This document shows, in pieces, positions 1 to 64,000 of a stretch of 64,000 bases of DNA; position 1 is the stretch's first letter, and the number at the start of each line of letters is the position of its first letter. The stretch comes from a bacterium (lineage in GTDB: Bacteria; Patescibacteriota; Minisyncoccia; 1-14-0-10-42-19). The notes beneath the pieces were generated by a model, which searched no databases, was not told where the DNA came from, and saw nothing but the letters and a program-made list of their open reading frames with translations. The stretch is from positions 31,090 through 95,089 of the forward strand of contig JAUYHD010000004.1 in the NCBI GenBank assembly GCA_030690215.1, read 5' to 3'. The position numbers and the translations under genes are program-made.

Positions 1-3000
1 ATTTGGCGCATAATCACTTCAACGTGCTTTTCGTTAATAGATGCCCCTTGAAGAGTGTAAATCTTGCTTATTTCATTCAAAATATATCTTTGCGCCGTTG
101 TCTTGCCCGCAAGATTAAACAATTCGCGAATATCAATTGGCCCGTCCGAAATCGCACTACCCGGTATTACTTCGCTCCCCTTCTCTACAACTAAAAGGCG
201 CCCGAACGGAACAATAAATTCCCGCGTTTCTTCTTTTTTCTCGCCTTCAGCTTTCCCTTTTGCCGATTTCCCTTTTTCTTCGCTATTAATAAGCACGTTT
301 ACTTTTTTATCGCGGCCATCGCTTACAATATCCATAACAGTCCCCGAAACATCAGAAATAATCGCAGGATTGCGGGGGGTACGGATTTCAAAGATTTCTT
401 CTACGCGCGGGAGACCTAGCGTGATATCTCCTGCCGCAACAATGCCTCCGGTATGAAACGTACGCATAGTAAGCTGGGTCCCCGGTTCCCCAATTGCTTG
501 CGCGGCAACAATACCTACCGCCTGTCCAATCTTCACCGGAACGTTTGTCCCCAAATCATGCCCATAGCACATACTGCATAGGCCCCGGAGCGCCTTGCAA
601 GAAATCGGCGAACGAAGAAAAACTTCGGTAACGTCAGCGTTATCCCCAATATCATCGGCATCATCAGAAGAAATGATATGGCCTTTTTTGAAAAGAACTT
701 TTTCATTTTTATCTTTAAGATCTTGCGCGAGCACCCTCCCAAAAATACGCTGCGAAAAATGCTTCCCATATTCTTCCGTTTCTCCGCGGCGAGCCGAAAA
801 ACCCTTATCATCCCCACAATCTTCTCCTCGAACAATGATGTCCTGTGCGACATCAACCAAGCGGCGCGTTAAATACCCCGCAGCTGCAGTCTTAAGAGCT
901 GTGTCAGCGGTTCCCTTTCGTGCGCCATGAGTAGAAATGAAATACTCAAGCACAGTAAGCCCCTCCTTGTAATTTGAGGTGATAGGAAATTCAATAATGC
1001 GTCCTGCGGGATTGCGAACAAGACCTCGCATACCGGTCATCTGAGCCACCTGCGCCCAATTACCACGCGCAGCGGAAGACACCATGCTATGCACAGAACC
1101 AAATTCGTTTAATGCGGAAGGAACATATTCATCAACTTTCTGTTTCGCGCCCGTCCATATTTCAATAACTCTGCGGTACCGTTCTTCTTCGGTAAGAAGC
1201 CCTTCGGTATACGCATCGCTAATTTTTTTTGCTTCTTCCTCGGCTTCGCGCACAATTTCCCTTTTTTCTCCCGGAGACAAAAAATCATCCATACCCATAC
1301 TCATACCTGAACGCGTAGCATATTCAAATCCGAATGTTTTAATTTTATCAAGAATCGGGGCCGATGCATCAGTACCGTAACGCTCAATAATACGAGAAAC
1401 GATTTTTGTGACGTCTTTTCGTCCCAACTCCTTATTTATATATTCAAAATCAGATGGAAGCGTACTGTTAAACAAAAGCCGTCCGACGCTTGTTTCAAGA
1501 ATTTTCCCCGGTATCTTCTGGTATTCGCGGTATTTTTCGGTGTCGGTAACACGTACGTTAACTTTCGCCTGAAAATCAACCGCGCCCATATCATAAGCAA
1601 GAATCGCTTCATTTGGAGTAGCAAATATACTTCCTTCGCCGGGTGCTCCCTGACGCAATTTAGTAAGCCAATAACAGCCCAACACCATGTCTTGGCGCGG
1701 AGTTGTGATAGGAGATCCTGTACCGGGCTTTGTGAGATTGCGAACAGATGCCAAGATTTCGCGCGCTTCGCGCTGGGCGTCTTCTGTCAGCGGCACGTGG
1801 ACCGCCATTTGGTCGCCATCAAAGTCCGCATTGAACGCCTCGCATACGAGCGGATGCACCTGAATCGCATTCCCTTCAACCATAATGGGTTGGAATGCTT
1901 GAATACCAAGACGATGCAGGGTTGGCGCGCGGTTCAATAAGACATATTTTCCCTTGATTACTTTTTCAAGCGCTGCCCATACATCAGACGTTGCCTCGTC
2001 AATCAAACGATTCGCTCCGCGGATATTATGCGCAAAACCCTCTTCAATCAGATAAGAAATTACAAACGGACGAAATAGTTCCAATGTCATGTGTTTCGGC
2101 AATCCGCACTGATGAAGCTTCAACTCCGGGCCCACCACGATAACCGAACGGCCCGAATAATCAACGCGCTTCCCCAAAAGATTCTGGCGGAATCTCCCCT
2201 GCTTTCCTTTTAAGATATCAGCAAGAGATTTAAGCGGACGCTTTTGCGCCTGTGATACGGCGGCTTGCTGGCCCGATCTACGAATTGAATTATCAATCAG
2301 GGCATCAACTGCCTCTTGGAGCATCCGTTTTTCGTTCCGAACAATTACTTCAGGCGCGTGCAAATCAAGCAATCGCTTAAGACGATTATTTCGATTAATG
2401 ACGCGGCGATACAAATCATTTACGTCAGATGTGGCATTCCTCCCCCCATCAAGCTGGACCATTGGGCGCAAATCAGGAGGAATCACCGGAAGCATACTTA
2501 GAAACATCCATTCAGGGCGCGTATGCGACCGAATAAGCGCTTTTATAAGGCTTAATCGCTTAAGCGATTTTCGCTGCGCCTGCGCTGATACGCTTTCTAC
2601 TTCTTCTTCAAGCATATCGCGGAGAACATCCAAATCAATATGAGAACAAATATCATGAAGCGCCTCAGCCCCAATGCCTGCCTGGAACACATCGCCGTAC
2701 CGCAAACTTAAATGATGAAATTCCGCTTCAGAAAGAACATGGCGTTCCTGGATGCTCGCGAGCTCCCCTCGCGCGCTGTCCAATGCTTCTTTTAATGCGC
2801 TCTGTTCTTTTTTAGTCGTTGCCTGTTTTGATTTCATTTTAAATTCCCGCTCAAGTTCGGCAGCAACTTCTGCTCGTTTTTCTTCGTTGACACGCGTAAT
2901 AATGTAACTTGCGAAATAAATAACACGCTCAAGATCAGATACCGAAAGATCAAGCAACAAGCCTATGCGGGAAGGAACCCCGCGCACAAACCAAATATGC

Positions 3001-3308
3001 GTTACCGGAACGGCAAGCTGAATGTGCCCCATCCGCTCCCGGCGGACAACAGCCCGCGTCACCTCAACACCGCATTTGTCACAAATAATCCCCTTATAAC
3101 GAATACGACGGTATTTGCCGCAATAACATTCGTAATCCTTTTCCGGACCGAAAATACGCTCATCAAAAAGGCCGTCCTTTTCGGGACGCTGCGTACGATA
3201 ATTTATAGTCTCGGGTTTTGTTACTTCTCCATATGACCATGACTTAATCCGATCGGGAGAAGCGATCCGAAGAATAATAGAATTAAAATCTGTTACTTTT
3301 GTTTCCAT
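1..3308 (-). CDS. rpoC: DNA-directed RNA polymerase subunit beta' (RpoC). Partial: the C-terminus runs off the window start.
   Basis: Reverse translation from the ATG at 3306-3308 gives [29 protein letters not shown]..., the zinc finger [23 protein letters not shown], and the catalytic NADFDGDQM motif. The frame stays open to position 1. It is missing from the supplied ORF track only because no stop codon lies inside the window. Confidence 0.92.
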
Positions 3309-3446
3309 GCCAAATTATAAAAAATTTATGAATAACAATGAAATAAATTTTGTCTTAATTTGCGCCCATTCAACTACTCGCTCGCGCTCGCAGGAATGGG
3401 CGGGGGTTTGGCGTTTGCTCGTGCCGTGCACTCGCAAGCCAATTCC

Positions 3447-6400
3447 TTAACTTTTCGCTTTTTCTCTTTCCTCTTGAGAAAGCTGCTGGCGTTCGCGCGC
3501 AAGGCGTCGCTCTTCAATGGCTTCGGTAAGATCCACTCCCTTTAATTCAACATCAAGCGCAAGACCTTTTAATTCATTAATCAATACATGAAATGATGTC
3601 GGCAAATTCGGCGTTTTAAATTCCTCCCCGCGAACAATAGAATCGTACGCTGCCGCGCGTCCAAGCACATCATCGGATTTTATGGTGAGCATCTCCTGCA
3701 AAAGATATGCTGCTCCATATCCTTCAAGCGCCCAGACTTCCATCTCTCCAAATCGCTGGCCTCCCCCCTGGGCTTTCCCCCCGAGAGGTTGCTGTGTAAT
3801 GAGCGAATACGGTCCGATGGAACGCATATGAATCTTGTCTTCCACCATGTGAATCAATTTCATCATATAAATTTGGCCTACGGTTACAAGATGGTCAAAT
3901 TTTTCACCGGTGCGCCCATCATAGAGCTCTACTTTCCCCTCTCGCGGCAAACCGGCTTTTTCCAATTCTGATTTAATTTCTTCCACAGTTGCGCCTTGGA
4001 ACGGAGGCACAAGCGCTTGGTACCCCAGCCGTTCGGCAGCCCATCCCAAATGAGTTTCAAGGATCTGCCCGATATTCATACGGCTTACCACACCGAGAGG
4101 ATTTAAAATCATATCAACGGGAGTGCCATCCTCCAAATACGGCATATCTTCTACCGGGAGTATTTTTGAAATAACCCCTTTGTTTCCATGGCGTCCCGCA
4201 AGCTTGTCTCCTACAGAAATTTTTCTGAGTTGCGCAATTTCTATTTGAATTAATTTAATAACTCCCGTATCAAGCTTGTCTCCCCGATCGCGAGAAAACA
4301 CCTTAACGCCTACCACCCGCCCCTGCTTCCCATGCGACATGCGAAGCGAGGTGTCGCGCACATCACGCGCTTTTTCCCCAAAAATAGCCCGAAGCAATCG
4401 TTCTTCCGAAGTAAGCTCCGCTTCTCCTTTCGGAGTAATTTTCCCTACAAGAATGTCGCCCGATCGAACCTCAGCACCAATTCGCACAACGCCATCTTCA
4501 TCTAAATCTTTCAATTTATCCTCCCCGACATTCGGAATGTCATACGTCGTAACTTCCGGACCAAGCTTTGTATCGCGTACGGGGATAGAAAAATCTTCAA
4601 TATGCACCGACGTAAAAATGTCTTCGTGCATCAGCTTTTCAGAAATAACGATTGCGTCTTCGTAATTAGCGCCTCCCCATGATACAAACGCAACCTTAAT
4701 ATTTTGACCCAATGCTACCTGCCCGTCTTGTGACGAAGATACATCTGCGAGAATATCGTCCTTCTTTACTTTATCGCCGGGGCTGACAAGCGGCCGTTGA
4801 GTAATAACCGTGTATTCATTTGAACGAAGATAATTCAATAACGGATATGTCGTGTCTTTTCGCTTTTCATTGCGGATGACAATCTTTTTTGCATCGGCAA
4901 ATTTTACGGTCCCTGCCTCCTCTGCCAAAATTAACCGGCCGGAATCGCGTGCTGCTTTTTCCTCAAAACCCGTCCCAACATACGGCACCTGTGCCTTTAC
5001 GCATGGGACTGCCTGGCGTTGCATGTTCGCGCCCATCATGACACGGTTTGCGTCATCATGCTCCAAAAACGGAATAAGAGACGTTGCGATGCTGAATGCC
5101 TGAAAGGGCGCTACATCAATCAAATCAACTTCTTCCACAGAGACAACCCCCGCTTGGCCCTTGGCGCGCGCCGGGACTTTCTCTTGAAGTATTTTTCCGT
5201 TTTCATCATACGAAATGGTTGATGGAGCAATATTTTCTTCAAGTTCTTGAAAAGCGGTAAGATACGTTATTTCATCGGTAATTATGCCGTTTACAACTTT
5301 TCTGTACGGAGTTTCAAGGATGCCAAAATCATTCACGCGGGCGAAACTCGCCAAATGCAACACAAGACCAATGTTCGGACCTTCCGGTGTTTGGATGGGA
5401 CAAATCCGGCCATAATGTGAGGGGTGGGCGTCACGAACTTCAAACCCGGCGCGCTCGCGTGTTAATCCTCCTTGCCCCAATGCTGAAACGCGGCGAAGAT
5501 GTTCCAGCTCGGCCAAGATATTGTCCTGATCCATGAATTGTGAAAGCTGGTTTGTTGTAAAGAATTCTTTAAGCACTGCCATAATCGGACGGGAATTGAT
5601 AAGCTGGGCCGGCGTCATTGTATAAATATCAAGCGTACTCATGCGATCTTGTATGATGCGCTTCATCCGCGTAAATCCAACACGCAAACGCTGCTGCAGC
5701 AATTCTCCGACACCGCGGATACGGCGATTGCCCAAATGGTCAATATCATCGGGTGAGGCGTGAGGTGTATTATTAAAATCAATAATGCGGCGAATAACCT
5801 CAACAAGATCTTCCTTTCTCAAAGTGCGGCTTGCTTCTTCAATCTTATCCAGTGGAAATCCGAGCCGTTCGTTAATCTTATAGCGTCCGACAACCGAAAG
5901 GTCATATCGTTCAGGAGAAAACATACCCTCAAGAAGTTCTCGCGCGTTGTCAATGGTTGCGAATTCTCCGGGTCGGATACGTTTGTAAATTTCCACATAT
6001 GCCTCATCCACCGTTGAGGTTGGGTCCCGGTCAAGCGTTTCTTCCATAAATGACACAGAACCCTTGTCTGCCCCATGAAATGCGTCTTTAATTGATTCGT
6101 CAGTTTCAAAACCAAAAATGCGCAAAAGCGCCGATACCGGTATCTTTCGCTTACGGTCAATGCGAACGTATAATGTATTGTCTGACCCTGTTTCAATCTC
6201 AATCCATGCCCCCCGGGAAGGAATGATTTTCGCGCCGAAAAATTTCTTTCCGCGAAGCACATTTGCCGTAAAATACACGCCAAAAGAGCGCGCAATCTGA
6301 GAAACGATTACACGCTCCACCCCATTTACAATAAACGTACCGCGGGATGTCATGAGCGGTATATCAGCAAGAAAAATTTCCTGCTCCTTTGATTCTTTTG

Positions 6401-6698
6401 TTATTTTGTTTCGGAGGCGAACCTTCGCGCGTAACGATGCTTCATACGAAAGATTGTGCGCTTTCGCAAAATATTCGTCGTGTTTCGGCTCTTCATCAAT
6501 GCTGTAACCAACAAACTCAAGCTCTAAATCTTTTTCTGCGTAATCTTTAATGGGCGAAAAATCTTTAAACAAATCATGAAGCCCGCGACTAAGAAGCCAT
6601 TTAAATGAATTAAGTTGAACAGAAACAAGGTTTGGGAGGGGGGCGAGATCTGCTCGACGCTTTGAAAAATACTTTTTTGGCAGCGTGCTTTTTTTCAT
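3447..6698 (-). CDS. rpoB: DNA-directed RNA polymerase subunit beta (RpoB)
   Basis: A 1083-aa ORF with typical RpoB blocks (GRYKINERLG, NRRIRGVGELL, MQRQAVP, ANMQRQAVPCVKAQVPYVGTG). It lies immediately upstream of rpoC on the same strand. Confidence 0.97.
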   Translation of the reverse strand: MKKSTLPKKYFSKRRADLAPLPNLVSVQLNSFKWLLSRGLHDLFKDFSPIKDYAEKDLELEFVGYSIDEEPKHDEYFAKAHNLSYEASLRAKVRLRNKITKESKEQEIFLADIPLMTSRGTFIVNGVERVIVSQIARSFGVYFTANVLRGKKFFGAKIIPSRGAWIEIETGSDNTLYVRIDRKRKIPVSALLRIFGFETDESIKDAFHGADKGSVSFMEETLDRDPTSTVDEAYVEIYKRIRPGEFATIDNARELLEGMFSPERYDLSVVGRYKINERLGFPLDKIEEASRTLRKEDLVEVIRRIIDFNNTPHASPDDIDHLGNRRIRGVGELLQQRLRVGFTRMKRIIQDRMSTLDIYTMTPAQLINSRPIMAVLKEFFTTNQLSQFMDQDNILAELEHLRRVSALGQGGLTRERAGFEVRDAHPSHYGRICPIQTPEGPNIGLVLHLASFARVNDFGILETPYRKVVNGIITDEITYLTAFQELEENIAPSTISYDENGKILQEKVPARAKGQAGVVSVEEVDLIDVAPFQAFSIATSLIPFLEHDDANRVMMGANMQRQAVPCVKAQVPYVGTGFEEKAARDSGRLILAEEAGTVKFADAKKIVIRNEKRKDTTYPLLNYLRSNEYTVITQRPLVSPGDKVKKDDILADVSSSQDGQVALGQNIKVAFVSWGGANYEDAIVISEKLMHEDIFTSVHIEDFSIPVRDTKLGPEVTTYDIPNVGEDKLKDLDEDGVVRIGAEVRSGDILVGKITPKGEAELTSEERLLRAIFGEKARDVRDTSLRMSHGKQGRVVGVKVFSRDRGDKLDTGVIKLIQIEIAQLRKISVGDKLAGRHGNKGVISKILPVEDMPYLEDGTPVDMILNPLGVVSRMNIGQILETHLGWAAERLGYQALVPPFQGATVEEIKSELEKAGLPREGKVELYDGRTGEKFDHLVTVGQIYMMKLIHMVEDKIHMRSIGPYSLITQQPLGGKAQGGGQRFGEMEVWALEGYGAAYLLQEMLTIKSDDVLGRAAAYDSIVRGEEFKTPNLPTSFHVLINELKGLALDVELKGVDLTEAIEERRLARERQQLSQEEREKAKS

Positions 6699-6732
6699 AA
6701 AAAGAAGAATTTTGATTATATGAAAACAAAAT

Positions 6733-6781
6733 AAAGCAAAAACAACTGTTCCCCTGTTTAGAAGGGGCTTTTTTGCTTTAT
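6733..6781 (-). terminator. Long stem-loop ('aaagcaaaaa...gcccct tctaaac aggggaac...tttttgcttt') followed by a U-rich tract on the minus-strand transcript. Either the terminator of the upstream FtsW-like gene or a leader attenuator in front of rpoB.
   Basis: An inverted repeat is visible in the sequence. It lies between the candidate promoter (6819-6848) and the rpoB start. By analogy, an attenuator is known upstream of rpoB in E. coli. Confidence 0.4.
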
Positions 6782-6818
6782 TCTCTATTTATTTAGGTGT
6801 ATTTCAGCACCTTGGTTC

Positions 6819-6848
6819 CAGTATAATCAAGTGAGTTTATTTGTCAAC
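6819..6848 (-). promoter_or_regulatory. Candidate sigma70-like promoter for rpoBC on the minus strand (TTGACA-16nt-TATACT)
   Basis: The reverse complement of 6819-6848 reads gTTGACAaataaactcacttgatTATACTgg. It sits about 120 nt upstream of the rpoB start. Confidence 0.4.
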
Positions 6849-7041
6849 CCCGTTAGAAATCTGGCCTGTGGATACAGAGAGTAAAGAAAATTTGATCTAT
6901 GTATTATGAAAATCCACCTTTGTGCGTACAAAAAAAATTTGAGCACAAATTTTTCTGTCCAAGACTTTCCGCCAGAGGCGGATCTGCCTCAGGCACGACT
7001 AACGAGGTCAAGACAAGCTGTGGATAATGCGCTATTTTTAT

Positions 7042-8145
7042 TTATGACACATCAATCTCATCCCCCACCACCTGCATTCTCCTGCTCTGTTTCATGTTCA
7101 TCCATATACCAAGACCCAAAAAAAGCATGAGCAAATGGGACCCGCCATAGCTCACAAAAGAAAGAGGAAGTCCGGTAATCGGCAAAAGACCTATATTCAT
7201 GCCCACATGAACAATAAAATGACTCATGATAATCAAAGAAAAACCAATTGAAAAAAGGCGGACAAAATTATCAGAACTTGTGCGGGCGGGTATGAGTAAA
7301 CGCCGAACAAGCATTACAAAAAAAAGAATAAGCAGTAAGGCGCCCGCAAACCCCCATTCCTCCGCAAACGCCGCAAAGATAAAATCGGTTTCGTGTTCAG
7401 GAAGAAACTTTAGCCGAGACTGTGTCCCATATCCCACCCCTTGACCAAAAAGCTGGCCTGACCCTACTGCTATTTGTGTCTGTACCATGTGATACCCAGC
7501 ACCTTGAGGGTCTATATAGGGATTTACAAACGTCGTAATACGATTTTTTTGGTACGGCGCAAGAACAAATACCCATACGGTAACAAACGCAAGAATGGCA
7601 ATCCCAAGCACAAGCGCTACATAACGAAGTGAAATGCCGGAGCTCATAACCATGCCAAACCATACAATAAAAAAAATAATCGCGGAACCAAAATCGGGCT
7701 GTAAGAGCACCAATACTGCGGGGATCGCCGCATATAATCCAGATATAAAAATATGCTTGAATCGCGCAATGTCAATGTGGCGTCGGGAAAAATATTTCGC
7801 AAGCAATAACACCACTATGAGTTTCATAAACTCTGATGGCTGGATAGAAAAAAGAGGGAACCGAAACCAGCTCGTTTCGTTTGCAAGAAAAAGCGCTGCC
7901 AAAAACAAAAGACCTGCCCCATAAAATACCATAAGAAAACCGCTTGAATAAAAAAAGCGCCAGTCAACCTGGGCGAGTCCGATAAATGCCGCAATTCCTA
8001 CCGCAATCCATATGATTTGCCGCCAAAAGAAGTAATCATCTCCAGCCCCTCCTCCAAATGATTTCATCGTAAAAAGCCCCACAAGAAGCAAGGGTGCAAT
8101 AATCAAAAAAAGAGACCAATCAATTGAGCGAAATGTCCGCATCAT
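7042..8145 (-). CDS. FtsW/RodA/SpoVE (SEDS) family cell-wall polymerase
   Basis: A 367-aa polytopic membrane protein. It has the family-typical 'FIFAAFAEEWGFAGALLLILFF' block and a C-terminal 'PLSFVSYGGSHLL' block. Confidence 0.85.
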   Translation of the reverse strand: MMRTFRSIDWSLFLIIAPLLLVGLFTMKSFGGGAGDDYFFWRQIIWIAVGIAAFIGLAQVDWRFFYSSGFLMVFYGAGLLFLAALFLANETSWFRFPLFSIQPSEFMKLIVVLLLAKYFSRRHIDIARFKHIFISGLYAAIPAVLVLLQPDFGSAIIFFIVWFGMVMSSGISLRYVALVLGIAILAFVTVWVFVLAPYQKNRITTFVNPYIDPQGAGYHMVQTQIAVGSGQLFGQGVGYGTQSRLKFLPEHETDFIFAAFAEEWGFAGALLLILFFVMLVRRLLIPARTSSDNFVRLFSIGFSLIIMSHFIVHVGMNIGLLPITGLPLSFVSYGGSHLLMLFLGLGIWMNMKQSRRMQVVGDEIDVS

Positions 8146-8147
8146 GC

Positions 8148-8924
8148 TTAAATTTCGGAATGTAAAAACTTTTGAGGAATCTTCCGAATAAACGTTTGAA
8201 TGGTTTTGGGCTCTTGCTCAAACAGAAACGGCCACGTAAAACTAATGTCGCGTGACGATTCCGCCTGAATCGATTCAACGCGCGTTTTGCTCACCGCAAA
8301 CGCATTTCCATTTTCATCCAAAAGCGCGACTGCGGTTTCTATCTGTTCTGCCGGCAAAAAATTACCGTTTCGGAGCGTTATATCAAGACGCCCCGTCGGG
8401 AATTGGGTCATCCGAAAATTAAATGCGGTAACCTGCGGCTTCTCCTCTTCTATTCGCTCCCAAGGGATTCTTTCAAACTCTATACTCGCTTGTACCGGCA
8501 CCCTGTTTGCCGTCTGAATATTTGATTCAAATATCATGAATCGTTCTTGAGGATTAATGAATGTTGTGCCGCCACGAAGCGCTACAAGCACATTTTTATC
8601 ATCATGTAATTTTATCTGATAGTGAACGATTGGAGCTCCCGCAAACAAATTAGGGTTTTCAACAAGAACCGCGACATCATAATGTGACGGGATTACTTCA
8701 AAAACACGATTCCACAGCACAACGACATTCTTAATGTCCCCCAAACACCCCTTTTCGCACGGTCCTCCGCAATCGATTCCCTCCTCCTCCTGATTTTGGA
8801 TCCTATCAAAACAGGTCGGCGCCGGCTGGAAAAAGAATATCAAAAGAAACACAATGAGAAAAATAATTGTGCTAAAAATGCCAAAATAGGTCAATTGTCG
8901 CTGTGCGCGCCAAGATAATGCCAT
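8148..8924 (-). CDS. Hypothetical membrane-anchored protein with a Cys-rich segment (CFDRIQNQEEEGIDCGGPCEKGC). Likely co-transcribed with the SEDS gene.
   Basis: A 258-aa ORF with an N-terminal TM helix. There is a 2-nt gap to the downstream SEDS gene on the same strand. No recognisable domain. Confidence 0.55.
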   Translation of the reverse strand: MALSWRAQRQLTYFGIFSTIIFLIVFLLIFFFQPAPTCFDRIQNQEEEGIDCGGPCEKGCLGDIKNVVVLWNRVFEVIPSHYDVAVLVENPNLFAGAPIVHYQIKLHDDKNVLVALRGGTTFINPQERFMIFESNIQTANRVPVQASIEFERIPWERIEEEKPQVTAFNFRMTQFPTGRLDITLRNGNFLPAEQIETAVALLDENGNAFAVSKTRVESIQAESSRDISFTWPFLFEQEPKTIQTFIRKIPQKFLHSEI

Positions 8925-9151
8925 AGTTTTCGAAAATTTAGAGTTTCAACGAAACGAATATATTTTCGTTAAAACTATGAGCATCCCGCATATTTTTTGC
9001 CATTATTATGTTTATTTTATGGATAAAACCATTATTGAATATGTCTCACATTACGCGTGTCCCGAATAGGGACACCCCTGACGGGCGAAGCGTAATGCCG
9101 TATATTGCATCGCAAAAAATGTGCTGGGAGTACCCTAATCTATAGTATAAA

Positions 9152-9192
9152 AAGAAAAAACCCGCAATACAACTTTACGCTGTAGGCGGGTT
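9152..9192 (-). terminator. Rho-independent terminator ('aaacccgcctacagcgtaaagttgtattgcgggtttttt' on the minus strand)
   Basis: A GC stem plus a U-run immediately downstream of the 9203..9514 ORF. Confidence 0.55.
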
Positions 9193-9202
9193 TGGAGCTT
9201 AT

Positions 9203-9514
9203 TTATTTATCTTTTTCGGATGCCATTTTTTTAAATACCTCTATTATTTCTGGGGTCGGAGATGTTCTACAGAGCTCCAAAGCAACCATCATGCCTTCTT
9301 CGGCATTCGCCACATCTTCCCAAAAATCCTCTTTGGATAAGACGTAATTTTCTGAAATAAGCGCAAGCTCGTCGCCTACCTCATAGCTAAACAAAAATGA
9401 ACCAAGCTCTTCGGACCTTTCTTTGATGTCTATCAAATCCTCAACATCCTGCGGTGTCTCTGCTTTTAGCAATATCCGTATAGCACCGTCTATCTTATCA
9501 ATCTGCGCCTTCAC
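9203..9514 (-). CDS. Hypothetical acidic protein (103 aa)
   Basis: An ORF followed by a terminator. No known motif. Confidence 0.45.
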   Translation of the reverse strand: MKAQIDKIDGAIRILLKAETPQDVEDLIDIKERSEELGSFLFSYEVGDELALISENYVLSKEDFWEDVANAEEGMMVALELCRTSPTPEIIEVFKKMASEKDK

Positions 9515-9572
9515 TCTTATCTCCCCTTTTTTATTTTTGCTTTTTTGTTCATCGTCGACCCATCCTGTATTT

Positions 9573-9839
9573 TTATTTTAAATCCCCTGAAAGAATCGCT
9601 ATTATCAAGAGCAATGCTGTAAACCCGCCGAGCCCCAAGAAAATATACCCCACTATCCCCAATATTAATTCTGATCGTCGCTCTGCTGTTCCCATATCTT
9701 TGATTGCCATATGGCGTATTTTCTGTGTCTCTTCCAAAATTCTTAATTTTTCGTCAGCAGGCAAATCAGACTTTATTAATTTGTCCTGTTGCTTGTATGA
9801 ATTCTTTAAATACTCCCCCAGATGGTCTTTAAACAACAT
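9573..9839 (-). CDS. Hypothetical small protein with a C-terminal TM helix (88 aa)
   Basis: ORF only. Contains the hydrophobic segment GIVGYIFLGLGGFTALLLIIAILSG. Confidence 0.4.
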   Translation of the reverse strand: MLFKDHLGEYLKNSYKQQDKLIKSDLPADEKLRILEETQKIRHMAIKDMGTAERRSELILGIVGYIFLGLGGFTALLLIIAILSGDLK

Positions 9840-9904
9840 CGCTCTTCTCCCTTTTACTTTTTATTTTTAAATCCAAAACAAGAATAGCACTATAAAGTGC
9901 TATT

Positions 9905-10060
9905 CGTCAACCCCGTAAGACAATATCGCATAATGCATTCTTATAAGTCATTATACAAAGTAGTCTATGAGGAAAAACAAGACAATCCAATAAAATTTGA
10001 GCCCCCAGCGGCGAACGCATAACTTATAATGCGATATTGCTCTACGGGGTCAATGATTCA
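9905..10060. repeat. MITE-like element: imperfect inverted repeats of about 28 bp ('accccgtaagacaatatcgcataatgc' / 'ttataatgcgatattgctctacggggt') flanking about 100 bp
   Basis: Inverted repeats seen directly. The termini share the 'ccccgtaaga' motif with the dispersed repeat family. Confidence 0.45.
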
Positions 10061-10073
10061 TGTATTAAAAACT

Positions 10074-10250
10074 GACGGCTACCTACTCTCCCCTTGCGAG
10101 TACCACCCGCCTTCTCCGCCAGCTGGCGGATTCGGCGAGGCAAAGTCAGCTCAATCGAGTTTCACTTCCGTGCCTGCCCCGTAGCTCCCGCTTCAGCGGG
10201 ATGGTTCGGGGTTCGGAATGTTACCGATTTGCCTGCGAGTAACATGAGCA
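10074..10250 (-). ncRNA. Degenerate 5S-like copy carrying two insertions of about 45 nt each (pseudo-5S or 5S-derived RNA)
   Basis: It shares the 27-nt block 'ctacctactctccccttgcgagtacca' and the 'tttcacttc...gttcggaatg' blocks with the adjacent 5S gene. The complementary terminal helix I cannot be formed. Confidence 0.4.
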
Positions 10251-10299
10251 GACGCAAATCGCAATCCCGTATTAAAATTTAAAAAATAAGTACTTAAGA

Positions 10300-10402
10300 C
10301 CGGCGACTACCTACTCTCCCCTTGCGAGTACCATCGGCACTACCGCGTTTTACTTCTTTGTTCGGAATGGAAAAAGGTAGTTCCACGGCGTTAAGTCACC
10401 GG
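10300..10402 (-). rRNA. rrf: 5S ribosomal RNA (short form)
   Basis: The reverse complement aligns along its length with E. coli 5S (…CTACTCTCGC…TACCATCGGCGCTACGGCGTTTCACTTC…GTTCGG…). The terminal helix is ccggtgac/gtcgccgg. It lies just downstream of the 23S gene. Confidence 0.75.
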
Positions 10403-10865
10403 ACTTAAATCCTTATTTATTTTTTTAAATTTTAATTGCGGGAGGAACGGGTGGTGCTCCGCCTTCATTAAAACTCCGGCGAGACAAGCACGACGACAAG
10501 CCACCAGATTACAGCACACGACTACACAACAACAGGTATTTACCCCGCCTTAATTTTGCTCTTTATTACTTCATTTCTTTATTAAAAAGAAAGAGCGTTA
10601 TATTGCCGGCAATGCGCTTCGTCCATACGGGGTGTGCTATCCGCACACGCGCATTGCAAAACAATACAAAGCAAAATTAAAGCGGGGTCTCAATTCCGCC
10701 ATGCCATTCTCTATTTCCTAAAGGAACGGCGGAATTGGATAACCATCACATATTTCAGCGGGATTGACCACTTAGTACAGCTCGGCTTAACTCCTCACAG
10801 AGCGTACACCTGCTGCCTATCAACCTCGTCATCTCCGAGGGGTCTTAATGATTCCTAATCTTGAG

Positions 10866-10903
<38 letters not shown>

Positions 10904-10992
10904 TCCCGACATAGCTACCCAGCGATGCTCTTGGCAGAACAGCTGGTACACCAGAGGTCAGTTCTCTTCGGTCCTCTCGTCACATTCTCCCC

Positions 10993-11805
10993 TATTTCTA
11001 GGAGTGCAGACTATATCTTCACCTTTCTTTAATAAAAAGTTAAGGTGTTGGCGTATTACAAACATAAGCCTGTTTCTTTTGAAAGAAACTTTCCGGCATT
11101 ATGAAAGTCCGCTCCGACATAAAGTCAGAGACAAGTCGTTACGGGGTCAGACCTAAAATTTTATGCAATTCGCTTCTTGTTTTTTTCTTTTTGGTAACGT
11201 AATTTTGACTTTGAATAACCAAAATCAGATCAACAAGTTTTGTCAATTGCCTTTTCGTTAGCTTTTGGAACTTTGTGTTGGATAACACTTCACACGCTTG
11301 TAAGAGCGCGCGTGTTTGAGGTTTTTTAAAACGAATATACGGCAACAAACTTTTAAGAATATTTCTTATCTGTTTATAACCATTTATTCGCAGCTCAGTC
11401 ATTCCATCATTTCTGTCAGAAATATAACCGATACCCAAGACTTCTTTTATCCAATATAAAGTCTTTTTATGCCTAGCATCTTGATAAAAACAAATTGTAG
11501 TCATAAAACGAATCCCTCGTTTGCTATCGCTTCGCTTTTTGAGCTGAAGCATAAGACTCCCATCTCCATCAAGAAAACCAGCAATATACGCGAACTTAAT
11601 TTTAGATCGACTTCCCACGATATTATCTTACTCTATTTCTGGTCCTCAAGCGAATAGTAATATCAAAGACCGTATGATATTACTTTTCATCGAACCGAGA
11701 AACATGAATGAAGATTCCACCGTTATTAGCCACTTTTTCATCACACATTTCTGCGTGAAGTAGCAAGGCCCCAAAAGGGCTTACTAGAAGAAACTCCTCT
11801 CAAGA
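10993..11805 (-). mobile_element. Putative group I intron in the 23S domain V/VI region carrying a LAGLIDADG homing endonuclease gene
   Basis: About 810 bp replace roughly 35 nt of conserved sequence between the exon blocks '...ggtcctctcgtcac' and 'gcagtagataggagaccaacctgtctcacg'. Confidence 0.65.
11139..11618 (-). CDS. LAGLIDADG homing endonuclease (single-motif, I-CreI-like size)
   Basis: A 159-aa ORF with the motif YIAGFLDGDGSLMLQ, lying inside the 23S insertion. Confidence 0.85.
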   Translation of the reverse strand: MGSRSKIKFAYIAGFLDGDGSLMLQLKKRSDSKRGIRFMTTICFYQDARHKKTLYWIKEVLGIGYISDRNDGMTELRINGYKQIRNILKSLLPYIRFKKPQTRALLQACEVLSNTKFQKLTKRQLTKLVDLILVIQSQNYVTKKKKTRSELHKILGLTP

Positions 11806-11835
11806 ATCAACGCCTGCAGTAGATAGGAGACCAAC

Positions 11836-12208
11836 CTGTCTCACGCATGTTTTGCTTCGTAAACCCGCTGGCCTGCGCAGAATATACGCAGAATCACGCA
11901 GACACGAAACATTCCCGCTATTACTAGCGGCATTGGACTATATCTTCATCCCACTTGTGCTGGGAGGCTAACATGTAGTCTCTACAGGGTCATAAGAAAA
12001 TATAAATGAATTTTTCTTAGACTTCCCTCGGTATTGTCCTTATGAAAGGATTTTACCGATATAAGTTAGCTTCTCGCTCAAAAATTACTCTTTGAGGCCG
12101 CCGTGATTGAGGTTGTTTCCTATCTTTATTTCATAGACGAAAAATATGTCGTTGGATTCAAACAGTCGATGAGCCAATCAGTAGTTCAAGATCGTAATGC
12201 GCGATTAG
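11836..12208 (-). mobile_element. Putative ORF-less intron in 23S between ...CTGTCTCACG and ACGGTCTGAACCCAGCTCGCG
   Basis: A 375-bp insertion splits the contiguous conserved sequence GAGACAGTTCGG.../...ACGTTCTAAACCCAGCTCGCG, which is uninterrupted in E. coli. Confidence 0.55.
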
Positions 12209-12241
12209 CGCATCAACGGTCTGAACCCAGCTCGCGTGCCA

Positions 12242-12320
<79 letters not shown>

Positions 12321-12917
12321 GCTTCGTCGATATGGACTCTTGGAAGCGACCAGCCTGTTATCCCCGGAGTAGCTTTTATCCGTTAATCTTCCGCGGCGTC
12401 TAGTGCCCACGGTCGGTTCACTATGTTCTGCTTTCGCATCTCTTTTTATACATGAAAGCATAAAAAGTTCCGAAATATTCGGAAGTTTGACATGTCCGTC
12501 TTACAGTTAAGCCAGCTTATGCCATTGCGCTATCGGCGCGATTTCCATCCGCACCTAGCTGACCTTGATAAACACCTCCGTTACTTTTTAGGAGGTAAGC
12601 GCCCCACTTAAACTGCCCACCAGATACTGTTCCCGTGCGTTTTTGCCGCAAAGGTTAGAGTCTAAAAATGAAAAGATGGGTATTTCACTGTTGGCTCCAT
12701 GCCGCCCAAGAGCAACACTTCAAAGCCTCCCCACTATGCTACGCATTACATTCTTAGAGCCAATATCAAGTTGCAGTAAAGCTTCCGGGGTCTTTTCGTC
12801 TAACTGCAGGTAACCGGCATCTTCACCGGTATTGTATTTTCACCGGGCTACTCCCCGAGACAGTCCCCCAGTCGTTACGCCTTTCGTGCACGTCGGAACT
12901 TACCCGACAAGGAAATA

Positions 12918-12953
<36 letters not shown>

Positions 12954-14299
12954 GACGAGGGCTTCGGTCGGTCAGCATCCCGCTAAAAGCGGGACACCAC
13001 CAACGTTAACCTTCTCGCATTGGTCAGGCGTCACCCTCTATACATCCTCTTACGAGTTCGCAGAGAGCTGTGTTTTTGTTAAACAGTCGCCAGGGGTACT
13101 TTCGCTGCGTCCCGCTTTCCACACGATAAAAACCGTATGGTTAACGGGAAACTCTTATTGCTAACTTACGAGTGCTTTTTTGCCGAGTTCCTTGGGGAGC
13201 ACTCACCCGTTCGCCTTAGTCTTCTCGACCTGCTCACCTGTGTCGGTTTGCGGTACGGTTTCCATATACTTAACCCTAGAAGTTTTTCTTGGAAGGCTCT
13301 TCAAAAGAATTTTCTTCCGAAACGAAAGAATTTCTGCATTGCGCGAGATTTGCCTTGCGGCCGCTTTCCGGATTTGCCGGGAAAGCATCTCTGTACAACA
13401 CAAACGCGAATCCAATAACGCGCTCTTTTTTATGTCCTCCGTCCCTCCATTGGAAATATACGGAAGTCACGGAATATTAACCGTGTGTCCATCAACTGCG
13501 CCTTTCGGCATCGCCTTAGGACCGACTCACCCTTGGCTGATCACCATTGCCAAGGAAACCTTGAGCTTTCGGCGTGCAGGGCTCTCACCTGCATTGCGGT
13601 TACTTGTGCCAACATTCTCGCTTCCCAACGCTCCACCACTTCTCACGAAGCAGCTTCACTGCATTAGGAATGTTCTCCTACCGCGTTATGCAAAAGCATA
13701 ACACCCTCACCTTCGGTACTCTGCTTGAGTCCCGATTATTTTCGGCGCAATATCTCTTGACGAGTGAGCTGTTACGCACTCTTTAAAGGATGGCTGCTTC
13801 TAAGCCAACCTCCTCGCTGTCTGAGAAATTTCACCACCTTGAAAACACTTAGCAGAGATTTAGGGACCTTAGATTGAGATCAGGGCTGTTTCCCTTTTGA
13901 CCGATGGAGCTTCGCCCCCATAGTCTAACTGCCCTTACAATACGTTCGGTATTCGGAGTTTGGTTGGAAAGCCGAGCTTTCGCCCTATGCATCCCATCCA
14001 GTAGCTCTACCCCCGAACGATAATAAAGACGCTAACCCAAAAGTTATTTCGGAGAAAACCAGCTATTCCCACGTTCGATTAGCTTTTCACTCCGACCCAC
14101 AGCTCATCCGATGACGTTGTACGATCAACCGGTTCGGACCTCCTTCCGCCTTTCGGCGAAATTCATCCTGGCCATGGGTAGCTCACGTGGCTTCGGGTCT
14201 TTTGCATGTTGCCTTTATTCTTCGCCAATTCACTCGCGTTAAAACGAGTGAATTGGAAAGAATGATGCGCGCTGTTAACACTCGGTTTCCCTTTGCCTC

Positions 14300-14860
14300 C
14301 CCCCGCTCTTTTGGCACTATTCCAGTAAACTATTTTGAATACGCTTCTTAAGATGCCCGATTACCGCTCCGTGATGTTTTAGTTTTTCTTCACGAAGCAA
14401 TGCATCTTTTTTACTAAGATACGATTCGTAATAAATAAGTTTGAATGGAGCGTAATGTTTTGTTGATCTATTTTCTCCTTGATTGTGTTCTTTCAATCTT
14501 CTCCGAAGATCATTCGTACTCCCCACATAGAAAAAATTTTTATTTTTACTTTTAAGAAAATAAACATAATACATAATCAATAATTATACCAACAAAATAA
14601 TAACGCCAAAAGAGCGGGGTTAGACGAGCAGCATGCAAAAACTCGTTGGCTCATTCTTCAATAGGCACCCGGTCACTCGTACCTCGCTCTCGCTCGGCAC
14701 TTCGTAATTTTCAATTTTTAATTTCTAATTTTTAAACATTTGAAAATTGGAACATTAAACATTGAATAAAAATTGAGAATTGAAAATTAAAAATTTTGTG
14801 CTGAACAAAAGTGAGGCACAAGCTCCCAGTCCTTGTAAGTATATGGTTTCAGGTACTATT
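14300..14860 (-). mobile_element. Intron-like insertion in the 23S 5' half carrying a GIY-YIG endonuclease gene plus an AT-rich low-complexity tail
   Basis: 23S-conserved sequence resumes on both sides (about 14290 and about 14870, CTCACGGTACTAGTTCACTATCGGTC). The insert contains the ORF 14317..14580 and 'aattgaaaatt' repeats. Confidence 0.5.
14317..14580 (-). CDS. GIY-YIG nuclease (catalytic domain only, 87 aa)
   Basis: Motifs YYVYFLKS...FYVGSTNDLRRRLKEHN, matching the GIY/YIG/Arg/Glu pattern. Confidence 0.85.
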   Translation of the reverse strand: MIMYYVYFLKSKNKNFFYVGSTNDLRRRLKEHNQGENRSTKHYAPFKLIYYESYLSKKDALLREEKLKHHGAVIGHLKKRIQNSLLE

Positions 14861-14880
14861 TCATCGCCCTCATCGGGCTG

Positions 14881-14920
<40 letters not shown>

Positions 14921-15299
14921 TTGAAGCGTATTTAGCCTTGGGAGCTAGTGCTCCCGGCTTCCCCCGAGGCATTCGTTCCTCGAGGTACTCAAGAGTACAT
15001 TCCGAGAGACAGAGATGATTTTCGTGTACGGGGCTATTACCCTCTTTGGCCCGCCTTTCCAGACGAGTTCTACTAACCAAATCTCTTCTTGTAAATCTCT
15101 CCTGAGAGTAAACTCTCAATGAATGTATCTTTCAACCCCCCTCGACTCGATGCTACGCACCTCGCTCGGGGTAAACCCATCTTTTAAAAAACGAAGATTG
15201 GGCTTGCCCTGAGTGAGATTCGCAGAATCGAATCGAAGGGTTTGGGCTCTTCCCGTTTCGCTCGCCGCTACTAAGGGAATGGACCACATCTCGCTTCGC

Positions 15300-15670
15300 T
15301 CGAGTGGAATTCCCAATTTTCAAGCACCAATTTCAAAACAAATCCCAATGACCAAAATCCAAAACAAGGGTTTTTGAAAATTGAAACATTAAAAATTGAT
15401 TGCCCGCCCAAAGGGCGAGGTCTCGCCTAAGGCGGAAAAATTAGAAATTAAAAATTGGAAATTCCGCGCCGAACAAAGTGAGAAGCAGCATTGTTTTCTT
15501 TTCCTCTAGGTACTGAGATGTTTCACTTCCCTAGGTGCGCTCCGCGCTCTGCACGGAAACCCAAATTTCCAAGCACCAACCCCCAAACAATGCAAAAATT
15601 CAAATGACCAAAACGGATTTGGAATTTGAAATTTAGAATTTGTTTGGAATTTGGATTTTGTAATTTAGGA
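15300..15670 (-). repeat. Two related AT-rich expansion inserts in the 23S 5' domain ('cc(a/c)aatttccaagcaccaa...caaatgaccaaaa' copies at about 15318 and about 15558, plus 'aattgaaa/aatttgga' low-complexity runs)
   Basis: Direct repeat and low-complexity sequence lying between conserved 23S blocks. Confidence 0.5.
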
Positions 15671-16106
15671 TTTCCGTGCAAAGCACGGTCTCCGTGGTTT
15701 ACACGGAGGGGTTTCCCCATTCGGACATCTCCGGATCAAAGGTTGCTAGTCACCTCCCCGAAGCTTATCGCAGACACGCCACGTCCTTCATCGCCACTTC
15801 AAGCCAAGGCATCCGCCATATACTCTTATTCCCGCTGAAATATACAATGATTATAAATGCTATAATCACCTGTTGTTTATATTCTATTGTAAATTTGCTC
15901 ACCTTTACTGCCGGCATCTGTTTAATAAAAAAATGATAAACAGGTGTCGGGAGTAAAAATATTGTGTACCCTCCTCCGCACTTCTCCGCTAAAGCTCCGA
16001 AGTGCTTCGGGCGGGTTATTTTTCGCAACTACGCTTCGCGTAGGCAAAAAATGAATAATCGCGCCGCAAGCAGTGCGATATCTCACGCTATGCTTGCAGC
16101 TTTGCG

Positions 16107-16311
16107 ATTATTCCACCCAGCTCATAAATCTTAACCGGGGTCTTTTTGTAATATGATTCCATTTTTTTAACATTAATGAAATCAGGAAAGACATAAGATC
16201 TATGAGCTGGGTTTATTATCTGCAAACCGCATTCATTCCCACCGCCCGCTTCGCCGAAGCGAAAGCGAGACGAGCAAGCGACGGGGTATTCTGCGGGCAG
16301 ATAATAAAAAA
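16107..16311. repeat. Repeat family D, copy 1: hairpin element 'ttattccacccagctcat...atgagctgggtttattatctgcaaaccgc...gcgggcagataataa'
   Basis: A second copy is at 59260..59417, with compensatory changes in stem 1. Confidence 0.5.
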
Positions 16312-16695
16312 TCCGCTTCTTTTGAGCGGAGTTCATACAACCAAATACAGGCGTGATTACAAACTAGGACTCGTCGCCCCCGCTTTCTAAAAATGATATG
16401 TTGATAGTGTGTAACATCGTATTGTTTTCCTAGTATAGCAGGTCTGTTTTGGCTGTCAAACCCCGTTTGGCTAAATCGAAAGCTGTATCTACGTCTGACG
16501 GATACTATATCTGGTTAAGGAAACAATGGTCCGTTATGTGAGTCGTCGAAATTCGCTGGTAGATACAACAAGGAAGACGGTTCGATTTTGCCTAACGGGG
16601 TCAAATCTTTCAACTAAATCCAAAACAAGCCCGACTACCCACCATTGCACATGGGGCTTTCCGACAGGAAAACCCCATAGAACAATAGCGATTAG

Positions 16696-17385
16696 CTATT
16701 TCCGGCTATTGGAAATATCTGATCCGAGCTTTGCTAGAAACCGCGAAGCTGTTTCTTTCCCGCCAAGACCGAACGAAAGACCAAGGGCGATAGAAAGAGC
16801 CGCAATAAACCCGGTAAAAAGGGTTTGGACAAAAGGTCCCGCAATGCCGAGTTGGTACATTGCCGCAAGAAATGCAAAAATCCAGATTGACCATTTACTG
16901 ATCCCCCCAAGAAGATCTGCGGACGGAAGGTGCGCGGCTCTCGCAGACCCGACAACAATTCGGCGCATTGCATCAGCAACCACTGCCGCAATAACTAGGA
17001 TAAATGCCGCAACAATAACATTCGGCAGATATGAGACAACATCGCGCAAGAAAAGATTTATCTGATCAAGTCCTAACACGTCAACTGCCGCGATAAGGAA
17101 TACGATAATGAAAAACCATTTTACAAGCCCTCCAATAAATCCCCCTACGTCAAGTTTAAATCCCGCGCGCGTAATCGGTTCTTCAAAGCCAAGATTTTCA
17201 AAAATCTTGTTTACTTTGAGCATAGCGAAGATTTGCGCAACAATTTTGCCCAAAGAAACGGCAATAAGCCACCCGAGGACAAAAATGATAAAAGCAACGA
17301 TAAATTTTGGGATAAATTCTACGACACCAGTCCAAAGATTTTGGAATGATCCATATAGAATGTCCCCAAATGTTTCAAAAACCAT
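16696..17385 (-). CDS. Polytopic membrane protein with two copies of an MscS-N-terminus-like 'TM helix' repeat
   Basis: A 229-aa ORF with an internal repeat (FIPKFIVAFIIFVLGWLIAVSLGKIV / VSYLPNVIVAAFILVIAAVVADAMRRIV). The function is inferred only loosely. Confidence 0.5.
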   Translation of the reverse strand: MVFETFGDILYGSFQNLWTGVVEFIPKFIVAFIIFVLGWLIAVSLGKIVAQIFAMLKVNKIFENLGFEEPITRAGFKLDVGGFIGGLVKWFFIIVFLIAAVDVLGLDQINLFLRDVVSYLPNVIVAAFILVIAAVVADAMRRIVVGSARAAHLPSADLLGGISKWSIWIFAFLAAMYQLGIAGPFVQTLFTGFIAALSIALGLSFGLGGKETASRFLAKLGSDISNSRK

Positions 17386-17626
17386 ATGTTAAAAAATAAA
17401 ATAAAAGCTAATTCTAATGAGAACATAAAAAAAATAACCTTAAAGACCAAAATCAAATTCTCGACCTTTTGGCCTAAAAAGGGTCCTTTTTCAGAAGACT
17501 CCTTATATTATAGCACATGTTAGAGGTCTTTTCATGGGCATTTCGGTTCTTGTGGATAACATTTTATTACAAATCTAAATAAAAACCCCGTTTAAACAGG
17601 GCCTTCTTTTTCTTTATTTTTTGCTC

Positions 17627-17962
17627 TTATTTTTTATATAATGTTCTTTCTTCTATAGGAATGCCAATCTTTCCATAATGCTCAATGCTATATTGCATGC
17701 CTTTTGAAATACCATGGTCGATATATACAACTATCAAATCCGCACATACTCCCCATGCTTGCCCCGCATGAATGCCCATCATCCGCTCTTCCGGGATAAG
17801 ATCGTTTAAAATGCCTTCCTGGGTATAAAAAAGATGGCTCGCAAACGGTGCTTCTCCCCTGCTTATACAGTCATGCGCACACGCACGCGCATATTGGACA
17901 TTCTGCTCTTCACTGCGCTTTTCATCACCTTTAAACGGACTTTCTATGATTACTCGCCTCAT
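17627..17962 (-). CDS. Hypothetical protein (111 aa)
   Basis: ORF only. No confident motif. Confidence 0.45.
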   Translation of the reverse strand: MRRVIIESPFKGDEKRSEEQNVQYARACAHDCISRGEAPFASHLFYTQEGILNDLIPEERMMGIHAGQAWGVCADLIVVYIDHGISKGMQYSIEHYGKIGIPIEERTLYKK

Positions 17963-17988
17963 TATTTCTCCTTTTAAAGATCGGGATA

Positions 17989-18062
17989 TGCGCGCGCCTG
18001 GACTCGAACCAGGGACCTTTGCAATGTGAATGCAACGCTCTAACCAGCTGAGCTACGCGCGC
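17989..18062 (-). tRNA. tRNA-Val (anticodon CAC)
   Basis: The reverse complement GCGCGCGTAGCTCAGCTGGTTAGAGCGTTGCATTCACATTGCAAAGGTCCCTGGTTCGAGTCCAGGCGCGCGCA folds as a cloverleaf. The anticodon loop is TTCACAT. No CCA is encoded. Confidence 0.9.
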
Positions 18063-18065
18063 CTA

Positions 18066-18692
18066 TTAGAGACCTAATTTATCGTATATTTTTTCGTGAG
18101 GATAATCAAAAATATTGCGAATGAATTTATCATACATGCCTACCCGGTATAAAAATTCTTTTGAGTTGAGTGTGGCATAGTTCAATTCCTTGCCCACCCT
18201 TGCTTCAATTGAACGCATGATACGCTCAAGTTTTGTCTTTTTTATATTGTCTCCAACAATCAATAGGTCAACGCGCGAATCACTCCCCTCTTCGGCATCA
18301 AGAAAAAATCCGGTAAGCACGACTAATTTTATATTTCCCGTGCTCCGAACCTTCCGCAATAGCTGATCGCGCGGAATGGGGGCTGCATTTAAGAGAAGAT
18401 TTTTTAAAGGACGCAAAAATGGAAATAACGGGTTTAGCTGCCATCCTTGTATCTTTTTCTTTTTCGTACGACGCCTTTTTTTTGAACGAATAACGATCTC
18501 CGACTCCCGAACGCCCTTCACGATACATCCTATTTTTTTAAGCAAATTAATCTCGTAGCGCGCCTTCTTTGCAGACACATTGCTTCGGTCTCCTATGTCA
18601 GATACATCAAACACCTTTCCGGGATTCAGCAAAAAAAGCCGCAATATTTTTACCAGCGGCTCAGACGAAAAAAGTTCTGCGAGTATATCCAT
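18066..18692 (-). CDS. Hypothetical protein with an N-terminal winged-helix-like region and a basic linker
   Basis: A 208-aa ORF. The N-terminus VKILRLFLLNPGKVFDVSDIGDRSNVSAKKARYEINLLKKIG resembles a wHTH. It sits directly downstream of rplL. Confidence 0.5.
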   Translation of the reverse strand: MDILAELFSSEPLVKILRLFLLNPGKVFDVSDIGDRSNVSAKKARYEINLLKKIGCIVKGVRESEIVIRSKKRRRTKKKKIQGWQLNPLFPFLRPLKNLLLNAAPIPRDQLLRKVRSTGNIKLVVLTGFFLDAEEGSDSRVDLLIVGDNIKKTKLERIMRSIEARVGKELNYATLNSKEFLYRVGMYDKFIRNIFDYPHEKIYDKLGL

Positions 18693-18699
18693 ACCTATT

Positions 18700-18782
18700 T
18701 AGTTAACTAGTTTGCTAGTAACTAGTCAACTAGAAAATCCCGCGACGATCGCGGGATTAAACTAGTAAACTATTTCAATTCA
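18700..18782. promoter_or_regulatory. CTAG-rich repeat cluster (5 copies of AACTAGT-like motifs) enclosing a hairpin 'atcccgcgacgatcgcgggat' (18737..18757). This hairpin is the likely rplL terminator.
   Basis: Counted directly. A mirror cluster lies at 19800..19878. Confidence 0.5.
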
Positions 18783-19180
18783 ACTTGTCCTCCTGCTGCC
18801 TCAATCTTCTTTTTGAGTTCTTCTGCTTCCGCCTTTGGCATCCCCTCCTTCAAAGGTTTGGGAGCCGCATCAACCAAATCTTTTGCTTCCTTCAAGCCGA
18901 GCCCGAGCACCTCCCGGACTACCTTAATAACCTGAATCTTCTGATCACCTCCTGATTTCAATTCAACGGTAAATGCGCTTTTTTCTTCGGCTCCTCCTGC
19001 ATCCCCTCCTGCCGCGGGAGCTGCCATCATCATACCCATAGGCATCGCCGCCGAAACGCCGAATTTATCCTCAAGCACTTTTACTAATTCCGATAAATCA
19101 AGAACGGTCATTTTTTCTATTGTCTCTACAATGTCTTTGAACTTTGCAGGAACAACAATGTCTTTTTTTTCTTCGCTCAT
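18770..19180 (-). CDS. rplL: 50S ribosomal protein L7/L12
   Basis: A 136-aa ORF with an Ala/Gly hinge and a C-terminal ...[29 protein letters not shown]...AGGQVELK. Confidence 0.95.
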
Positions 19181-19210
19181 AACTAATAACTTAATAACTA
19201 ATAACTTAAT

Positions 19211-19795
19211 TTATGTTCGACTCTTTTGCATATTTGTTAATACTCCAATAAACCCTTGCAACGGTCCATTGATAACCCGAACAAAACCTCCGAGGGGGGA
19301 TACAATACCCCCTACCACCTGCCCCAACAGTACTTCTCGCGGTGGGATGGACGCAAGCATCTTAACGGTTTCTACTCCCACATACCCCTTTTCGTATACC
19401 CCTCCGAGTATCTGCAATCCCTCGGTTTTTTTTGCGAAATCAACGAGAATTTTTACTGCCTCTACCGGCTCGCTCTCTTTTCCGCCCGAGGCGGATCCGC
19501 CTTTTGCGCCAGAGGACGCATCCGTTCCTTTGGCGGAGGCGGAAAAAAATAAAGCGACCTCCCCCTCAAAGCCGGACATTTCGCCGGAAAAGCCAAAACC
19601 ATCAAGTACGCGCTTAACCAGTCGTTTTTTTGCCACCTTAAGAGTAGCGCCCACCCCGCGAAGCTCGTTTCGAAGCGTAGACATACCCGCAACCGATACA
19701 CCGTGAAAATTTATGAACACAATCATGTCTGCCTTCTCAGACAAAGCGTGAACCTCCTTAATTATTGATTCCTTTTTTTGTTTTGTAATTGCCAT
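19211..19795 (-). CDS. rplJ: 50S ribosomal protein L10
   Basis: A 194-aa ORF immediately upstream of rplL. The N-terminus MAITKQKKESIIKEVHALSEKADMIVF is L10-like. Confidence 0.92.
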   Translation of the reverse strand: MAITKQKKESIIKEVHALSEKADMIVFINFHGVSVAGMSTLRNELRGVGATLKVAKKRLVKRVLDGFGFSGEMSGFEGEVALFFSASAKGTDASSGAKGGSASGGKESEPVEAVKILVDFAKKTEGLQILGGVYEKGYVGVETVKMLASIPPREVLLGQVVGGIVSPLGGFVRVINGPLQGFIGVLTNMQKSRT

Positions 19796-19799
19796 CTTT

Positions 19800-19878
19800 T
19801 CAGTTTTCTAGTTTCGTCCGCTCCCCGAACTTCTAGTTTTCTAGTTTCTAACTAGCAAACTAATGAACTAGGAAACTA
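19800..19878. promoter_or_regulatory. Second CTAG-rich repeat cluster (5 CTAG in about 80 bp: tctagtt x3, aactagc, aactagg) in the rplJ 5' leader
   Basis: Counted directly. Confidence 0.45.
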
Positions 19879-20154
19879 TATATTTTAACCAAATAAAAAC
19901 CGCAGCCGTAAGCCGCGGAACTCAAAACCCGCATATACACAATGCGAATCTTATGCCTTGGAGGGTCTTACAGCCCGGTTATCCAACCGGGTGCTTTCGC
20001 ATATGCCTGCCCTCTGTCTACGGCTATACAATCCAGTATAATCATCAAAGTAAACCTGTCAAGATTTATTTTTCATTCCACAAATTCTTGACAAACATAT
20101 ATCTGCATGTTAAAAGTAAATAAAATTCATCTTTAACAAAAAGGAGGCAGATAG

Positions 20155-21009
20155 GTGCCGATCAAGTCAGTATATGTTATTTCCCCTGTTCATAACAGAG
20201 AAGATACGTTGAATGCTTTTTTAATCGGTGGCGATCCTGATATCACGCCGTTAAAAGAAATGAGAGATTTTTTGGAAGAAAAGTGGATTACGTTTAAGAC
20301 AATCCTCGTAAACGACGCTTCAACCGATGAAACATTCGAAATAATAGATGATTTATGGCACAAAACAATTTGGATAAAACCTATCCACAAAAATAAGAAC
20401 GAGATGGTGGCGAAAGCACTTCTTGATGGGTACACCGAAGCAATTCGCCTTGCTCCTTTGGAGTACCGCTATAACCATCCATATAAGAAAAACGAAGTTT
20501 TATTCGTGCGGCTAGATTCTGATCTGGAACATAATCCGAAACATATTCTTGAATTAATAGAAGTAGTAAACAATGGTGCTGATGGCGCAATTCATCAATT
20601 ACGATACCGCCCCGAAGATCAGACCGAGATTGATTATTGGTTTGACGGGTCGCAAGGAACATTCCAGGGAAATGTTATACTCGGGAAAGGCGAATCATTA
20701 CTGCATAATTGCCCCGGTTACACTGCATACCGCATGGATGCCATGGAAAAAATGCTCCCGCTTTATCAAAAATATTTTAAACTCTATAAAGAGGAGTATG
20801 GGGTTGAGCCGACATGGGGCGGAGATATGGCGCTATTTTTTATCGCAAAAAATATTCTTAGGCTCACCATAGCAACAGATCTCGTTGCCGATTCCACACG
20901 GCAATCGCCCGGCAGAACGATAGACAAAGTGCTCCAGCAAATACAGCGAAATACAGCACACCTTCTTCTTATGAGAAAAATCCAAACGGGAAAAATAAAA
21001 TTCCTATAA
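20155..21009 (+). CDS. Family 2 glycosyltransferase (GT-A fold)
   Basis: GTG start 7 nt after the RBS aaaggagg. Motifs VISPVHNRED, VNDASTDET and the DXD-like RLDSDLEH. Confidence 0.75.
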   Translation: MPIKSVYVISPVHNREDTLNAFLIGGDPDITPLKEMRDFLEEKWITFKTILVNDASTDETFEIIDDLWHKTIWIKPIHKNKNEMVAKALLDGYTEAIRLAPLEYRYNHPYKKNEVLFVRLDSDLEHNPKHILELIEVVNNGADGAIHQLRYRPEDQTEIDYWFDGSQGTFQGNVILGKGESLLHNCPGYTAYRMDAMEKMLPLYQKYFKLYKEEYGVEPTWGGDMALFFIAKNILRLTIATDLVADSTRQSPGRTIDKVLQQIQRNTAHLLLMRKIQTGKIKFL

Positions 21010-21015
21010 AACCAA

Positions 21016-21047
21016 AAAGGACAGCTTCGGCTGTCCTTTCTTTTTTA
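21016..21047. terminator. Bidirectional rho-independent terminator 'aaaggacagcttcggctgtccttt' followed by a T-run
   Basis: A perfect hairpin between the convergent GT2 and Nudix genes. Confidence 0.7.
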
Positions 21048-21629
21048 TAGTAATCCTCTTTTTTCAAGCACCGGCAATACATTTAAAATCTTGATGTCTA
21101 CCAAAAAACCGGAATGAGATGTGGCGCAAAAATCAACAAGCGCATCTAACGGTATGGTCATAACTTCTATGTCTTCGGCATCTTCCAACATCGGCTCTCC
21201 GACTTTTTCTACATTGTCGGCAAAAAAAACTATCATCTCGTCACTTACCAATCCTGAATTAAACGGGCCTTCAAGAATTCTCGTAACGCCATTCTTTGCT
21301 TCGTATCCGGTTTCTTCGCGCAATTCTCTTTGAATAACTTCTTCTGGTGTCTCTCCGTCTTTATCCATAAGCCCGGCGGGAAGTTCCACTATATATTGAT
21401 TCATAGGAACTCTAAATGTTTTTTCAAGAAGCACTTTTTTATTTTTTGTGAGGGCAAAAATCGCAACTATTTTTCCGAATGTTTTTCTTCTGACCGTCTC
21501 CCATACGCATGCCTTCCCTGTTTTACCGATAAAATGAATTTTTGAAACTTGTATAAAAGAACCGTCAAACACTATTTCTTCTCTTTGTATCTTCATACAG
21601 ACCTCCTTCCTAATAGTTAATGGTAGCAA
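21045..21629 (-). CDS. NUDIX hydrolase
   Basis: Nudix box GLMDKDGETPEEVIQRELREETGY. The true start is probably the internal MKIQREE. Confidence 0.8.
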   Translation of the reverse strand: MLPLTIRKEVCMKIQREEIVFDGSFIQVSKIHFIGKTGKACVWETVRRKTFGKIVAIFALTKNKKVLLEKTFRVPMNQYIVELPAGLMDKDGETPEEVIQRELREETGYEAKNGVTRILEGPFNSGLVSDEMIVFFADNVEKVGEPMLEDAEDIEVMTIPLDALVDFCATSHSGFLVDIKILNVLPVLEKRGLL

Positions 21630-21666
21630 TTATTAAACACCGAGTGTTTAATAATTTTAGATAATT

Positions 21667-22371
21667 TCAGTGAAGTAATTGGTATGCCGTGACAATAGCG
21701 GCAGTCTCGGACCTAAGCGTTAATTTCCCGAGAGAAATGACTAAATGACCTGCCTTTTGAGCTGTTTCTATCTCCTGCTTGTTCCATCCGCCCTCAGGGC
21801 CTACAAAGAGCGCTACAAAGGGCTTTGAGGGGTATGAGACAACCCGTTCAGCAGAAATATGAAGCGCCGGGAAAAACGACTGAAGCCCTCTTTTAGACGC
21901 ATATAGCACCGCCTCATGAAAAAGCATCATCGGCCGAAGTTTTGGAATAACGCTTCGTCCTGACTGTTCTGCCGCCTCTCTAATAATTTTTTCGGCCCGT
22001 TCCTGGTTAAAGCTTTTTTTTACGGAACGCTCCGTTAAAATAGGAACAAATTCGGTTACTCCGACCTCTACCCCCTTCTCAAGAACCCATTCAAATTTAT
22101 CTTTTTTAATAAGAGATTGGAACAATACAAGTTTTCGTTTTGGCTCCCGGTTTGGTATCGTACACTGCGTAATATGAACCACGCATCCTCGTCGCGAAAT
22201 ATCTTGAATGTTTGCCGTACAATCATATCCGGAACCATCAAAAAGAACAATTTCATCTCCTTCCCGCATACGAAGAACCGAGGAAATCTGATGAGCAATT
22301 TCGCGCGAACATTCTATGAGGGCATCTTTTTCTAATTTTTGATTTACAAAAAATCGATGAGGGTGGGACAT
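21667..22371 (-). CDS. rsmE: 16S rRNA (uracil1498-N3)-methyltransferase RsmE
   Basis: A 234-aa ORF. The N-terminus HRFFV, ...FVGPEGGW..., ...ISLGKLTLRSETA and the C-terminal motifs are typical of RsmE. Confidence 0.8.
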   Translation of the reverse strand: MSHPHRFFVNQKLEKDALIECSREIAHQISSVLRMREGDEIVLFDGSGYDCTANIQDISRRGCVVHITQCTIPNREPKRKLVLFQSLIKKDKFEWVLEKGVEVGVTEFVPILTERSVKKSFNQERAEKIIREAAEQSGRSVIPKLRPMMLFHEAVLYASKRGLQSFFPALHISAERVVSYPSKPFVALFVGPEGGWNKQEIETAQKAGHLVISLGKLTLRSETAAIVTAYQLLH

Positions 22372-22384
22372 ATCTTCTTATTGT

Positions 22385-22415
22385 AAACAAAAAAGCGGCT
22401 TCTTCAAGCCGCTCT
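22385..22415 (-). terminator. Rho-independent terminator (agcggcttgaagaagccgct + UUUUU on the minus strand)
   Basis: A hairpin plus T-run downstream of the 22421..23041 gene. Confidence 0.6.
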
Positions 22416-22420
22416 ACTTT

Positions 22421-23041
22421 TCATGCTATTGCGTCATCTGAAATGCCTACGCCATTTTTTATTGCCATCCAAAGACGCTGCAATTTGCCGTCAAAATCCG
22501 TGCTGTTATCAATCACAATATGATTAGGGTGTCCCTTCCAGGCATCCAGCGTGCGTCTGTCTTGCTTTCGCGCCTCCTCAAGCGTTTTTTCTACCCGCGC
22601 TTCATTGTCCAGATTATAATGCTCCTCTGCGCCATGCGCGGTGCTCACAAGATGACACACAATATCATATCGCGCATTATCAATCGCGATACTTTCTTGG
22701 CGCAATTGTTGTATAAGTGAATCGTATTCATGTATCGCCATATATGCTCTGCCGTCCCTGATGCCCCTGTCACACAAAAGGGCCTTCTGCGCATTTTTAA
22801 AGCGACTTAGGAATGCCCGGCATTGTTCTTCTTTTGCGATCTGCAAGCGCATAATATGCTCTTGAAAATCCAGCCAATCCACATGAGATAATTGTTCACG
22901 CACACCTGCAAAGAATAATTCTGTTGCCGTCTCCGAAATAGTCAGCACTCCAAAATCATGTTTTCGCAGTTGCGCTGCAACAAATGGAAGCGCGGATGTT
23001 TTCCCGCCGCATGGACCACCGGTCAACACAATCGTATACAT
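22421..23041 (-). CDS. P-loop NTPase (AAA_28-like predicted ATPase/kinase)
   Basis: Walker A LTGGPCGGKTS at the N-terminus. 206 aa. Confidence 0.6.
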   Translation of the reverse strand: MYTIVLTGGPCGGKTSALPFVAAQLRKHDFGVLTISETATELFFAGVREQLSHVDWLDFQEHIMRLQIAKEEQCRAFLSRFKNAQKALLCDRGIRDGRAYMAIHEYDSLIQQLRQESIAIDNARYDIVCHLVSTAHGAEEHYNLDNEARVEKTLEEARKQDRRTLDAWKGHPNHIVIDNSTDFDGKLQRLWMAIKNGVGISDDAIA

Positions 23042-23060
23042 GTCGCCCCCTCTTATTTTT

Positions 23061-23822
23061 TTATTTTTTTCCTCCGGAAACGCCTGCCTGTCCGGTAGGC
23101 AGGAATCCGCCTTTTGCGGAAAAGATCCTCGGGCATATTTCTCTCACATAACACCATTCGCATTCCGGTCGAGGGAACGCATGAACGCCCCTATTGTATT
23201 CAACCATTGTGTAATTTATCCATATCCAATCTTTTTTTGAAAATAACTTCATCAAGTCTCGTTCTATTTTATTGGGGTCGTTTTCTTTTGTAAAGCCAAA
23301 GCGTTGCGATACCTGGCGCACGTGCGTATCCACCGCAATGCCCTCGGCACGATGATAGACATGATTGAGCACAATATTCGCGGTTTTACGCGCAACGCCG
23401 GGGAGGCGCGTCAACTCTTCAATCGTCTTTGGCAATTTCCCATGAAAATCTTTTTCCAGCATTCGCGCAGACCCGATAATATTTTTCGCCTTTTGGCGGA
23501 AAAATCCGAGCGAATGTATCTCTTTTTGGAATATGGATAGATCGGCAGAAGCAAAATCATGCACCGTTTTGTATTTTGTAAATAATCCCCTCTCCTGCGT
23601 CACCTCATTTACCTTTTTATCCGTTGCCTGCGCTGAAAGCATTGTAGCTGCAAGCATCTGCATGGGTGTCTTGTACATCAAAACACTCCTTGTTCGCGGA
23701 TATGCTTTATGCAAACAAAAAAGCAGGGCCCTTGCCCTTTTTTTGCGCACTTCAAACGAGTCGTTTGCCCATTCTTGAAAAGAATGGGCGGCATGAATAT
23801 TTTTTTTCAACATAATACTCAC
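23061..23822 (-). CDS. nth: Endonuclease III (HhH-GPD DNA glycosylase)
   Basis: Helix-hairpin-helix LTRLPGVARKTANIVL, catalytic-region VDTHVRQV, and a C-terminal Cys cluster CEWCYVREIC. Confidence 0.82.
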   Translation of the reverse strand: MSIMLKKNIHAAHSFQEWANDSFEVRKKRARALLFCLHKAYPRTRSVLMYKTPMQMLAATMLSAQATDKKVNEVTQERGLFTKYKTVHDFASADLSIFQKEIHSLGFFRQKAKNIIGSARMLEKDFHGKLPKTIEELTRLPGVARKTANIVLNHVYHRAEGIAVDTHVRQVSQRFGFTKENDPNKIERDLMKLFSKKDWIWINYTMVEYNRGVHAFPRPECEWCYVREICPRIFSAKGGFLPTGQAGVSGGKK

Positions 23823-23954
23823 AGCTTTTCCCCCGTTAGGCTACATCGAAACATCGTACTTGTTTTATCAAAAACAATATTCCGATTATTGCCTTCACAT
23901 GTATGTTAACGATAATCCTTTATACTACCCCGTACGATGAAGATATAAAACATT

Positions 23955-23994
23955 CGATGTTGCCATACGGGGCATACCCCGTATGGCAACATCG
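23955..23994. repeat. Near-perfect 18-bp-arm palindrome 'cgatgttgccatacgggg cata ccccgtatggcaacatcg'. It is the core of dispersed repeat family B.
   Basis: Seen directly. Related copies are at 24100, 24460, 24765, 25775-26095, 41395-41475 and 41595, with short variants elsewhere. Confidence 0.8.
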
Positions 23995-24074
23995 AAAAAC
24001 GTCTTCCTTGCTGCATCTACTCGCATAATCTTAGAATTATACACAAAAAACCAATATTTCTTTGCTAATTTGTA

Positions 24075-24353
24075 TTATTCCGTAAGACGTAAAGGTTTTG
24101 CTTTCGATGTTGCCATACGGGGTTCCACAAGAAAGTCGGGTATTTCTATTATCTTATTGGGCTTGCGTACACCCCTGCGAAGGCGAATCTTTGAGGGTGA
24201 AATATTAAAATAAACTGCAAGCGCGTCTAGTACCGCTCTGTTTGCTTTGCCCCCTTCCGCTTTTTCTTTTACATACACATCAAAAGAATCATTTTTCTTT
24301 TGAATAATCGCGTCTTTCGGCGACCGGGTATGGGCTTTCACTTTTACAAGCAT
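24075..24353 (-). CDS. DUF167 (YggU) family protein
   Basis: MLVKVKAHTRSPKD...FDVYVKEKAEGGKANRAVLDALAVYFNISPSKIRL matches the YggU pattern. The C-terminus probably reads into a repeat copy. Confidence 0.55.
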   Translation of the reverse strand: MLVKVKAHTRSPKDAIIQKKNDSFDVYVKEKAEGGKANRAVLDALAVYFNISPSKIRLRRGVRKPNKIIEIPDFLVEPRMATSKAKPLRLTE

Positions 24354-24475
24354 ACCTAACCAAAAAATCGACTGCTCGCAAAAAGCACGATAAGCCCGAC
24401 AATGATGACCAGAGCAAATCTGCTAATATATGACCACAATGAACCTTTATTGTTACCTTGGGGAGGCATACCCCG

Positions 24476-24772
24476 TTAGGCTAAATCAAATGAAGAAGAC
24501 CAATACTCCCGCAGGCGATTCCTCAAAAATCTGCGTCCTGCAGTAGATTTGAGATAACGCTCACGCTGCATGGCGTCTTCTTGATTTGTACAAGCCTCAA
24601 GATAAATGATAATAAATGGTAGTCTCATTTTTGTTGAAAAGTTATACCCCCGTTTGTGCTCTTCTAATCGTTTTTTAATATTCTTTGTATATCCTACATA
24701 CATATTGCCGTCCTTTTTGCTCCGCAATACGTATGTCCAGAAGAGCACATTTGATTTTGCCATACGGGGCAT
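24476..24772 (-). CDS. GIY-YIG nuclease (catalytic domain only)
   Basis: WTYVLRSKKDGNMYVGYTKNIKKRLEEHKRG. Family-B repeat copies flank it on both sides. Confidence 0.8.
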   Translation of the reverse strand: MPRMAKSNVLFWTYVLRSKKDGNMYVGYTKNIKKRLEEHKRGYNFSTKMRLPFIIIYLEACTNQEDAMQRERYLKSTAGRRFLRNRLREYWSSSFDLA

Positions 24773-24805
24773 ATATCTATTATACTACGCGAACTCTTTT
24801 TATAT

Positions 24806-24830
24806 AAAAAATCCCGCTTTAAGCGGGGTT
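24806..24830. terminator. Bidirectional terminator hairpin 'cccgctttaagcgggg' with T-runs on both sides
   Basis: Seen directly between the GIY-YIG gene and the TPR gene. Confidence 0.55.
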
Positions 24831-24832
24831 TT

Positions 24833-25501
24833 TTATATGGCATCAAGCATTGACTGCAGAACCGCTGAAATCGTAGGGTGGTTCGTTATTGCTCCTTGCA
24901 ATAATTCACGCGCGCTTGCTTTATCTCCCAAAATATCTACATACAGCTCAACTGCCGCTGCGTAATATTGGGGATTTGTCGGCGCTTTCTCTATTGCCTT
25001 GAGTATATACTCCTCCCCTTTTTGGTTGTCGTGGAAGTGATATATATATAAATTGGAAAGATTATTGAATACACGAGCATCATCCGGCTGAATAAACGCA
25101 ACATAGCTCCAAATCTCCTCTGCTCCCTTGTAGTCTTCAATTAGTTTGCGGTACGTTCCTAGTTCCAACCAATGATCTACGAGCGCAGAATCGCTTTTTA
25201 GAGTGTCTATCAATTCCGCTATTTTTTGCTTTGCCTGCGTTGCAGATTCAGAATTCATCCCCTCGGGGATAACAACCGGCCGATCAAGATCAGGAATTGG
25301 AACCGAATCTATGCTATTTGAGACATCGGCGGGCACGACAACGGCATCTATGCCGTTGTCTTTGTTTTCGTTTTTACCATCTTCTGTAGAAGAGGGGCTG
25401 TTGGCATTGTATAGGAACATAACACCCCCAAACAGAAAAAGAACCAAAAAACCAATAATGTATATTTTGTATTTTTGCATACCCTTGTTAAAAATTTCCA
25501 A
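24833..25501 (-). CDS. Membrane-anchored TPR-repeat protein
   Basis: An N-terminal TM helix. The C-terminal half carries TPR-like repeats (…AEEIWSYVAFIQPDDARVFNNLSNLYIY…EEYILKAIEKAPTNPQYYAAAVELY…). Confidence 0.55.
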   Translation of the reverse strand: MEIFNKGMQKYKIYIIGFLVLFLFGGVMFLYNANSPSSTEDGKNENKDNGIDAVVVPADVSNSIDSVPIPDLDRPVVIPEGMNSESATQAKQKIAELIDTLKSDSALVDHWLELGTYRKLIEDYKGAEEIWSYVAFIQPDDARVFNNLSNLYIYHFHDNQKGEEYILKAIEKAPTNPQYYAAAVELYVDILGDKASARELLQGAITNHPTISAVLQSMLDAI

Positions 25502-25774
25502 TTTTAAATTTCCAATTTTTATTCAATGACATAATTCCAAAATTTTTAAATAGTGTAAGAAATTGAATCATTAAACATTGATTATTCTTCGATTTTGCTC
25601 AGAATCTTAAAATCTTGAGCTTGCCGAAAGAAAAATTCAAAATTAAGAATTAAAAATTAAACACTACTGATACTATTTCGTATTATCCCGAAATACATAA
25701 AGATTTTGCTTTTCTGCCGGAGGCAGATCTGCTCGCCTCGTTTTCGCCTTGGCGAAGCGGGCCTTCGGCATGAC

Positions 25775-26095
25775 GATGTTGCCATACGGGGCATACCCCG
25801 TTAGGCTACATCGAAAAACGTCTTCCTCGCAAAACCGCCGAATATATTTCGATGTTTACCTTTTATTGTACTTTTACTAATAATACTTTGTGTTATTCCC
25901 GTAAGACGCAAAGGTTTTGCTTTCGATGTTGCCATACGGGGCATACCCCGTTAGGCTACATCGAAAAACGTCTTCCTCGCAAAACCGCCGAATATATTTC
26001 GATGTTTACCTTTTATTGTACTTTTACTAATAATACTTTGTGTTATTCCCGTAAGACGTAAAGGTTTTGCTTTCGATGTTGCCATACGGGGCATA
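25775..26095. repeat. Tandem array: a 150-bp unit present 2.1 times (one mismatch between units). Each unit contains a family-B palindromic core.
   Basis: Unit starts are at 25775, 25925 and 26075. The repeated translation (FTFYCTFTNNTLCYSRKT x2) is visible in the ORF track. Confidence 0.85.
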
Positions 26096-26277
26096 TCTAC
26101 AATTTGTATCACAGGTTCTTTTTTATTTCAACCCCGACCTTGAGAATCCTTAATGCTCTCAGAGAACTGCACTATAAGGATTCTCAAGAGCGGGGCAATG
26201 CAAAAGCCCCGTGTTTCCACGGGGCTTTTGGAGCCGTCTCTTCGCTCACGAGGAGCAAAGGACCACAAGAGGCTCTA

Positions 26278-29200
26278 TTAGTTAGAAGACGTCAATGTCT
26301 CAAAGGACATGTTCGTCGTCGGCAAACCGGGTACAAGATAACCGTTCGTAAAGTCAAGATCGGTAAGCGCAATTGACGTTGTCGTAGAATTCGGTGACCA
26401 GATAAGGTCATCATTCGTGTCAGTGTCAATAAATGTCGCGCTTGCCATAGCGATCTTGTCTGTTGCGTTTATGTTTTCATCCGGGTGAGGGGTAGCGGTT
26501 GGATATGCCGCATCTCCCATCAATCGTACTTCAAACGATTCTTCGCCAGAGCTTGTCTCAACGCCATACACGTCTGCTGCAAAGCGGAACCATCGTGTTT
26601 CCCCTGAAGGAATCTTGTACGTGGTTGTCGCTGTGCCACAGGTTGTCTTGTTGAAGTTTACGTTAATGTCAGTGTTGTCAAGACCAATCACGCTTACGTT
26701 ATCCGTTGCCTCAACTGCTGCTGTCTTGTCGGAAGACTTAAACATACCCCCAAAGAGAAGAATAGCATCAGTTGGGTACGCGCAATTCTCGGCATTCAAC
26801 AGACCTGTCGTTGAAAACGACGTGTCGGGTGAGGCAAAACTGGAGTCAGTAAATGCGTACACCGAATATCCAGATGTTGACGCATTTGCAAGGTTCCCGG
26901 TTGAAGATGACAGCTGGAATGTAAACTTGTACAACTGTACGTCGTTACCAACCGCCGTTACCTTGAATTTGTAGATTGTTCGGTCAGAACCAGTCTGCAT
27001 AGTTCGTTCTGAAGTTGACAAGTCAATCTTTGCAAATGACGGGTACGACTTCATGATACGAACACCGGTAATGGTTGTGTCGCTGCCTGTTGGCGAGATG
27101 TTTGATCCTGATCCCACGCCAACACCATAGTTTCCTCCGCTCAAACCAAGCGCACCGGCATCCCACTGCACTTGGAGAAAGTCACCGGATGCTACGAGCG
27201 GACCTGACACAGTAATGCCACCAATATCACCTTTAACAGTCATAGTCTTTGAGCTGTCTTTCGGCACTCGGAATGCGCCTGAAGCAATTACTGAAGATGT
27301 CGCGAAATCTCCGTTTGCTCCGAATGTCGCATCCGCTAGCCATGTTGAGCCATCGTACAAGCTGACTTTTTGGCCTATCAAATCAATCGGTGAGTTCGTT
27401 GCAACAGCAGAAAGCTCGAAGTTTACGCGGCGAATGTCAATGTCTTCAAACGATGCCGAAAACTTAAGTTTCGCAAGCGTTACGCCTGTTGTTCCTGACT
27501 GAACAATGCTGTATCCCGGCGTTGAATCATCAGTAACGGTATATGTCCCGCCTGTTTGAACAGTCATTGTTTGGCCGACGACACCTGTCCCATCGCCTGA
27601 ACCATTTTCAGTAACAGTTGCTGACTGCCCTGAAGTCACTCCAGTCGGCGTAGGAGATGAAGCAGTGCTGTATCCCCATCGGAATCCTGTGTTCGCAGCT
27701 GCACCGGTTGAAATATTACACTTTAATCCTATCGTCTTTACTGTCCCTTTCGGAACAATCAAACCGCTGCCCAAGAACGTAAATGACGTTGAAGATCCAA
27801 CCGCGCTTGGGTCTACTCCATCAGACACGATTGTCGCGCCGTCATAGAGCTTACATGCAGTCAAGTTAGTTGCTGTTCCTCCCACCGGTGTTCCATATTC
27901 AAGCGGAAGTGAAGCAAACCGAATGTCGTCCCCAGAATTTGTAGCGTCAAGTTCATAATTCGCGAAAAGAAAATCACTTGTGCCTGCTACAACATTCTGC
28001 GCGAGCGGTACGCTTGAAACGCTGATTGTTACTGCCGCCGCTTTAAGCGTCATTGTGTTTCCGCTGATTGCCGATGATGGAGACGGTGTAATAGATACTG
28101 ATGTCGTCTGTCCGGTTACTGTCGTCCACTGGGTGCTTGGGGTTGTGGATGCGTGTACCGTGTCATTGTTGTCAAAGTCACTTCCATATTTACCCTTCAA
28201 TGTGTACGTTTTCTTCCCAACAGGGAATATGATTGTTTCGGTGAAAGTAACCGTACCATACGAACCGCTTACCACTACTCCGTCTGCGGGACCTGCCAAC
28301 ACTACGCCGTCATCGCGAACAAGCGAAATGTTTGTAAGGTCTGCAGGATCACCTGTTCCGGTAGTTCCAAGACCAAAGATGATCTGCGCTACCGATATTT
28401 CTTCACCCTTTATTTCTACGTTGAACCCACCAATTGCCTGGTCAGGAACGTTTTCTGCAACGTTTTGTGACTGAACAGCTGATGAATTTTCTACCGTAAG
28501 AGTTCCGGTATCAATAGTAACTTGGTAGCCATCAAACCATGGGTTTGTATCCTCATGGAACGCGCCATCGTCAGTGCCTGAAGCGTCAGTGCCATTTGGA
28601 GGCGAGATATTGTATCCGAATGTCTTTCCGTAGAACGTTACGTCTGTCCTGCGGAAGATATCAAAGTCAATCGTCCTGCTTGATCCGTCTACAATATCGC
28701 CTTTCACAGAAACTTCCGTTGAAAATCCTTTTGCAATAGAAACGCCTGCTCCAAACGACGCGCTGTAGTATTTGCCGTCATCAGAAACCTTCGCGTCATA
28801 CGCTGTGCCGTCTACTACAATTTTTACGTTCGCCAAGTCTGATGAAGCCGCCGAACCTGACTGGTTAAAGCGGATGTTCTTCAAAAGAAGATCTTCTGCC
28901 GAACCTGCGGTAAATTTAACCGATGTGAATGTGTATGCTGTTTCACCTACCTTCTTGTTTACGCTTGAACCCGGGTCCAATGGACCAATCGCGTTCGTAA
29001 CGCTACCAATAGTGAGTGAATTGTTTGCGGTGTGGATTGCTCCCTTAATAGGAAGTGACCCCTCTAATGTTGCAGTACCCTTCAACGCAATTGCGGTTAC
29101 CGCCAAAATAGGCGCTTCTCCTACATTTGCTGAAAGACTCGCAGCCATGTCACCTCCAACGGTGACTGTCTTTGTTGTTCCTGCCTTAATTGTGAAGTCT

Positions 29201-29961
29201 TCGGTAAGGGTTGCCTGGTGAAGCGAGTTCAATGATTTGGAAAGCCCGATTCGGGTTCCATCGCTATCAATCAAGACAACACCTGAAAATGCGGAGTCTG
29301 CACCCAATCCCTGTCGTTCAACAGTGACTGAATCAACGATTACATCGCTTGCTCCCGCGCTTAATGTAATAACCGTGAATGGAACTCCTTGTGCGTTCTT
29401 TACCGCCAAAGAATCTGCCGGCTGGGTGCCCGCGGCAACCAATAAGCTACCAGCTGATACCGGCGTAGTTGGTGTGGTTGGCGTAGTTGGTGTCCCAAAC
29501 AATGCATTTAATTTAGCTCGCGTTCCCGCTCCTACAAATCCTGTAGGCGCGCTAAGTCCCAATGGAGTCAACACTTCAGAAGCATATTTGTTCTGGAAGC
29601 AGTTGGCCGCATCACGCGTGATAGGACCAAAGTATCCTGTGTAAGATCCGAAAGTGAAGCATCCTTCCAAGTCCAGCGCTTGCTGGAGGGCTTTTACTTC
29701 ATCGCTGGTCATTCCCATTGAAAGGTTCGTATTGAACACATGGGAAAATCCCGATGAGCCTCCCGACAAACCTGAAAGCTGTGTTTGCAATGTTGCAATC
29801 TGCGCTAACAGTGCTTGGATTTGTGCTTGAAGGTCAGCAACTGTTTGCGCTTGAGCTGCTACCGGAATCAAATATCCGATACCCCCAAGCCACAAAGCAG
29901 TTGTTACACTGAGAACGGTGGAAGCAATTTTTGCTTTCATCGTCCCTTTAAAGCTACTCAT
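26278..29961 (-). CDS. Giant secreted cell-surface protein with a PG_binding_1 (peptidoglycan-binding) domain and a long Thr/Ser/Gly-rich beta-rich region
   Basis: A 1227-aa ORF. It has a signal peptide/TM at the N-terminus, a coiled QAQIQALLAQIATLQTQL segment, the PG-binding-like motif MTSDEVKALQQALDLEGCF...YFGPITRDA, and a TPTTPTTPTTP linker. Confidence 0.75.
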   Translation of the reverse strand: MSSFKGTMKAKIASTVLSVTTALWLGGIGYLIPVAAQAQTVADLQAQIQALLAQIATLQTQLSGLSGGSSGFSHVFNTNLSMGMTSDEVKALQQALDLEGCFTFGSYTGYFGPITRDAANCFQNKYASEVLTPLGLSAPTGFVGAGTRAKLNALFGTPTTPTTPTTPVSAGSLLVAAGTQPADSLAVKNAQGVPFTVITLSAGASDVIVDSVTVERQGLGADSAFSGVVLIDSDGTRIGLSKSLNSLHQATLTEDFTIKAGTTKTVTVGGDMAASLSANVGEAPILAVTAIALKGTATLEGSLPIKGAIHTANNSLTIGSVTNAIGPLDPGSSVNKKVGETAYTFTSVKFTAGSAEDLLLKNIRFNQSGSAASSDLANVKIVVDGTAYDAKVSDDGKYYSASFGAGVSIAKGFSTEVSVKGDIVDGSSRTIDFDIFRRTDVTFYGKTFGYNISPPNGTDASGTDDGAFHEDTNPWFDGYQVTIDTGTLTVENSSAVQSQNVAENVPDQAIGGFNVEIKGEEISVAQIIFGLGTTGTGDPADLTNISLVRDDGVVLAGPADGVVVSGSYGTVTFTETIIFPVGKKTYTLKGKYGSDFDNNDTVHASTTPSTQWTTVTGQTTSVSITPSPSSAISGNTMTLKAAAVTISVSSVPLAQNVVAGTSDFLFANYELDATNSGDDIRFASLPLEYGTPVGGTATNLTACKLYDGATIVSDGVDPSAVGSSTSFTFLGSGLIVPKGTVKTIGLKCNISTGAAANTGFRWGYSTASSPTPTGVTSGQSATVTENGSGDGTGVVGQTMTVQTGGTYTVTDDSTPGYSIVQSGTTGVTLAKLKFSASFEDIDIRRVNFELSAVATNSPIDLIGQKVSLYDGSTWLADATFGANGDFATSSVIASGAFRVPKDSSKTMTVKGDIGGITVSGPLVASGDFLQVQWDAGALGLSGGNYGVGVGSGSNISPTGSDTTITGVRIMKSYPSFAKIDLSTSERTMQTGSDRTIYKFKVTAVGNDVQLYKFTFQLSSSTGNLANASTSGYSVYAFTDSSFASPDTSFSTTGLLNAENCAYPTDAILLFGGMFKSSDKTAAVEATDNVSVIGLDNTDINVNFNKTTCGTATTTYKIPSGETRWFRFAADVYGVETSSGEESFEVRLMGDAAYPTATPHPDENINATDKIAMASATFIDTDTNDDLIWSPNSTTTSIALTDLDFTNGYLVPGLPTTNMSFETLTSSN

Positions 29962-30919
29962 ATGTGATAATGAATGGCTCTTTTTTTCTCCCGCTCTTTA
30001 CCCACCTTTCATCGTAGATAACATATATTCTATCGGAATACCGATACATACGATGCTATCTATACGCAAAGACAAACAAAGAGCGGGATTCAAAAAGAGT
30101 TTTGAGAAAGATAGACATGGTTCCGACAAATTGACCACATAATAACTTTCTCTGATGTTCAAAAATTAATAATTCTCAAATTTTAAATCTGCGTACTGCG
30201 AGGAGCAAAGCCATTAAGAAAAATTCTCATCGACCTGGCCTACCGGCATACATAATATGTATATATTGCATACGCCAAGTAACTCCTCCTTTTTCTTTAG
30301 ACATAACAATTAACCGAAACAGAACTATTTCACACAATCATCCGTACTGCCGTTTATATAAAACTGTTAATGTCCTTCCCTAGATTCTTTGAAGGGAAAT
30401 TTACTTTCCCTTTCCTATGCGTCGCGCCAAACGCGATGAACAGGGTAAGGAAAAATAATCGTACTACTTTCTAATTTCTAACCTCTAAACAAATCCTATG
30501 TCGTATCTTATATCTTCTTTTTTCATAAAAAAATTCTTGTGTTAATTGTAAAAAATAATTCGTACATACAGATACAGGAAACCAGCCAGTAAAATGGCCT
30601 TGATAAAAAATTTTTACACTCTATCTACATACATACACACGTGCACTCTTCACTTCGGTCATTCTCCCTTATATTCATTATAATTAGAGCAAAAAATGCT
30701 TGCAAAATGGTTCTGTGGATAACTTAAATGCGCATTTTTCGTCCTATCCAAATCTTGCTATAATCCTTGTTTCTCCAGTAAAAATCGTTATTTCTCGCTT
30801 CCTTAAATCATAAAGCAAGAAAGAATACTCGGTCAACAAATAAGCGCCCCAGAACAACAATAATATAATCTGTCAACTGCGAGCCTGTCAGAAAAAGGAC
30901 CATAAAGTATATAATTCTT

Positions 30920-31765
30920 TTAGTCAACCGTTAGCGCGTATCTCCGCCACCGCTTATCTCCATGTTTTTTGACCACGCCGTCTCCTGCGAGCGAAATAAG
31001 ATCCCGCTGTATGGTTTTTCCGCTTATTCCGGCAAAATATGCCGCCACATCACCCGCGCTCACCTCCCCCCGTTCACGGATAATAGAGACAATTTTTTCT
31101 TTTCTGCCACTATCGCCGCCAACAGAAACATATTCATGATTTTCTTTTTCACTCTGGCGAGCATTGTTTGTTTTTGGTTTACCGTAGGACGAAGAATCGC
31201 TATGGTCTTTATTTACAGATTGAGAAAAATATTGTGTACTGCTATTGTTTTCGTTTTTTTTCTGGAAAATGTCTTTAAGATTATCTTCATTATTTCGTTT
31301 TGGCAAAAAAGAGTCTTTTTCTTTTTTCTGTTTGTCTAATTCGGCATTATTGTCTTTTAGAATTTCCTCCAAGGACCTCATGGACAATTGTTTCGCAGAT
31401 TCTGGCAACAATTCATCTTTTTTGTCTTTTATAAAATTAAAAAGCGCGCTGTATTCTTTACTTAATACCTCAAAATTTGTCCGAGAGATAAACGTACCCA
31501 AAGAAGCAAGTCCAAGCGCGTGCGTCATATGAGGAATTATTTTTTCTATCCTGTCAATATATTTTATCCGGTCATAGACACCTGCATCCTCAATTTTTAA
31601 AAACATCTCAAAAATAAGCAGCCCCTCTTCCCGCAAATACCATTTTAATGGCTCTCGATCAGGGAAAATATCGGTAATTCTATAAAGCGCTTCCGTAATT
31701 TTCTGAGCGTGATTGCGCATATACGCGCAATAAATATTTGAATTATGAGAAGAGAAATTTAACAT
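30920..31765 (-). CDS. Hypothetical protein with a C-terminal DeoR-like winged-helix DNA-binding domain
   Basis: The C-terminus IVSIIRERGEVSAGDVAAYFAGISGKTIQRDLISLAGDGVVKKHG is HTH-like. 281 aa. Confidence 0.5.
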   Translation of the reverse strand: MLNFSSHNSNIYCAYMRNHAQKITEALYRITDIFPDREPLKWYLREEGLLIFEMFLKIEDAGVYDRIKYIDRIEKIIPHMTHALGLASLGTFISRTNFEVLSKEYSALFNFIKDKKDELLPESAKQLSMRSLEEILKDNNAELDKQKKEKDSFLPKRNNEDNLKDIFQKKNENNSSTQYFSQSVNKDHSDSSSYGKPKTNNARQSEKENHEYVSVGGDSGRKEKIVSIIRERGEVSAGDVAAYFAGISGKTIQRDLISLAGDGVVKKHGDKRWRRYALTVD

Positions 31766-31876
31766 AGTTATAAAATAGAAGAGACCATCAAGTTACTTAA
31801 TATTAAATAATACACTATGCATTCGCCCATGAAAACAAAGAACATTATCTGCTCTCATAGAGCATTGGGGATATTG

Positions 31877-32012
31877 TTTTGCCCCGCACCAGAAAGCCCC
31901 GAACGCAAGCTTGAGAGATGACCAGTATAAAACGCGCTTTCGGTGTGGGGTTTCGCGCAACAAAAGATCGAAAGAACTGATGCTACGAGCGTAAGCTTGA
32001 GGAGCGCTTCAC
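31877..32012. repeat. Repeat family C, copy 1 (a structured element of about 135 bp: ccccgcaccagaaagc...gctttcggtgtgggg plus internal cgNaagcttgag direct repeats)
   Basis: A second copy is at 44599..44889, interrupted by an insertion of about 160 bp. Confidence 0.5.
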
Positions 32013-32117
32013 ATAATAGCTTATAAAAACGATCAACGGAGTATCAGCCAACAAAGTCCATGTTTTAATGGACATATCAGACATTATAAAAGACAATAAA
32101 TCTATCGGACAAAGAGA

Positions 32118-33320
32118 CTACGCACTATTTCTTGTGTCTTTTATGCCTATGACACGAAGTGTTTCTTCTACGGTAGTAACCCCGCGCGAAACTTTTTTCA
32201 TCATTGCGTCCCATAAACTCTTTGACCCCTTCTGTCGGAGAATGGTTCCTAATTGAGAAATGTTTTTCCCCTCCATGATATACGATTTTATATCTTCATC
32301 AAAAGCAACTACCTCAAAAACGCCCTCTCTGCCCAGATATCCGCTGTTCTCGCATGCGTTGCACCCCCTTCCTTTCTTCAAGGAAATCCCGGAAAACGAA
32401 TCTCCAAAAATACGCTTCTCAAAGTCGTTCAATACATAGGGCTCTTTGCATTTCTCGCATATTTTTCTCACCAGCCTTCCTGATACAACACCTATAAGAA
32501 CGTGGGAGATGACAGAACGAGGTATCCCCATCTCCAGAAACCGAATTATAATCCCAGGAACATCAAATGTATGAAATGTAGAAAACACGAGAATGCCCGA
32601 AAGAGCAGCCTGAAAAGACAACTGCACCGTCTCTGTATCCCGCAGTTCTCCAAGCATTATAACATCAGGATCTTGGCGTAATACAGCTCGGAGCGCTTTT
32701 GGAAATGTCACCCCTATACTTTCTTTTACTTGAAGCTGTCTGATAGTGTCCATTTGAAACTCTATAGGGTCTTCAATAGTCACTATATTATTCCTAGGAG
32801 TATTTATTGCTTTGAGAATAGAATATAAAAGGGTTGTTTTCCCCGCCCCGGTCGGTCCCGTAATTAAACTCATGCCATACGGGAAAACAATCATTCTTTT
32901 TACATCTTCTATCTGGTCAAATTCAAAACCTAAACCTACCAAATCCATCATGGCGTCCTTTCTGTCCAAAAGACGCAGCACAACCGCCTCTCCAAATGTT
33001 GTGGGGAACGTTGAGACGCGGAGATTATAGATTTTCCCCCCCTCGCCATATATCTCAAAATGGCCGTCTTGCGGAAAACGTTTTTCCATTATTTCCATGC
33101 CCGCAAGAACTTTAATGCGCGAAACAATCTCGTCCTTCCCGTCTTTCTCAAACACCTCTGCCGGATGCAAAAAACCGTCTATGCGAAAACGGACGCCGAA
33201 AGAATCTCGCGCCGGCTCAAAATGAATATCGCTTGCGCGAAGCGTAATTGCTCGCCGTAATAATGAGTCAACAAGATCGGTTACGTTTTTATATTGGCTT
33301 CCTTTTGGTTCTTCGGCCAT
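32118..33320 (-). CDS. Type II/IV secretion system ATPase (GspE/PilB family)
   Basis: Walker A ITGPTGAGKTT. Also the Asp box, Walker B and His box (...DPDVIMLGELRD...FSTFHT...) and a tetracysteine motif CEKCK...CNACE. Confidence 0.85.
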   Translation of the reverse strand: MAEEPKGSQYKNVTDLVDSLLRRAITLRASDIHFEPARDSFGVRFRIDGFLHPAEVFEKDGKDEIVSRIKVLAGMEIMEKRFPQDGHFEIYGEGGKIYNLRVSTFPTTFGEAVVLRLLDRKDAMMDLVGLGFEFDQIEDVKRMIVFPYGMSLITGPTGAGKTTLLYSILKAINTPRNNIVTIEDPIEFQMDTIRQLQVKESIGVTFPKALRAVLRQDPDVIMLGELRDTETVQLSFQAALSGILVFSTFHTFDVPGIIIRFLEMGIPRSVISHVLIGVVSGRLVRKICEKCKEPYVLNDFEKRIFGDSFSGISLKKGRGCNACENSGYLGREGVFEVVAFDEDIKSYIMEGKNISQLGTILRQKGSKSLWDAMMKKVSRGVTTVEETLRVIGIKDTRNSA

Positions 33321-33360
33321 GTATGTAGTATATCACCCTCCCCGCTCTCATACACTAACA

Positions 33361-34023
33361 CTAACTGGGCGCGTGATTTTTTATTTTTCTACGAAGCGCG
33401 TATAAACTCGCCCCGGTGATACCCAGCATAAGCCCCAACACAACAATAAAATAAAATGGATTGCCCGATATAAATGCATCGCTTAGATACACAAGGGTTG
33501 TCGCGGCGAATATTTCATAGAGCAATGTTGCAACGAGATATTTTGCAAAATGATACCGTACCATGCCTAACGCGTATCCTCCAATTTCTGAAGGAATCGC
33601 AAACCGAAAAAGCAAAACGAGCCCAAATTCGGCTTTCCCGGAAATCCGGTGTCTATAATAATTAATATGCTGCATTGTCTTTGTGCGAGAAAAAAATGGC
33701 GCGCCAAATATCCCGCCAATGGCATACACGCCCATACCCCCAATAAGCCACCCGCATACAAGCAACACAATTGTAAATGTTTCACCCCACACCGGAATAA
33801 CTAACGGCACCAACGGGGCGCTTGAAAACGGCGAGATGACAACAGCAACCACCGCAAGCCCGATAAACACCAACACTGCCAACACAGGGCTTTTTTCAAT
33901 ATGCTCCCCCACAAATCCCTGGGCTATCGCGAATACATCCTGTAAAAAGCCCGAAGACCAAAACAAAACCCCAATACAGAGAAGTAATAACGCTACCAAT
34001 ACGTGCTTTTTCTCAAAAATCAT
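33361..34023 (-). CDS. DedA/VTT-domain-like membrane protein
   Basis: A 220-aa polytopic membrane protein. ...RFAIPSEIGGYALGMVRY... resembles the DedA core. Tentative. Confidence 0.45.
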   Translation of the reverse strand: MIFEKKHVLVALLLLCIGVLFWSSGFLQDVFAIAQGFVGEHIEKSPVLAVLVFIGLAVVAVVISPFSSAPLVPLVIPVWGETFTIVLLVCGWLIGGMGVYAIGGIFGAPFFSRTKTMQHINYYRHRISGKAEFGLVLLFRFAIPSEIGGYALGMVRYHFAKYLVATLLYEIFAATTLVYLSDAFISGNPFYFIVVLGLMLGITGASLYALRRKIKNHAPS

Positions 34024-34156
34024 AAAAAATAGTAGACATGCTTAATTGGAAAATAGATCTGGCCATATGCCCCAAGACCCTAAAAAGCCCTCGAGAAACT
34101 TGACTTTATTCTCATAATAGTATACAATAACCCGCATATAAAAGCAGGTCAAGTTC

Positions 34157-37100
34157 TTGCGTAGTGTTCTCCGCATATTACAATCTAATTTTATCAATTA
34201 CATGCGTACTATTACTAAAAATATGAGATATGTTATGTTTTTTGCAGGTTTTATGGGAATAGCTGTGTTTTTGGCGTTTTCGCCATCAACGAGCCATGCG
34301 ATCAGCTTTCCTTCATGCTCTCTTTCCCCCCAGCAAGATAGGATTATTGTTCAGTTCAACCCTATCACAAAACTCTGGGCAAATGAGCAATACAAAATGG
34401 GGGGGCCGTTTTCGGCATCAATTCCCGCGGGAGAATACAAAATAACAGCAATGTCCTTTGACGACCACTTGGAACGGTCACATCAAAACCAGCCGAATGA
34501 GCAGTGGTTTATGATTCTTAAGAACAACAACAGCACTGTTGCTCAAACGGGTTCTACGAATGATTTGCCGGACAACGCGGATGTGCGCGTAGACGTTGTA
34601 AATATCTCACTCGTTATACCGCAATCGGTTACATCAATCATCACGTTTCATACGATGTACCCCAACAGCAATCCAAACAGTATTTACCCAATATGCGCCG
34701 CATTTGATAGGATACACCAGCCGGAACCCCCTACCGTAGATATTAAAGCAAACGGAAGTGATGGACCGATTACTATCGGATTCAACTCAAGCGCAACAGT
34801 AAGCTGGACATCGTCTAATGCATCAAGCTGTACTGCGTCAGGCGCATGGTCAGGATCAAAAAGCCTTTCAGGTTCTCAATCAACCGGAAATCTTACCGGA
34901 TCAAAAACATACACCATAACATGTACGGGATCCGACGGCAGTGACTCTGATAGCGTAACAATAAACGTACAACCACCCGCATCTCCAACAGTAGACATTA
35001 AAGCAAACGGAAGTGATGGCCCTGTAACAATCGGATTTAATTCCAGCTCAAATCTTACCTGGACCTCTTCTGACGCATCAAGCTGTACCGCGTCAGGAGC
35101 ATGGTCAGGATCAAAAAGCCTTTCAGGTTCTCAATCAACCGGAAATCTTACCGGGTCAAAAACATACGTTATAACATGTACGGGACAGGGTGGAAGCGAT
35201 TCGGATAGCGTGACGGTGACTGTGCAGTCGCAAAATCTTCCGACAGTAGACATCACCGCAACCCCATCATCAATCATACAGGGGGATACGTCATCGTTGG
35301 GATGGACATCCTCAAACGCAGATTCATGTTTCGCAACAAACGGATGGAGCGGAACAAAATCGCTTTCAGGCAATCAAGCAGTTTCGCCGCAAAACACCGC
35401 AACCTACACAATCACCTGTTCTAATGGTGCAGGCCAGGCATCAGACAGCGTAACAATTACCGTAAGCGTACCTCAATCGCTTCCGACAGTTGCTATTTCC
35501 GCAAACCCAAATCAGGTAGCGCAGGGAAACCCAAGCGTCCTTACATGGACATCTGCAAATGCAGACACATGCACCGCATCAGGTGCATCCGACTGGAATG
35601 GTTCGCGCAATATATTCGGAAATCAGGTAGTCTCTCTTTTTAATACAACAACCTACACGATTACCTGCTCCAACAGCACAGGACAAGCATCAGACAGCGT
35701 AACTGTTTCGGTCCAATCAATCACCCCCTCTGCCGACATTAAAGCGAATGGGAGCGACACATCTATCACTATTTCGCCCAACAGTTCAGCGACTATCAGC
35801 TGGACATCAAGCAATGCCGCAAGCTGTTCTATTTCACCTACCGGCTGGTTTGGGACATCGGGATCGCAATCAACGAGTAATCTCACCAACTCAATTACAT
35901 ACACAATAAATTGTAGCGGAGTGACAGGAGGCACGGCATCAGACAGTGTAACTGTGAACATCCAAGACAACCTCCCAACGGTGGATATTTCCGCGAATCC
36001 GGGATTTATAACCCAAGGAAATTCAACGGTGCTCACCTGGACTTCTTCAAACGCAGATTCATGTTTTGCAACAAACGGATGGAGCGGAACAAAATCGCTT
36101 TCCGGGAACCAATCAACATTCCTCACGCAGACAACCACATATACAATCACTTGTTACAATAACGCGGGGCAAGCAACAGACAGCGTAACTGTTTCGGTAC
36201 AAGCAATAACGCCTACGGTAGATATTACCGCCGCCCCTATAACAATAAACCGCGGCGAAAGCACTGTGCTTGTATGGAGCTCCGCAAACGCGGACTCATG
36301 TTTTGCAACAAACGGATGGAGCGGTTCTAAATCGCGCTCAGGATCAGAAGTAACGGCACCGCAATTTGATACCACATACACAGTCACCTGTGCTAAAGGA
36401 GGACAAAGCGTTTCGGATTCAGTTACGGTTTTTGTAAACGCGAACCAACCACCCATTACAGGAACATTCAATGTTGCCTGTTCCGTAAGCAGCCCGACAA
36501 TTACCCTAGGCGACAGCGTTTCTTTTGTCGCAGGGTATGCCGGAGGTGTTGCCCCCGTTACATTTCAGTGGAGCGGAGATGTCACCGGATTTACGCAAAG
36601 CCGTGTCACAAACTTTAGCACAACAGGAACAAAATTTGCGACAGTAACGGTAACCGACGCGCAGGGACGAAACAATTCCGCAAACTGTTCTGTACAGGTA
36701 GTCCCCGCGACGGTGGTAAGTGCTGCGCCTCCGCAACCTCCGACAGTTATCACAGCGACAACGAACACGCAACCGACGTCTTGTTGCTGTTGCAATGGAG
36801 TGCCAACGCAAATCCAATATGACTCAAATGGAAATCCAATTACCGTTGCGTCAGATACTCAAGACCGGTCAATGCTCGCTTCATTATTCACTACGCAAAG
36901 CGGAAATCCATCAACGCTCTTATACATGCTCTTGTTCCTATTGATTGTTCTCGCGATTATCGCCATGGTTCGCTATCTCTTCGTAGATAAGCCGGTAAGA
37001 CGGTACGAATATGGATATCGTCAAGAACAATATCCATACGAACGAAAGGGGTATGGATACCAAAACGGGAACTCCAACGGATATGCAAACGGATATGCCA

Positions 37101-37219
37101 GCGACGACGAACGATTCGAACCAAAAAAGCGCCAGCCCCAGCCATACAACGAAAACGAACGGTTTGAGCCGAAACGAAACGGATACCCGCGTCCTACATA
37201 TACCGAACAGTCCCGCTAA
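34157..37219 (+). CDS. Giant cell-surface protein: signal peptide, about nine tandem Ig-like repeats of about 100 aa, and a C-terminal TM anchor with a Tyr/Gly/Asn-rich cytoplasmic tail
   Basis: A 1020-aa ORF. The unit PTVDIKANGSDGPITIGFNSSATVSWTSSNASSCTASGAWSGSKSLSGSQSTGNLTGSKTYTITCTG..SDSDSVT is repeated with variation (DNA repeats at about 34740-36470). There is a CCCC motif just before the TM helix LLYMLLFLLIVLAIIAMV. Confidence 0.8.
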   Translation: MRSVLRILQSNFINYMRTITKNMRYVMFFAGFMGIAVFLAFSPSTSHAISFPSCSLSPQQDRIIVQFNPITKLWANEQYKMGGPFSASIPAGEYKITAMSFDDHLERSHQNQPNEQWFMILKNNNSTVAQTGSTNDLPDNADVRVDVVNISLVIPQSVTSIITFHTMYPNSNPNSIYPICAAFDRIHQPEPPTVDIKANGSDGPITIGFNSSATVSWTSSNASSCTASGAWSGSKSLSGSQSTGNLTGSKTYTITCTGSDGSDSDSVTINVQPPASPTVDIKANGSDGPVTIGFNSSSNLTWTSSDASSCTASGAWSGSKSLSGSQSTGNLTGSKTYVITCTGQGGSDSDSVTVTVQSQNLPTVDITATPSSIIQGDTSSLGWTSSNADSCFATNGWSGTKSLSGNQAVSPQNTATYTITCSNGAGQASDSVTITVSVPQSLPTVAISANPNQVAQGNPSVLTWTSANADTCTASGASDWNGSRNIFGNQVVSLFNTTTYTITCSNSTGQASDSVTVSVQSITPSADIKANGSDTSITISPNSSATISWTSSNAASCSISPTGWFGTSGSQSTSNLTNSITYTINCSGVTGGTASDSVTVNIQDNLPTVDISANPGFITQGNSTVLTWTSSNADSCFATNGWSGTKSLSGNQSTFLTQTTTYTITCYNNAGQATDSVTVSVQAITPTVDITAAPITINRGESTVLVWSSANADSCFATNGWSGSKSRSGSEVTAPQFDTTYTVTCAKGGQSVSDSVTVFVNANQPPITGTFNVACSVSSPTITLGDSVSFVAGYAGGVAPVTFQWSGDVTGFTQSRVTNFSTTGTKFATVTVTDAQGRNNSANCSVQVVPATVVSAAPPQPPTVITATTNTQPTSCCCCNGVPTQIQYDSNGNPITVASDTQDRSMLASLFTTQSGNPSTLLYMLLFLLIVLAIIAMVRYLFVDKPVRRYEYGYRQEQYPYERKGYGYQNGNSNGYANGYASDDERFEPKKRQPQPYNENERFEPKRNGYPRPTYTEQSR

Positions 37220-37282
37220 TCGCGACTCTCTTAAATGAAATCACCACACTCTCGAGTGTGGTGATTTTGTGTAAAAAAGAAA

Positions 37283-37543
37283 TTACAAACCTTCGCCGAA
37301 TTTTTTCTCAAATCGTTCTCTCACCCCTTCTTTGTCTTTCTTGGTAAGATAAGGATCTTTGTCCAAACTTTTCAAAATGCTTTTCGCCTCTTTTTTATCA
37401 ATACCTTTTTGCGCGCCCTCTTCATGCAGCGCCTGATTCGTGTATGCCCTCACCCTGTCTCGCTTAGATTTATTCATGCCTTCTCCCATCAAGGGAGACA
37501 TTATCTTTTTTTGAAACTCTGATTCGTGCATTTTTTCCCCCAT
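37283..37543 (-). CDS. Hypothetical small Lys/Glu-rich protein (86 aa)
   Basis: ORF only. Confidence 0.35.
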   Translation of the reverse strand: MGEKMHESEFQKKIMSPLMGEGMNKSKRDRVRAYTNQALHEEGAQKGIDKKEAKSILKSLDKDPYLTKKDKEGVRERFEKKFGEGL

Positions 37544-37634
37544 AAAATAAGAAAGTTAATTTAATAATAATTATATACAGCAACCTCTTTTTAGAATAAC
37601 ATAAGTATGTTTTAATAAAAATAACGACCTGTAT

Positions 37635-38105
37635 GTGCCAGGAGGCAGACCATTGAAAGAACCGCGCACAAAGAAGAAGGGGTGCCGCAAAACAAAGCGT
37701 GAGCGGCAAGAGCAAAAAAAGAGACTCCAACGAAACAGAGAACAGCAAGAAATATATGATGCGTCGCGCGAAGCGAACCGAACATTTAAAAAATACGGCG
37801 ATTATGCTGAATGGATAGTGGGGCGCGCGCTTGCAACGCTGCAAGAAGAAAAACGCATCGCCTGGTACAAAAAAAATGACAGAGAAGGCATTGATTACGA
37901 TATCGGTCTTACCGAAACAACAACCGTATACCTCCAGGTAAAAAGCAGCGAAAAAAGCTGCAAAGACCACCAAAAAAAACACCGGGATATCCCGTGCGTA
38001 TCATCAGACCGAAGAACCAGAAAAAAAGACGAAGATAACGAAGCACTGCAAAAACGCCTCGTGAAAGAGGCAAAAAAAGACATCGTCCGCATTTTCAAAC
38101 TCTAA
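37635..38105 (+). CDS. Hypothetical highly basic protein. The likely true start is the TTG at 37653, which follows a ccaggagg RBS.
   Basis: ORF with an SD-like sequence. Lys/Arg-rich N- and C-termini. Confidence 0.4.
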   Translation: MPGGRPLKEPRTKKKGCRKTKRERQEQKKRLQRNREQQEIYDASREANRTFKKYGDYAEWIVGRALATLQEEKRIAWYKKNDREGIDYDIGLTETTTVYLQVKSSEKSCKDHQKKHRDIPCVSSDRRTRKKDEDNEALQKRLVKEAKKDIVRIFKL

Positions 38106-38146
38106 AAAAATACCGTCCTCGGCATAACCGGGACGGTTTTTTGTTT

Positions 38147-39310
38147 CTATTCAGAAAGAAAGCGGGCAAGAACGGTTTTCTGCATCTCGGAACTTCCCTC
38201 ATACAATGTGGAATTAAGAATGCCAATCGTGCGCTCAACTGCCGTCAGGTCATTCGTTATACAAGAACCGCCAAACACCCTGCATGCGCGCACCGCAACA
38301 TCAAGCGCACGCTCCGTTGCAACTAATTTTGTGACAGAAGCAGGAATAGTAATCCGCTTGCCGGCTTTTTTCATGCGCATCGCAATGCGCGACGCTTCAT
38401 CAATCGCCGCCCACGAAGATAACAATTCCGCATACCACGCAGCAAATGAAAATTGAAGCGCTTGATTTTCCCATATTTTTTTCCCGAACTGTTCTCGGTC
38501 TTTTGCTTCCTCTAACGCTTCATCAAAAATAGAAGCAGCCATTCCTATCGCCTGCGCCGCTATATTAATACGCCCATTATCAAGCGTCGCCATCGCAATA
38601 GAAAATCCCTTATGGATTCCCCCCAACAAAGAATCTTCCAGCATGCTTACATTATCAAAAAACACGCTACAAAAATCAGACGATTTTAAACTGCGCTTCT
38701 CTGTTTTCTTCACAACCAAAGATCCGCTCTGTTTTGCCTCTTGGAGGTCAACAATAAATGCGGAAATATCGTGCTTGCCTTCTCCGGTACGCGCAAACAC
38801 AATCCCAACAGAAGCAAGTAGGGCATTTGTTATAAATCTTTTTTCACCCTTGAGCACCCACCCACCGTCTTTTTTGGTCGCGCGAGTTTCGAGAGAAGCC
38901 GCATCCGATCCTGCGCCTGGCTCAGTAAGCATAAAACAGCCGAATATATCTCCGGAAGCAATACGCGGAAGATATTTCTTCTTTTGGGCTCGGGTACCCG
39001 CATAGATAATGGGAAAGGCGGCAAGCGAAGAATTTGCCGTCCAAATCAGATGAAGACCGCCGGAAATATAGGCAAGTTCGCGGGCGATTACAGACAACTG
39101 CCGCATGGAACACCCTGCCCCGCCGTACCGCTTCGGTATCGAACACCCGAACAAAAATATCTTTGCCATTTCTTGAACCATTTTTGTCGGGAAAGAAGCA
39201 TTCTTATCGCATTCAAGGATTTCTTCATGCATATCTTTCCCCATCTTTCTGATAACTTCTATGAATCCTAGCGTTACATCATCATATCGATATGCATCAA
39301 ACCATTCCAT
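38147..39310 (-). CDS. Acyl-CoA dehydrogenase
   Basis: A 387-aa ORF. It has ...FMLTEPGAGSDA..., GxKxFITN, and the catalytic-Glu block STLYEGSSEMQKTVLARFL (YEGT/S-E-I/M-Q). Confidence 0.85.
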   Translation of the reverse strand: MEWFDAYRYDDVTLGFIEVIRKMGKDMHEEILECDKNASFPTKMVQEMAKIFLFGCSIPKRYGGAGCSMRQLSVIARELAYISGGLHLIWTANSSLAAFPIIYAGTRAQKKKYLPRIASGDIFGCFMLTEPGAGSDAASLETRATKKDGGWVLKGEKRFITNALLASVGIVFARTGEGKHDISAFIVDLQEAKQSGSLVVKKTEKRSLKSSDFCSVFFDNVSMLEDSLLGGIHKGFSIAMATLDNGRINIAAQAIGMAASIFDEALEEAKDREQFGKKIWENQALQFSFAAWYAELLSSWAAIDEASRIAMRMKKAGKRITIPASVTKLVATERALDVAVRACRVFGGSCITNDLTAVERTIGILNSTLYEGSSEMQKTVLARFLSE

Positions 39311-39424
39311 TGTGCGTTCTCCTTCTCGTTTTCAAATCTGTGCATACGGTAACACGCTTTATCAAAAAAGAAAAGCGTTCCGATTGACCGAAACGCCCTT
39401 ATACTATCTTCATTATTTCAAAAA

Positions 39425-39547
39425 TCAATTGTGCATCATCGCCCCGACGGCAAAAAGGATAAGAGCTGCTAATAATGCCTTCCCTGCGATACGCAGCACA
39501 TCCGCTTCGGTCATATTCTCCACAATTTCGTTTACTTTTTTGAACAT
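39425..39547 (-). CDS. Candidate 40-aa single-pass membrane peptide (MFKKVNEIVENMTEADVLRIAGKALLAALILFAVGAMMHN)
   Basis: A strong RBS (ggaggtagg) lies 5 nt upstream of the ATG. Below the ORF-track size cutoff. Confidence 0.35.
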   Translation of the reverse strand: MFKKVNEIVENMTEADVLRIAGKALLAALILFAVGAMMHN

Positions 39548-39621
39548 ACCTACCTCCTTTTTTTATTAGATTATATATGATTTTTTCTGAATACGCAACC
39601 CGTCTGGCGTATTCACGCCTT

Positions 39622-39659
39622 AAAACATTCTAACATTCTGCAGAATGTTAGAATGTTTT
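39622..39659. promoter_or_regulatory. 38-bp perfect palindrome 'aaaacattctaacattct gc agaatgttagaatgtttt' (candidate bidirectional terminator or operator)
   Basis: Seen directly. A related split inverted repeat is at 57036..57094. Confidence 0.6.
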
Positions 39660-39694
39660 AATCCCACCCTCCATGACAACGTTTATTATTTTTT

Positions 39695-40474
39695 CTATTG
39701 GCGCAAGCCGTATCCTTTCCGAAAAAGAATATAGACCGCAAAACTCAAAAAAATAATGAGAGAAAAAATAATACCAAAACCCAAAAGAGCGCTTGCTTCA
39801 TGCACGCCAATCATGGAGTAACGGACTCCATCTATAAAATAGAAAAAGGGGTTGAGGCGTACAACGGTTTGCAGAAATGGCGGGAGCATGGTGATAGAAT
39901 TAAAAACCCCGCCCAAAAAGCTTAATGGCGTAATCACAAAAACCGTCCAGATGTTAAGGTGCTCAAAATTATCGGCCCATACCGATACCAAAAGCCCCAG
40001 CAGAGAAAAGACAACGGAAACAGAAAGAAGATAAAAAATAAATAACCCGAAATGCGCTATATTCGCCGCGTTAAAAAACACGGCAATCAAAAAAACGCCA
40101 AGCCCCACCAAAACGCCCCGCGCAATGCCGCTCACCACACATCCGATAATCATTTCAACGTGGGAAAAGGGGGTGATAAGAATTTCTTCAATACTTCGGG
40201 TAAACCGCTGGATATAGAGCGAGAATGATGTCTGGGAAAACGCCGACGAAATAACGCTCATCATAAGAATGCCGGGTAATACAAAATCTATGTAGGGCGC
40301 ACCTGCAATCGTATCTATTCTGCCCCCGACAATAAAACCAAAAACAAAAATATATAACAGCGCTGAAATCCACGGAGCAAGAAGCGCTTGGACTGCGACG
40401 CGAAAAAAGCGCTCAACTTCGCGCCACACGAGCATATACATGCCGACCCAATTAACGCGCATGCGGTGTTTCAT
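39695..40474 (-). CDS. ABC-2 type transporter permease
   Basis: A 259-aa ORF with six TM segments, overlapping the upstream ATPase gene by 23 nt. Confidence 0.8.
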   Translation of the reverse strand: MKHRMRVNWVGMYMLVWREVERFFRVAVQALLAPWISALLYIFVFGFIVGGRIDTIAGAPYIDFVLPGILMMSVISSAFSQTSFSLYIQRFTRSIEEILITPFSHVEMIIGCVVSGIARGVLVGLGVFLIAVFFNAANIAHFGLFIFYLLSVSVVFSLLGLLVSVWADNFEHLNIWTVFVITPLSFLGGVFNSITMLPPFLQTVVRLNPFFYFIDGVRYSMIGVHEASALLGFGIIFSLIIFLSFAVYILFRKGYGLRQ

Positions 40475-41198
40475 CGTGATGATTGGTTAATTCAAGATAT
40501 TTTTCTTCCAATGTTTTCCCGCCATCAAGAAAATCTTTCTTGTCCCCTATCGCGATTATTTTTCCTCCATGAATAATTCCGATGCGGCCGCATAATTTTT
40601 CTACCTCCTCCAAATAATGCGAGGTGAGCAAAATAGTTTTTCCGGCTTCATTTAAATCTTTTAAATACCGCCATATCTCCCGGCGGAGCTCTACATCAAC
40701 GCCCGCCGTAGGTTCATCTAAAATAAGCAATTTTGGATCATGCACCAAAGCGCGGCCCATCATAACACGGCGCTTAAGCCCGCCTGAAAGCGTTCGGAAC
40801 TGTTTTTCGGCATGTTCTTGCAATTCAAATGTATGAATGATGTGGGCGACTCTTTTTTTGCGTTCATCGGCGCGAAGCCCATAATACCCCGCCATATATT
40901 CAAAAATGTGGCGGACTTTCATAAATGGATCAACTGTGAATTCCTGCGGCGAAAGGCCTATCTGCATGCGCGCTTCCCGATACTGCGTCCGTACATCATA
41001 TCCGAATACTGAAATCTCCCCCTCTTCAAAACGCGCAATGCCCGTGACGCACTGAATGGTGGTTGTTTTGCCCGCGCCATTCGGCCCTAAAAAGCCGAAA
41101 AATTCGCCTTCTTGTATAGACAAAGAAACATCTTCCACAGCGCGAATATGCTTATAGTGTTTCTTTAAATTGCGAATACTAAGCGCGTCTTGTTTCAT
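40452..41198 (-). CDS. ABC transporter ATP-binding protein
   Basis: Walker A GPNGAGKTT, signature LSGGLKRR, Walker B LLILDEPT. Confidence 0.9.
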   Translation of the reverse strand: MKQDALSIRNLKKHYKHIRAVEDVSLSIQEGEFFGFLGPNGAGKTTTIQCVTGIARFEEGEISVFGYDVRTQYREARMQIGLSPQEFTVDPFMKVRHIFEYMAGYYGLRADERKKRVAHIIHTFELQEHAEKQFRTLSGGLKRRVMMGRALVHDPKLLILDEPTAGVDVELRREIWRYLKDLNEAGKTILLTSHYLEEVEKLCGRIGIIHGGKIIAIGDKKDFLDGGKTLEEKYLELTNHHDETPHAR

Positions 41199-41204
41199 AC
41201 CCCG

Positions 41205-41620
41205 TTAAAAATTTCCAATTTTAAATTTCAAATTTTTCCGCCAGAGGCGGATCTGCCTCAGGCAGATAATCAATGCTGTAATAAATTAATTCCTAAAAAA
41301 TAAGGTCGTTTTATTCATTAAAAAATTAAAAATTGAATAAAAATTAAAAATTAATAATTAAAAATTAAACACTACTGATACTATTTCGTATTACCCCGTA
41401 AGACGTAAAGGTTTTGCTTTTCCGCCGAAGACGGATCTGCCTCAGGCACGACTAACGGGGCATACCCCGTTAGGCACTATCGCATGGTAAGCCATGCGTT
41501 CGCCGTTTATTATTCGTATCATAGGATTCGTTTTTCATTTATATATATATGGGGTGTATACCAATGACTTACAAGAACGCATTATGCGAGAGTGCCATAC
41601 GGGGCATATCCAAATATACT
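41205..41620. repeat. Cluster of dispersed-repeat copies (two family-A hairpins 'ccgccagaggcggatctgcctcaggca', family-B 'cccgtaagacgtaaaggttttgcttt...ccatacgggg', and AT-rich 'aattaaaaatt' runs)
   Basis: The sequence is identical to segments at 6955-6998, 25560-25830 and 24078-24125. Confidence 0.7.
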
Positions 41621-41677
41621 ATCAAAAAAAGAACAGCCCGTAGAGGGCTGTTCTTATATGTAAAAATATCCGCGTAA

Positions 41678-41899
41678 TTACATTGATGCTGACCCTCCCT
41701 TCCCTGCGCAATGCAAGCAATCTTTCTTATGGCTGATAACAAGATACACTGCCGAGATACCAACAAGAATATAAATAATTTTAGAGATCATGACATCCGA
41801 TCCTCCAAAAATAGTTCCGATTTCCCAGTTAAAAATGGCAAACACAAGCCAATTAAGTCCCCCCACAATAACAAGCAAAAATGCTATTTTGTGCAACAT
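41678..41899 (-). CDS. DUF378 family small membrane protein
   Basis: IAFLLVIVGGLNWLVFAIFNWEIGTIFGG...IIYILVGISAVY matches the DUF378 pattern. Confidence 0.6.
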   Translation of the reverse strand: MLHKIAFLLVIVGGLNWLVFAIFNWEIGTIFGGSDVMISKIIYILVGISAVYLVISHKKDCLHCAGKGGSASM

Positions 41900-42007
41900 G
41901 CAAATCTTTCAATTAAAACCTGACGACCTTTGCAATCGTATATAATCTATCCCTCTAGTATACCAGGCGTGTACACACCCGAGCTACATTGCTGTGAACA
42001 TGGCTCA

Positions 42008-42511
42008 CTATCGTTTGATAGCGAGCATCTCTACCGTAAAAATAAGCGTTGCATTGGGAGGAATTGCGCCCGGAATACCGCGCTCGCCGTATGCAAGTTC
42101 GGGCGGTATGGTAAGTTTGCGCACCTCTCCCACCTTCATGCCTAAAACTCCCGCATCCCAGCCCGGAATAACTTCGCCTGCCCCTAAAACAAAATTGAAT
42201 GGGGTGCCGCGGTCAACGCTTGAATCAAACTTCGTATCGTCTTGGAGCCATCCCGTATAATGAACCGTTACCACGTCCCCTTTTTGTGCGCCATTTCCGG
42301 AGCCCTCTTGGATAATAGCAATCTGCATCTCTACTTCTTTTGCTCCTTCGGAAGAAGCGGGCGTTGAATCATTTTTATTTTCTTCTGGCATGGCATTTTC
42401 TTGTGTGTCGGCTGAAGGCGCGGGCTGATTAAGAGAATTTTTTGCTATATACATGCCTCCGCCAAGCAACAAAACAACAATAATAATCGCATACGACCAC
42501 TTATTATTCAT
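42008..42511 (-). CDS. FKBP-type peptidyl-prolyl cis-trans isomerase, membrane-anchored
   Basis: [22 protein letters not shown]...[36 protein letters not shown]. Confidence 0.85.
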
Positions 42512-42615
42512 ACGGCTTTACGAAAAATAACATATAAAGTAATTATAACAATTAACCTTTTTCCTATTATACAATGGCATATGAAAGGTACCAAACCCCA
42601 AGGCAAGCCCTGGAC

Positions 42616-42722
42616 CCGCCCAAAAAACGCATACGTTTTTTGGGCCGTTCCGCCGCAAGCGGCGGGGTTTTCACCTTTGCTGCCTGCGTCGCTCAGAAAT
42701 GAATGTGCTTGCACATTCATTT
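42616..42722 (+). promoter_or_regulatory. Three consecutive perfect hairpins (gcccaaaaaacg/cgttttttgggc, ccgccgcaagcggcgg, gaaatgaatgtgc/gcacattcatttc) in the divergent region upstream of the desaturase gene
   Basis: Seen directly. The overlapping 90-aa ORF (42508..42780) is probably spurious. Confidence 0.5.
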
Positions 42723-42847
42723 CGTTCGCTATCCTCGGCAGATAAAAAAATACGAACCCGAAACACAAACATGGCTTCACAAAACAAGCAATCTACGGTA
42801 TGATACATACCAATCGGCTATTTAAAAAATGAATATCGGAGACGACA

Positions 42848-43924
42848 ATGAACAAAATTACTTTTGCAAAAGCGACGACATTTAGCGAAGAACTTCAAAA
42901 AAATGTAGAGGAATATTTCAAAACAACCGGAGAAAAAAAGAGGGATAACCCTCTTATGTTTTTCAAAGCAGCGCTCATGTTTGCTTGGTGTGGGGCAGCA
43001 TATTATCTGCTCATTTTTACTACCAACACCTGGGTAGAAGCAATCGGTTATACCCTATTTCTCTCATTTGCGGTATTAGGAATTGGGCTTAATGTCCAGC
43101 ATGACGGAAACCATGGGGCATTCTCAAAAAGGAAATGGGTCAACTACATCATGGGATATAGCCTTGATATTATAGGAGGCAGTTCGTTTTTTTGGCGCAA
43201 AAAACATAATATAGCCCACCACACATACACAAATATCCAGGGCGCAGATGATGACATAGACCTCGGGATATTTGCCCGCATGGCGCCCGAACAACCCTGG
43301 CGACGTTTTCATAGATTCCAGCATATTTATCTCTGGTTTCTCTATGGGCTTATGTTCTTCAGATGGCATTTTGACTTCGAGGCTTTCCGGAAAAGCCTCT
43401 TTCCCCCAAAAGACGGACCGCAACCCGGCACATGGGATAGAATTACGTTCTTAGGAGGGAAAATTATATTTTTTAATTTAGCATTCATCATTCCTATGCT
43501 CTATCACCCATGGTGGGGAGTGCTTGTATGCTACGCCTTTGGCATATTCAGCATCAGCGCTGTGACTGCAATTGTATTTTCTCTCGCTCATACTATGGAT
43601 GAAACAGAATTTCCCCTGCCGAATCCCCAAACACTGCATATACCAAGCGAATGGATGAAACATCAACTACAGACAACAGTAAACTTTTCACCAAACAATC
43701 CGCTTTTGACATTTTATTTGGGCGGGCTCAATTATCAGGTAGAACACCATCTTTTTACCAGAATCTCTCATATTCATTACCCAAAGCTCGCACCCATCGT
43801 ACAAGAAACATGCAAAAAATTTGGCATTCACTACCGCGTCAATACAACCCTATGGGGCGCGATACAATCGCATTATCAATTCCTCAAAAAAATGGGACAG
43901 CCCCACATGCAACCAATCGCATAA
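42848..43924 (+). CDS. Membrane fatty-acid desaturase with three His boxes (HDGNHG, HNIAHH, QVEHHLF)
   Basis: A 358-aa ORF. It has the His-box pattern of diiron membrane desaturases. Confidence 0.8.
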   Translation: MNKITFAKATTFSEELQKNVEEYFKTTGEKKRDNPLMFFKAALMFAWCGAAYYLLIFTTNTWVEAIGYTLFLSFAVLGIGLNVQHDGNHGAFSKRKWVNYIMGYSLDIIGGSSFFWRKKHNIAHHTYTNIQGADDDIDLGIFARMAPEQPWRRFHRFQHIYLWFLYGLMFFRWHFDFEAFRKSLFPPKDGPQPGTWDRITFLGGKIIFFNLAFIIPMLYHPWWGVLVCYAFGIFSISAVTAIVFSLAHTMDETEFPLPNPQTLHIPSEWMKHQLQTTVNFSPNNPLLTFYLGGLNYQVEHHLFTRISHIHYPKLAPIVQETCKKFGIHYRVNTTLWGAIQSHYQFLKKMGQPHMQPIA

Positions 43925-44113
43925 AAATATGTTTATCAAATACCTCGCGCGCTCGCGGGGTTTTATTTTTTATACGCATATACAAAAGACTGAGGTCGTG
44001 TATAATCATAATTAATGGCGTAACTTGGTGAGATGTGCGGGTGCGTCCCAAAGCCCCCATCCTCATAAAAGTTTGCTAGGGTCATACATTATTAATCAAC
44101 ACATACAATCAAA

Positions 44114-44296
44114 GTGGCTTACGATGACAGGAGCGGCCCCCCTACGGACCGCAAAATGTATCAGGGCGATTGGAAGTGTTCAAACTGCGGAGCTGAAATA
44201 AAAGAACTCCCGTTTGAGCCGGATCCTGCACGCATGGATAAACTCCAATGCAAGGAGTGCTACCGACAAACCCGTCCCCCAAAACGCCGATACTAA
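44114..44296 (+). CDS. Small zinc-ribbon protein (CSNCG...CKEC), 60 aa
   Basis: A CxxC-x19-CxxC arrangement. The start is uncertain (GTG, or the internal ATG). Confidence 0.4.
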   Translation: MAYDDRSGPPTDRKMYQGDWKCSNCGAEIKELPFEPDPARMDKLQCKECYRQTRPPKRRY

Positions 44297-44374
44297 AAGA
44301 CACAAAAAAGCCCGCATTCCTGCGGGTTTTTTTGTATCCAAAAGAAAAATCTGTTTGCCCCCACACCTGTTTTC

Positions 44375-44611
44375 TTACAAGATACTTGTCATGATCCTTC
44401 GTTTGAGTTGAGCGAGCGCATTACCATCTTTTTTTAACGAGTGCTCTCGATGTCTCGCATCTTCCTCTGAAAAATACGCTTCATAATATCGCAACTCAAA
44501 CGGAGCATGTGATTTTGTTGAACGCACCTGCCCCTTGTTGTGTTCTTCAAACCTTCGTCTCAAGTCGCTTGTTGAACCCACATACAGATTCTTATCCATT
44601 TTGCCCCGCAC
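44375..44611 (-). CDS. GIY-YIG nuclease (catalytic domain only). The likely start is the ATG at 44597-44599.
   Basis: NLYVGSTSDLRRRFEEHNKG. The 5' end abuts repeat family C, copy 2. Confidence 0.8.
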   Translation of the reverse strand: MRGKMDKNLYVGSTSDLRRRFEEHNKGQVRSTKSHAPFELRYYEAYFSEEDARHREHSLKKDGNALAQLKRRIMTSIL

Positions 44612-44889
44612 CAGAAAGCCCCGAGCGTAAGCTCAAGGGATGAACCCCGTTAGAAGTCTTGGGGGCAGAAAAATTTGTACTCAAATTTTTCTTTTACGCA
44701 CAAAGATGGATTTTCTCATAACACATAAACCAACCCCCCCCCCTCTCTCTCTTTTTTTTGTCCTTTGTGAGGATATGCCAGACTTCTAGCGGGGTGAATG
44801 GTATAAAACGGGCTTTCGGTGCGGGATTTCGCGCAACGAAAGCTCGAAGGGGTTGATACCCCGAGCGTAAGCTTCGGGGAGCGCTTCAC
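44599..44889. repeat. Repeat family C, copy 2, carrying a nested insertion of about 160 bp (about 44648-44808). The insertion contains a 'ccccgttagaagtc' family-B-like motif and a C/CT homopolymer tract.
   Basis: Aligned by eye to 31877..32012. Confidence 0.5.
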
Positions 44890-44955
44890 TTTTCAAGATA
44901 TAGACATAGAACATACAAACATCATAGCCGACTTGAGACGCATAAGAAAACAGGT

Positions 44956-45459
44956 GTGGGGGTTTGCTATACTAATTACAATACCATGAGAAAAATGATT
45001 ATACAAAAAACACCCTATTCTCTTACGATAAAACGAGGCAGAACGGGGTTGGGCTTATTCACAAACAACAGCATCAGAAAAGGCAGATTTGTAATTGAAT
45101 ACGGAGGCGACCTCCTGCCGACCAAAGAAGCAGACAGACGCGGCGGCAAATTTCTCTTCAAAATAAATAAAGATTGGGCAGTAGACGGAAAGTCGCGCAA
45201 AAATATTGCGCGCTATATGAATCATTCCTGCCGTCCAAACTGCGAAGACAAAATAAAAAAGAAAAGAAAAAGAATTTTTATATATTCCAAAAAAAACATC
45301 CGAGCCGGAGAAGAACTCTCATTTGACTACGGCAAAGAATATTTTGATGAATATATTAAACCGAAGGGATGCAAATGCATCACATGCCTAGAAAAAAAGA
45401 CGCGTAATACCCGTCACTACCATATCAAGGCCAACCGCTCCTATAAAAAATCCGCTTAA
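44956..45459 (+). CDS. SET-domain protein (putative protein-lysine methyltransferase) with a post-SET CxC motif
   Basis: NHSCRPNC, GEELSFDYG, CKCITC. Confidence 0.75.
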   Translation: MGVCYTNYNTMRKMIIQKTPYSLTIKRGRTGLGLFTNNSIRKGRFVIEYGGDLLPTKEADRRGGKFLFKINKDWAVDGKSRKNIARYMNHSCRPNCEDKIKKKRKRIFIYSKKNIRAGEELSFDYGKEYFDEYIKPKGCKCITCLEKKTRNTRHYHIKANRSYKKSA

Positions 45460-45999
45460 GCGCAAAAATATTCCCATTACTTTATCAAACGCGACCTTCA
45501 ACTTTTTAGAAAACATCTGCCGAAACATCAGCAACACAAAAATACAGATATAGTTAATACCGAGAATCATTGAAAGTATAGAGAGGCTTTCGGACGCGTT
45601 AAATTCGGACCCTATCAAAATACTTACTGAAATAGTCCCCGCCCCCACAAAAAAAGGGAGGGCTATTTCGGATGCAAGATCATCCAAGCTTTCTTTCATC
45701 CCCAAAAGAGCGAGACGCCCCTGCACAACGAACAAGAACGCTTGAGAAAAAATAATAATGCCTCCAAAAATCCGGAATGATTCAAAGTGGATTCTAAAAA
45801 CTTCTTCAAACAGAAATGTCCCCGAAAGCGAGAAAATGAAAAAAATAGCAAGAGAGATCAGAGACGCTTTCAACAGAACAACCAAAAAATCCTTTCGCGA
45901 AAGCGCAGACATGACCGGCTGAAGATACAAAAAAAGCGCAAATGGATTGAGGAGCGCAAGAAATGCAAGAATATAGGCGACGGCGGGAGAAGAGAACAT
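45388..45999 (-). CDS. MarC family (UPF0056) integral membrane protein
   Basis: A 203-aa ORF with six TM segments, LNPF near the N-terminus and FFVGAGTIS. It overlaps the convergent SET gene by 72 nt. Confidence 0.65.
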   Translation of the reverse strand: MFSSPAVAYILAFLALLNPFALFLYLQPVMSALSRKDFLVVLLKASLISLAIFFIFSLSGTFLFEEVFRIHFESFRIFGGIIIFSQAFLFVVQGRLALLGMKESLDDLASEIALPFFVGAGTISVSILIGSEFNASESLSILSMILGINYICIFVLLMFRQMFSKKLKVAFDKVMGIFLRLSGFFIGAVGLDMVVTGITRLFF

Positions 46000-46002
46000 G
46001 TC

Positions 46003-47307
46003 CTAAAAATCACGCAGATACCCCCAATTATGGAGCTTGTCGCTATCCTCAAACCATCTGTCCGCGATATCTTTGCGGTAATACATATTCGGCATCATGA
46101 TGTTTTTTATCCTCTTGTACGCCTGCGCTTTCGCCTGCTTCATTGTTTGCCCCGTCCCAACAACAATCAACACGACACCCGAAGTACCGGTGATAACCCA
46201 TTCGCCGTTTACTTCTTTTACGTCTTCAATGTGAATCCCGTCACGTTGCGGTTTTTTAAAAAAGATAACCGCATCCTTGGAGTTAATTTCAAATGTTTTG
46301 ACATCCCGATAAAACGGGAATGGCGGGACCACAAGACGAACGCCCACTTGAAACCCGCTTCGCGTACGGAGTTTTATCTGTTCGCCTGCCGCCAACTGAT
46401 ATAAAAATTCTCCAATGGGATTGAGCATGCCCTCCTGCTGAATGCTGATTGTAGGATAGCCGAAACGCGACGTAAACTCCAAAGGATAAATGCCATTTGC
46501 ATTCACAATGCAATTTAAATCAATGTAGCCGACATACCCCTCCTCTGCGAGCTTCCCTTCCATTTTTTTAAGCGTATTATTGAACACATTATTCGGCGCG
46601 CTCCAAAACATACTGGTTCCCATCTCGCCTGTAGACGGGCCTATATCCCCGGGAAACAATTTTTTGTGCTCAAAATTGACGTTAATCGGATATACAAATT
46701 CTTTCCCGTTGAAAAATGCCCCCACCCCAACCTCAACCCCCACCACGCGCTTTTGGAGCAAAAACAATTTTATTTTTTTTGAGAGTGATTTTTTGTATGC
46801 CAGAAGAAGCTGAATGACATCTTTGCCGTCTTCTTCCTCTCCCACAAACAAAAGCTGTTTTATATTCTGCGCGTCCAAGCTTGATTTAATGACATACCGG
46901 CCGGGATTATTTTTTACATATTCAATAGATTCATCAAACGAAGAAAAATTTTGATATGGCAAAATAAGCACCCCTGCCTTTTTGAGTTCCTCTTGGCCAA
47001 ATGAACGGTCATCCTCCAGCATATCGGTATAGGCAGTCCCCCCAACCACAAGCTTGCCGTCTTTACGAAGCCTCTGCGCCTTTTTCCCATGGCCCAGCAC
47101 ATCGTCAAACACAATAACGTCGGCCCATTCAACATCTTTTTGCCAATCATCTGTTTTTGCGATAAAGCCGTCGCCAATATCTTTTTCGGTGGAAGATTCA
47201 ATGAAATAGCGGACATCGTGCCCTTCACGCGCCACCTGCCAAGCGATATCCGTAATAAGACCCTCTATGGACACAAAAAGAAATTTTTTCTTTTCTATCA
47301 TATTCAT
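46003..47307 (-). CDS. PurD-like ATP-grasp ligase (phosphoribosylamine--glycine ligase homologue)
   Basis: 434 aa. NFEHKKLFPGDIGPSTGEMG corresponds to the PurD DHKR...GDxGPNTGGMG block, and the length and N-domain pattern are PurD-like. The canonical GGREHA motif is not obvious. Confidence 0.6.
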   Translation of the reverse strand: MNMIEKKKFLFVSIEGLITDIAWQVAREGHDVRYFIESSTEKDIGDGFIAKTDDWQKDVEWADVIVFDDVLGHGKKAQRLRKDGKLVVGGTAYTDMLEDDRSFGQEELKKAGVLILPYQNFSSFDESIEYVKNNPGRYVIKSSLDAQNIKQLLFVGEEEDGKDVIQLLLAYKKSLSKKIKLFLLQKRVVGVEVGVGAFFNGKEFVYPINVNFEHKKLFPGDIGPSTGEMGTSMFWSAPNNVFNNTLKKMEGKLAEEGYVGYIDLNCIVNANGIYPLEFTSRFGYPTISIQQEGMLNPIGEFLYQLAAGEQIKLRTRSGFQVGVRLVVPPFPFYRDVKTFEINSKDAVIFFKKPQRDGIHIEDVKEVNGEWVITGTSGVVLIVVGTGQTMKQAKAQAYKRIKNIMMPNMYYRKDIADRWFEDSDKLHNWGYLRDF

Positions 47308-47408
47308 ATGTTTATCCTACACCTCTATTCAAAAAAATAAAAAGTGTGAATAAGTTTTTTATATAAAAAAACGTCCGGCGATACGCCAGACGTACTATGT
47401 ATGTTGTA

Positions 47409-48323
47409 TTATGTGCTTGCTGTTTTTGGCAACTGCACTATGTTTACATAATCCAAGCCCCTGATAATCCAGTAGATTGGATCTTTTTCGTGCCATCGAA
47501 CGCCTCCGAAATTCGCATTACCCGGCCTCTGATGATGATTGTTATGATAACTTTCTCCCAACATGAGAAAATCAAATGGCAAAAAATTCCGCGACGTATC
47601 GGGGGTGTCAAAATTTCGATAGCCGACAAGATGCGCGAACCAATTAACAATCGCTCCATGAATCGGCCCCATGGCGCATGTAAAAGCCCAAAACGGCAAA
47701 ATATACAGCCATTCAAGAGGAGGAGTTATGTACGGAAACCACCCTAAAGAAATAAGAGGGTATGGGGATACGATTACATAGAAAATAAAATACGCAATGC
47801 CCCATGCGAGCCGCATATAATATGACTCGGCGAATGCGTCAAAAGCATCCCAGGTGGGCAAATTTTTCTTAAATCTCTCTTCTACGGGGAATGATCCTTT
47901 CCCGATACCGCTGTATGCTTCCCGCGTTCTCGACATCATAGAAATAATATCATTATCATATCGGGGCGAATGAACGTCCTTTTCTGTATCCGCATACGCG
48001 TGATGTATGCGATGCAATATTCCATATGTTTTTGGGCTTAAATAGGAAGAACCCATAGTAAGCCACGAGAATATGAAAAAAAATTTCTCCCATCTTGGAG
48101 TCATCTTAAACTGGCTATGAGCGGCGTATCTGTGATTAAAAAAGGATTGCGAGAACAGCGAAAGAAACCAAAAACAGAAAAAGTAAAAAACAATCCACCA
48201 CATGGTTCCATCTCCTTTTTGTAAATGAGCTCTATGCGAAAAATCAAATCGTTGTTTGATACTAATGCTAACAATCGCCCGCCGCACTGTCAACGAATCG
48301 CGCGCTTCTTCTTTACTCCACAA
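47409..48323 (-). CDS. Acyl-CoA (delta-9-type) membrane desaturase with His boxes HRYAAH, HRIHHAY, HNNHHQ
   Basis: A 304-aa ORF. The three-box pattern is typical of the stearoyl-CoA desaturase family. Confidence 0.75.
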   Translation of the reverse strand: MWSKEEARDSLTVRRAIVSISIKQRFDFSHRAHLQKGDGTMWWIVFYFFCFWFLSLFSQSFFNHRYAAHSQFKMTPRWEKFFFIFSWLTMGSSYLSPKTYGILHRIHHAYADTEKDVHSPRYDNDIISMMSRTREAYSGIGKGSFPVEERFKKNLPTWDAFDAFAESYYMRLAWGIAYFIFYVIVSPYPLISLGWFPYITPPLEWLYILPFWAFTCAMGPIHGAIVNWFAHLVGYRNFDTPDTSRNFLPFDFLMLGESYHNNHHQRPGNANFGGVRWHEKDPIYWIIRGLDYVNIVQLPKTAST

Positions 48324-48365
48324 AAAAACCGCTGATGCGCAAACGCAATCAGCGGTAGTTTGGTT

Positions 48366-49019
48366 TTAATGAATTATCGTGCCGAGAGGAATCTTCCGCA
48401 CCGAATCAGCTACCGTGCCCAGAATTTCGTTTTCTATATCCAGAAGCGCTTCGTCGTGTGCAACCCAAAAGCCCTCAAACGCCAACACAACAACATCCAT
48501 AGGAACAGAAATCGTAAGAATATTTTTTTCTATATTCTCATAGCATTGACGAATCGTCTGTTCCCATTTTTCGTTGGCAAACTCCATGAACAAACCCTTA
48601 TTCATTGAAAAAAGAATGAATAAAAATACGGCTATCGGCATTGAATATGAAACATCGCCCCGCTCGGCATCGTCTACAATCGTTTGGTTCATAACATCAA
48701 GGTATTCAATAAAGCCGGCTGTATGTTTTCTTCCGAGTTTCTCAAGCTCTTCGGTCCATTGCCCCTGATCAAGCAATCCGCCCCATACGGTAACCCCAAA
48801 AATATGCGGGATTGCTTCAACATCAGAAATGCGCTGGTCATCAATTTCTCCGCAAAAAACGGCTCCTCCGTCCTGTACTACATACGAGGGCACATCTGCC
48901 ATATATTGAAAACCTATCTCTTTTAGCTGTTCTGCTACTGCCCGAAAATATGTCGCATCGGAACGTATAATCAAAAGCCTTTTTGCGTTTTTGTTTTCTT
49001 CAGTTGCCATACGGAACAC
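48366..49019 (-). CDS. Hypothetical protein (217 aa), co-operonic with the desaturase and the SET gene
   Basis: ORF only. It overlaps the upstream SET gene by 20 nt. Confidence 0.45.
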   Translation of the reverse strand: MFRMATEENKNAKRLLIIRSDATYFRAVAEQLKEIGFQYMADVPSYVVQDGGAVFCGEIDDQRISDVEAIPHIFGVTVWGGLLDQGQWTEELEKLGRKHTAGFIEYLDVMNQTIVDDAERGDVSYSMPIAVFLFILFSMNKGLFMEFANEKWEQTIRQCYENIEKNILTISVPMDVVVLAFEGFWVAHDEALLDIENEILGTVADSVRKIPLGTIIH

Positions 49020-49407
49020 TCTCCTCCCCTAATGTTTTATAATCGACTGTCAATTCCTCGCCCGCATTGATATCACGCTGTGCGAAGTAATTGTATTGCT
49101 CATCATGATATATGTTCGGGGTGTCCGAATGGTTCAAATACCATCCTATGCACATCTTGTGAAAATCATGAGGCACCCAAAAGCCATCTTCATCCCTCAC
49201 CCCATATTTTTCAATAAGAGCTTTTTCTTCCTCATATTCTATATCGGAAAATTTTATAAAATCAGCATCTTCATTATCAAATAATCCCAGAAAAGAACCG
49301 GCGGGGATATCAAGTGCTGCGAAAACTCCAACACCCTGGATGAAAGATTGTCCTAGCACAAAATAAATAGTGCGCTCTCCTTTCTTTCTAGTAGCAAAAC
49401 TTGCCAT
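49000..49407 (-). CDS. SET-domain protein no. 2 (136 aa). The start is reassigned to the ATG at 49405-49407, which follows a gggaggagag RBS.
   Basis: GVGVFAALDIPAGSF..., NHSDTPN, AGEELTVDY. The track ORF extends to 49620, but the internal ATG has a strong SD. Using it removes a 78-nt divergent overlap. Confidence 0.7.
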   Translation of the reverse strand: MASFATRKKGERTIYFVLGQSFIQGVGVFAALDIPAGSFLGLFDNEDADFIKFSDIEYEEEKALIEKYGVRDEDGFWVPHDFHKMCIGWYLNHSDTPNIYHDEQYNYFAQRDINAGEELTVDYKTLGEESVPYGN

Positions 49408-49542
49408 TTTTACTCTCCTCCCTCTCTTTATTGTTAATTCTTTAGAGAAAATATCATTTTTTGTGTGGTTTGTCAATTGTATTAGTGGGCAAACCATGGT
49501 AAAAATGAGAGAATATTCTTTAAAAATATACGGAGGCAATAA

Positions 49543-50898
49543 ATGCTTAAAGATGAACGGCTGGATTCTTTGGCAAAACACGGCGCGAATGTCGCGCAAT
49601 TTGCGAGCTTTGACCCCCAAGGCAATATACGATTTGCCCGGGTGCGAGAACTTCCAAAAATAAAAACGGAAGATCTGAAAAAAGTAATATCTTTTGTGCT
49701 GGAACGCGGATGCGGTTCCGCAAACATACGTACATTCCTTCCCGAAAAACCCGATGGCAATCCATTTGAGTACGGGCTTACCAACAGCGAAGAAATTGCC
49801 GCAAAAATACGCGCCTATGCGTCACAGGGGTACTACACCATTCTTAACGAAACGATAGATATACATGACGGCGGGCTTTCAGGGGTGCTGTTCGGCAAAA
49901 TCATGGAAGGAGCGCCAAAAGATACCCCTCGCTGTGTGGAAAAGCCCGGATGCATGCTTCTCCCCCGCTCCATTGGATTCCAACTTATCAACGCAATATA
50001 CGGATTTCATTTCCATACCCCGTACGGCGAACATTGCAGAATTGAATTTTCCGTACATCCCGCACCCACAGGCCATCTCCGAGACAACCAAATTATTTGG
50101 CAAGTGGACGAATATGAGGATAGGGCGACCCCGCAAACAACCCCCCAAATCTTATGGCCGAATAAATACAGTGAATTTATCGGCGATAAAACATTTGGTC
50201 TCCTGATTGCATATCTCTTGGGATTTCCTGTGCCATTTACACGCGTATTTGCACGGGGAGTTCCCATGTTTAATTTCGGGGCAGAAATAGGCAAAAAGGA
50301 ACCGGTATGGGTCCGCACAGCGCCGCGCATACAAACACCCGGACGATTCAAAACAAAACGCGGGTGGCTCGATCCGTTTGAGATTATGCAAAAAGACGAC
50401 CCCGACAACAAAGACATAGCCGCAATACTTATCCAAGACGGGCTTTCTGCGGAATATTCCGGATCTGCAATAACCGACTACGCGGGCAATATAATAGTTG
50501 AGGGATGCAAGGGATATGGCGATAATTTTATGCTTGGCACAATCGCTCCGGACAAGCTTCCGCAAGAAGTTCTGGGGGGCATCACATTCATCTACGGCCG
50601 GCTCAAAGAAATTCTAAATGACATTAGATTTGAATGGGTATACGACGGAAGAAGAATCTGGGTTGTCCAGCTTCATACCGGAAAATCAGAAACCTCGGAA
50701 AATGTCGTATATCCGGGTGTACCAAAGCAATGGATTGATTTTGATCCGAAAGACGGATTGGAAGTTCTCCGCGAAATGGCGAAAGAAGTGGAAGGAAAAA
50801 ATATAGGCATCGTCGTACGGGGCCATGTGGGCATCACTTCACATGTTGGCGATATTCTCCGGAGAGCGAAGATTCCTTCATATATAGACAAACGATAA
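49543..50898 (+). CDS. Hypothetical 451-aa protein, possibly a PEP-utilising-enzyme-like phosphotransferase (PPDK_N-like N-terminus plus a swivel-domain-like C-terminus). It lacks a PEP/pyruvate TIM-barrel domain.
   Basis: An RBS (acggagg) precedes the ATG. The N-terminal LAKHGANVAQF resembles the PPDK_N GGKGANL motif. The C-terminal GIVVRGHVGITSHVGDILRRAKIPS resembles the PEP-utilisers mobile-domain TSH signature. Weak, by-eye similarity. Confidence 0.4.
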   Translation: MLKDERLDSLAKHGANVAQFASFDPQGNIRFARVRELPKIKTEDLKKVISFVLERGCGSANIRTFLPEKPDGNPFEYGLTNSEEIAAKIRAYASQGYYTILNETIDIHDGGLSGVLFGKIMEGAPKDTPRCVEKPGCMLLPRSIGFQLINAIYGFHFHTPYGEHCRIEFSVHPAPTGHLRDNQIIWQVDEYEDRATPQTTPQILWPNKYSEFIGDKTFGLLIAYLLGFPVPFTRVFARGVPMFNFGAEIGKKEPVWVRTAPRIQTPGRFKTKRGWLDPFEIMQKDDPDNKDIAAILIQDGLSAEYSGSAITDYAGNIIVEGCKGYGDNFMLGTIAPDKLPQEVLGGITFIYGRLKEILNDIRFEWVYDGRRIWVVQLHTGKSETSENVVYPGVPKQWIDFDPKDGLEVLREMAKEVEGKNIGIVVRGHVGITSHVGDILRRAKIPSYIDKR

Positions 50899-50959
50899 AA
50901 AAACGAAACAAAAAAAATAAACGGCACACACTGTGCCGTTTTTCTTTTTAGACATACAT

Positions 50960-51610
50960 TCATTTTTGGAACTTTGGGAAAAATCTTCCTACGCGCTTCA
51001 TATAGTCGCTGTATTCGCTCCCAAATCGTAATACAAGGTTTGCTTCTTCTTTTTTCGTACGAATAACGAGCAACAAAAACACAGCCATCCCCGAAAGAAA
51101 AACAAACCAATTCCCTAAAGCAAGAGAATTCGCGATAAAAAGTGAGCAAAGCACTACATAAAATGGATGACGAACCCAGCGATACGGACCACTTGAGATA
51201 AATGTATGTTCGTTCCGTATTACGACCGTATCGGTTAGATTTTTACCGAGATGCCGGAATGTCCATATCCACAAAACTCCCGCACATACTCCTAATGCCA
51301 CGCCAGTCCAACGAAGCCACAATGGCAACGCGACAGCAGACCATTGCATGAACTCAGGGCTAATCAAAAAAACAATAACTCCGCCCATGCTAAGAAGCCC
51401 GCCCAAGCGAATACCTATAAGTATAAACAGTCCCTCTTGCATGCGATCTAGCTTTTCTTTTGTTTTTGAACGAACTCGATAATACCCCGCCCACGGCACT
51501 ACTATCAAAAAACCGACAATCATTACTGCCCGGATTATAGTATCTTGATCCATTCCCCTATTATCCCCAAGATAAGAAAAAATGGAAGCCAAAAAGAAAA
51601 ATCCCGGCAT
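50960..51610 (-). CDS. Isoprenylcysteine carboxyl methyltransferase (ICMT/PEMT) family membrane methyltransferase
   Basis: FISSGPYRWVRHPFYVV and a C-terminal ...EE..L...FG..Y..Y pattern. Confidence 0.7.
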   Translation of the reverse strand: MPGFFFLASIFSYLGDNRGMDQDTIIRAVMIVGFLIVVPWAGYYRVRSKTKEKLDRMQEGLFILIGIRLGGLLSMGGVIVFLISPEFMQWSAVALPLWLRWTGVALGVCAGVLWIWTFRHLGKNLTDTVVIRNEHTFISSGPYRWVRHPFYVVLCSLFIANSLALGNWFVFLSGMAVFLLLVIRTKKEEANLVLRFGSEYSDYMKRVGRFFPKFQK

Positions 51611-51637
51611 GCCGGGATTTTTCTCAAACTGATTTTT

Positions 51638-51961
51638 TTAGTATCGGTTTCTGCCACCTCCAAAACCTCCGCCGTGGCCGCCGCGATTAAAGCCGCCTCC
51701 TTGCGGGCGCTCTTCTTGCGGGCGAGCTTCGTTAACGACTATTTTTCGTCCATCAAGCTCTTTGCCATTGAACATTTCAATCGCTTTTTGAGCTTCCTCT
51801 TCCGAAGACATTTCCACAAAACCGAAACCCTTTGAACGACCGGACATTTTGTCCATGATCACGGTCGCTGTTTCAACGGTTCCTGCCTTTGAAAATTCTT
51901 CTTTCAAAGTATCGTCAACGGTACTGTAGGACAAACTTCCTACATACAATTTTTTTGCCAT
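51638..51961 (-). CDS. RRM-type RNA-binding protein with a Gly-rich tail
   Basis: MAKKLYVGSLSYS (RNP2), KGFGFVEM (RNP1), GGGFNRGGHGGGFGGG. The start is reassigned to the internal ATG at 51959-51961. Confidence 0.8.
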   Translation of the reverse strand: MAKKLYVGSLSYSTVDDTLKEEFSKAGTVETATVIMDKMSGRSKGFGFVEMSSEEEAQKAIEMFNGKELDGRKIVVNEARPQEERPQGGGFNRGGHGGGFGGGRNRY

Positions 51962-52158
51962 TGATAGTGTATTTATGCTTTTAATTTTTGTAAGCCGACC
52001 TCCATTTGTATCTTTCAGCTTACATAAAATATAAGGAAAGGAAAACAAAACGTAGTACTTACTTATCCAACCATATTAGACTATTGCGTCTAAAAAGTCA
52101 AGCTCCGTCCGGTAAGGAGCCTAGGAAGCTTATATTTGGCCGATTCTAATCAAAAATT

Positions 52159-52266
52159 GATATCAAATACGTATCCAATATACGCTGGTCCATATCATAA
52201 AAATACTTTCCCTCCGAATGCAGTTTTTCTGCTAAATCCCGCCCCACAAAACGCCAATGCCAGGGT
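52159..52266. repeat. 108-bp perfect direct repeat, copy 1. It duplicates the 3' end of the M15 peptidase gene. An imperfect match of about 17 bp extends to the left.
   Basis: Identical to 53550..53657. Confidence 0.9.
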
Positions 52267-52277
52267 CCGGGAAAATT

Positions 52278-52826
52278 TTATTTTTCTTTCTGCTCGTTTC
52301 CTTTTTCTATTTCAGAGAGAATCTCTCTTGTTACCTCCGCCTCCGTTTTACCTTCTTGTTTTGCGTATATTCGTATTGTTTGTTCTGCCTTTCTTTTTCT
52401 AAGCTCTTTTTTCCATTGTTCTAATTTTTCTGGAGTGTCTGGTTTTTCTGTCTCTTCTATAAGATCAAATATAAGCTCCAAATCTGTTTTTATATTTTCT
52501 TTTGGGTACGATTCTTTTTTTCTTCCGTCCAGCTCTTCTTTTTTATGTTTTATCCACTCAGACACTTTCTCTGCTTGAGGACTATGTAAAAAATTATAGG
52601 CAGTTTCGATGCCTTTTTTTATCCCCTCGGGGGTTATGTTTATCTCAATTTTCTTTTTATTTAAATCAAAAGAGAGTTTTGTGGGCGACCCCTCTGCTTT
52701 GATTTTTGCTGATACGTCAAATCCTTTTATATTTTTTGCAACTTCAAAAAGGGAGCCGCCTCTCTCCTTTTTATTTTTTTCTTCTTCTCGCTCTTGCGAG
52801 CGTGTTTCGGAAGATTCAAATGTCAT
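52278..52826 (-). CDS. Hypothetical Lys/Glu-rich protein (182 aa)
   Basis: ORF inside the repeat-bracketed insert. Confidence 0.4.
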   Translation of the reverse strand: MTFESSETRSQEREEEKNKKERGGSLFEVAKNIKGFDVSAKIKAEGSPTKLSFDLNKKKIEINITPEGIKKGIETAYNFLHSPQAEKVSEWIKHKKEELDGRKKESYPKENIKTDLELIFDLIEETEKPDTPEKLEQWKKELRKRKAEQTIRIYAKQEGKTEAEVTREILSEIEKGNEQKEK

Positions 52827-52905
52827 AATTGTTTTTTTATACCCTCATTTTATTATAAATAATAAAAAAAAACAAGGACGTATCAATACCCGATACGCCC
52901 CCGAA

Positions 52906-53421
52906 TTAGAGTCTGCCAAGGGTCTTCATTGCTTCTCTCGCATCCTCTTTTGTTACCCCTGACGATTGATTTTCTTTTTGTTTTTGGGGTAGATTTGAAC
53001 AAAGCCACAAAAAAAGACCTACACTCCCAAAGAAAAAGGCGGCCTTCGCTACAAATATACCGTATGATTCCGTAGAAATTTTTAGCGTTTTGGGATGTGG
53101 AAAATTTTTAGATATAGTATCGCTTGCCAGTAGTTCATTTGTCCTTTCGCGAATTTCCCTCTCTATCTTATTTTTAAAGAAGCTTGCTGTGAACGGCAAA
53201 TGAATACTTAATTCTACCTGTGACGAGCTTACAACAATTGTCCCATCAATAGAATGGCCTTTTACCAAAAAGCGGAAATTCCCAATATTTCCTGCCCATT
53301 TTTCTTCTCCATCAGTGATTTTATCCCGAGAGTATTTTTTCATATGCGCAGAAAATCCCTTCAAGCGTTTCAGTGCCTCTTCTTCTGACAGACCGTGCGG
53401 AAGAGTAATGTTTAATTCCAT
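52906..53421 (-). CDS. Hypothetical protein with a PHA_gran_rgn-like N-terminal domain and a C-terminal TM helix
   Basis: MELNITLPHGLSEEEALKRLKGF...ELSIHLPFTASFFKNKIEREIRERTNELL resembles the polyhydroxyalkanoic-acid-system family pattern. Tentative. Confidence 0.4.
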   Translation of the reverse strand: MELNITLPHGLSEEEALKRLKGFSAHMKKYSRDKITDGEEKWAGNIGNFRFLVKGHSIDGTIVVSSSQVELSIHLPFTASFFKNKIEREIRERTNELLASDTISKNFPHPKTLKISTESYGIFVAKAAFFFGSVGLFLWLCSNLPQKQKENQSSGVTKEDAREAMKTLGRL

Positions 53422-53536
53422 TTTTGGATTCCTCCTTTTTACGATTTTTTAAGTTGCTGATTTCGCCTCACATAATATCACAAAAAATGAAGGAAACCAA
53501 CCCCGCCCCCAAATCCTGCCTATACCTCAACTGATT

Positions 53537-54418
53537 CTAGTCAAAGAAAGATATCAAATACGTATCCAATATACGCTGGTCCATATCATAAAAATACTTT
53601 CCCTCCGAATGCAGTTTTTCTGCTAAATCCCGCCCCACAAAACGCCAATGCCAGGGTTCAAAACGATAATAATCGTTGTTGTCCGGGTATGAAAGAACAA
53701 AGCCGTACCTATAGGCGTGTTGCAGGAGCCACGCGTATGCAGGAACACCTTCAAACGAATAAAAATCGGCTCCTGTAGCCCCTGTAGTAAAATCAATTGC
53801 CGTACCCAACTGATGCTCTGAATATCCCTGATCTGCCGAAAATTGGCTTGCTCCCGTACCGTACACGACAGAATAACTAGATTTTAATAGTGCCTGTTCC
53901 CCAAAAGATCGGAACGCCGAGATTATCTTGATATCAATACCTGCGCTTTCGGCATCTTCTAAAAGATTTTTTACATATGGAAAAACTTTTTCGTGTACAA
54001 ATAATGTTTTTTCGCCATTGTAGACATGGCGCGGGTCAATTGCGGCAAGCTCTTCGGGCACATAATTCTCGTTCAAAAAATAAATCTTTGAATATTTTTT
54101 GAGGAGCTCCGAATCAAGCGTCTGTAATTTTTCAAACACGCCGACCATGCTCTGGATGGTGCTTATCTGCGACGTCAAATCATCCATTCTCTTTTTTTCG
54201 GCATAATAATTCTGCTCAAACATATCCCGCTCAAGAAGAGCGTCTCCAAGCTTTTTTGATGTTTCTTCAAGAGCTTTTTCAGAAAACAAAATACGCTCTT
54301 CTAAAAATAACGCGTGCTTTTTTAAATCATAGTTTTGATACCCTCCATACGCAATAACGCCCGCGAAAAGAGCGCACAAAAAAACAAAACCATACAATTT
54401 AAGATGCTGTAATTTCAT
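53537..54418 (-). CDS. D-alanyl-D-alanine carboxypeptidase (VanY / peptidase M15B) with an N-terminal membrane anchor and a coiled region
   Basis: SAFRSFGEQ, SEHQLGTAIDF, EPWHWR. Confidence 0.8.
   Translation of the reverse strand: MKLQHLKLYGFVFLCALFAGVIAYGGYQNYDLKKHALFLEERILFSEKALEETSKKLGDALLERDMFEQNYYAEKKRMDDLTSQISTIQSMVGVFEKLQTLDSELLKKYSKIYFLNENYVPEELAAIDPRHVYNGEKTLFVHEKVFPYVKNLLEDAESAGIDIKIISAFRSFGEQALLKSSYSVVYGTGASQFSADQGYSEHQLGTAIDFTTGATGADFYSFEGVPAYAWLLQHAYRYGFVLSYPDNNDYYRFEPWHWRFVGRDLAEKLHSEGKYFYDMDQRILDTYLISFFD
53550..53657. repeat. 108-bp perfect direct repeat, copy 2, lying within the last about 36 codons of the M15 gene
   Basis: Identical to 52159..52266. Confidence 0.9.
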
Positions 54419-54530
54419 TAAAATAAGTATAGCACGCTAGCCCATTCTCATATTATTGCATTCAATTTTATAAAATAAAAAAAGCGGATTGCTATATATA
54501 GCACCGCTTTTTCATACATATAATCAATAT

Positions 54531-54887
54531 TTATGAATGTTGCTTATCTGGGACAGCCCGAACCCGTAACTCAACTTCATCCTCATCAAACCTTAAAAAA
54601 GTCCCGCAACTAGGACAAGGGAATCGGAATTGATATCCCTCAACGACGCCATGCGCATCAGAAATAATCCCCTGACTAATTTGAATTTCTTTTCCCACAT
54701 TATCTAAATAAAAATTGCTGCCGCATTCATGACATTGCACTGTAATATAATGCGAAGCATTTTCAGCACACTTGCCCATACCTTCGTAAAGAATTGCATT
54801 AACCCTCTTTGGAACCCTTGACTTTGCCATCTTATCTTCTCGCATGTTTGTTAATACCTCCCTTTTTATTTGAAAACAAAATAGCAC
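54531..54887 (-). CDS. Hypothetical zinc-ribbon protein (CHEC...CPSC)
   Basis: ORF only. The likely start is the internal MAKSRVPK. Confidence 0.4.
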   Translation of the reverse strand: MLFCFQIKREVLTNMREDKMAKSRVPKRVNAILYEGMGKCAENASHYITVQCHECGSNFYLDNVGKEIQISQGIISDAHGVVEGYQFRFPCPSCGTFLRFDEDEVELRVRAVPDKQHS

Positions 54888-54990
54888 CCTTCGTGCTATT
54901 TGTCAATAAATAAATCATTAAAACAAAAACCGCCCTGGATATTTCGAAGGGCGGTTTTTGTTTTAATGATGTTTGGTTTTATATTCGTAC

Positions 54991-56883
54991 TTATTTGCAG
55001 AGCCCATTCGTTGGGGTCAAGCCGTCCCATGCCAGTCCCTCGGCGACTACATTGGTAACCGCGGTTGCATAGCATCCTGACGGTGCGTTTTTGAGCTCAA
55101 ACGTTACGGTACCGGCAGTTCCGGTAGTCCCTGTGCCATTCCAAGATGTTCCCGAGTCGTGGTTTAAGGTAATTGAAACCGAAGCGTTCATCACGGGATT
55201 TCCAAGGTTGTCTACAACTAGAGCGGTAACCGAAAGGTGTTTGTCTGAATTCTTTCCTCCTGAAGTAGCGTAGCTAATAGAATCAACACTGGCCGTACTC
55301 GCTTCAATCGGCGCCGGTCCTACAGAGAATGCGACCGAACCGCTTCCAGAAACACCTCTTGTGTCAGTAACGGTTGTCTCAACCGTGTATGTGCCGTCCG
55401 CAAGGCCCGAGATGTCAAAACTTCCCGTATAGGTCCCGAGAGTCTCGGTTTCGCTAAAAGTTATATTTGTAGAAGTACTATTGAGTATAGTAGCAAACGC
55501 CAACGCGTCAAGACCGGTTATGGCACTACCGTTTTCATCAGTAACTGCGGCAGTAAAAATTGCAGTGGTGTCTGTACCGCTTACATAACTGGTCTTGTCT
55601 GTCCCCAAAACAACAGTAACTGCCGGATCGGGAGGCTCAACCGGTCCAATTGCCGCAACTGCCGCGGCCGCGCTTACAAGACCCCAGCCATATTTGTTGT
55701 CCCTCCCAGTATCACCCAAATCTTCGGCAGTATCATTCAGAACTTGGCGCACTTCATCGTTAATAAATCCATTGCCGTTGGCATCGCTAATGCCTGCCGC
55801 TATAACTAACGCCGCCACTCCTGCTACATGAGGAGACGCCATCGAAGTGCCGCTACCTTCCTTATACCAGTCGCCGTTCAAAGTGAACGGCTGTGGGTTA
55901 TGCGGGCTGTCGCCGTCATTCCAAGAGGAAAGGACGGATACGCCCGGAGCGGATAGCTCAACCGCGGGACCAGTGCTTGACCAGCTTGGCCGTGTATTGT
56001 TTCCGTTGGTTGCCGCCACCGCGACAACGGATTCATACTTTGCAGGATAAATGACGCTATCGTTATTGCCTCCCGGATTGCCGGAGTTCCCGGCAGCTGC
56101 GATATGAAGAATGCCTGCGGCCGCTGAATTGTCAAAAGCCGCCTTTACGGTACTGCCGGGGTCTGACCCGCTCCCGTAACTATTGTTCGTTACTTGAATA
56201 TCGTTATCTACCGCCCACTGGAGTGCCGCAATAACATTACTGAATGAGCCGACGCCGGAGTCGTCTAACACTCGCAAAGAATAAAGCGCGCAACCCGAAG
56301 CTACGCCGACTACGCCCAAATCATTATCTTCTGCGCAGGCAGTTCCTGCAACATGCGTGCCGTGTCCGTAAACATCAGCTGGGTCGCCGTCATTTTCAAC
56401 GAAATCCTCACCGCCAGCATAAACGCCATCCAAATCCTGATGAAAATAATCAATACCAGAATCAATAATGGCTACCTTTACTCCCGTTCCGATATTACCG
56501 CTGTCGTGAACTGTTCCGGAGCCGATTCTTTTTACACCCCACGTATTATCCAATTCCGCGTCAATTGCATACACTGTCCCGTCCGCCTCAACATAAGCAA
56601 CTCGGGGATTCTTTAAAAGTCCCTTAACCGCCAATTCGGGCATGCTAGCCGCGATGGCCGGCACAAGATGATAACTATGAGAAATTTCGCCGCCAAAAGC
56701 GCGCACAAGCGCCTGTTCAGAGGCGCCCGGTGTTTGGGCAAACCCGATAAACACATTAACTCTTGAAGAAGCATGAGCGGTTTGCGAGGTAAGAGAACTT
56801 GCCCCAGCCACTCCCGCCAAAAGAGCTACGACCGCGAATACTGCTACCGACTTACTTATTTTTGTTTGTATGTTCATAATCAT
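54991..56883 (-). CDS. Secreted subtilisin-like serine protease (peptidase S8) with C-terminal beta-rich domains
   Basis: Signal peptide present. Asp, His and Ser motifs VAIIDSGIDYFHQDL, HGTHVAGT, GTSMASPHVAGVAALV. Confidence 0.85.
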   Translation of the reverse strand: MIMNIQTKISKSVAVFAVVALLAGVAGASSLTSQTAHASSRVNVFIGFAQTPGASEQALVRAFGGEISHSYHLVPAIAASMPELAVKGLLKNPRVAYVEADGTVYAIDAELDNTWGVKRIGSGTVHDSGNIGTGVKVAIIDSGIDYFHQDLDGVYAGGEDFVENDGDPADVYGHGTHVAGTACAEDNDLGVVGVASGCALYSLRVLDDSGVGSFSNVIAALQWAVDNDIQVTNNSYGSGSDPGSTVKAAFDNSAAAGILHIAAAGNSGNPGGNNDSVIYPAKYESVVAVAATNGNNTRPSWSSTGPAVELSAPGVSVLSSWNDGDSPHNPQPFTLNGDWYKEGSGTSMASPHVAGVAALVIAAGISDANGNGFINDEVRQVLNDTAEDLGDTGRDNKYGWGLVSAAAAVAAIGPVEPPDPAVTVVLGTDKTSYVSGTDTTAIFTAAVTDENGSAITGLDALAFATILNSTSTNITFSETETLGTYTGSFDISGLADGTYTVETTVTDTRGVSGSGSVAFSVGPAPIEASTASVDSISYATSGGKNSDKHLSVTALVVDNLGNPVMNASVSITLNHDSGTSWNGTGTTGTAGTVTFELKNAPSGCYATAVTNVVAEGLAWDGLTPTNGLCK

Positions 56884-57035
56884 TTTTTTAAATTATTTTA
56901 ATAATTTTATTATTTAATAATAATTTTAACTTTAAAAAGTGTTGGAATCAATAATTTTCATAAGACCATAATTATAGCAAACTTTTTAACAAAAAGCAAC
57001 CCCTTGCCTGCCCGCCTCTGAAGAGACATATCCAC

Positions 57036-57094
57036 AACATTCTAACATTCTACCCCTCAACTGTGTTCGGGATAAATAGAATGTTAGAATGTTG
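57036..57094. promoter_or_regulatory. Split inverted repeat: 'aacattctaacattct' - 27 bp - 'agaatgttagaatgtt'
   Basis: Same arms as the palindrome at 39622..39659. Confidence 0.55.
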
Positions 57095-57135
57095 GAGGAT
57101 TTTGTAAACCCAAGTTGCAACTCTAAAAACCAATG

Positions 57136-57207
57136 CTCTGGCGGCAGGGATCGAACCTGCGACCATCTCCTTAACAGGGAGCCGCTCTACCGCTGAGCTA
57201 CGCCAGA
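57136..57207 (-). tRNA. tRNA-Asn (anticodon GTT)
   Basis: The reverse complement TCTGGCGTAGCTCAGCGGTAGAGCGGCTCCCTGTTAAGGAGATGGTCGCAGGTTCGATCCCTGCCGCCAGAG folds as a cloverleaf. The anticodon loop is CTGTTAA. Confidence 0.85.
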
Positions 57208-57411
57208 ACATTGATTTTTAAACAACGGACAAAAAACAGTGCCTATTGCTCTCGTCCTCCACCGCAAAACCACCTGTCTGCCATGCCTTCGGCATGTAAA
57301 CCGACGGACGGGGCTATGGAATGTAAAACACAATATAGACAGAATATCACGCAAAAATATTCCTTTCAAGAAAAATCCCCCACTCGCGTTTGACGCGAAT
57401 GGGGGTCTATA

Positions 57412-58299
57412 TTATTTCATTATTTCAGAAAAATTGGGCATAATGCCCGCGAGCTTCAAAGCACGAATCCAGCGGGTCATTCCTATCCCGCCACCCGAAC
57501 GAACAAGCGGATTTTTTTCTACCATTTTTAAAAATGCATTCAATTCTTTCATTACCGCCTCTTCTGAAAATTCAGCAAACATTCTCGCGGCGTATTCCCC
57601 ATTGCTAATGTTAAGAAAGCGATCTCTCATCTCTCCGACATTGCAACTTCTTTGCGCAGAACCAACTGTTTCAACGCCATACACTAACACATCAATTTTC
57701 CTTGATACATCCATATCCCTCCACATATTCCAAAATGGATTGGAGTATTCCGGAAAATATTCTGAAAATACAACGGGGCCAAATTCTTTCCCCATCATTC
57801 GTTCATGCTCATCTGTTAATTCTTGCGTATTATAACGCTCTGCCATATCAAGATATCGCACATGAATATAATTTTCTTTTGAACCGAAGCCTACAAATTC
57901 AAGCAATCTTTCTTCCAAGGCTCGTAAATCGTTAATATCTCCATGCATCTCAAATTCAAACATAGGAAATATCAAATTGTGCCTTCCTTTTTTCGGCCGC
58001 GCTTCTCTCCGATAACTCGTGGTTGTACAAAATACTCCCCTTCTTACGTTTGGGTTCGTCAAAAGCTCCCATTCTAAATGCATCTGATTTGTTTGATGAA
58101 GAGCCCACACCTTTCCTAAAATCCAAAATGCCATGATGCTTTCCGGGACCTCACATGCAGAAAGATTATACAGATTGTGATCGTAATACCCTTTGTAAAA
58201 ACCTTCTCTCCTAAAGAATTCGGTCAGTTGCGCTTCTGCAAAATCCCACTCTTGGACAGGAATACGATCAATATATTCGCTTGCTTCAAATGGATTCAT
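57412..58299 (-). CDS. AsnRS-like catalytic-core paralogue lacking the anticodon-binding domain (archaeal-type asparagine synthetase A / aspartate-ammonia ligase)
   Basis: A class II aaRS motif-2-like block YRREARPKKGRHNLIFPMFEFEMHG and a motif-3-like block SGGGIGMTRWIRAL. The 295-aa length matches archaeal AsnA. Confidence 0.65.
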   Translation of the reverse strand: MNPFEASEYIDRIPVQEWDFAEAQLTEFFRREGFYKGYYDHNLYNLSACEVPESIMAFWILGKVWALHQTNQMHLEWELLTNPNVRRGVFCTTTSYRREARPKKGRHNLIFPMFEFEMHGDINDLRALEERLLEFVGFGSKENYIHVRYLDMAERYNTQELTDEHERMMGKEFGPVVFSEYFPEYSNPFWNMWRDMDVSRKIDVLVYGVETVGSAQRSCNVGEMRDRFLNISNGEYAARMFAEFSEEAVMKELNAFLKMVEKNPLVRSGGGIGMTRWIRALKLAGIMPNFSEIMK

Positions 58300-58402
58300 T
58301 GCGCCCTCCTTTTACTATGAATTTTTCAACGAACACAAATTGATACCACTCTACCACAAATCCTTCTTTTTGCAACCCTACTCCGTTTTTTGCTTTGCAA
58401 AA

Positions 58403-58684
58403 CTACGAACGGGCAAGGATCTTTTTTATATATCCTTCGCGCCCCAATAATCGTGCCTTGATACTGCTCCCGCGATTATACCCTCCTATCTTGCCGTCAG
58501 AACGGATGACTCTGTGGCATGGGACCGCGGGATTATAATTTTTGTTCAGAATATTTCCTACTGCGCGATATGCTTTCGGGTTTCCTGCGCGGCGCGCAAC
58601 TTTTATATAGGTAAGCGTTTTTCCTTTTGGGATGTTCGCGACAACGCTATACACTTTTTCTGAAAATGTTTTCATGAATATCAC
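58403..58684 (-). CDS. Methylated-DNA--protein-cysteine methyltransferase (MGMT) DNA-binding/active-site domain protein
   Basis: The PCHRV active-site motif followed by GKIGGY. 93 aa. Confidence 0.7.
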   Translation of the reverse strand: MIFMKTFSEKVYSVVANIPKGKTLTYIKVARRAGNPKAYRAVGNILNKNYNPAVPCHRVIRSDGKIGGYNRGSSIKARLLGREGYIKKILARS

Positions 58685-59175
58685 AAAAGGATAAAAAGGG
58701 ACAACGCGATAAAAATGCCCTGTATGCTAAACCCAATAAACGGGCGCGGCTCATAGGCCGTATGCACCCACTTGTGGAATCTATGGATAAACGGCATCGG
58801 GCCTTTTGGGAAAAACCAGAACATTGGCTGGAGTATGTCGGGCAGTACTGCGCCAAGCACAATCGCCCCAAAAGGAACTAAGCCCACTATGCTTATTTCC
58901 GGCCGTATAATAAAAAATAAGATGCCCGCTCCAACCGCTCCATCAATAAATATTTTTAGCACATCGCCAAATAAGCGTTCACGATGTATACCAAGAAATT
59001 TTGCTGTTTTCCCCTGGCCCTCACGGATAACAGCATCAAGCTTATAATCGCGATGCGGGATTATATCTAATAGATAATGTGACGCCAACGCGCCGACAAA
59101 CAACAGTACTGGGTGTAGACCCAACAAAGGTTTTGTAAGTACAGCAGCTCCTAGTACATGTGTAGTTAAAATCAT
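58681..59175 (-). CDS. Membrane protein, possibly a YdjM/DUF457-like membrane-bound hydrolase
   Basis: The N-terminus MILTTHVLGAAV plus a His-rich DIIPHRD. Tentative. Confidence 0.4.
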   Translation of the reverse strand: MILTTHVLGAAVLTKPLLGLHPVLLFVGALASHYLLDIIPHRDYKLDAVIREGQGKTAKFLGIHRERLFGDVLKIFIDGAVGAGILFFIIRPEISIVGLVPFGAIVLGAVLPDILQPMFWFFPKGPMPFIHRFHKWVHTAYEPRPFIGFSIQGIFIALSLFILL

Positions 59176-59259
59176 ATACAGGCATTGTACCCTTGTTATG
59201 TAAAAATAAATAACCGCACTACTTGCAGTGCGGTATCTGCGCTGGTTGCAGTCTTGCGG

Positions 59260-59417
59260 TTATTCCACCCAGCACATAACTCAAATATAGAGACTCACAC
59301 TGAAATCTTGTGCGTATGTTCCATGGTTATCAAAGCAATAAGGTAATATCCTAAAAGTTATGTGCTGGGTTTATTATCTGCAAACCGCGCAGTAGTGCGG
59401 GCAGATAATAATAAAAA
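59260..59417. repeat. Repeat family D, copy 2 ('ttattccacccagcacataac...gttatgtgctgggtttattatctgcaaaccgc...gcgggcagataataa')
   Basis: Matches 16107..16311. Stem 1 is maintained by compensatory substitutions. Confidence 0.5.
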
Positions 59418-59455
59418 GGCCGCTTTTGTTTCCAAAAAAACGGCCTTTCGTATAT

Positions 59456-61066
59456 TTATATATACATTAAATCGTCATATTCCTTGAGCATTCGGTCTGC
59501 GGTCCATTTCTGTTCTGCCTCTTTCATCTCCAAAAATGCCTTATTGTTCCACCGAAATTGATCACCAAACGAAGGAAAAATTTCTTCGTCAAAACATTTC
59601 CGTAATTCACCGGCGTCATGCGCGTCTTGATCCGAATCATGCACGCCATTGGAGCCGAATAAAAATGCATGTTCCGGATTTGCTTCAAGCATCCAGCCGT
59701 CTGGCGTTGAACAATTTATCGCGCCAACCATCGCGGCAGACATTCCCGATGTCCCGCATGCTTCATAGGGCGCGCGAGGGGTATTCAGCCACACGTCAGC
59801 TCCCGCTTTTAATATCTTGTTCATCTCCATGGTAAACCCAGGCAACATTACAAGATGAGGCAGGGATTTGCTTTGGGAATAAATATAATTCCACGCATGA
59901 ATCATAGCTTTGTCATCCGGATGAGGCTTGCCTGCATAAATCACCTGGAAACGCCCGGAAACAAGATGATTTTTCAGCCATTCAAAATCATCAAAAAGCA
60001 GTTTTGGCCTTTTGTATTCTGCAAAACGCCTTGCCCACACTACTATCATGCTTTCTTTCTCTAAAGAAACGCCGGACATATCTCTTACATAATCAATAAG
60101 ATATTTCCTATGCGTTCTTTTTTGGTGCATAAGTTCGTGGGGTGTGCGCGCGTTTCTGAACTCTTTGTACTGCCAAAAATCCTGGGATGTGCCGTTCGTA
60201 ATTGAAATCATTGGTCGTTGCCGTCTCTCGTCCACAAACCTGCCTACCAATTCGCGTGCCTTTTTTAAATGTTTTTTTGAAACCGCGTTTGTCTGCCCCG
60301 CAAGATAGACACCCACGCCCGTCATGTTAAACTCCTCGCTGTCCCCGCCTATCTCCTCAAGTATTCCCTTGTCGTACCCGCCCAAATACGCAACCCGATC
60401 TATAGGATAACGAGGATTGCCCGCGTCAACCGGCGTGTGTGTAGTAAAACGAACCTGGCTACGTACCATCTTAAGCGAATTGCGTCTTCCTTCTTTTTCA
60501 TATGCATGCAAAAGCTCAACCGCCGTGAACACACAGTGCGATTCGTTGATATGGAATATAACATCTAAGCCCAAATAATCTATAAGCGCGACGGTTGCTT
60601 TTCCTATAAGAAGCGACTGGCATATTTTTCTGTCCAAATTGGCACCTCTCGCATAACTCCCGCCATATAAATGCAATGTATTTAATCGCGCAAGATCATT
60701 ATTTTCCGGAATATCGGCATCAAAGAAAAATATTTCAGGAAAACCAAATGTTCCGTGAGGAAGCCTATGTACCAATACCTGCACGGGTGATCCGCAGAGC
60801 TCAATTGTCAAATAAATTCCCGTGTTTTCCAGAATGCCCGGATAATATCGCGGAGTATACGAAATTGTCATGCCGGATCCGTCTACTCCCTGATCGTAAT
60901 ATCCTTCGCGGGGCAAAATAGCAAACCCAACCATATCCAATTCTTTTTTATACGCGGCAGTAAGAATAGCCCTGCTAAATTCTCCAAGCCCCCCTGTTCC
61001 GGTATGAAGCTCTGAAGAAATAAAAACTTCCGGTGTTACAAATGCTATCGTTTTCTTTCTTTTCAT
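59456..61066 (-). CDS. Alpha-glucan (glycogen/maltodextrin) phosphorylase-family protein, short archaeal-type. Ser sits at the position expected for the PLP-binding Lys.
   Basis: The N-terminus IAFVTPEVFISSELHTGTGGLGEF, ARRFAEYKRPKLLF, and EACGTSGMSAAMVGAINCSTPDGW. The family motif as recalled is EASGTS(N/G)MK. Confidence 0.7.
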   Translation of the reverse strand: MKRKKTIAFVTPEVFISSELHTGTGGLGEFSRAILTAAYKKELDMVGFAILPREGYYDQGVDGSGMTISYTPRYYPGILENTGIYLTIELCGSPVQVLVHRLPHGTFGFPEIFFFDADIPENNDLARLNTLHLYGGSYARGANLDRKICQSLLIGKATVALIDYLGLDVIFHINESHCVFTAVELLHAYEKEGRRNSLKMVRSQVRFTTHTPVDAGNPRYPIDRVAYLGGYDKGILEEIGGDSEEFNMTGVGVYLAGQTNAVSKKHLKKARELVGRFVDERRQRPMISITNGTSQDFWQYKEFRNARTPHELMHQKRTHRKYLIDYVRDMSGVSLEKESMIVVWARRFAEYKRPKLLFDDFEWLKNHLVSGRFQVIYAGKPHPDDKAMIHAWNYIYSQSKSLPHLVMLPGFTMEMNKILKAGADVWLNTPRAPYEACGTSGMSAAMVGAINCSTPDGWMLEANPEHAFLFGSNGVHDSDQDAHDAGELRKCFDEEIFPSFGDQFRWNNKAFLEMKEAEQKWTADRMLKEYDDLMYI

Positions 61067-61247
61067 TGCATTCCCCCCTTTCTTTTTTTGTCATCTGTGT
61101 AGTTTTCAAACAACTCAAAACATGCAAATTATACTACAAAAACAAATCAAAGTCAATTTTTTACGCGACCTCCGCCCTATACAACTTGCCACAAAACAAT
61201 AAAGGTATACAATTGAATGAAACGCACTTTACCAAAGGAGGGTTTGC

Positions 61248-61712
61248 ATGAACAAAATATTGCTTCGCAAAATATGGTCATTCGGCGCATATTGGGCATC
61301 ACTCATGCTTATTTTTATCCTTGTTTTTTCAGGAATAAAGATAGTTATCCACTTTATGTCTCCGGGGTATCAATTTTCACGCTTTTGGACATTGGATATC
61401 ATCGGCATAGCAATGATTTTTACCTTATCTATCAGCGTCTGGACAGCAAAAAGGATAGCAAACGCGAAAGAAGCTCTCAACAAAATCTGGGACTTCGGCT
61501 TATCATGGGCATCAATAATGTTGATTGTAAGCGTGATTTTTTTTGGGACACACATAGTTCAATCCTGGTTTGACCCCAAGTATTTATTTTCGGAATACTG
61601 GGCAATGGATATTATCGGGGCAACAATGCTTGCCGCAATAATTCTTAGTATGTGGTTTTCGGGGCTGGCAAAATTCTTATTTCGTCCAGCGCAACATACA
61701 AAAAAGCAGTAA
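61248..61712 (+). CDS. Hypothetical membrane protein with an internal duplication
   Basis: RKIWSFGAYWASLMLIFILVFSGIKIV... and NKIWDFGLSWASIMLIVSVIFFGTHIV... are repeated. Confidence 0.5.
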   Translation: MNKILLRKIWSFGAYWASLMLIFILVFSGIKIVIHFMSPGYQFSRFWTLDIIGIAMIFTLSISVWTAKRIANAKEALNKIWDFGLSWASIMLIVSVIFFGTHIVQSWFDPKYLFSEYWAMDIIGATMLAAIILSMWFSGLAKFLFRPAQHTKKQ

Positions 61713-61789
61713 ACCCGCAAAAAGAACTCCAATACGTACTCAAAAAACTCAAGTAAAATCCCCTCCTTCTAGAAGGAGGGGATTATTTT

Positions 61790-62272
61790 TTATTCGTAAT
61801 TCTCTTGCAGTAAAGAAATTTTTCCTGCGCGAAGCTCTTCGCGCAATTTCATCCAGATTTTCCCAAGATAGTTTGAGCCATCTTTATGCGCGCCCCATCC
61901 CCAAAAATCATCGCGATGAGAATCCTCAACTATTATCCTGTCGCCCGTTTCAAGCAACTTCTTTTGAATATAATAATATTGCGACAGCTTTGCGCGAACA
62001 ATCTCTTCCATTACACCCAATTTTATAAGAGACCAATACCCCCTCACCTTGTCTTTATGCACTACTGTTGCAAGCTTGTAGGCGTCATGCGCTGACCGAG
62101 CATTTTTTATTTTATTTCTGATTTCTTCATCTTCAAATTTAGTTGCCTGGTAGGCGTGTTCCGAAGTTTTCCAAATTTCTCCACACCACCTTACTTCAAA
62201 AGACGCGAAATTTGAAAAAATATACCACTCATATTCATAAAACAATGCATGTGTACTATTTTCTTTGCCCAC
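61790..62272 (-). CDS. NADAR (YbiA-like, DUF1768) domain protein
   Basis: FYEYEWYIFSNFASFEVRWCGEIWKTSEHAYQATKF and a C-terminal LGKIWMKLR. Confidence 0.8.
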   Translation of the reverse strand: MGKENSTHALFYEYEWYIFSNFASFEVRWCGEIWKTSEHAYQATKFEDEEIRNKIKNARSAHDAYKLATVVHKDKVRGYWSLIKLGVMEEIVRAKLSQYYYIQKKLLETGDRIIVEDSHRDDFWGWGAHKDGSNYLGKIWMKLREELRAGKISLLQENYE

Positions 62273-62356
62273 TTAGATCTCCTTCGAATTTTTAATCTCA
62301 AACAAAAATAGCACGCTTCGTGCTATTTATCAAAGGAGGTTATTTTGCTCCGGCAC

Positions 62357-62563
62357 TTAAAATCCCCCGGTTGTAACCGCATTCAACGAGGAAAGAAAAG
62401 CCGGAATTGCAAACAATAAACCGATGAGGGGCAACACAAATACCACCACGGTAACAATCATTGTTACCAAAAAATACTTTCTCGTTTTTTCTACGGAAAT
62501 ATAAACCGCGTTTATTTTCTCATCCAGAGCGTTTAATTTTTCTTGCAATGCTGTGTCATCCAT
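62357..62563 (-). CDS. Hypothetical small membrane protein (68 aa)
   Basis: ORF only. A single TM segment. Confidence 0.3.
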   Translation of the reverse strand: MDDTALQEKLNALDEKINAVYISVEKTRKYFLVTMIVTVVVFVLPLIGLLFAIPAFLSSLNAVTTGGF

Positions 62564-62893
62564 GTCCTTTGATTATAAATCTTATTAGCAATGCCGACAA
62601 TAAAATGAAAACCGTATGGCGAACCATACGGCTTATAAGCAAAATGTCATGCTTTACTTTTTTTGTACTGTGCTTCTCCCTTGCTAAACACTTTATCTTG
62701 ACAGTGAGCTTATTACCAGGAACAAACTTATATTTACCACATTTAAGACATTCGACATAAAACCTTTCGTCCCCATCACTCGCATAATCTCCGCCAAACT
62801 CACCGCAACGAACATCTTCTGGTTCAGCTTCTAAGCTTGATTTACAATTAGGGCATTTAAACGCCCACCACTTTTTTTCCTCAAGTATTTTCA
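62556..62893 (-). CDS. Hypothetical zinc-ribbon protein (CPNC...CLKC). The start is reassigned to the ATG that follows an aaggagg RBS.
   Basis: MKILEEKKWWAFKCPNCKSS...YVECLKCGKYKF. The SD is 8 nt upstream. Confidence 0.45.
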
Positions 62894-62973
62894 TGCCATA
62901 ACCTCCTTTTTTCATCTTTAAATCCAAGAACAAAATAGCATATTTTATGATATTTGTAAAGCTAAACAGACAA

Positions 62974-63531
62974 CTATATACTTGTCCATCCCTTCCCTTG
63001 CGCATTTTCCCTTCCAGTTTCAGATAATGGTTTAGCTTTCCCCTTGATTTCATCTGCTTCCTCTGGAGTGAATCCTACAATTTTTACATCTTTAACTACT
63101 TCGGGAGGAAGTATAAACTCAGAACCTTTGGCAGCCCCGCTTTTCGCTATATACTTCTCCAATTCTTCTTCAGGAACATCTATATACGAAAGCGCCCCGC
63201 TATAATGACGCAAAAAGGGCAGTGCGATGCCCTCTAATGAGTTTGTGTATGAAGGATTGTGACCAACTTCGTCTTGTCTGTTGCCACGCCAAAGTCTAAC
63301 GTATCCATCTTGTAAATCAGGAAGGTTTTCTCTAATGGTATCGGCCAGTTCAACCAAAGCACGCATTCTAGGACTATCCTCGTAGGTTTGTCCATCGCTT
63401 AGTATTTTCCCAGACTCATTGATAAAAATTTTGTGTGCTGCTGAGCGTTCATTATAAATTTTTGCCAGTTCTGGGTTATTATCCAGTAGTTCTTGTATCG
63501 GAGATTCCTGTACTTGTTCGAAGTTTTCCAT
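62974..63531 (-). CDS. Hypothetical protein (185 aa)
   Basis: ORF only. It contains YVRLWRGNRQDE and several acidic motifs. No confident family assignment. Confidence 0.45.
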   Translation of the reverse strand: MENFEQVQESPIQELLDNNPELAKIYNERSAAHKIFINESGKILSDGQTYEDSPRMRALVELADTIRENLPDLQDGYVRLWRGNRQDEVGHNPSYTNSLEGIALPFLRHYSGALSYIDVPEEELEKYIAKSGAAKGSEFILPPEVVKDVKIVGFTPEEADEIKGKAKPLSETGRENAQGKGWTSI

Positions 63532-63719
63532 ATTTATTTTTATATCGTTTGGCGGGTCCCGTCAAACGGGACTCGTCAAACTTGGGGTAAAACCCCGTTT
63601 GACGGGGTGCCTGATGGGAATCCTTCTCCTCCGTCGCTCGCAACGTCCCGCTTAAAGCGGGACAGGCTCGCTCCTCCTCCAAAGCTCGGGGTCCTTCGTC
63701 CCGACAAAAAAACAAGTAT

Positions 63720-63992
63720 TTAGCGATGTTTGTATTTTACTTTCTCAAAACAATCTTCGAGTTGGACCTTCAACTCTTCTCTGCCCTTACCTCCCTTTAG
63801 AAACTTTTCCCGACGCTTAGCGTCGATAGAACTTATATAAGTTTCGTAGTATAAAAGTTTAAGCGGCCTTCGATATTTTGTTGCAATAACGTAACCCAAA
63901 TTATGTTTTTTAATCCTCGCTTTTAAATCGGGGGTGGAACCGATATAAAGCTGGCCGTCCTTTTCGCTCAAAAGTATATAGACATAATACAT
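63720..63992 (-). CDS. GIY-YIG nuclease (catalytic domain only)
   Basis: MYYVYILLSEKDGQLYIGSTPDLKARIKKHN. Confidence 0.8.
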   Translation of the reverse strand: MYYVYILLSEKDGQLYIGSTPDLKARIKKHNLGYVIATKYRRPLKLLYYETYISSIDAKRREKFLKGGKGREELKVQLEDCFEKVKYKHR

Positions 63993-64000
63993 ATTTTTTT

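Follow-up and report, generated by a model that had tools for sequence, protein, structure and literature searches.

Does a reduced-genome bacterium that is thought to scavenge lipids carry a coordinated set of enzymes for remodelling them? The question is raised by a 64-kb stretch of DNA (the window), where genes for an acyl-CoA dehydrogenase (ACAD), two membrane desaturases (Des1 and Des2) and an ICMT/PEMT-family methyltransferase all lie within 13.5 kb; the initial annotation described these four as a lipid-remodelling set. The four ORFs are present, all above Pfam gathering thresholds, with family matches (E = 1e-14 to 1e-36) far beyond chance. The initial observation is confirmed; its interpretation is partly supported, for the two desaturases only.

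Origin of the window

Sequence comparison assigns the window to a Niyogibacteria-related, reduced-genome CPR (Patescibacteria) bacterium, because the 23S rRNA is intron-bearing and synteny with GCA_002772995.1 is long-range. The 23S rRNA region of the window covers 3.7 kb, compared with a 2.9-kb model, and is adjoined by a group I intron and a LAGLIDADG gene; synteny with Niyogibacteria-like relatives extends over more than 20 kb. The organism is thus of the reduced-genome type that had been supposed. Published work also bears out the view that such organisms scavenge lipids: CPR bacteria do not synthesise fatty acids or phospholipids, and they seem to modify the lipids that they acquire (PMC4508563, PMC7242380, PMC9948471, PMC10939385).

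Arrangement of the four genes

The four genes are predicted to form separate transcription units with their own terminators, located on both strands and with at least ten unrelated genes between them. ACAD and Des1 are separated by an ABC-2 transporter pair, DUF378 and FKBP isomerase genes (39695..42511, minus strand; assigned with Pfam), with terminators in intergenic gaps of 108–479 nt. Genes for a Zn-ribbon miniprotein, a GIY-YIG protein, SET1, MarC and a PurD-like ATP-grasp protein lie between Des1 and Des2 (44114..47307; assigned from Pfam, alignment and ORF coordinates).

A coordinated four-enzyme module acting on acquired acyl chains would be consistent with the short span, with the fact that lipids or acyl thioesters can be substrates of each family, and with the location of ACAD next to Des1 in five related contigs. 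However, the shared adjacency of ACAD and Des1 is part of the genome-wide synteny between close relatives, and is not preserved in a distantly related Patescibacteria genome that carries a Des1-family gene. Only ACAD and Des1 of the four are common to the close relatives, which have neither Des2 nor the methyltransferase gene, and alignments indicate that the latter two are lineage-specific insertions. These "lipid" genes do not make up a functional cluster; the claim of a set is unsupported, and a coordinated module is very unlikely.

Des1, a front-end-type desaturase

Des1 (42848..43924, plus strand; 358 aa) belongs to the front-end-type membrane fatty-acid desaturases (Pfam PF00487, FA_desaturase; 124.9 bits, E = 6e-36, above the gathering threshold) and has no cytochrome b5 domain within its 358 residues. 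The first two His boxes are HDGNH (H85-D-G-N-H89, 43100-43114, plus strand) and HNIAHH (H120-N-I-A-H124-H125, 43205-43222, plus strand), and the third box is QVEHH (Q297-V-E-H300-H301, 43736-43750, plus strand), a Gln variant of the QxxHH type. Gln in the third box is a mark of front-end desaturases; the third box is not all-His, and on this point the earlier description as a three-His-box desaturase is corrected. The His-box residues show no variation across 114 homologues.

The AlphaFold (AF2) model of Des1 (pLDDT 94.9, pTM 0.92) matches the membrane desaturase fold; the top Foldseek result was FAD6a of the algal Orf2971-FtsHi complex (TM 0.63), and AlkB was also found (TM 0.47). Orthologues in Niyogibacteria-like contigs are 76–82% identical to Des1 (76% for Cand. 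Niyogibacteria). A six-cluster CPR clade includes Des1 and shares at most 50% identity with any non-CPR protein; a second Patescibacteria desaturase (P0087) is nearer to non-CPR proteins. Des1 is probably inherited in this small CPR clade, which would have gained it from an ordinary bacterial family. Many Des1 relatives are annotated as linoleoyl-CoA desaturases, and the closest ones as delta-6-type acyl desaturases.

Des2, a delta-9-type desaturase in an inserted cassette

Des2 (47409..48203, minus strand) is a delta-9/stearoyl-CoA-desaturase-type membrane desaturase, scoring 67.7 bits against PF00487 (above the gathering threshold) and 103 bits against NCBIfam DesA_fam_desat (below the cutoff of 400). 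The motifs HRYAAH (48117-48134), HRIHH (48000-48014), NWFAH (47631-47645) and HNNHH (47532-47546), all on the minus strand, align to the full set of metal-ligand motifs of mouse SCD1 (4YMK; also 4ZYO), and a GYR motif aligned to SCD1 is present as well. The stearoyl-CoA type proposed earlier is thereby retained, but not the start: the mechanical ORF extends to 48323, and translation most likely begins at an internal Met, 48203, giving 264 aa, since the NCBI call agrees, AAGGAG is located ~8 nt upstream, a promoter-like site occupies 48293-48265 and homologues comprise 244–260 aa. Both desaturases pass HMM verification with intact catalytic motifs and represent different classes, as the initial annotation had suggested. 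The enzyme families themselves are known and it is the host that is unusual; the existing NCBI annotation is generic.

Downstream of Des2, an intrinsic terminator (47371..47393, minus strand; a 10-bp stem with 7 GC pairs and a T-run) sits where, by comparison with the closest relative, L006, the insertion has its left boundary. The promoter-like site (48265..48293, minus strand; TTGACA-17-TAGCAT with TG) lies between the retained terminator of the 217-aa gene, on its upstream side, and Met 48203, on its downstream side; it is weak evidence, because such sites are not enriched over shuffles. Des2 is thus predicted to be a self-contained promoter-gene-terminator cassette. Junction alignment indicated that the PurD-like/217-aa junction is uninterrupted in L006, where Des2 is absent, and Des2 was not found in the syntenic relatives. 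The cassette is part of a variable accessory segment (47308..51637), delimited by the conserved PurD-like and RRM genes in tblastx synteny comparisons with L002 and L006 and containing Des2, the 217-aa gene of unknown function (conserved in L006), SET2, a 451-aa hypothetical gene and the methyltransferase gene.

The best non-self homologue of Des2 is 53% identical, all named matches belong to Bacteroidota, and the genomic contexts of the relatives P0123 and P0129 are Bacteroidota-like. Des2 apparently derives from Bacteroidota-like bacteria and probably represents a later single-gene cassette insertion. The non-CPR affinities of Des2 and the methyltransferase, together with the lack of a Des2 homologue among the other CPR sequences seen, would also fit a misassembly in which contaminant DNA, from Bacteroidota or elsewhere, was wrongly joined to a CPR contig. 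Such an artefact is extremely improbable, since genes 50–90% identical to Niyogibacteria-like orthologues lie within a few hundred bases on either side of Des2, the GC and GC3 of Des2 are the same as those of its neighbours, it shares only ~50% identity with any Bacteroidota protein, and an independent Logan assembly (L097), made with a second assembler, contains the same 7.4-kb arrangement with identical gene order.

ACAD and the methyltransferase

ACAD (38147..39310, minus strand; 387 aa) is a stand-alone gene encoding three ACAD Pfam domains (Acyl-CoA_dh_N/M/1: 83/80/98 bits, above gathering thresholds). Its YEGSSE catalytic block, noted initially, is aligned with YEGTNE of 5LNX; Y370-E371-G372 (38195-38203, minus strand) shows no variation within the clade, where the catalytic and FAD residues are invariant. 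Among PDB entries, ACAD is most similar to Bcd, SCAD and CarC, and it is predicted to be a short-chain (Bcd/SCAD-like) enzyme. It belongs to a Parcubacteria-wide CPR clade that includes Niyogi-, Lloyd- and Kaiserbacteria (44–55% identity); between close relatives the ACAD proteins are 51–53% identical versus 76–82% for Des1, which indicates unusually rapid divergence. Homologues in other CPR (L093, L094) adjoin thiolase, enoyl-CoA hydratase, carboxyltransferase, HMG-CoA-lyase-like and BCKDH genes, and the Kaiserbacteria homologue lies within a leucine/short-acyl-CoA catabolic cluster. These contexts tie ACAD to short- or branched-chain acyl-CoA catabolism rather than to acyl-chain tailoring, which counts further against the coordinated module. 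The 64-kb window contains no EtfAB/ETF genes.

The ICMT/PEMT-family membrane methyltransferase (50960..51553, minus strand) exceeds the Pfam gathering thresholds for ICMT (53.5 bits) and PEMT (43.8 bits), in agreement with the family proposed earlier. Its start is most likely Met20 at 51553 (197 aa), and not the end of the mechanical ORF at 51610. The score against NCBIfam isopcys_mtase (110 bits) is below the cutoff of 160, and further NCBIfam matches include MddA and LmtA; the great diversity of substrates in this family likewise argues against the module. The nearest relatives, at most 51% identical, are from Acidobacteriota and Planctomycetota (Planctomycetales), and no ICMT-family gene was found at the syntenic site in relatives. 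The gene is another accessory acquisition, outside the desaturase function. CaaX-prenylated proteins are not known from bacteria, so the substrate is probably different from that of ICMT/Ste14.

Proposed role of the desaturases

We estimate at about 60% the probability that the two independently transcribed di-iron membrane desaturases serve mainly to unsaturate acquired acyl chains; of the proposed active tailoring, this part finds support, but not from ACAD and the methyltransferase. Des2 (SCD/DesC/DesA-like delta-9) would introduce the first cis double bond into a saturated acyl chain, and Des1 (front-end, DesD-like) would add one nearer the carboxyl end. Since CPR bacteria generally make no fatty acids themselves and do not have the anaerobic FabA/FabB route, unsaturation of acyl chains in lipids taken from other cells would be the most likely role, and membrane fluidity may be adjusted in this way; ACAD and the methyltransferase would have no part in it. 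Both desaturases are expected to require O2 and a soluble reductant, e.g., ferredoxin or flavodoxin. Many CPR bacteria live in anoxic settings, and the Niyogibacteria relative comes from the Crystal Geyser aquifer, which is largely O2-poor; in such a setting, an enzyme that depends on O2 would bring little benefit. The 64-kb window contains no genes for ferredoxin, flavodoxin or cytochrome b5 electron donors, and none for acyl-CoA synthetase or acyltransferase.

The desaturases might instead adjust self-made lipids, as in Bacteroidota and cyanobacteria, if fatty-acid synthesis were encoded elsewhere in the genome. The view covers only 64 kb, and some CPR possess unexpected metabolic genes, such as the Kaiserbacteria catabolic cluster. 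We consider such ordinary metabolism unlikely, given the published surveys cited above and the absence of fab, pls and acc genes both among the ~50 screened ORFs of the window and in the ~20-kb flanks from relatives.

PF00487 also spans hydroxylases and ketolases, and both Des1 and Des2 score far below NCBIfam equivalog cutoffs. Together with the weak CrtR match of Des1 and its structural similarity to AlkB, this leaves room for hydroxylation or desaturation of a carotenoid, alkane or sphingoid base, or for an O2-consuming electron sink protecting an oxygen-sensitive fermenter. These activities seem rather unlikely: the CrtR match has E = 9e-5 versus 6e-36 for FA_desaturase, the delta-6-type annotation of the closest Des1 relatives and the best structural match, an FAD6-like acyl-lipid desaturase with bound fatty acid, point to acyl chains, and Des2 carries the full delta-9 SCD signature, including GYR and NxxxH.

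Comparison with known systems

ACAD aligns end to end with Bcd (5OL2/1BUC), SCAD (1JQI/2VIG) and CarC (6FAH), with E = 1e-53 to 1e-65, and retains the YEG glutamate that serves in catalysis as well as the residues contacting FAD; unlike these enzymes, it has no EtfAB partner in the window and belongs to a separate CPR clade. The methyltransferase aligns over its full length, including the C-terminal cofactor-binding region, with Methanosarcina Ma-ICMT (4A2N; ICMT/Ste14), and the ICMT-family protein is also related to the methanethiol S-methyltransferase MddA and the lipid A methyltransferase LmtA.

Des2 shares HRxxxH, HRxHH, NxxxH, HNxHH and GYR with SCD-type delta-9 desaturases (SCD1, cyanobacterial DesC and Pseudomonas aeruginosa DesA), and resembles short (~250 aa) Bacteroidota "acyl-CoA desaturases" in length and sequence (50–53% identity). 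In contrast to the known SCD-type enzymes, it is an isolated inserted cassette in a CPR genome, with no cognate reductase or cytochrome b5 nearby.

Des1 appears to share HDxxH/HxxxHH/QxEHH, the length of ~358 aa and the lack of a b5 domain with DesD, the cyanobacterial delta-6 acyl-lipid desaturase, and with K00508 homologues (KEGG "linoleoyl-CoA desaturase"); it is 45% identical to a Leptolyngbya homologue. A classical delta-6 enzyme requires a delta-9 (or delta-9,12) substrate, for which Des2 or the host would be the sole possible sources. The Des1 model has the membrane di-iron His-box fold in common with FAD6a of the Chlamydomonas Orf2971/Ycf2-FtsHi complex (8XKS_K, 8XQW_M) and with the alkane monooxygenase AlkB (8SBB, 8F6T), although sequence identity to both is only 13–14%; the His boxes of FAD6a are partly degenerate and its role is structural, whereas Des1 has kept every ligand.

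Two desaturases in a reduced genome

The genome under study encodes two His-box desaturases that are intact and belong to different classes, Des1 (42848–43924, forward strand) and Des2 (47409–48323 as first called, reverse strand); both are members of well-known families, and the unusual part is their host. The initial annotation had treated them, together with an acyl-CoA dehydrogenase (ACAD; 38147–39310, reverse strand) and an ICMT/PEMT-family methyltransferase (50960–51610 as first called, reverse strand), as one lipid-remodelling set that would tailor acquired acyl chains in a reduced genome. All four ORFs are present, and each scores above the Pfam gathering threshold (GA). The FA_desaturase profile PF00487 (GA 29.7) matched Des1 with 124.9 bits over profile positions 5–251 of 253 and Des2 with 67.7 bits; the methyltransferase matched ICMT with 53.5 bits (GA 24) and PEMT with 43.8 bits, and the ACAD contains the N-terminal, middle and C-terminal acyl-CoA dehydrogenase domains. 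None of the four genes reached an NCBIfam equivalog cutoff, and the assignments are therefore made at the family level and not at the level of function. PGAP already labels both desaturases ‘acyl-CoA desaturase’, and its labels for the other two proteins are likewise generic.

The premise of a reduced, CPR-type genome was correct. The rRNA region (10298–15839, reverse strand) contains a 23S rRNA gene of 3712 nt, compared with 2925 nt in the model, which indicates internal insertions; a group I intron match (11914–12119) lies immediately 3′ of the 23S match, and a LAGLIDADG endonuclease ORF (11139–11618) and the 5S rRNA gene (10298–10403) were also found, while no 16S rRNA gene was found in the window. 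The gene order around Des1 is shared with the Candidatus Niyogibacteria genome GCA_002772995.1 over more than 20 kb, the PurD-like neighbour and its Niyogibacteria orthologue fall into the same 90%-identity cluster, and protein identities to Candidatus Niyogibacteria range from 76 to >90%. Other genes of the window encode RpoB, FtsW, L10/L12, a pilus ATPase and giant surface proteins that Pfam does not recognise. Parcubacteria and other CPR bacteria lack fatty-acid and phospholipid synthesis, yet they contain fatty-acid-based lipids and probably modify acquired ones (PMC4508563, PMC7242380, PMC9948471, PMC10939385); lipidomics suggests that they both take up and modify lipids (PMC7242380). Among the approximately 50 screened ORFs of the 64-kb window, no fab, pls or acc genes and no genes for ETF, ferredoxin, flavodoxin or cytochrome b5 were found. 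The only other possibly lipid-related genes of the window encode a PHA-granule-region protein (PF09650, 42 bits; 52906–53421, reverse strand) and a VTT/DedA-family membrane protein (33361–34023, reverse strand); the match of a 164-aa ORF (58681–59175) to Zn-phospholipase C was insignificant (E = 0.04). A search of the open-access literature revealed no account of fatty-acid desaturases in CPR/Patescibacteria, and a lead to desaturases in OD1 was dropped, as Nelson and Stegen (2015) make no such mention (PMC4508563).

Des1

The His boxes of Des1 are HDGNH (85–89), HNIAHH (120–125) and QVEHH (297–301). In an alignment of 114 Des1 homologues, residues H85, H89, H120, H124, H125, Q297, H300 and H301, and also H248 and H272, are invariant, so that the boxes noted initially withstood verification by HMM and by conservation of the ligands in the family. 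The third box has the form QxxHH, with an invariant Gln replacing the first His, and Gln in this position marks front-end desaturases. By this motif, Des1 would belong to the front-end (delta-4/5/6/8) subgroup, the position of the introduced bond being a prediction. No solved structure was detectable by sequence matching. AlphaFold modelling with the 114-sequence alignment gave a very confident model (pLDDT 94.9, pTM 0.92) having the four-TM and cytosolic-cap fold of membrane di-iron enzymes, and such enzymes were the only significant Foldseek matches: a 370-aa subunit of the Chlamydomonas Orf2971/Ycf2-FtsHi complex was the best (TM 0.63), and AlkB was the other (TM 0.47). In the work on the FtsHi structure, one of the membrane subunits is identified as FAD6a, which is like an omega-6 fatty-acid desaturase, resembles SCD1 and has a fatty acid bound; we infer that the matched chain is this subunit, the fold search naming the complex only.

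Des1 is identical to the NCBI protein ‘MAG: acyl-CoA desaturase [bacterium]’, encoded on a contig of 97 kb, and shares 76% identity with a protein from Candidatus Niyogibacteria CG10_big_fil_rev_8_21_14_0_10. Six protein clusters, including that of Des1, form a tight clade (54–82% identity); no homologue outside it exceeds 50% identity, and these more distant proteins occur in Planctomycetota, Gemmatimonadota, Cyanobacteria, Bacteroidota and other groups. A profile scan of genome contigs with the Des1 alignment revealed at least 80 loci; the matches listed were all non-CPR (36–46% identity) and did not include the Niyogibacteria orthologue, so that the scan attests no more than a wide distribution of the family. 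A more distant member of the Patescibacteria, GCA_040384225.1, encodes a Des1-family protein, P0087, which is 59% identical to P0082, a protein from a clearly non-CPR context, and 45% identical to Des1. A neighbour-joining tree placed P0087 beside the Des1 clade; this placement is contradicted by the pairwise identity to P0082 and was taken as long-branch noise. Since P0087 is nearer to a non-CPR protein than to Des1, the family appears, as far as these identities can tell, to have entered the CPR at least twice, independently. In the same patescibacterial contig (9125–11074), the desaturase gene lies directly downstream of an alpha/beta-hydrolase gene (Abhydrolase_5/Hydrolase_4) on the same strand, with a gap of 105 nt; the two could be a lipase/lysophospholipase–desaturase pair in another CPR lineage.

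Des2

The start of Des2 is almost certainly the internal Met at 48203, giving a protein of 264 aa, because the NCBI model agrees with it, the homologues are 244–260 aa long, AAGGAG lies about 8 nt upstream and a promoter-like site is found further upstream. The motifs HRYAAH (24–29), HRIHH (64–68), NWFAH (187–191, within NWFAH-x2-GYR) and HNNHH (220–224) fall on the metal-ligand motifs of mouse and human SCD1 (4YMK, 4ZYO) in phmmer alignments, and the description ‘stearoyl-CoA-type’ was thus fair. The score against the NCBIfam DesA family NF049918 was 103.4 bits with a cutoff of 400 (profile positions 6–243 of 385). Des2 can be regarded as a putative delta-9 SCD-type enzyme, with a predicted delta-9 activity dependent on O2 and a reductant.

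In a search of 5.8 billion proteins, the closest relative of Des2 was at most 53% identical. Every named match belonged to the Bacteroidota (Chitinophagales, Cyclobacteriaceae, Flavobacteriales), and the two unnamed top matches stand in Bacteroidota-like contexts, P0129 with SusC/SusD and P0123 with an OMP beta-barrel gene. The gene is a self-contained single-gene cassette: it has its own terminator (47393–47371, reverse strand), and a junction alignment with the L006 contig of a close relative indicated that the terminator of the neighbouring 217-aa gene is kept upstream of it. A recent horizontal transfer visible by composition was ruled out, as GC and GC3 of Des2 are the same as those of its neighbours; for the same reason, the acquisition was not recent, and any transferred gene has been ameliorated to the base composition of the host.

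Acyl-CoA dehydrogenase and methyltransferase

The ACAD has the YEGSSE catalytic block ascribed to it, with Y370, E371 and G372 invariant, and neither the catalytic Glu nor the cofactor contacts vary across its clade. The best solved relatives are short-chain enzymes, namely Bcd, SCAD, CarC and the Thermus and Bacillus ACADs (185–224 bits), whereas the long- and very-long-chain enzymes LCAD and VLCAD gave 122–142 bits; the sequence matches do not indicate long-chain specificity, similarity being a mere indication of chain length. The protein groups in a CPR clade with those of Niyogi-, Lloyd- and Kaiserbacteria (44–55% identity), apart from Firmicutes Bcd-like proteins (37–40%). In Candidatus Kaiserbacteria (GCA_016204805.1), the order is thiolase, enoyl-CoA hydratase, carboxyltransferase, HMG-CoA-lyase-like protein, SDR and ACAD, with 2-oxoacid dehydrogenase E1/E2 beside, a layout which, judged by gene content, is that of leucine/short-branched acyl-CoA catabolism; in a Lloydbacteria locus, a thiolase gene lies two genes from the ACAD. 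The ACAD of the window stands alone, with no ETF or beta-oxidation partner genes among the approximately 50 ORFs. Between close relatives (L002/L006), it is 51–53% identical, compared with 76–82% for Des1 and >90% for the PurD-like protein, with the catalytic residues kept, which points to rapid divergence or a possible substrate shift. The short-chain matches and the catabolic context in other CPR bacteria give no support to a membrane acyl-chain tailoring enzyme. The Kaiserbacteria cluster (positions 1–17000 of the contig) is apparently complete for short/branched acyl-CoA catabolism, has a flavodoxin-like reductase alongside and represents a richer metabolism than CPR bacteria are usually credited with.

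The methyltransferase gene most likely starts at Met20 (51553), which gives 197 aa. The ICMT/PEMT-family assignment, carried by the Pfam scores, holds, and similarity to the solved structure 4A2N extends over the full length (E = 2.3e-15, residues 40–213). The score for protein-S-isoprenylcysteine O-methyltransferase was 109.8 bits with an equivalog cutoff of 160, and the closest relatives, from Acidobacteriota and Planctomycetales, are at most 51% identical.

Gene order and the proposed four-gene set

Five independent contigs of close relatives (L002–L006) share the order PhoH/PIN – ACAD – (ABC-2 pair) – DUF378 – FKBP – Des1 – SET – (MarC) – PurD-like. In L006, the PurD-like gene is followed directly by a gene for a 216-aa protein, 50% identical to the product of window positions 48366–49019 (the 217-aa gene), and then by an RRM protein gene, whose product is 90% identical to that of the window. 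Compared with L006, the window contains two extra blocks: Des2, located between the PurD-like and 217-aa genes, and a block of SET2, a 451-aa hypothetical protein and the methyltransferase, located between the 217-aa gene and RRM. Des2 and the methyltransferase are absent from all five of these loci; Des1 is vertically inherited in a small clade, and Des2 is inserted. An independent Logan assembly has the same full order in one 7.4-kb contig (RRM-ICMT-451aa-SET2-214aa-Des2-PurD-like-MarC-SET1), which argues against a chimeric join.

The four genes are split over both strands and are separated by at least 10 unrelated genes, encoding an ABC-2 exporter pair, DUF378, FKBP, a Zn-ribbon miniprotein, GIY-YIG, two SET-domain proteins, MarC and a PurD-like ATP-grasp protein. 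The intergenic gaps are 61–479 nt, with terminator-like hairpins between the units. Terminator-like sites are enriched (41 compared with 17.5 expected); promoter-like sites are no commoner than in shuffled sequences (21 compared with 31 expected), and individual promoter calls thus carry little weight. By the sequence signals in the window, each desaturase has its own expression signals. No ACAD gene was found near the Des1-family gene in the distant Patescibacteria contig, and the ACAD–Des1 neighbourhood is kept only where close relatives have the entire region in common. The four genes thus form neither an operon nor a conserved module, and the functional set proposed in the initial annotation could not be upheld, given the use of both strands, the intervening terminators and the lack of co-occurrence across lineages.

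Neighbouring genes

Two SET-domain (lysine methyltransferase-like) proteins are encoded within 5 kb, SET1 (44986–45459, forward strand), conserved in all relatives, and SET2 (49000–49407, reverse strand), confined to the accessory segment of this lineage; they are not recent paralogues, since their identity is only 31% in an alignment of 52 aa. A weak NCBIfam match of a SET protein to the Legionella effector AnkI/LegAS4 was observed, and bacterial SET proteins are usually tied to host interaction. A Zn-ribbon ORF with a CxxC...CxxC pattern (44114/44156–44296, forward strand; 46–60 aa), missing from mechanical ORF lists because of its small size, has highly conserved DNA in L002 and L006 and is followed by a strong bidirectional terminator (44311–44326). 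A conserved intergenic RNA at 44107–44346, suggested by tblastx matches in six frames, was rejected: Rfam gave sub-threshold, terminator-like matches only, and the alignment corresponds to the Zn-ribbon ORF and its terminator. The PurD-like protein (46003–47307, reverse strand) has GARS_A and GARS_C domains and 116 bits against a purD cutoff of 288. Its >90% identity to the Niyogibacteria orthologue is far above that of its neighbours; because it is so unusually conserved although the lineage would be expected to have no purine synthesis, a different function under strong constraint is probable.

The 451-aa hypothetical protein (49543–50898, forward strand; MDP2676156.1) forms a singleton cluster and had no Pfam or NCBIfam match even at E ≤ 5. 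Its C-terminal stretch ...GHVGITSHVGDILRRAKIPS... resembles, by eye, the phospho-histidine swivel motif of PEP-utilising enzymes; a single-sequence AlphaFold model was unusable (pLDDT 34). Two giant proteins, of 1227 aa (26278–29961, reverse strand) and 1020 aa (34157–37219, forward strand), have no Pfam match. The latter, likely a surface adhesin judging by its architecture, contains about eight tandem Ser/Thr/Cys-rich repeats of about 90 aa (‘...DIKANGSDGP...SWTSSNASSCTASG...’) and a C-terminal TM anchor, and is partly conserved in relatives. Small GIY-YIG-type ORFs (about 78–98 aa) are located on the reverse strand at 44375–44611, recognised by Pfam, and at 24476–24772 and 63720–63992, recognised by their N-terminal sequences only; similar genes occur in the distant Patescibacteria and Kaiserbacteria contigs.

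Possible role of the desaturases

CPR bacteria account for a substantial part of bacterial diversity, and the pair bears on how their membranes are made and adjusted without fatty-acid synthesis. Desaturation of scavenged lipids by Des1 and Des2 offers an explanation for the pair, to which a probability of about 0.6 can be given. Judging from family enzymology, both enzymes would draw on O2 and on two electrons supplied by a soluble donor to remove hydrogens from an acyl chain that is bound in a hydrophobic tunnel. The expected product of Des2 is a delta-9 cis bond, and Des1 would introduce a bond nearer to the carboxyl end, acting on saturated chains, on products of Des2 or on products of the host. 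In the absence of FAS, and hence of the anaerobic FabA/B route, O2-dependent desaturation would be the only way to raise the unsaturation of acquired lipids. The presence of the pair would imply that the organisms meet O2 and have a suitable reductant.

A more specific version of scavenged-lipid desaturation, which is rather doubtful, is that in a fermentative FAS-less CPR episymbiont two O2-dependent desaturases, acquired separately, work in series, the delta-9 enzyme feeding the front-end enzyme and the pair turning saturated lipids taken from the host into mono- and di-unsaturated ones. If true, it would give the first enzymatic basis for the proposed ‘lipid editing’ by CPR bacteria and would mean a specific O2 requirement in a lineage lacking respiration. 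The advance is limited by the fact that the enzyme families are known, that generic NCBI annotation was already there and that the four-enzyme framing was unsupported; lipid-modifying enzymes have not yet been named for CPR bacteria, and Des1 and Des2 are concrete, clonable and testable candidates.

As to known systems, the Pfam search showed that Des1 (358 aa) is a single-domain protein with no cytochrome b5 domain. The cyanobacterial delta-6 desaturase DesD lacks this domain too, so its absence does not exclude Des1 from the bacterial front-end subgroup, and in this respect the two enzymes are alike.

Follow-up and report, generated by a model that had tools for sequence, protein, structure and literature searches.

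LysX/ArgX-LysW and RimK-S6 are ATP-grasp systems that modify proteins and have a small zinc-ribbon protein as partner; their ligases are of the RimK type, and the LysW-type acceptor carries an acidic EGWGE tail. PurD (GAR synthetase, EC 6.3.4.13; TIGR00877; PDB 2yw2, 2xcl, 2yrw and 1gso) binds glycine through Asp212, Arg287 and Glu292 in A. aeolicus numbering (PMC8880213). In haloarchaea, the 'extra' PurD-like proteins rrnAC0307 and Hlac_1553 are devoid of GARS_N, of the Mg2+-binding residues and of the Asp of R[LF]GDPE, and were judged by the authors not to be GAR synthetases (PMC3261824). Further described groups with which genes of the present locus can be compared are the prokaryotic minimal SET lysine methyltransferases (PF00856), the Delta9 and front-end membrane desaturases, and the superfamily of pyruvate phosphate dikinase (PPDK), PEP synthase and rifampin phosphotransferase (RPH).

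The locus lies in a window of 64,000 nucleotides (contig JAUYHD010000004.1, positions 31,090 to 95,089). The genome fits an ultra-small bacterium of the CPR/Patescibacteria: its best matches are in Niyogibacteria/Parcubacteria, the 23S rRNA has ~790 nt extra, and a group I intron match abuts the 23S 3' end. An earlier note had proposed that five minus-strand genes, with SET1 and hyp451 alongside, form one co-functioning modification operon, and all of its open reading frames were found where it had placed them. It is considered here, with a probability of about 0.62, that the genes here, in a Niyogibacteria-related Parcubacteria genome, form no single pathway but a mosaic made up of at least five transcription units that are independent of one another. 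The conserved backbone would consist of an RRM protein, the PurD-like ATP-grasp ligase, a small zinc-ribbon protein and FKBP, around which lineage-variable accessories (two desaturases, two SET genes, MarC, an ICMT-like gene, GIY-YIG and an orphan) would have gathered. The features are as follows.

42848..43924, plus strand: second desaturase, front-end type (PF00487 124.9 bits; HDGNH, HNIAHH, QVEHH)
44114..44296, plus strand: zf60, 60-aa treble-clef zinc-ribbon protein with a basic C-terminal tail (PF23477 zf_Tbcl_2, 2e-5, just under cut-off)
44375..44611, minus strand: small GIY-YIG nuclease gene between zf60 and SET1 (PF01541, 1.6e-13)
44956..45459, plus strand: SET1, SET-domain methyltransferase, likely start ATG 44986 (PF00856 86.6 bits, 1.8e-24)
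45388..45999, minus strand: MarC/NAAT-family 6-TM membrane protein (PF01914 51.8 bits, 9e-14)
46003..47307, minus strand: PurD-derived ATP-grasp ligase (Pfam GARS_A 2.5e-14, GARS_C 1.5e-10)
47371..47393, minus strand: predicted intrinsic terminator 1, between desaturase stop and ATP-grasp start (10-bp stem, 7 GC pairs, T7)
47409..48203, minus strand: Delta9-type membrane desaturase, acyl-CoA/acyl-lipid (ORF 47409-48323; PF00487 67.7 bits, 1.8e-18)
48322..48355, minus strand: predicted intrinsic terminator 2, directly past the hyp217 stop (~11-bp interrupted stem, T7)
48366..49019, minus strand: hyp217, lineage-restricted orphan, likely start ATG 49010, giving 214 aa (no Pfam match)
49000..49407, minus strand: SET2, minimal 135-aa SET-domain methyltransferase (PF00856 49 bits, 9e-13)
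49543..50898, plus strand: hyp451, two-domain dikinase-like phosphotransferase (PPDK/RPH-type ATP-grasp domain and C-terminal invariant T-S-H)
50919..50941, bidirectional: predicted terminator hairpin between hyp451 and the ICMT-like gene (terminator scan)
50960..51610, minus strand: ICMT/PEMT-like membrane methyltransferase (PF04140 and PF04191; NF040696 109.8 bits, below cut-off)

The PurD-like ATP-grasp ligase and its zinc-ribbon partner

The A and C domains of PurD are homologous to the window ligase over residues ~78-420 (E 1e-23 to 1e-28), every best PDB and family match is a PurD, and the public annotation reads phosphoribosylamine-glycine ligase. The features kept are Lys141 and Lys215 of the ATP site, Glu192, the loops D/E-H-K and GP-x-TG-x-MG, and, in the RFG motif, the Arg. 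A genuine though divergent GAR synthetase is nevertheless exceedingly improbable. The protein reaches 115.8 bits against the TIGR00877 equivalog cut-off of 288, gives no Pfam match to GARS_N at E<=0.01 (PDB PurD alignments begin at about residue 78) and has no GGREHA-type N-terminal motif. In place of PS00184 (R-[LF]-G-D-P-E) it has R281-F-G-Y-P-T286, the ExN motif, which supplies Mg2+ ligands in the ATP-grasp fold, has become EFT with Thr279 for the Asn, and the equivalents of the three glycine-site residues are Glu213, Arg281 and Thr286, of which the Arg alone is unchanged. A purine-pathway context is missing as well, no pur gene having been seen among the annotated window genes or the ATP-grasp neighbourhoods examined. 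The doubt of the earlier note that this is an ordinary PurD is thus borne out by the bit score, the missing GARS_N and the RFGYPT motif.

These changes belong to the whole family, which counts more than 7,900 homologues. Lys141, Lys215, Glu192 and Glu277 are invariant in homologues, the RFGYP core does not vary in 25 of them, and the full motif E-F-T-x-R-F-G-Y-P-T is found in 79 of 80 ATP-grasp genome loci, one of these with a final His for Thr; the Thr at the Glu292 position, with that one exception, and the Thr for the ExN Asn are family-wide. Archaeal and bacterial members are ~70% identical, whereas cross-domain conservation of PurD itself is expected to be far lower. The family is also present in large Acidobacteriota genomes, where a purD is expected already, which again speaks against a GAR synthetase. 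Judged from its sequence, the ligase is no GAR synthetase; it belongs to a solitary, exceptionally conserved family misnamed PurD. It deviates from PurD as rrnAC0307 and Hlac_1553 do, a likeness drawn from their description only (PMC3261824). The ATP site and acyl-phosphate chemistry of PurD would be kept and the acceptor/glycine site remodelled, so that the enzyme would probably link a small carboxylate with an amine other than phosphoribosylamine.

MarC starts 3 nt past the ATP-grasp stop and the two genes are probably co-transcribed. The assignment of MarC in the earlier note holds, as PF01914 (threshold 23.9) is covered from position 6 to 202 of 203; the protein is below all cut-offs of the NAAT transporter/NCBIfam equivalog models. 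As a member of the NAAT family, it may provide a small neutral amino acid to the ligase.

Like the ligases of LysX/ArgX-LysW and RimK-S6, the ATP-grasp family is genetically linked to a zinc-ribbon protein of ~60 aa in several genomes, and zf60 homologues were found within 5 kb of it in L003, L048, L076, L141, L150 and L154. The window ligase is of the PurD type and the tail of zf60 is basic (..RPPKRRY), in contrast to the RimK-type ligases and the acidic LysW tail, and, unlike in LysX/ArgX-LysW, genes for the biosynthesis of lysine or arginine are missing beside the pair. By analogy, a LysW/RimK-like working of a SET/ATP-grasp/zinc-ribbon module is possible.

Transcription units and gene order

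Because two intrinsic terminators split the five minus-strand genes, three units are predicted: SET2-hyp217, the desaturase, and ATP-grasp-MarC. The terminators occupy precisely the two larger gaps between the genes, namely 101 nt between desaturase and ATP-grasp and 162 nt from hyp217 to the desaturase ATG 48203, a start supported by a 264-aa gene call in a Logan assembly. A promoter-like TTGACA-17-TAGCAT (48293-48265) and an RBS precede this ATG and another promoter-like site (49476-49448) is placed for SET2, which together with hyp217 probably makes up a unit of two genes, the ORFs overlapping by 11-20 nt. Terminator 2 was read from the sequence and missed by the terminator scan, apparently due to a bulge in the stem. 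The hairpin of terminator 1 also precedes ATP-grasp in the sister contig L086, despite the other desaturase type upstream, and a comparable hairpin with T7 follows the hyp217 orthologue in the sister contig L087. In the region 25 terminator-like sites were counted where 9.6 +/- 3.3 would be expected, all sequence-based predictions at which read-through is possible.

The gene order, whose conservation in some relative the earlier note had set as a test, is not kept. At 80 ATP-grasp genome loci searched by tblastn with all window genes, none of desaturase, MarC, hyp217 and hyp451 was found, MarC never adjoining the ligase; all-vs-all ORF clustering of these loci gave no neighbour shared across phyla, and Pfam censuses of the two neighbours on either side were heterogeneous. 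In the closest genome (L001, Niyogibacteria, ATP-grasp 84% identical) the ligase is surrounded by RRM, a zinc ribbon and FKBP alone. The sister genome (contigs L086 and L087) has ATP-grasp at 92% and hyp451 at 80% identity, and its contigs are short (2.6-2.9 kb), which limits the comparison for SET1 and MarC. SET2 and the ICMT-like gene are absent from their corresponding places there, RRM following hyp451 directly in L087. Directly upstream of its ATP-grasp, where the window has the Delta9 type, stands an orthologue of the front-end desaturase (a 363-aa gene of L086, 47% identical).

The orphan hyp217 has a 43%-identical copy in L087, which faces hyp451 directly, without SET2. Among 5.8 + 1.8 billion proteins its sole full-length relative, apart from an identical database copy, is one 49%-identical protein; its AF2 model is poor (pLDDT 60) and has no Foldseek match at E<=1e-3.

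The reading of the earlier note, in which all seven genes serve one new pathway for modifying a lipid, a small molecule or a protein, would draw on the tight spacing and co-directional genes and on lipid-modifying genes that adjoin ATP-grasp in a few lineages. Since most window genes share the minus strand and have short gaps between them, proximity is of little weight; the cluster is interrupted by two conserved terminators and also includes an orphan without relatives outside the sister lineage. The operon reading fails because the gene order is conserved in no relative examined, nor is the gene set kept together in any of them, and the seven-gene pathway is accordingly very unlikely.

SET genes beside the ATP-grasp ligase

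The presence of two SET-domain genes was rightly recognised in the earlier note, both exceeding the PF00856 threshold of 22.4 and carrying the expected motifs (NHSCRPN and GEELSFDY in SET1, NHSDTPN and GEELTVDY in SET2); its remark that SET domains are rare in bacteria is an overstatement, at least 217 relatives of SET2 having been found in a metagenome scan. SET1 and SET2 share the NHS..PN and GEEL..DY core of the prokaryotic minimal SET lysine methyltransferases and are single-domain proteins of 135-167 aa; the post-SET Cys cluster is partial in SET1, with its Cys-rich, post-SET-like tail, and missing from SET2. Both would act as SAM-dependent lysine methyltransferases. SET1 converges on MarC with the 72-nt overlap described earlier, exactly at 45388-45459.

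In other CPR-like genomes, the recurrence of a SET gene beside the ATP-grasp family is real, and it is confined to a single SET clade. SET2-like genes have ATP-grasp as a neighbour more often than any other gene (7 of 80 metagenome loci); the ligase is adjacent in 10 of 13 assessable loci of one clade, often with a small zinc-ribbon gene, and in none of ~65 loci of the remaining clades. A quickly built neighbour-joining tree, which carries no support values, places all ten ATP-grasp-linked SETs in this clade, the N-terminus of which reads ..NTYCRLKPSKI.GVGVFA.., and groups SET1 with L121_27 and SET2 with L089/L090, so by this tree neither window SET would belong to it. SET2 matches the SET of L154 with 51 bits and 35% identity. 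The linked pair occurs in five arrangements, including co-directional both ways, convergent and divergent ones, and in L154 an overlap of 4 nt.

A smaller module might be drawn from these data, in which zf60, SET1 and/or SET2, ATP-grasp and perhaps MarC cooperate in protein or small-molecule modification, much as the linked SET clade seems to do in other genomes, the window SETs being non-orthologous replacements and the desaturases, hyp217 and hyp451 bystanders. The recurrent pairing in varied arrangements, and the zinc ribbon that recurs with it, argue for such a module, and so does the window order from zf60 through GIY-YIG and SET1 to the convergent MarC and ATP-grasp, which equals the convergent zinc ribbon and ATP-grasp of L003 plus insertions. 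Against it, both window SETs fall outside the linked clade, SET2 is separated from ATP-grasp by two genes and two terminators, SET1 runs convergently, no SET adjoins the ligase at 9 of 13 CPR-type ATP-grasp loci, and none does so at the loci of Acidobacteriota, Gemmatimonadota and Bdellovibrionales. This module is rather unlikely, and the mosaic of independent units is preferred.

Some details of position may be added. SET1 stands exactly between zf60 and ATP-grasp, which is the slot of the linked SET in the zinc ribbon-SET-ATP-grasp operons of L141 and L154, and the SET of L150 likewise follows the zinc ribbon; this placing counts against the mosaic. The GIY-YIG gene is followed by a 344-bp spacer with repeats. 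In a genome of such size class, chance alone is unlikely to have put two SET genes less than 2 kb from ATP-grasp, an observation which also counts against the mosaic.

Dikinase-like protein, desaturases and lipid-related neighbours

The earlier description of hyp451 as a 451-aa PPDK_N-like protein with a swivel His and no TIM barrel is backed by structure prediction, although Pfam gives no match, PPDK_N and PEP-utilizers being absent even at E<=10. Its AF2 model (pLDDT 93.2) has pyruvate phosphate dikinase (1ggo/1kbl, ~473 columns) as the best Foldseek matches, and the predicted fold includes the PPDK_N-type nucleotide-binding ATP-grasp domain. T432-S433-H434 is invariant in 46 homologues, the swivel signature G-G-x-T-S-H being partly matched (V-G-I-T-S-H-V-G). 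The chain ends 17 residues past His434, so compared with the ~850-870 aa of PPDK, PEP synthase and rifampin phosphotransferase the third domain (TIM-barrel or rifampin-binding) is missing. The protein would autophosphorylate His434 from ATP and pass the phosphate to a substrate bound elsewhere. Homologues are found in unrelated, differing contexts (L083, ZCdlansC, L084, L088).

The Delta9-type desaturase has the boxes HRYAAH, HRIHH and HNNHH, as previously reported, and 67.7 bits against the PF00487 threshold of 29.7, which points to this class. Its HX4H/HX2HH/HX2HH spacing is common to stearoyl-CoA/acyl-lipid Delta9 desaturases, and the HX3H/HX3HH/QX2HH spacing of the second gene to front-end (Delta6-like) ones, though both proteins, while above the Pfam threshold, are far below the NCBIfam equivalog cut-offs. 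The CPR group of this genome is thought unable to make its own fatty acids, and the two di-iron enzymes would add O2-dependent double bonds to acyl chains of scavenged lipids.

In cyanobacteria, cold regulons bring desaturases and Rbp proteins together, and a stress cluster (cold/oxygen, membrane fluidity) may be imagined here in which desaturases, an RNA-binding RRM protein, FKBP and a zinc ribbon that would bind nucleic acid share regulation and not chemistry. Within 10 kb there are indeed two desaturases, FKBP, a zinc ribbon and an RRM protein whose tail is Gly-rich, and L001 and L048 also keep RRM, FKBP, zinc ribbon and ATP-grasp in company. Such a cluster is improbable: no shared regulatory motif was found, L001 has no desaturases, and the synteny of RRM, FKBP and zinc ribbon may be plain vertical inheritance.

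A lipid-modifying gene stands beside ATP-grasp in four lineages, namely the window, L086, L005/L006 (CFA synthase) and L150 (LPG_synthase_C), which counts against the mosaic as well.

Gene content and predicted transcription units of the cluster

The window comes from a genome of the CPR/Patescibacteria type; its top protein matches are Niyogibacteria/Parcubacteria MAGs, and about 790 nt of additional sequence are present in its 23S rRNA, the 3' end of which is abutted by a group I intron match. An earlier note had proposed here a candidate undescribed modification operon comprising a SET-domain gene (SET2), a 217-aa hypothetical protein (hyp217), a desaturase, a PurD-like ATP-grasp and MarC, with a second SET-domain gene (SET1) and a 451-aa protein (hyp451) alongside. 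All of its ORFs were recovered with unchanged coordinates, the 72-nt overlap of SET1 and MarC was found correct, and both SET domains, MarC, GARS_A with GARS_C and the fatty-acid desaturase were matched by Pfam; hyp217 and hyp451 gave zero Pfam matches even at E<=10.

Features of the cluster and its surroundings (window coordinates)
42008-42511: FKBP
42848-43924, plus strand: second desaturase, front-end type (QVEHH)
44114-44296, plus strand: zf60, a 60-aa treble-clef zinc-ribbon protein
44375-44611: GIY-YIG nuclease
44956-45459, plus strand: SET1 (Pfam SET, 1.8e-24)
45388-45999, minus strand: MarC (Pfam)
46003-47307, minus strand: PurD-like ATP-grasp (Pfam GARS_A and GARS_C)
47409-48323, minus strand, likely ATG at 48203: fatty-acid desaturase, Delta9 type (Pfam; boxes HRYAAH, HRIHH, HNNHH)
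49000-49407, minus strand: SET2 (Pfam SET, 9e-13)
49543-50898, plus strand: hyp451
50960-51610, minus strand: ICMT/PEMT-like methyltransferase
51638-52048: RRM protein

Five contiguous minus-strand genes had been taken for one operon, but two conserved internal terminators, predicted from the sequence, probably split them. The first, an intrinsic terminator at 47393-47371 (10-bp stem with 7 GC pairs, T7), separates the stop of the desaturase gene from the start of the ATP-grasp gene; a second hairpin with T7 is located at about 48355-48322, 3' of the hyp217 stop, and is followed, before the desaturase ATG, by a promoter-like TTGACA-17-TAGCAT and the ribosome-binding site AAAGGAG. Both terminators are kept in the contigs of a sister genome, the first one despite a different upstream gene there. 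With these signals the five genes most likely make up three predicted units, namely SET2 with hyp217 (overlapping by 11-20 nt), the desaturase by itself and the ATP-grasp with MarC (3-nt gap). The minus strand carries most genes of the window and spacers are short, so proximity by itself is weak evidence; that all seven genes serve one pathway is very improbable. Guilt by proximity is a poor guide in such a densely packed, strand-biased genome.

No compositional signal of recent horizontal acquisition was noticed, GC being flat at 0.42-0.45 across 42-52 kb. A phage or defence origin of the cluster was rejected on PADLOC, PHROGs and phage tblastn results. PADLOC gave no match among eight proteins, and the sole strong PHROGs match was that of the Delta9-type desaturase to phrog_35201 (196 bits, 2e-57), far better than its match to Pfam FA_desaturase (68 bits). 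In tblastn against 50,697 GenBank phage records the desaturase had no match and the ATP-grasp only weak ones, at <=31% identity and almost all from records that lack annotation.

Some minor features of the spacers can be added. For the ICMT-like gene, the ATG given in the annotation falls inside a 14-bp terminator-like hairpin (51594-51625) 3' of the RRM gene, and the true start is probably a downstream Met (MDQDT...). The intergenic repeat CCCCGTTAGAAGT is present in 6 copies at <=2 mismatches against 0.9 expected; its sites are found in the spacer 44612-44955, at 6848, 41200, 41394 and 41448, and in the sister genome at L087:2803 and 2918, and some copies are paired in inverted orientation at distances of about 40-125 nt. 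The 344-bp spacer beside the GIY-YIG gene also contains two copies of a hairpin with a GNRA loop, CCCCGAGC-GTAA-GCT...

The PurD-like ATP-grasp and its neighbours in relatives

The PurD homologue of the earlier note is indeed present as a PurD-like ATP-grasp, but judged by its sequence it is not PurD. Its TIGR00877 score is 115.8 bits (cut-off 288), GARS_N has no Pfam match in it, and alignments of PDB PurD structures start at about residue 78. The PurD signature R-[LF]-G-D-P-E is changed to R-F-G-Y-P-T and the E-x-N Mg2+ motif to E-F-T. With residue roles taken from A. aeolicus PurD (PMC8880213), equivalents of the ATP-site residues Lys143, Glu192 and Lys214 are retained, whereas the glycine-binding triad Asp212/Arg287/Glu292 is replaced by Glu/Arg/Thr. 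The same defects, compared by description only, characterise the haloarchaeal "extra PurD-like" proteins, which were judged not to be GAR synthetases (PMC3261824).

These substitutions of the RFGYPT/EFT type define a family. Its RFGYP core does not vary among 25 diverse homologues, and 79 of the 80 genome loci have the full RFGYPT-type motif, three of its positions varying slightly. The family numbers more than 7,900 homologues, solitary in most genomes, with a mean identity of about 70% between archaeal bins (DPANN, "Methanosarcinales") and bacteria (Acidobacteriota, Gemmatimonadota, Bdellovibrionales, CPR) and of 74-84% inside groups. In thousands of genomes it is publicly annotated as phosphoribosylamine-glycine ligase without having the defining motifs of PurD, and the annotation is therefore uninformative on purine synthesis in these genomes. 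No mention of this ligase in CPR was found in the searchable literature, and such extreme conservation across domains is a reason to characterise the enzyme.

The gene set around the ATP-grasp is not conserved. When fifteen window proteins were compared by tblastn with the 80 ATP-grasp genome loci (+/-10 kb), no desaturase, MarC, hyp217, hyp451, SET1, ICMT or GIY-YIG was detected; all-vs-all ORF clustering of ATP-grasp loci yielded zero neighbours common across phyla, and Pfam neighbour censuses (+/-2 outside Acidobacteriota, +/-1 within) were heterogeneous. Thymidylate/cytidylate kinase, HIT, PP2C, MraW and CFA synthase were rejected as partners, each being present in only 3-4 census proteins; they were attributed to within-clade synteny, an attribution checked for CFA synthase, which lies directly upstream of the ATP-grasp in loci L005 and L006. 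The closest genome (Niyogibacteria, 84% ATP-grasp identity) retains the RRM, ATP-grasp, zinc-ribbon and FKBP genes and no other window gene, and for this reason these four are regarded as a backbone, among which extra genes are inserted in the window. In the sister genome (92% identity in ATP-grasp, 80% in hyp451) an orthologue of the other, front-end desaturase, 47% identical to 42848-43924, is placed directly upstream of the ATP-grasp, and SET2 and ICMT are absent at the corresponding places. It can be said that the domain calls of the earlier interpretation and its view that the ATP-grasp is no ordinary PurD hold, and that the terminators and the non-conserved gene order tell against a single operon or pathway; a mosaic is the preferred reading, with a probability of about 0.6.

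The RRM, FKBP, zinc-ribbon and ATP-grasp genes recur as in the window in L048, a locus labelled Candidatus Woesearchaeota (RRM 54% and FKBP 39% identical), which suggests mis-binning or inter-domain transfer.

SET-domain, ATP-grasp and zinc-ribbon genes in other genomes

In three CPR genomes (L010, L019, L037) the gene directly downstream of the ATP-grasp encodes a SET protein, and three further CPR ATP-grasp loci had no SET. Reciprocally, a metagenome scan seeded with SET2-like proteins returned 80 loci, in which the ATP-grasp was the commonest neighbour (7/80) and a zinc-ribbon gene was joint second (4/80). The arrangement varies: zinc ribbon, SET and ATP-grasp follow each other with a 4-nt overlap in L154, SET precedes ATP-grasp in L148, an LPG_synthase_C gene intervenes between them in L150, and the two are convergent in L143 and divergent in L118. 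ATP-grasps linked to SET retain the family core E-F-T-x-R-F-G-Y-P. By ranking and a quick neighbour-joining tree without support values, all ten linked SET proteins (L010, L019, L037, L111, L118, L141, L143, L148, L150, L154) belong to one clade of 15, in which the ATP-grasp is adjacent in 10 of 13 assessable loci, against none of about 65 loci in other SET clades. Proteins of the linked clade have about 140 aa, and a 60-aa zinc-ribbon gene often stands upstream. Nothing linking SET domains to CPR/DPANN or to ATP-grasp neighbourhoods was found in the searchable literature, barring one unrelated paper. This association is genuine and, judged by that literature, undescribed; it makes the linked clade with its ATP-grasp and, often, zinc ribbon a concrete candidate, open to testing, for protein modification in prokaryotes.

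At most, the window represents a version of this association that has been rearranged or displaced. SET2 falls with L089/L090 in the neighbour-joining tree and SET1 with L121_27, both outside the linked clade, which makes it doubtful that a smaller SET/zinc-ribbon/ATP-grasp module functions here; the reading as a rearranged version is kept alive by the position of SET1 exactly between zf60 and the ATP-grasp, two genes that are adjacent and convergent in the locus L003. It is also unlikely that the PurD-derived family is the catalytic core of an undescribed modification system, acting in CPR-type genomes together with the SET clade and the zinc ribbon, in which the ATP-grasp might, as one possibility, ligate an amino acid or polyamine to a SET-methylated protein; zf60, SET1, MarC and the ATP-grasp would then be the rearranged set of the window.

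In two unrelated loci the SET/ATP-grasp pair has polyamine-type genes on its flanks, identified mainly by eye (Orn_DAP_Arg_deC appeared twice in the Pfam neighbour census). Those of L143:124-3223 resemble pyruvoyl arginine decarboxylase, carboxynorspermidine dehydrogenase and carboxynorspermidine decarboxylase, and those of L148:2810-6209 arginine decarboxylase, deoxyhypusine synthase and agmatinase.

The hypothetical proteins and possible functions

Homologues of the 451-aa protein number 904 and come from CPR bacteria, cyanobacteria, Acidobacteriota and others; a Pfam domain was found in none of the 120 homologues listed. Its AlphaFold2 model (46 homologues) reached pLDDT 93.2 and pTM 0.91; the two top PDB matches in Foldseek were pyruvate phosphate dikinase (1ggo, 1kbl; about 473 columns aligned), followed by rifampin phosphotransferase and Ddl-type ATP-grasps. 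T432-S433-H434 is invariant among homologues and the chain stops 17 residues after. Because of these matches, the invariant motif and the early chain end, the earlier description as "PPDK_N-like plus swivel-His, no TIM barrel" is supported by predicted structure, its swivel-His part as a putative one, and not by sequence profiles: neither a PDB profile search nor Pfam at E<=10 returned anything meaningful for a PEP-utilizers domain, the fold being detectable by structure only. Compared with pyruvate phosphate dikinase, hyp451 appears to share the dikinase-like fold and to lack the TIM barrel, and from its model it would be the founder of a widespread, Pfam-less, two-domain dikinase-like family of about 900 homologues. 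Neighbours of its homologues elsewhere have nothing in common with the window cluster: thioredoxin and alanyl-tRNA synthetase; dCMP deaminase and guanylate kinase (directly beside it in the CPR locus ZCdlansC); adenosine deaminase and dCMP deaminase within 7 kb in the CPR locus L083; toxin-antitoxin genes in a cyanobacterium; and an S1-domain protein.

The 217-aa protein is an orphan. A word-indexed search of 5.8 billion clusters found the identical database copy only, and a full HMMER scan of 1.8 billion representatives added a single protein of 49% identity and a spurious repeat match. Its AF2 model from 2 sequences had pLDDT 60, and Foldseek gave no significant fold, generic ferredoxin/ACT-like matches alone (E>5e-3). 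In the sister contig L087 (SRR22388126) a 43%-identical copy and the hyp451 orthologue face each other directly, SET2 being absent from between them. That hyp217 accompanies hyp451 or the ATP-grasp as a conserved partner was rejected outside the sister genome, similar-sized hypotheticals in L002, L083 and L084 being unrelated.

The new seven-gene pathway as proposed does not stand; novelty lies in the putative PurD-derived ligase with its remodelled active site, the predicted truncated dikinase-like protein and the link of a SET clade to the ATP-grasp elsewhere. The ATP-grasp may use a small carboxylate and ATP to form an acyl-phosphate, attacked then by an amine other than PRA, and the MarC/NAAT protein, predicted to share its transcript, could bring a small neutral amino acid into the cell. 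Polyamines are weak candidates for this amine, because their synthesis genes adjoin the pair in L143 and L148. The SET proteins would perform SAM-dependent lysine methylation, and hyp451 might pass a pyrophosphoryl or phosphoryl group from ATP through His434 to an acceptor that its own ATP-grasp lobe or another protein binds. The desaturases would be di-iron enzymes dependent on O2 and an electron donor and acting on acyl chains. CPR bacteria are not known to make fatty acids, so these chains are plausibly scavenged. Two O2-dependent membrane desaturase classes are encoded in this one CPR genome (42848-43924, plus strand; 47409-48203, minus strand), a hint of scavenged-lipid remodelling.

Other parts of the window also deserve mention. 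In the region 10298-15839 (minus strand) the 23S rRNA match spans 3,712 nt against a 2,925-nt model, the abutting group I intron match lies at 11914-12119, and a 159-aa ORF between this intron and the 5S rRNA (11139-11618) could be a homing endonuclease. Two very large ORFs without Pfam domain, of 1,227 aa (26278-29961, minus strand) and 1,020 aa (34157-37219, plus strand), both adjoin a type II/IV secretion ATPase (32118-33320).

Follow-up and report, generated by a model that had tools for sequence, protein, structure and literature searches.

Prophage e14 in icd and single-crossover integration are well-known cases in which a duplicated gene end brackets foreign DNA. According to earlier work, prophage e14 recombines at a short core. 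Cis-mobilizable elements (CIMEs) are att-flanked remnants of integrative elements without an integrase, and are defined by att sites that also occur in a cognate ICE or IME and on which the integrase of that element can act. Insertion of e14 (and of phage 21) in icd of Escherichia coli places foreign DNA in the 3' end of a housekeeping gene, supplies a substitute end with minor amino-acid changes, and keeps the native 3' end as a pseudogene fragment (icdC) on the far side; excision recombines the substitute and native gene ends (PMC13626634). In Campbell-type integration, studied in E. coli at the end of lacZ, single crossovers of circularised DNA with a shortened homologous segment gave duplications of 109 to 950 bp (PMC3240628). 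Homology-facilitated illegitimate recombination (HFIR) in natural transformation joins foreign DNA through homology at one end only, and its usual outcome is a deletion, not a duplication, of recipient sequence, with 3 to 10 bp of microhomology at the illegitimate junction (PMC3240628).

Analysis of a chromosomal stretch of an uncultured member of the Patescibacteria (the window, 64 kb of DNA analysed as a whole) revealed an exact direct repeat, the two copies of which start 1,391 bp apart (Table 1). A match of 108 bp is far too long to be a chance identity, and no other long perfect repeat of this kind is present in the 64-kb window. Perfect repeats at a distance of 1.39 kb, with an imperfect extension of about 17 bp, had been reported in the initial annotation, and sequence comparison bore this out; a Lys/Glu-rich gene (Y) and a PHA_gran_rgn-like gene (X) were indeed found between the copies. 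The exact repeat had also been said to take in the stop codon of the M15 peptidase gene, which requires correction. The exact 108 bp spans the last base of codon 254, codons 255 to 289, and two bases of codon 290. The remainder of the gene end, from codon 290 to codon 293, sits with the stop codon (53537 to 53539) and four further bases outside the exact repeat, within the imperfect extension of 17 bp (52142 to 52158 and 53533 to 53549).

The two copies of the extension differ at four positions, and all four mismatches are clustered in the terminal 17 of the 125 bases (0/108 versus 4/17; Fisher p = 2.5e-4). They comprise two synonymous changes (TCT/TCA and GAC/GAT) and a two-base change from a Phe to an Ile codon. 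Minus-strand translation of copy A remains in frame and gives PWHWRFVGRDLAEKLHSEGKYFYDMDQRILDTYLISIFD followed by a stop codon; the M15 gene itself ends with LISFFD and a stop codon.

Table 1. Features of the M15 locus (positions within the window)
Feature	Position	Strand	Remarks
RRM RNA-binding protein gene, native downstream neighbour of M15	51638..51964	-	Pfam RRM_1, 2.2e-21
Promoter-like site of the RRM gene (TTGACT-17-TAATAT), intact despite the insertion	52073..52101	-	Conserved in L001 and L002
Displaced native M15 3' end, 39 codons and stop (PWHW...LISIFD, stop)	52146..52265	-	Last 18 nt identical to L001
Repeat copy A, 108 bp	52159..52266	-	Exact match to 53550-53657
Compositionally foreign insert, 1,283 bp	52267..53549	-	Comprises the substitute end of M15, a spacer of 111 bp, gene X, a spacer of 79 bp, gene Y and 11 bp; not present in L001 or L002
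Gene Y, 182 aa, Lys/Glu-rich, mostly helical	52278..52826	-	Conserved partner of X; no Pfam, PHROG or NCBIfam match
Promoter-like site for gene Y (TTGATA-16-TATTAT)	52859..52886	-	10/12 consensus matches
Terminator-like hairpin and T-run after gene X	52873..52903	-	Hairpin with a T-run
Gene X, 171 aa	52906..53421	-	N-terminal PHA_gran_rgn domain, predicted C-terminal membrane helix, short charged tail
Incoming substitute M15 end: third base of codon 290, codons 291-293 (..S FFD), stop TAG, AATC	53533..53549	-	4 mismatches to copy A and to L001
M15 (VanY/LdcB-type) peptidase gene, 293 aa, intact	53537..54418	-	Pfam VanY, 1.8e-29; NCBIfam LdcB/VanY families
Repeat copy B, 108 bp	53550..53657	-	Within the M15 gene, codons 255-289 and partial flanking codons; exact match to 52159-52266

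The M15 protein is identical to MDP2676161.1 and scores 102.6 bits against Pfam VanY (gathering threshold, 25); it is the single member of its 90%-identity cluster. The initial annotation had proposed looking for an empty site with a single repeat copy in related strains, and such a site was present in two syntenic relatives, L001 (M15 protein 90% identical) and L002 (74%). In both, the M15 gene is followed directly by the RRM gene, the conserved order being M15-RRM in L001 and M15-RRM-ICMT in L002. The M15 genes of these relatives end with ISIFD or ISLFD and a stop codon, i.e., they are of the copy A type, which identifies copy A as the native end of the gene, moved by the insertion. Downstream of copy A, identity to L001 is 95%. 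The 108-bp unit differs from L001 at 11 positions (89.8% identity), and the rest of the M15 gene is 89.3% identical; since both copies are as distant from L001 as the remainder of the gene, both look host-derived. An empty-site allele of the same strain was not recovered: exact look-ups of the M15 and RRM proteins of the window in the contig index returned nothing, and a look-up of a 451-aa neighbour matched the same sample only. Among the matches listed in scans of genome and metagenome contigs with M15, which did not include the contig of L001, only relatives of at most 60% identity appeared, and these lacked synteny.

The last four codons and the stop codon of the M15 gene derive from the insert. 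The resulting C terminus, LISFFD, is the commonest one in the wider, more distant M15 family (58/120), and the three closest M15 relatives have I or L, not F, at this position. Because the insert supplies the gene end, the peptidase remains full length, with one Ile-to-Phe change. The claim that incoming DNA had reconstituted the 3' end of the gene thus holds, in that the M15 frame is preserved and the original end is left behind as a fragment. This displaced end is a gene fragment without a promoter, followed directly by the native intergenic region and the RRM gene. The fragment is in frame with gene Y, from which it is separated by the TAA stop of Y and four codons; such a relation has a one-in-three probability by chance. 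Two other sources of this arrangement were considered and rejected. Derivation of the fragment from a second M15 paralogue is not borne out by tblastn, which found only the gene and the fragment within the window, and gene Y shows no similarity that would make it a leftover of the M15 gene body.

The GC content of the insert is 36.8%, compared to 43.4% for the window. The GC3 z-scores of Y and X are -2.6 and -1.5, respectively, and the GC3 of Y is the lowest among 50 genes. Gene X matches Pfam PF09650 (PHA_gran_rgn) over profile positions 2 to 86 of 87 (8.5e-11; 42.4 bits; cutoff, 26.6) and falls below the stricter TIGR02610 model (16.6 bits versus 40.25). An exhaustive HMMER search yielded 612 relatives of X, all distant, the best being 40 to 48% identical. 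The AlphaFold model of X (pLDDT 84.5) predicts a helix at residues 118 to 143, and its weak likeness to the START/Bet v1 helix-grip fold (TM 0.3 to 0.45) is a hint rather than a result. The single-sequence structure model of Y is of low confidence (pLDDT 57.7).

Homologues of Y (28 to 39% identity) were found as genes adjoining X homologues in L164 and L166 and as the C-terminal half of a protein in L165 in which X and Y are fused; a profile built from these homologues also picked out the neighbour of an X homologue in L167 (2.5e-29). X and Y are a conserved pair that recurs in four other contigs, once as a fusion. In these four contigs, the pair has no flanking repeats, no M15 gene nearby, and no adjoining recombinase. 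Word-indexed searches retrieved nothing for X and Y beyond the query proteins themselves, and no close relative of either was present in protein databases of 5.8 billion and 1.84 billion entries. X, Y, and the whole 1.5-kb region had no match in IMG/VR or in phage or plasmid collections, and PHROGs gave no match to X or Y.

Pfam analysis of the approximately 50 ORFs of the window revealed no integrase, resolvase, or transposase domain, and neither X nor Y contains a recombinase domain detectable by Pfam, PHROGs, or NCBIfam. The ORF-poor stretches of the window correspond to rRNA, a group I intron, and small ORFs. The observation in the initial annotation that no integrase is present accordingly stands for the insert and for the 64-kb window. 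An origin as a transposon or IS was rejected: no transposase was found, the insert ends carry no terminal inverted repeats, the duplication is 108 bp long, and one of the ends shows homology to the target gene. A Xer/dif-type element is also unlikely, as the cumulative GC skew falls steadily over 48 to 58 kb, with no sign of a terminus there.

We consider it about an even call that the locus records a one-off, recent insertion of two foreign genes that duplicated host sequence in this Patescibacteria (Parcubacteria-type) chromosome, with the single-crossover (Campbell-type) topology and through host recombination. The locus resembles the E. coli lacZ-end duplications in that the homologous chromosomal segment is directly duplicated on both flanks of the insert and in that its 108 bp lie near the lower end of the experimental lengths (PMC3240628). 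Campbell-type integration likewise requires no dedicated recombinase and is reversible through recombination between the repeats. In contrast to those experiments, the event described here is a natural one in an uncultured member of the Patescibacteria, with a putative pathway. A further difference is that the homologous piece ends in 17 bp of non-host type, so that the incoming molecule must have been chimeric.

The reading of the arrangement as the hallmark of site-specific integration was not established. It would make the insert a decayed or non-autonomous element, CIME-like or e14/icd-like, whose integrase was deleted or is encoded elsewhere, whose attP carried a substitute M15 end, and whose attL and attR are represented by the 108 plus 17 bp. 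We regard this as unlikely. In its favour, direct repeats bound a foreign cargo, relatives have an empty site, and the 3' end of the target is rebuilt with the native end displaced, as with icd and icdC around prophage e14 (PMC13626634). The locus also shares with CIMEs a small cargo between direct repeats at a gene 3' end and the lack of recombination or transfer genes, and the stretch searched for an integrase, 64 kb, belongs to a contig that is at least 97 kb long. However, e14 is an element of approximately 15 kb with its own integrase, whereas the insert is 1.28 kb in length and encodes no recombinase, and neither a cognate ICE or IME sharing att sites nor its integrase was found in the 64-kb window or at related M15 loci. 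The 11 bp between Y and the repeat leave no space for arm-type sites on that side. The repeat is perfect and host-like over 108 bp, with all differences at one edge, in the last 17 bp; in an end carried by an element, differences would be expected to be scattered. Neither a duplicated M15 3' end nor X-Y occurs at the approximately 160 other M15 loci listed from genome and metagenome collections, i.e., reuse of the attachment site by related elements was not seen there. No related element was found in IMG/VR, the phage and plasmid collections, or the JGI metagenomes, from which the junction sequence of copy B is absent, and the X-Y pairs elsewhere lack flanking repeats. The other proposal in the initial annotation, a recent segmental duplication, holds insofar as host sequence was duplicated; the 1,283 bp between the copies are nevertheless foreign, and the 17 bp at the end of copy B did not arise by divergence from the native end.

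A one-step illegitimate event, by HFIR or by replication template switching, would account directly for the mosaic. A distant donor with the order M15-X-Y would have paired at the conserved last codons of M15, giving the left junction, and its other end would have been attached non-homologously at a point 108 bp further upstream, either on a sister copy or following a template switch. Both 108-bp copies would then come from one chromosome and would be identical and host-like, and the 17-bp end is indeed of the family-consensus type. Among the genes of the window is one for a type II/IV secretion ATPase (T2SSE). ATPases of this type power type IV pili, and some bacteria use such pili for DNA uptake. 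The gain of foreign DNA through one-end homology and a left junction in register within a conserved gene segment are shared with HFIR (PMC3240628). The typical HFIR product is, however, a recipient deletion with 3 to 10 bp of microhomology, whereas 108 bp of recipient sequence are duplicated here and the right junction, between Y and the repeat, shares just 1 bp beyond the repeat, which is essentially no microhomology. An M15-X-Y donor arrangement was also not observed in the four X-Y contigs. Such an event is accordingly rated as quite unlikely.

An assembly artefact, in which the chromosome truly has the empty M15-RRM order and the assembler inserted into the contig a separate 1,391-bp circle, or sequence of a second strain, that has the 108 bp in common, appears very unlikely. 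The insert, the repeat, and the flanks come from one sample only. In the independent k=31 assembly of run SRR13727534, both junctions occur, and the insert is recovered as one Logan contig, L003 (window 52237 to 53579); a further contig, L168, ends 30 bp into copy A. At each of the three contig ends available (two of L003, one of L168), the break falls exactly 30 bp inside the repeat, and the assembly graph is therefore ambiguous at k=31. The junctions of Y to the repeat and of the repeat to X are nevertheless real k-mers in the reads, so a molecule in which the cargo is linked to the M15 fragment must exist under either view. If a free circle were to match the host perfectly over 108 bp, it would have to be this insertion in excised form. 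The integrated order rests on the deposited assembly, which was probably guided by spanning reads, since typical reads of 150 bp exceed the repeat in length. It is extremely improbable that the order M15-X-Y-fragment-RRM is ancestral, with precise losses in the relatives by recombination between the repeats and gene conversion keeping the repeats identical. Deletion between the repeats would restore a clean empty site, and gene conversion could make the inner 108 bp uniform while leaving the edge, where the mismatches are dense, unaltered. This history requires two independent precise losses (in L001 and L002) rather than one gain, the composition of the insert is foreign, and the absence of close relatives of X and Y from the two protein databases also speaks against it.

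Under the single-crossover reading that we favour, the incoming molecule would have been a circular DNA of 1,391 bp bearing a 125-bp fragment of an M15 3' end. The first 17 bp of the insert are the end of another M15 gene (...S-FFD, stop, AATC). One reciprocal crossover between the circle and the chromosome, within the M15 3' end and probably by host homologous recombination instead of a dedicated integrase, would produce the 108-bp duplication that brackets the insert. The RRM promoter, together with the native gene end and intergenic region, now lies 1.39 kb further downstream, unchanged. The 108-bp repeats would permit precise loss of the insert, restoring the native gene. Against this model stands the chimeric nature of the circle, in which 108 bp of perfect host sequence adjoin a non-host 17-bp end; it needs a prior event that the model leaves unexplained. 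No circular form, second copy, or donor was seen. The donor order of M15, then X, then Y is likewise unobserved, because the X-Y homologues in the four other contigs are not located beside M15.

A far-reaching version of this model appears highly improbable. X-Y and the M15 gene-end fragment (1,391 bp) would then form a minimal cassette without an integrase that cycles between a circular and an integrated state through host recombination and approximately 100 bp of homology, spreading among DNA-uptaking Patescibacteria. If true, this would be a general route of gene gain that has been overlooked in these reduced genomes.

The locus does not define a new class of element; it is an ordinary example of recombination-driven gene gain. 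With both junctions resolved, it provides a snapshot of a small accessory operon entering a streamlined Patescibacteria chromosome with neither neighbouring gene damaged and with the ancestral state kept in two relatives, and it documents gene gain without visible mobile-element machinery. The locus is likely to be unstable, because perfect repeats of 108 bp can delete the insert. The analysis also reveals X, a PHA_gran_rgn protein with a predicted membrane anchor, and Y as a conserved, sometimes fused pair.

Analysis of the region from the VanY-like M15 peptidase gene to the RRM gene revealed an exact 108-bp direct repeat (copies A and B; start-to-start distance, 1391 bp), the sole long perfect repeat of its kind in the 64-kb window. 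Gene Y, which is Lys/Glu-rich, and gene X lie between the copies, as initially annotated. A 17-bp extension with 4 mismatches adjoins the exact repeat. The initial annotation had placed the last M15 codons and the stop codon within the exact part; the exact 108 bp comprise codons 255 to 289 flanked by partial codons 254 and 290, and the last codons and stop fall within the imperfect 17 bp. In-frame translation of copy A gave PWHW...LISIFD followed by a stop, and the functional M15 gene ends in ...LISFFD. The 4 differences represent two synonymous changes and one two-base Ile/Phe codon change; past these, the copies agree again in the stop codon and in 4 further bases. The clustering of all 4 within the final 17 bases of 125 is nonrandom (Fisher p = 2.5e-4). 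The M15 fragment at copy A shares the reading frame of Y, separated from it by the TAA stop of Y and four codons (NFPG); this shared frame is probably a coincidence.

Coordinates of features in the window and in related contigs
Feature	Sequence	Position	Strand	Remark
M15/VanY gene	window	54418 to 53537	minus	293 aa; Pfam VanY 1.8e-29
Repeat copy B	window	53550-53657		inside M15 gene
Extension of copy B	window	53533-53549
Gene X	window	53421 to 52906	minus	171 aa; PHA_gran_rgn 8.5e-11
Gene Y	window	52826 to 52278	minus	182 aa; no family match
Foreign DNA proper	window	52267-53549		1,283 bp
Repeat copy A	window	52159-52266	minus-strand gene order	between Y and RRM gene
Extension of copy A	window	52142-52158
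M15 fragment in frame with Y	window	52146-52280	minus
RRM leader	window	51965-52101	minus
RRM leader	L001	1625-1768
RRM leader	L002	4105-4240
RRM RNA-binding protein gene	window	51964 to 51638	minus
ICMT/PEMT-type methyltransferase gene	window		minus	after RRM gene
X-Y pair	window	52278-53421
X-Y pair	L164	217-1657
X-Y pair	L165	1159-2034		fused
X-Y pair	L166	403-1377
X-Y pair	L167	5337-6611
~36-nt repeat array	L167	4405-4612
rRNA region	window	10298-15839	minus	5S rRNA adjoins 23S match
LAGLIDADG endonuclease ORF	window	11139-11618		lowest-GC gene of window
Group I intron	window	11914-12119		beside 23S rRNA
~150-nt repeat units	window	23953-24122; 25774-26091
Related repeat pieces	window	6948-6995; 14746-14795; 41217-41448
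Three ORFs between desaturase genes and 451-aa protein gene	window	44375-44611; 44956-45459; 49000-49620

Two close syntenic relatives of the M15 protein are P0002 (90% identical; JGI contig L001) and P0003 (74%; Logan contig L002). L001 carries S8 protease, zinc-ribbon protein, M15, and RRM genes, which is the window order minus X and Y; L002 carries M15, RRM, and ICMT genes. Because neither order includes X-Y, both contigs display the empty site that the initial annotation had suggested looking for. The M15 proteins end in ...ISIFD (L001) and ...ISLFD (L002). Over its final 18 nucleotides the L001 M15 gene is identical to copy A, not to copy B, and 3' of copy A the intergenic region, promoter-like site, and RRM leader of L001 continue at 95% identity. 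Copy A is therefore the displaced native M15 3' end, and the end in present use came with the insert, in agreement with the initial proposal that incoming DNA rebuilt the gene end. The ...LISFFD terminus is the most frequent among more distant M15 family members (58/120) and is absent from the three closest relatives. The RRM leader (~110 nt from promoter-like site to start codon) is near-identical in the window, L001, and L002 despite M15 proteins only 74 to 90% identical. It contains a hairpin (GTAAGC...GCTTAC), matched no Rfam family, and may be a cis-regulatory RNA leader.

The 108-bp unit differs from L001 at 11 of 108 positions (89.8% identity), the same divergence as in the rest of M15 (89.3% identity); both copies therefore carry sequence typical of the host lineage, whereas the 17-bp extension of copy B does not. 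The GC content is 36.8% in the insert versus 43.4% in the window, and third-position GC is the lowest of 50 genes in Y (z = -2.6) and low in X as well (z = -1.5).

The sequence of this region also occurs in the Logan assembly (k=31) of run SRR13727534. One of its contigs, L003, corresponds to window positions 52237-53579 and consists of the unique insert flanked by exactly 30 bases (k-1) from each repeat copy; another, L168, holds the RRM side and stops 30 bases into copy A. Both cargo-to-repeat junctions therefore exist in the reads. The k=31 graph branches at the repeat, and its contigs fit either integrated cargo or an empty site accompanied by a 1,391-bp free circle; in the deposited contig (97,115 bp; proteins MDP2676159-61) the cargo is integrated.

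Word-indexed searches of 5.8 billion proteins for close relatives of X and Y returned only X and Y themselves. An exhaustive HMMER search with the first 100 residues of X revealed 612 distant relatives (best, 40-48% identity), and the contigs of 4 of these were examined. A Y homologue directly follows the X homologue in L164, L166, and L167, and the two are joined as one 291-aa protein in L165; X-Y is thus a conserved functional pair. Neighboring genes vary (NUDIX gene and recR in one contig, radical SAM gene in another), and in none of the four does the pair adjoin an M15 gene or lie between direct repeats. In L167, imperfect ~36-nt repeats (CGAGAAACCC...GAGCGAGCC) form a short array on the upstream side of the NUDIX gene that precedes X-Y.

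The structure model of X (pLDDT 84.5) contains a beta-sheet-plus-helix domain, with weak matches to START/Bet v1-type ligand-binding proteins (TM 0.3-0.45), and a long helix at 118-143, which was read as a putative membrane anchor. X can be described as a PHA_gran_rgn protein with a C-terminal helix and Y as a charged helical protein. The Y family conserves the motifs TPEG(I/V)KKG and QEGK.EAE and had no match in Pfam, PHROGs, or NCBIfam; the same databases revealed nothing like a recombination protein in the cargo. A promoter-like site precedes Y, a terminator-like hairpin lies 3' of X, and the RRM promoter-like site is undamaged. Visual inspection suggested a strong ribosome-binding site for X and, in the 111-bp spacer, a plausible promoter (TTGGTT-17-TATTAT) not listed by the promoter scan.

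In line with the initial remark that no integrase is present, no integrase, resolvase, or transposase was found in the cargo or in the ~50 window ORFs scanned against Pfam. These ORFs are ordinary chromosomal genes (rpoB, L10, L7/L12, FtsW, ABC transporter components, fatty-acid desaturases, and others). Where ORFs are sparse, the window contains 23S and 5S rRNA and two tRNAs, as well as small ORFs and a group I intron with a LAGLIDADG ORF. The 23S rRNA probably carries insertions, since a 2.9-kb model is matched over 3.7 kb. Three ORFs lie between the desaturase genes and a 451-aa protein without a family; one is small and GIY-YIG-like by eye, and two are SET-domain ORFs (Logan precomputed Pfam matches, L168). 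An intergenic repeat family has ~150-nt units, and every unit contains a 44-nt palindrome that is nearly perfect (TTCGATGTTGCCATACGGGGCATACCCCGTATGGCAACATCGAA). Three small genes, one of them encoding a TPR protein, form a 1.7-kb block with a single unit at one end and two tandem units, 99% identical, at the other; this is the window's second instance of repeats around small genes.

No second gene-end copy or X-Y was found at ~160 M15 loci among the matches listed from genome and metagenome collections, the insert went unmatched in IMG/VR and in phage and plasmid collections, and the copy B junction sequence was not found in JGI metagenomes. Because the 108 bp are host-like and neither a recombinase nor a sister element was found, we favor a one-off event independent of a recombinase, rather than a dedicated integrative element. 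The initial observation is borne out; its interpretation is supported in part, for an insertion that rebuilt the gene end and not for site-specific integration. A decayed or trans-mobilized site-specific element, as initially proposed, is possible; its nearest textbook parallel is the e14/icd/icdC arrangement (PMC13626634).

The structure has the topology of a single reciprocal crossover joining to the chromosome a 1,391-bp circle, which would have borne 125 bp from the 3' part of M15. When circularized DNA with a shortened homologous segment underwent single crossovers in E. coli, 109-950 bp of the target were duplicated (PMC3240628), so the 108-bp repeat is within reach of host recombination. 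The weak point of the circle model is the source of a molecule in which a non-host gene end is joined to sequence perfectly matching the host. This mosaic is accounted for more directly by an alternative, a one-step event with its left junction in the conserved last M15 codons, against M15-X-Y donor DNA, and its right junction made 108 bp farther upstream in the absence of homology, either on a sister copy or following a template switch. However, this route is poorly documented, and the right junction lacks the 3-10 bp microhomology usual at such junctions (PMC3240628). Under every model, the two perfect repeats should permit precise deletion of the insert, restoring the native ...ISIFD end.

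The event is a fresh instance of an already known kind. Its value is modest and lies mainly in a well-resolved case of gene gain by a Patescibacteria genome and in the conserved X-Y pair that it exposes.
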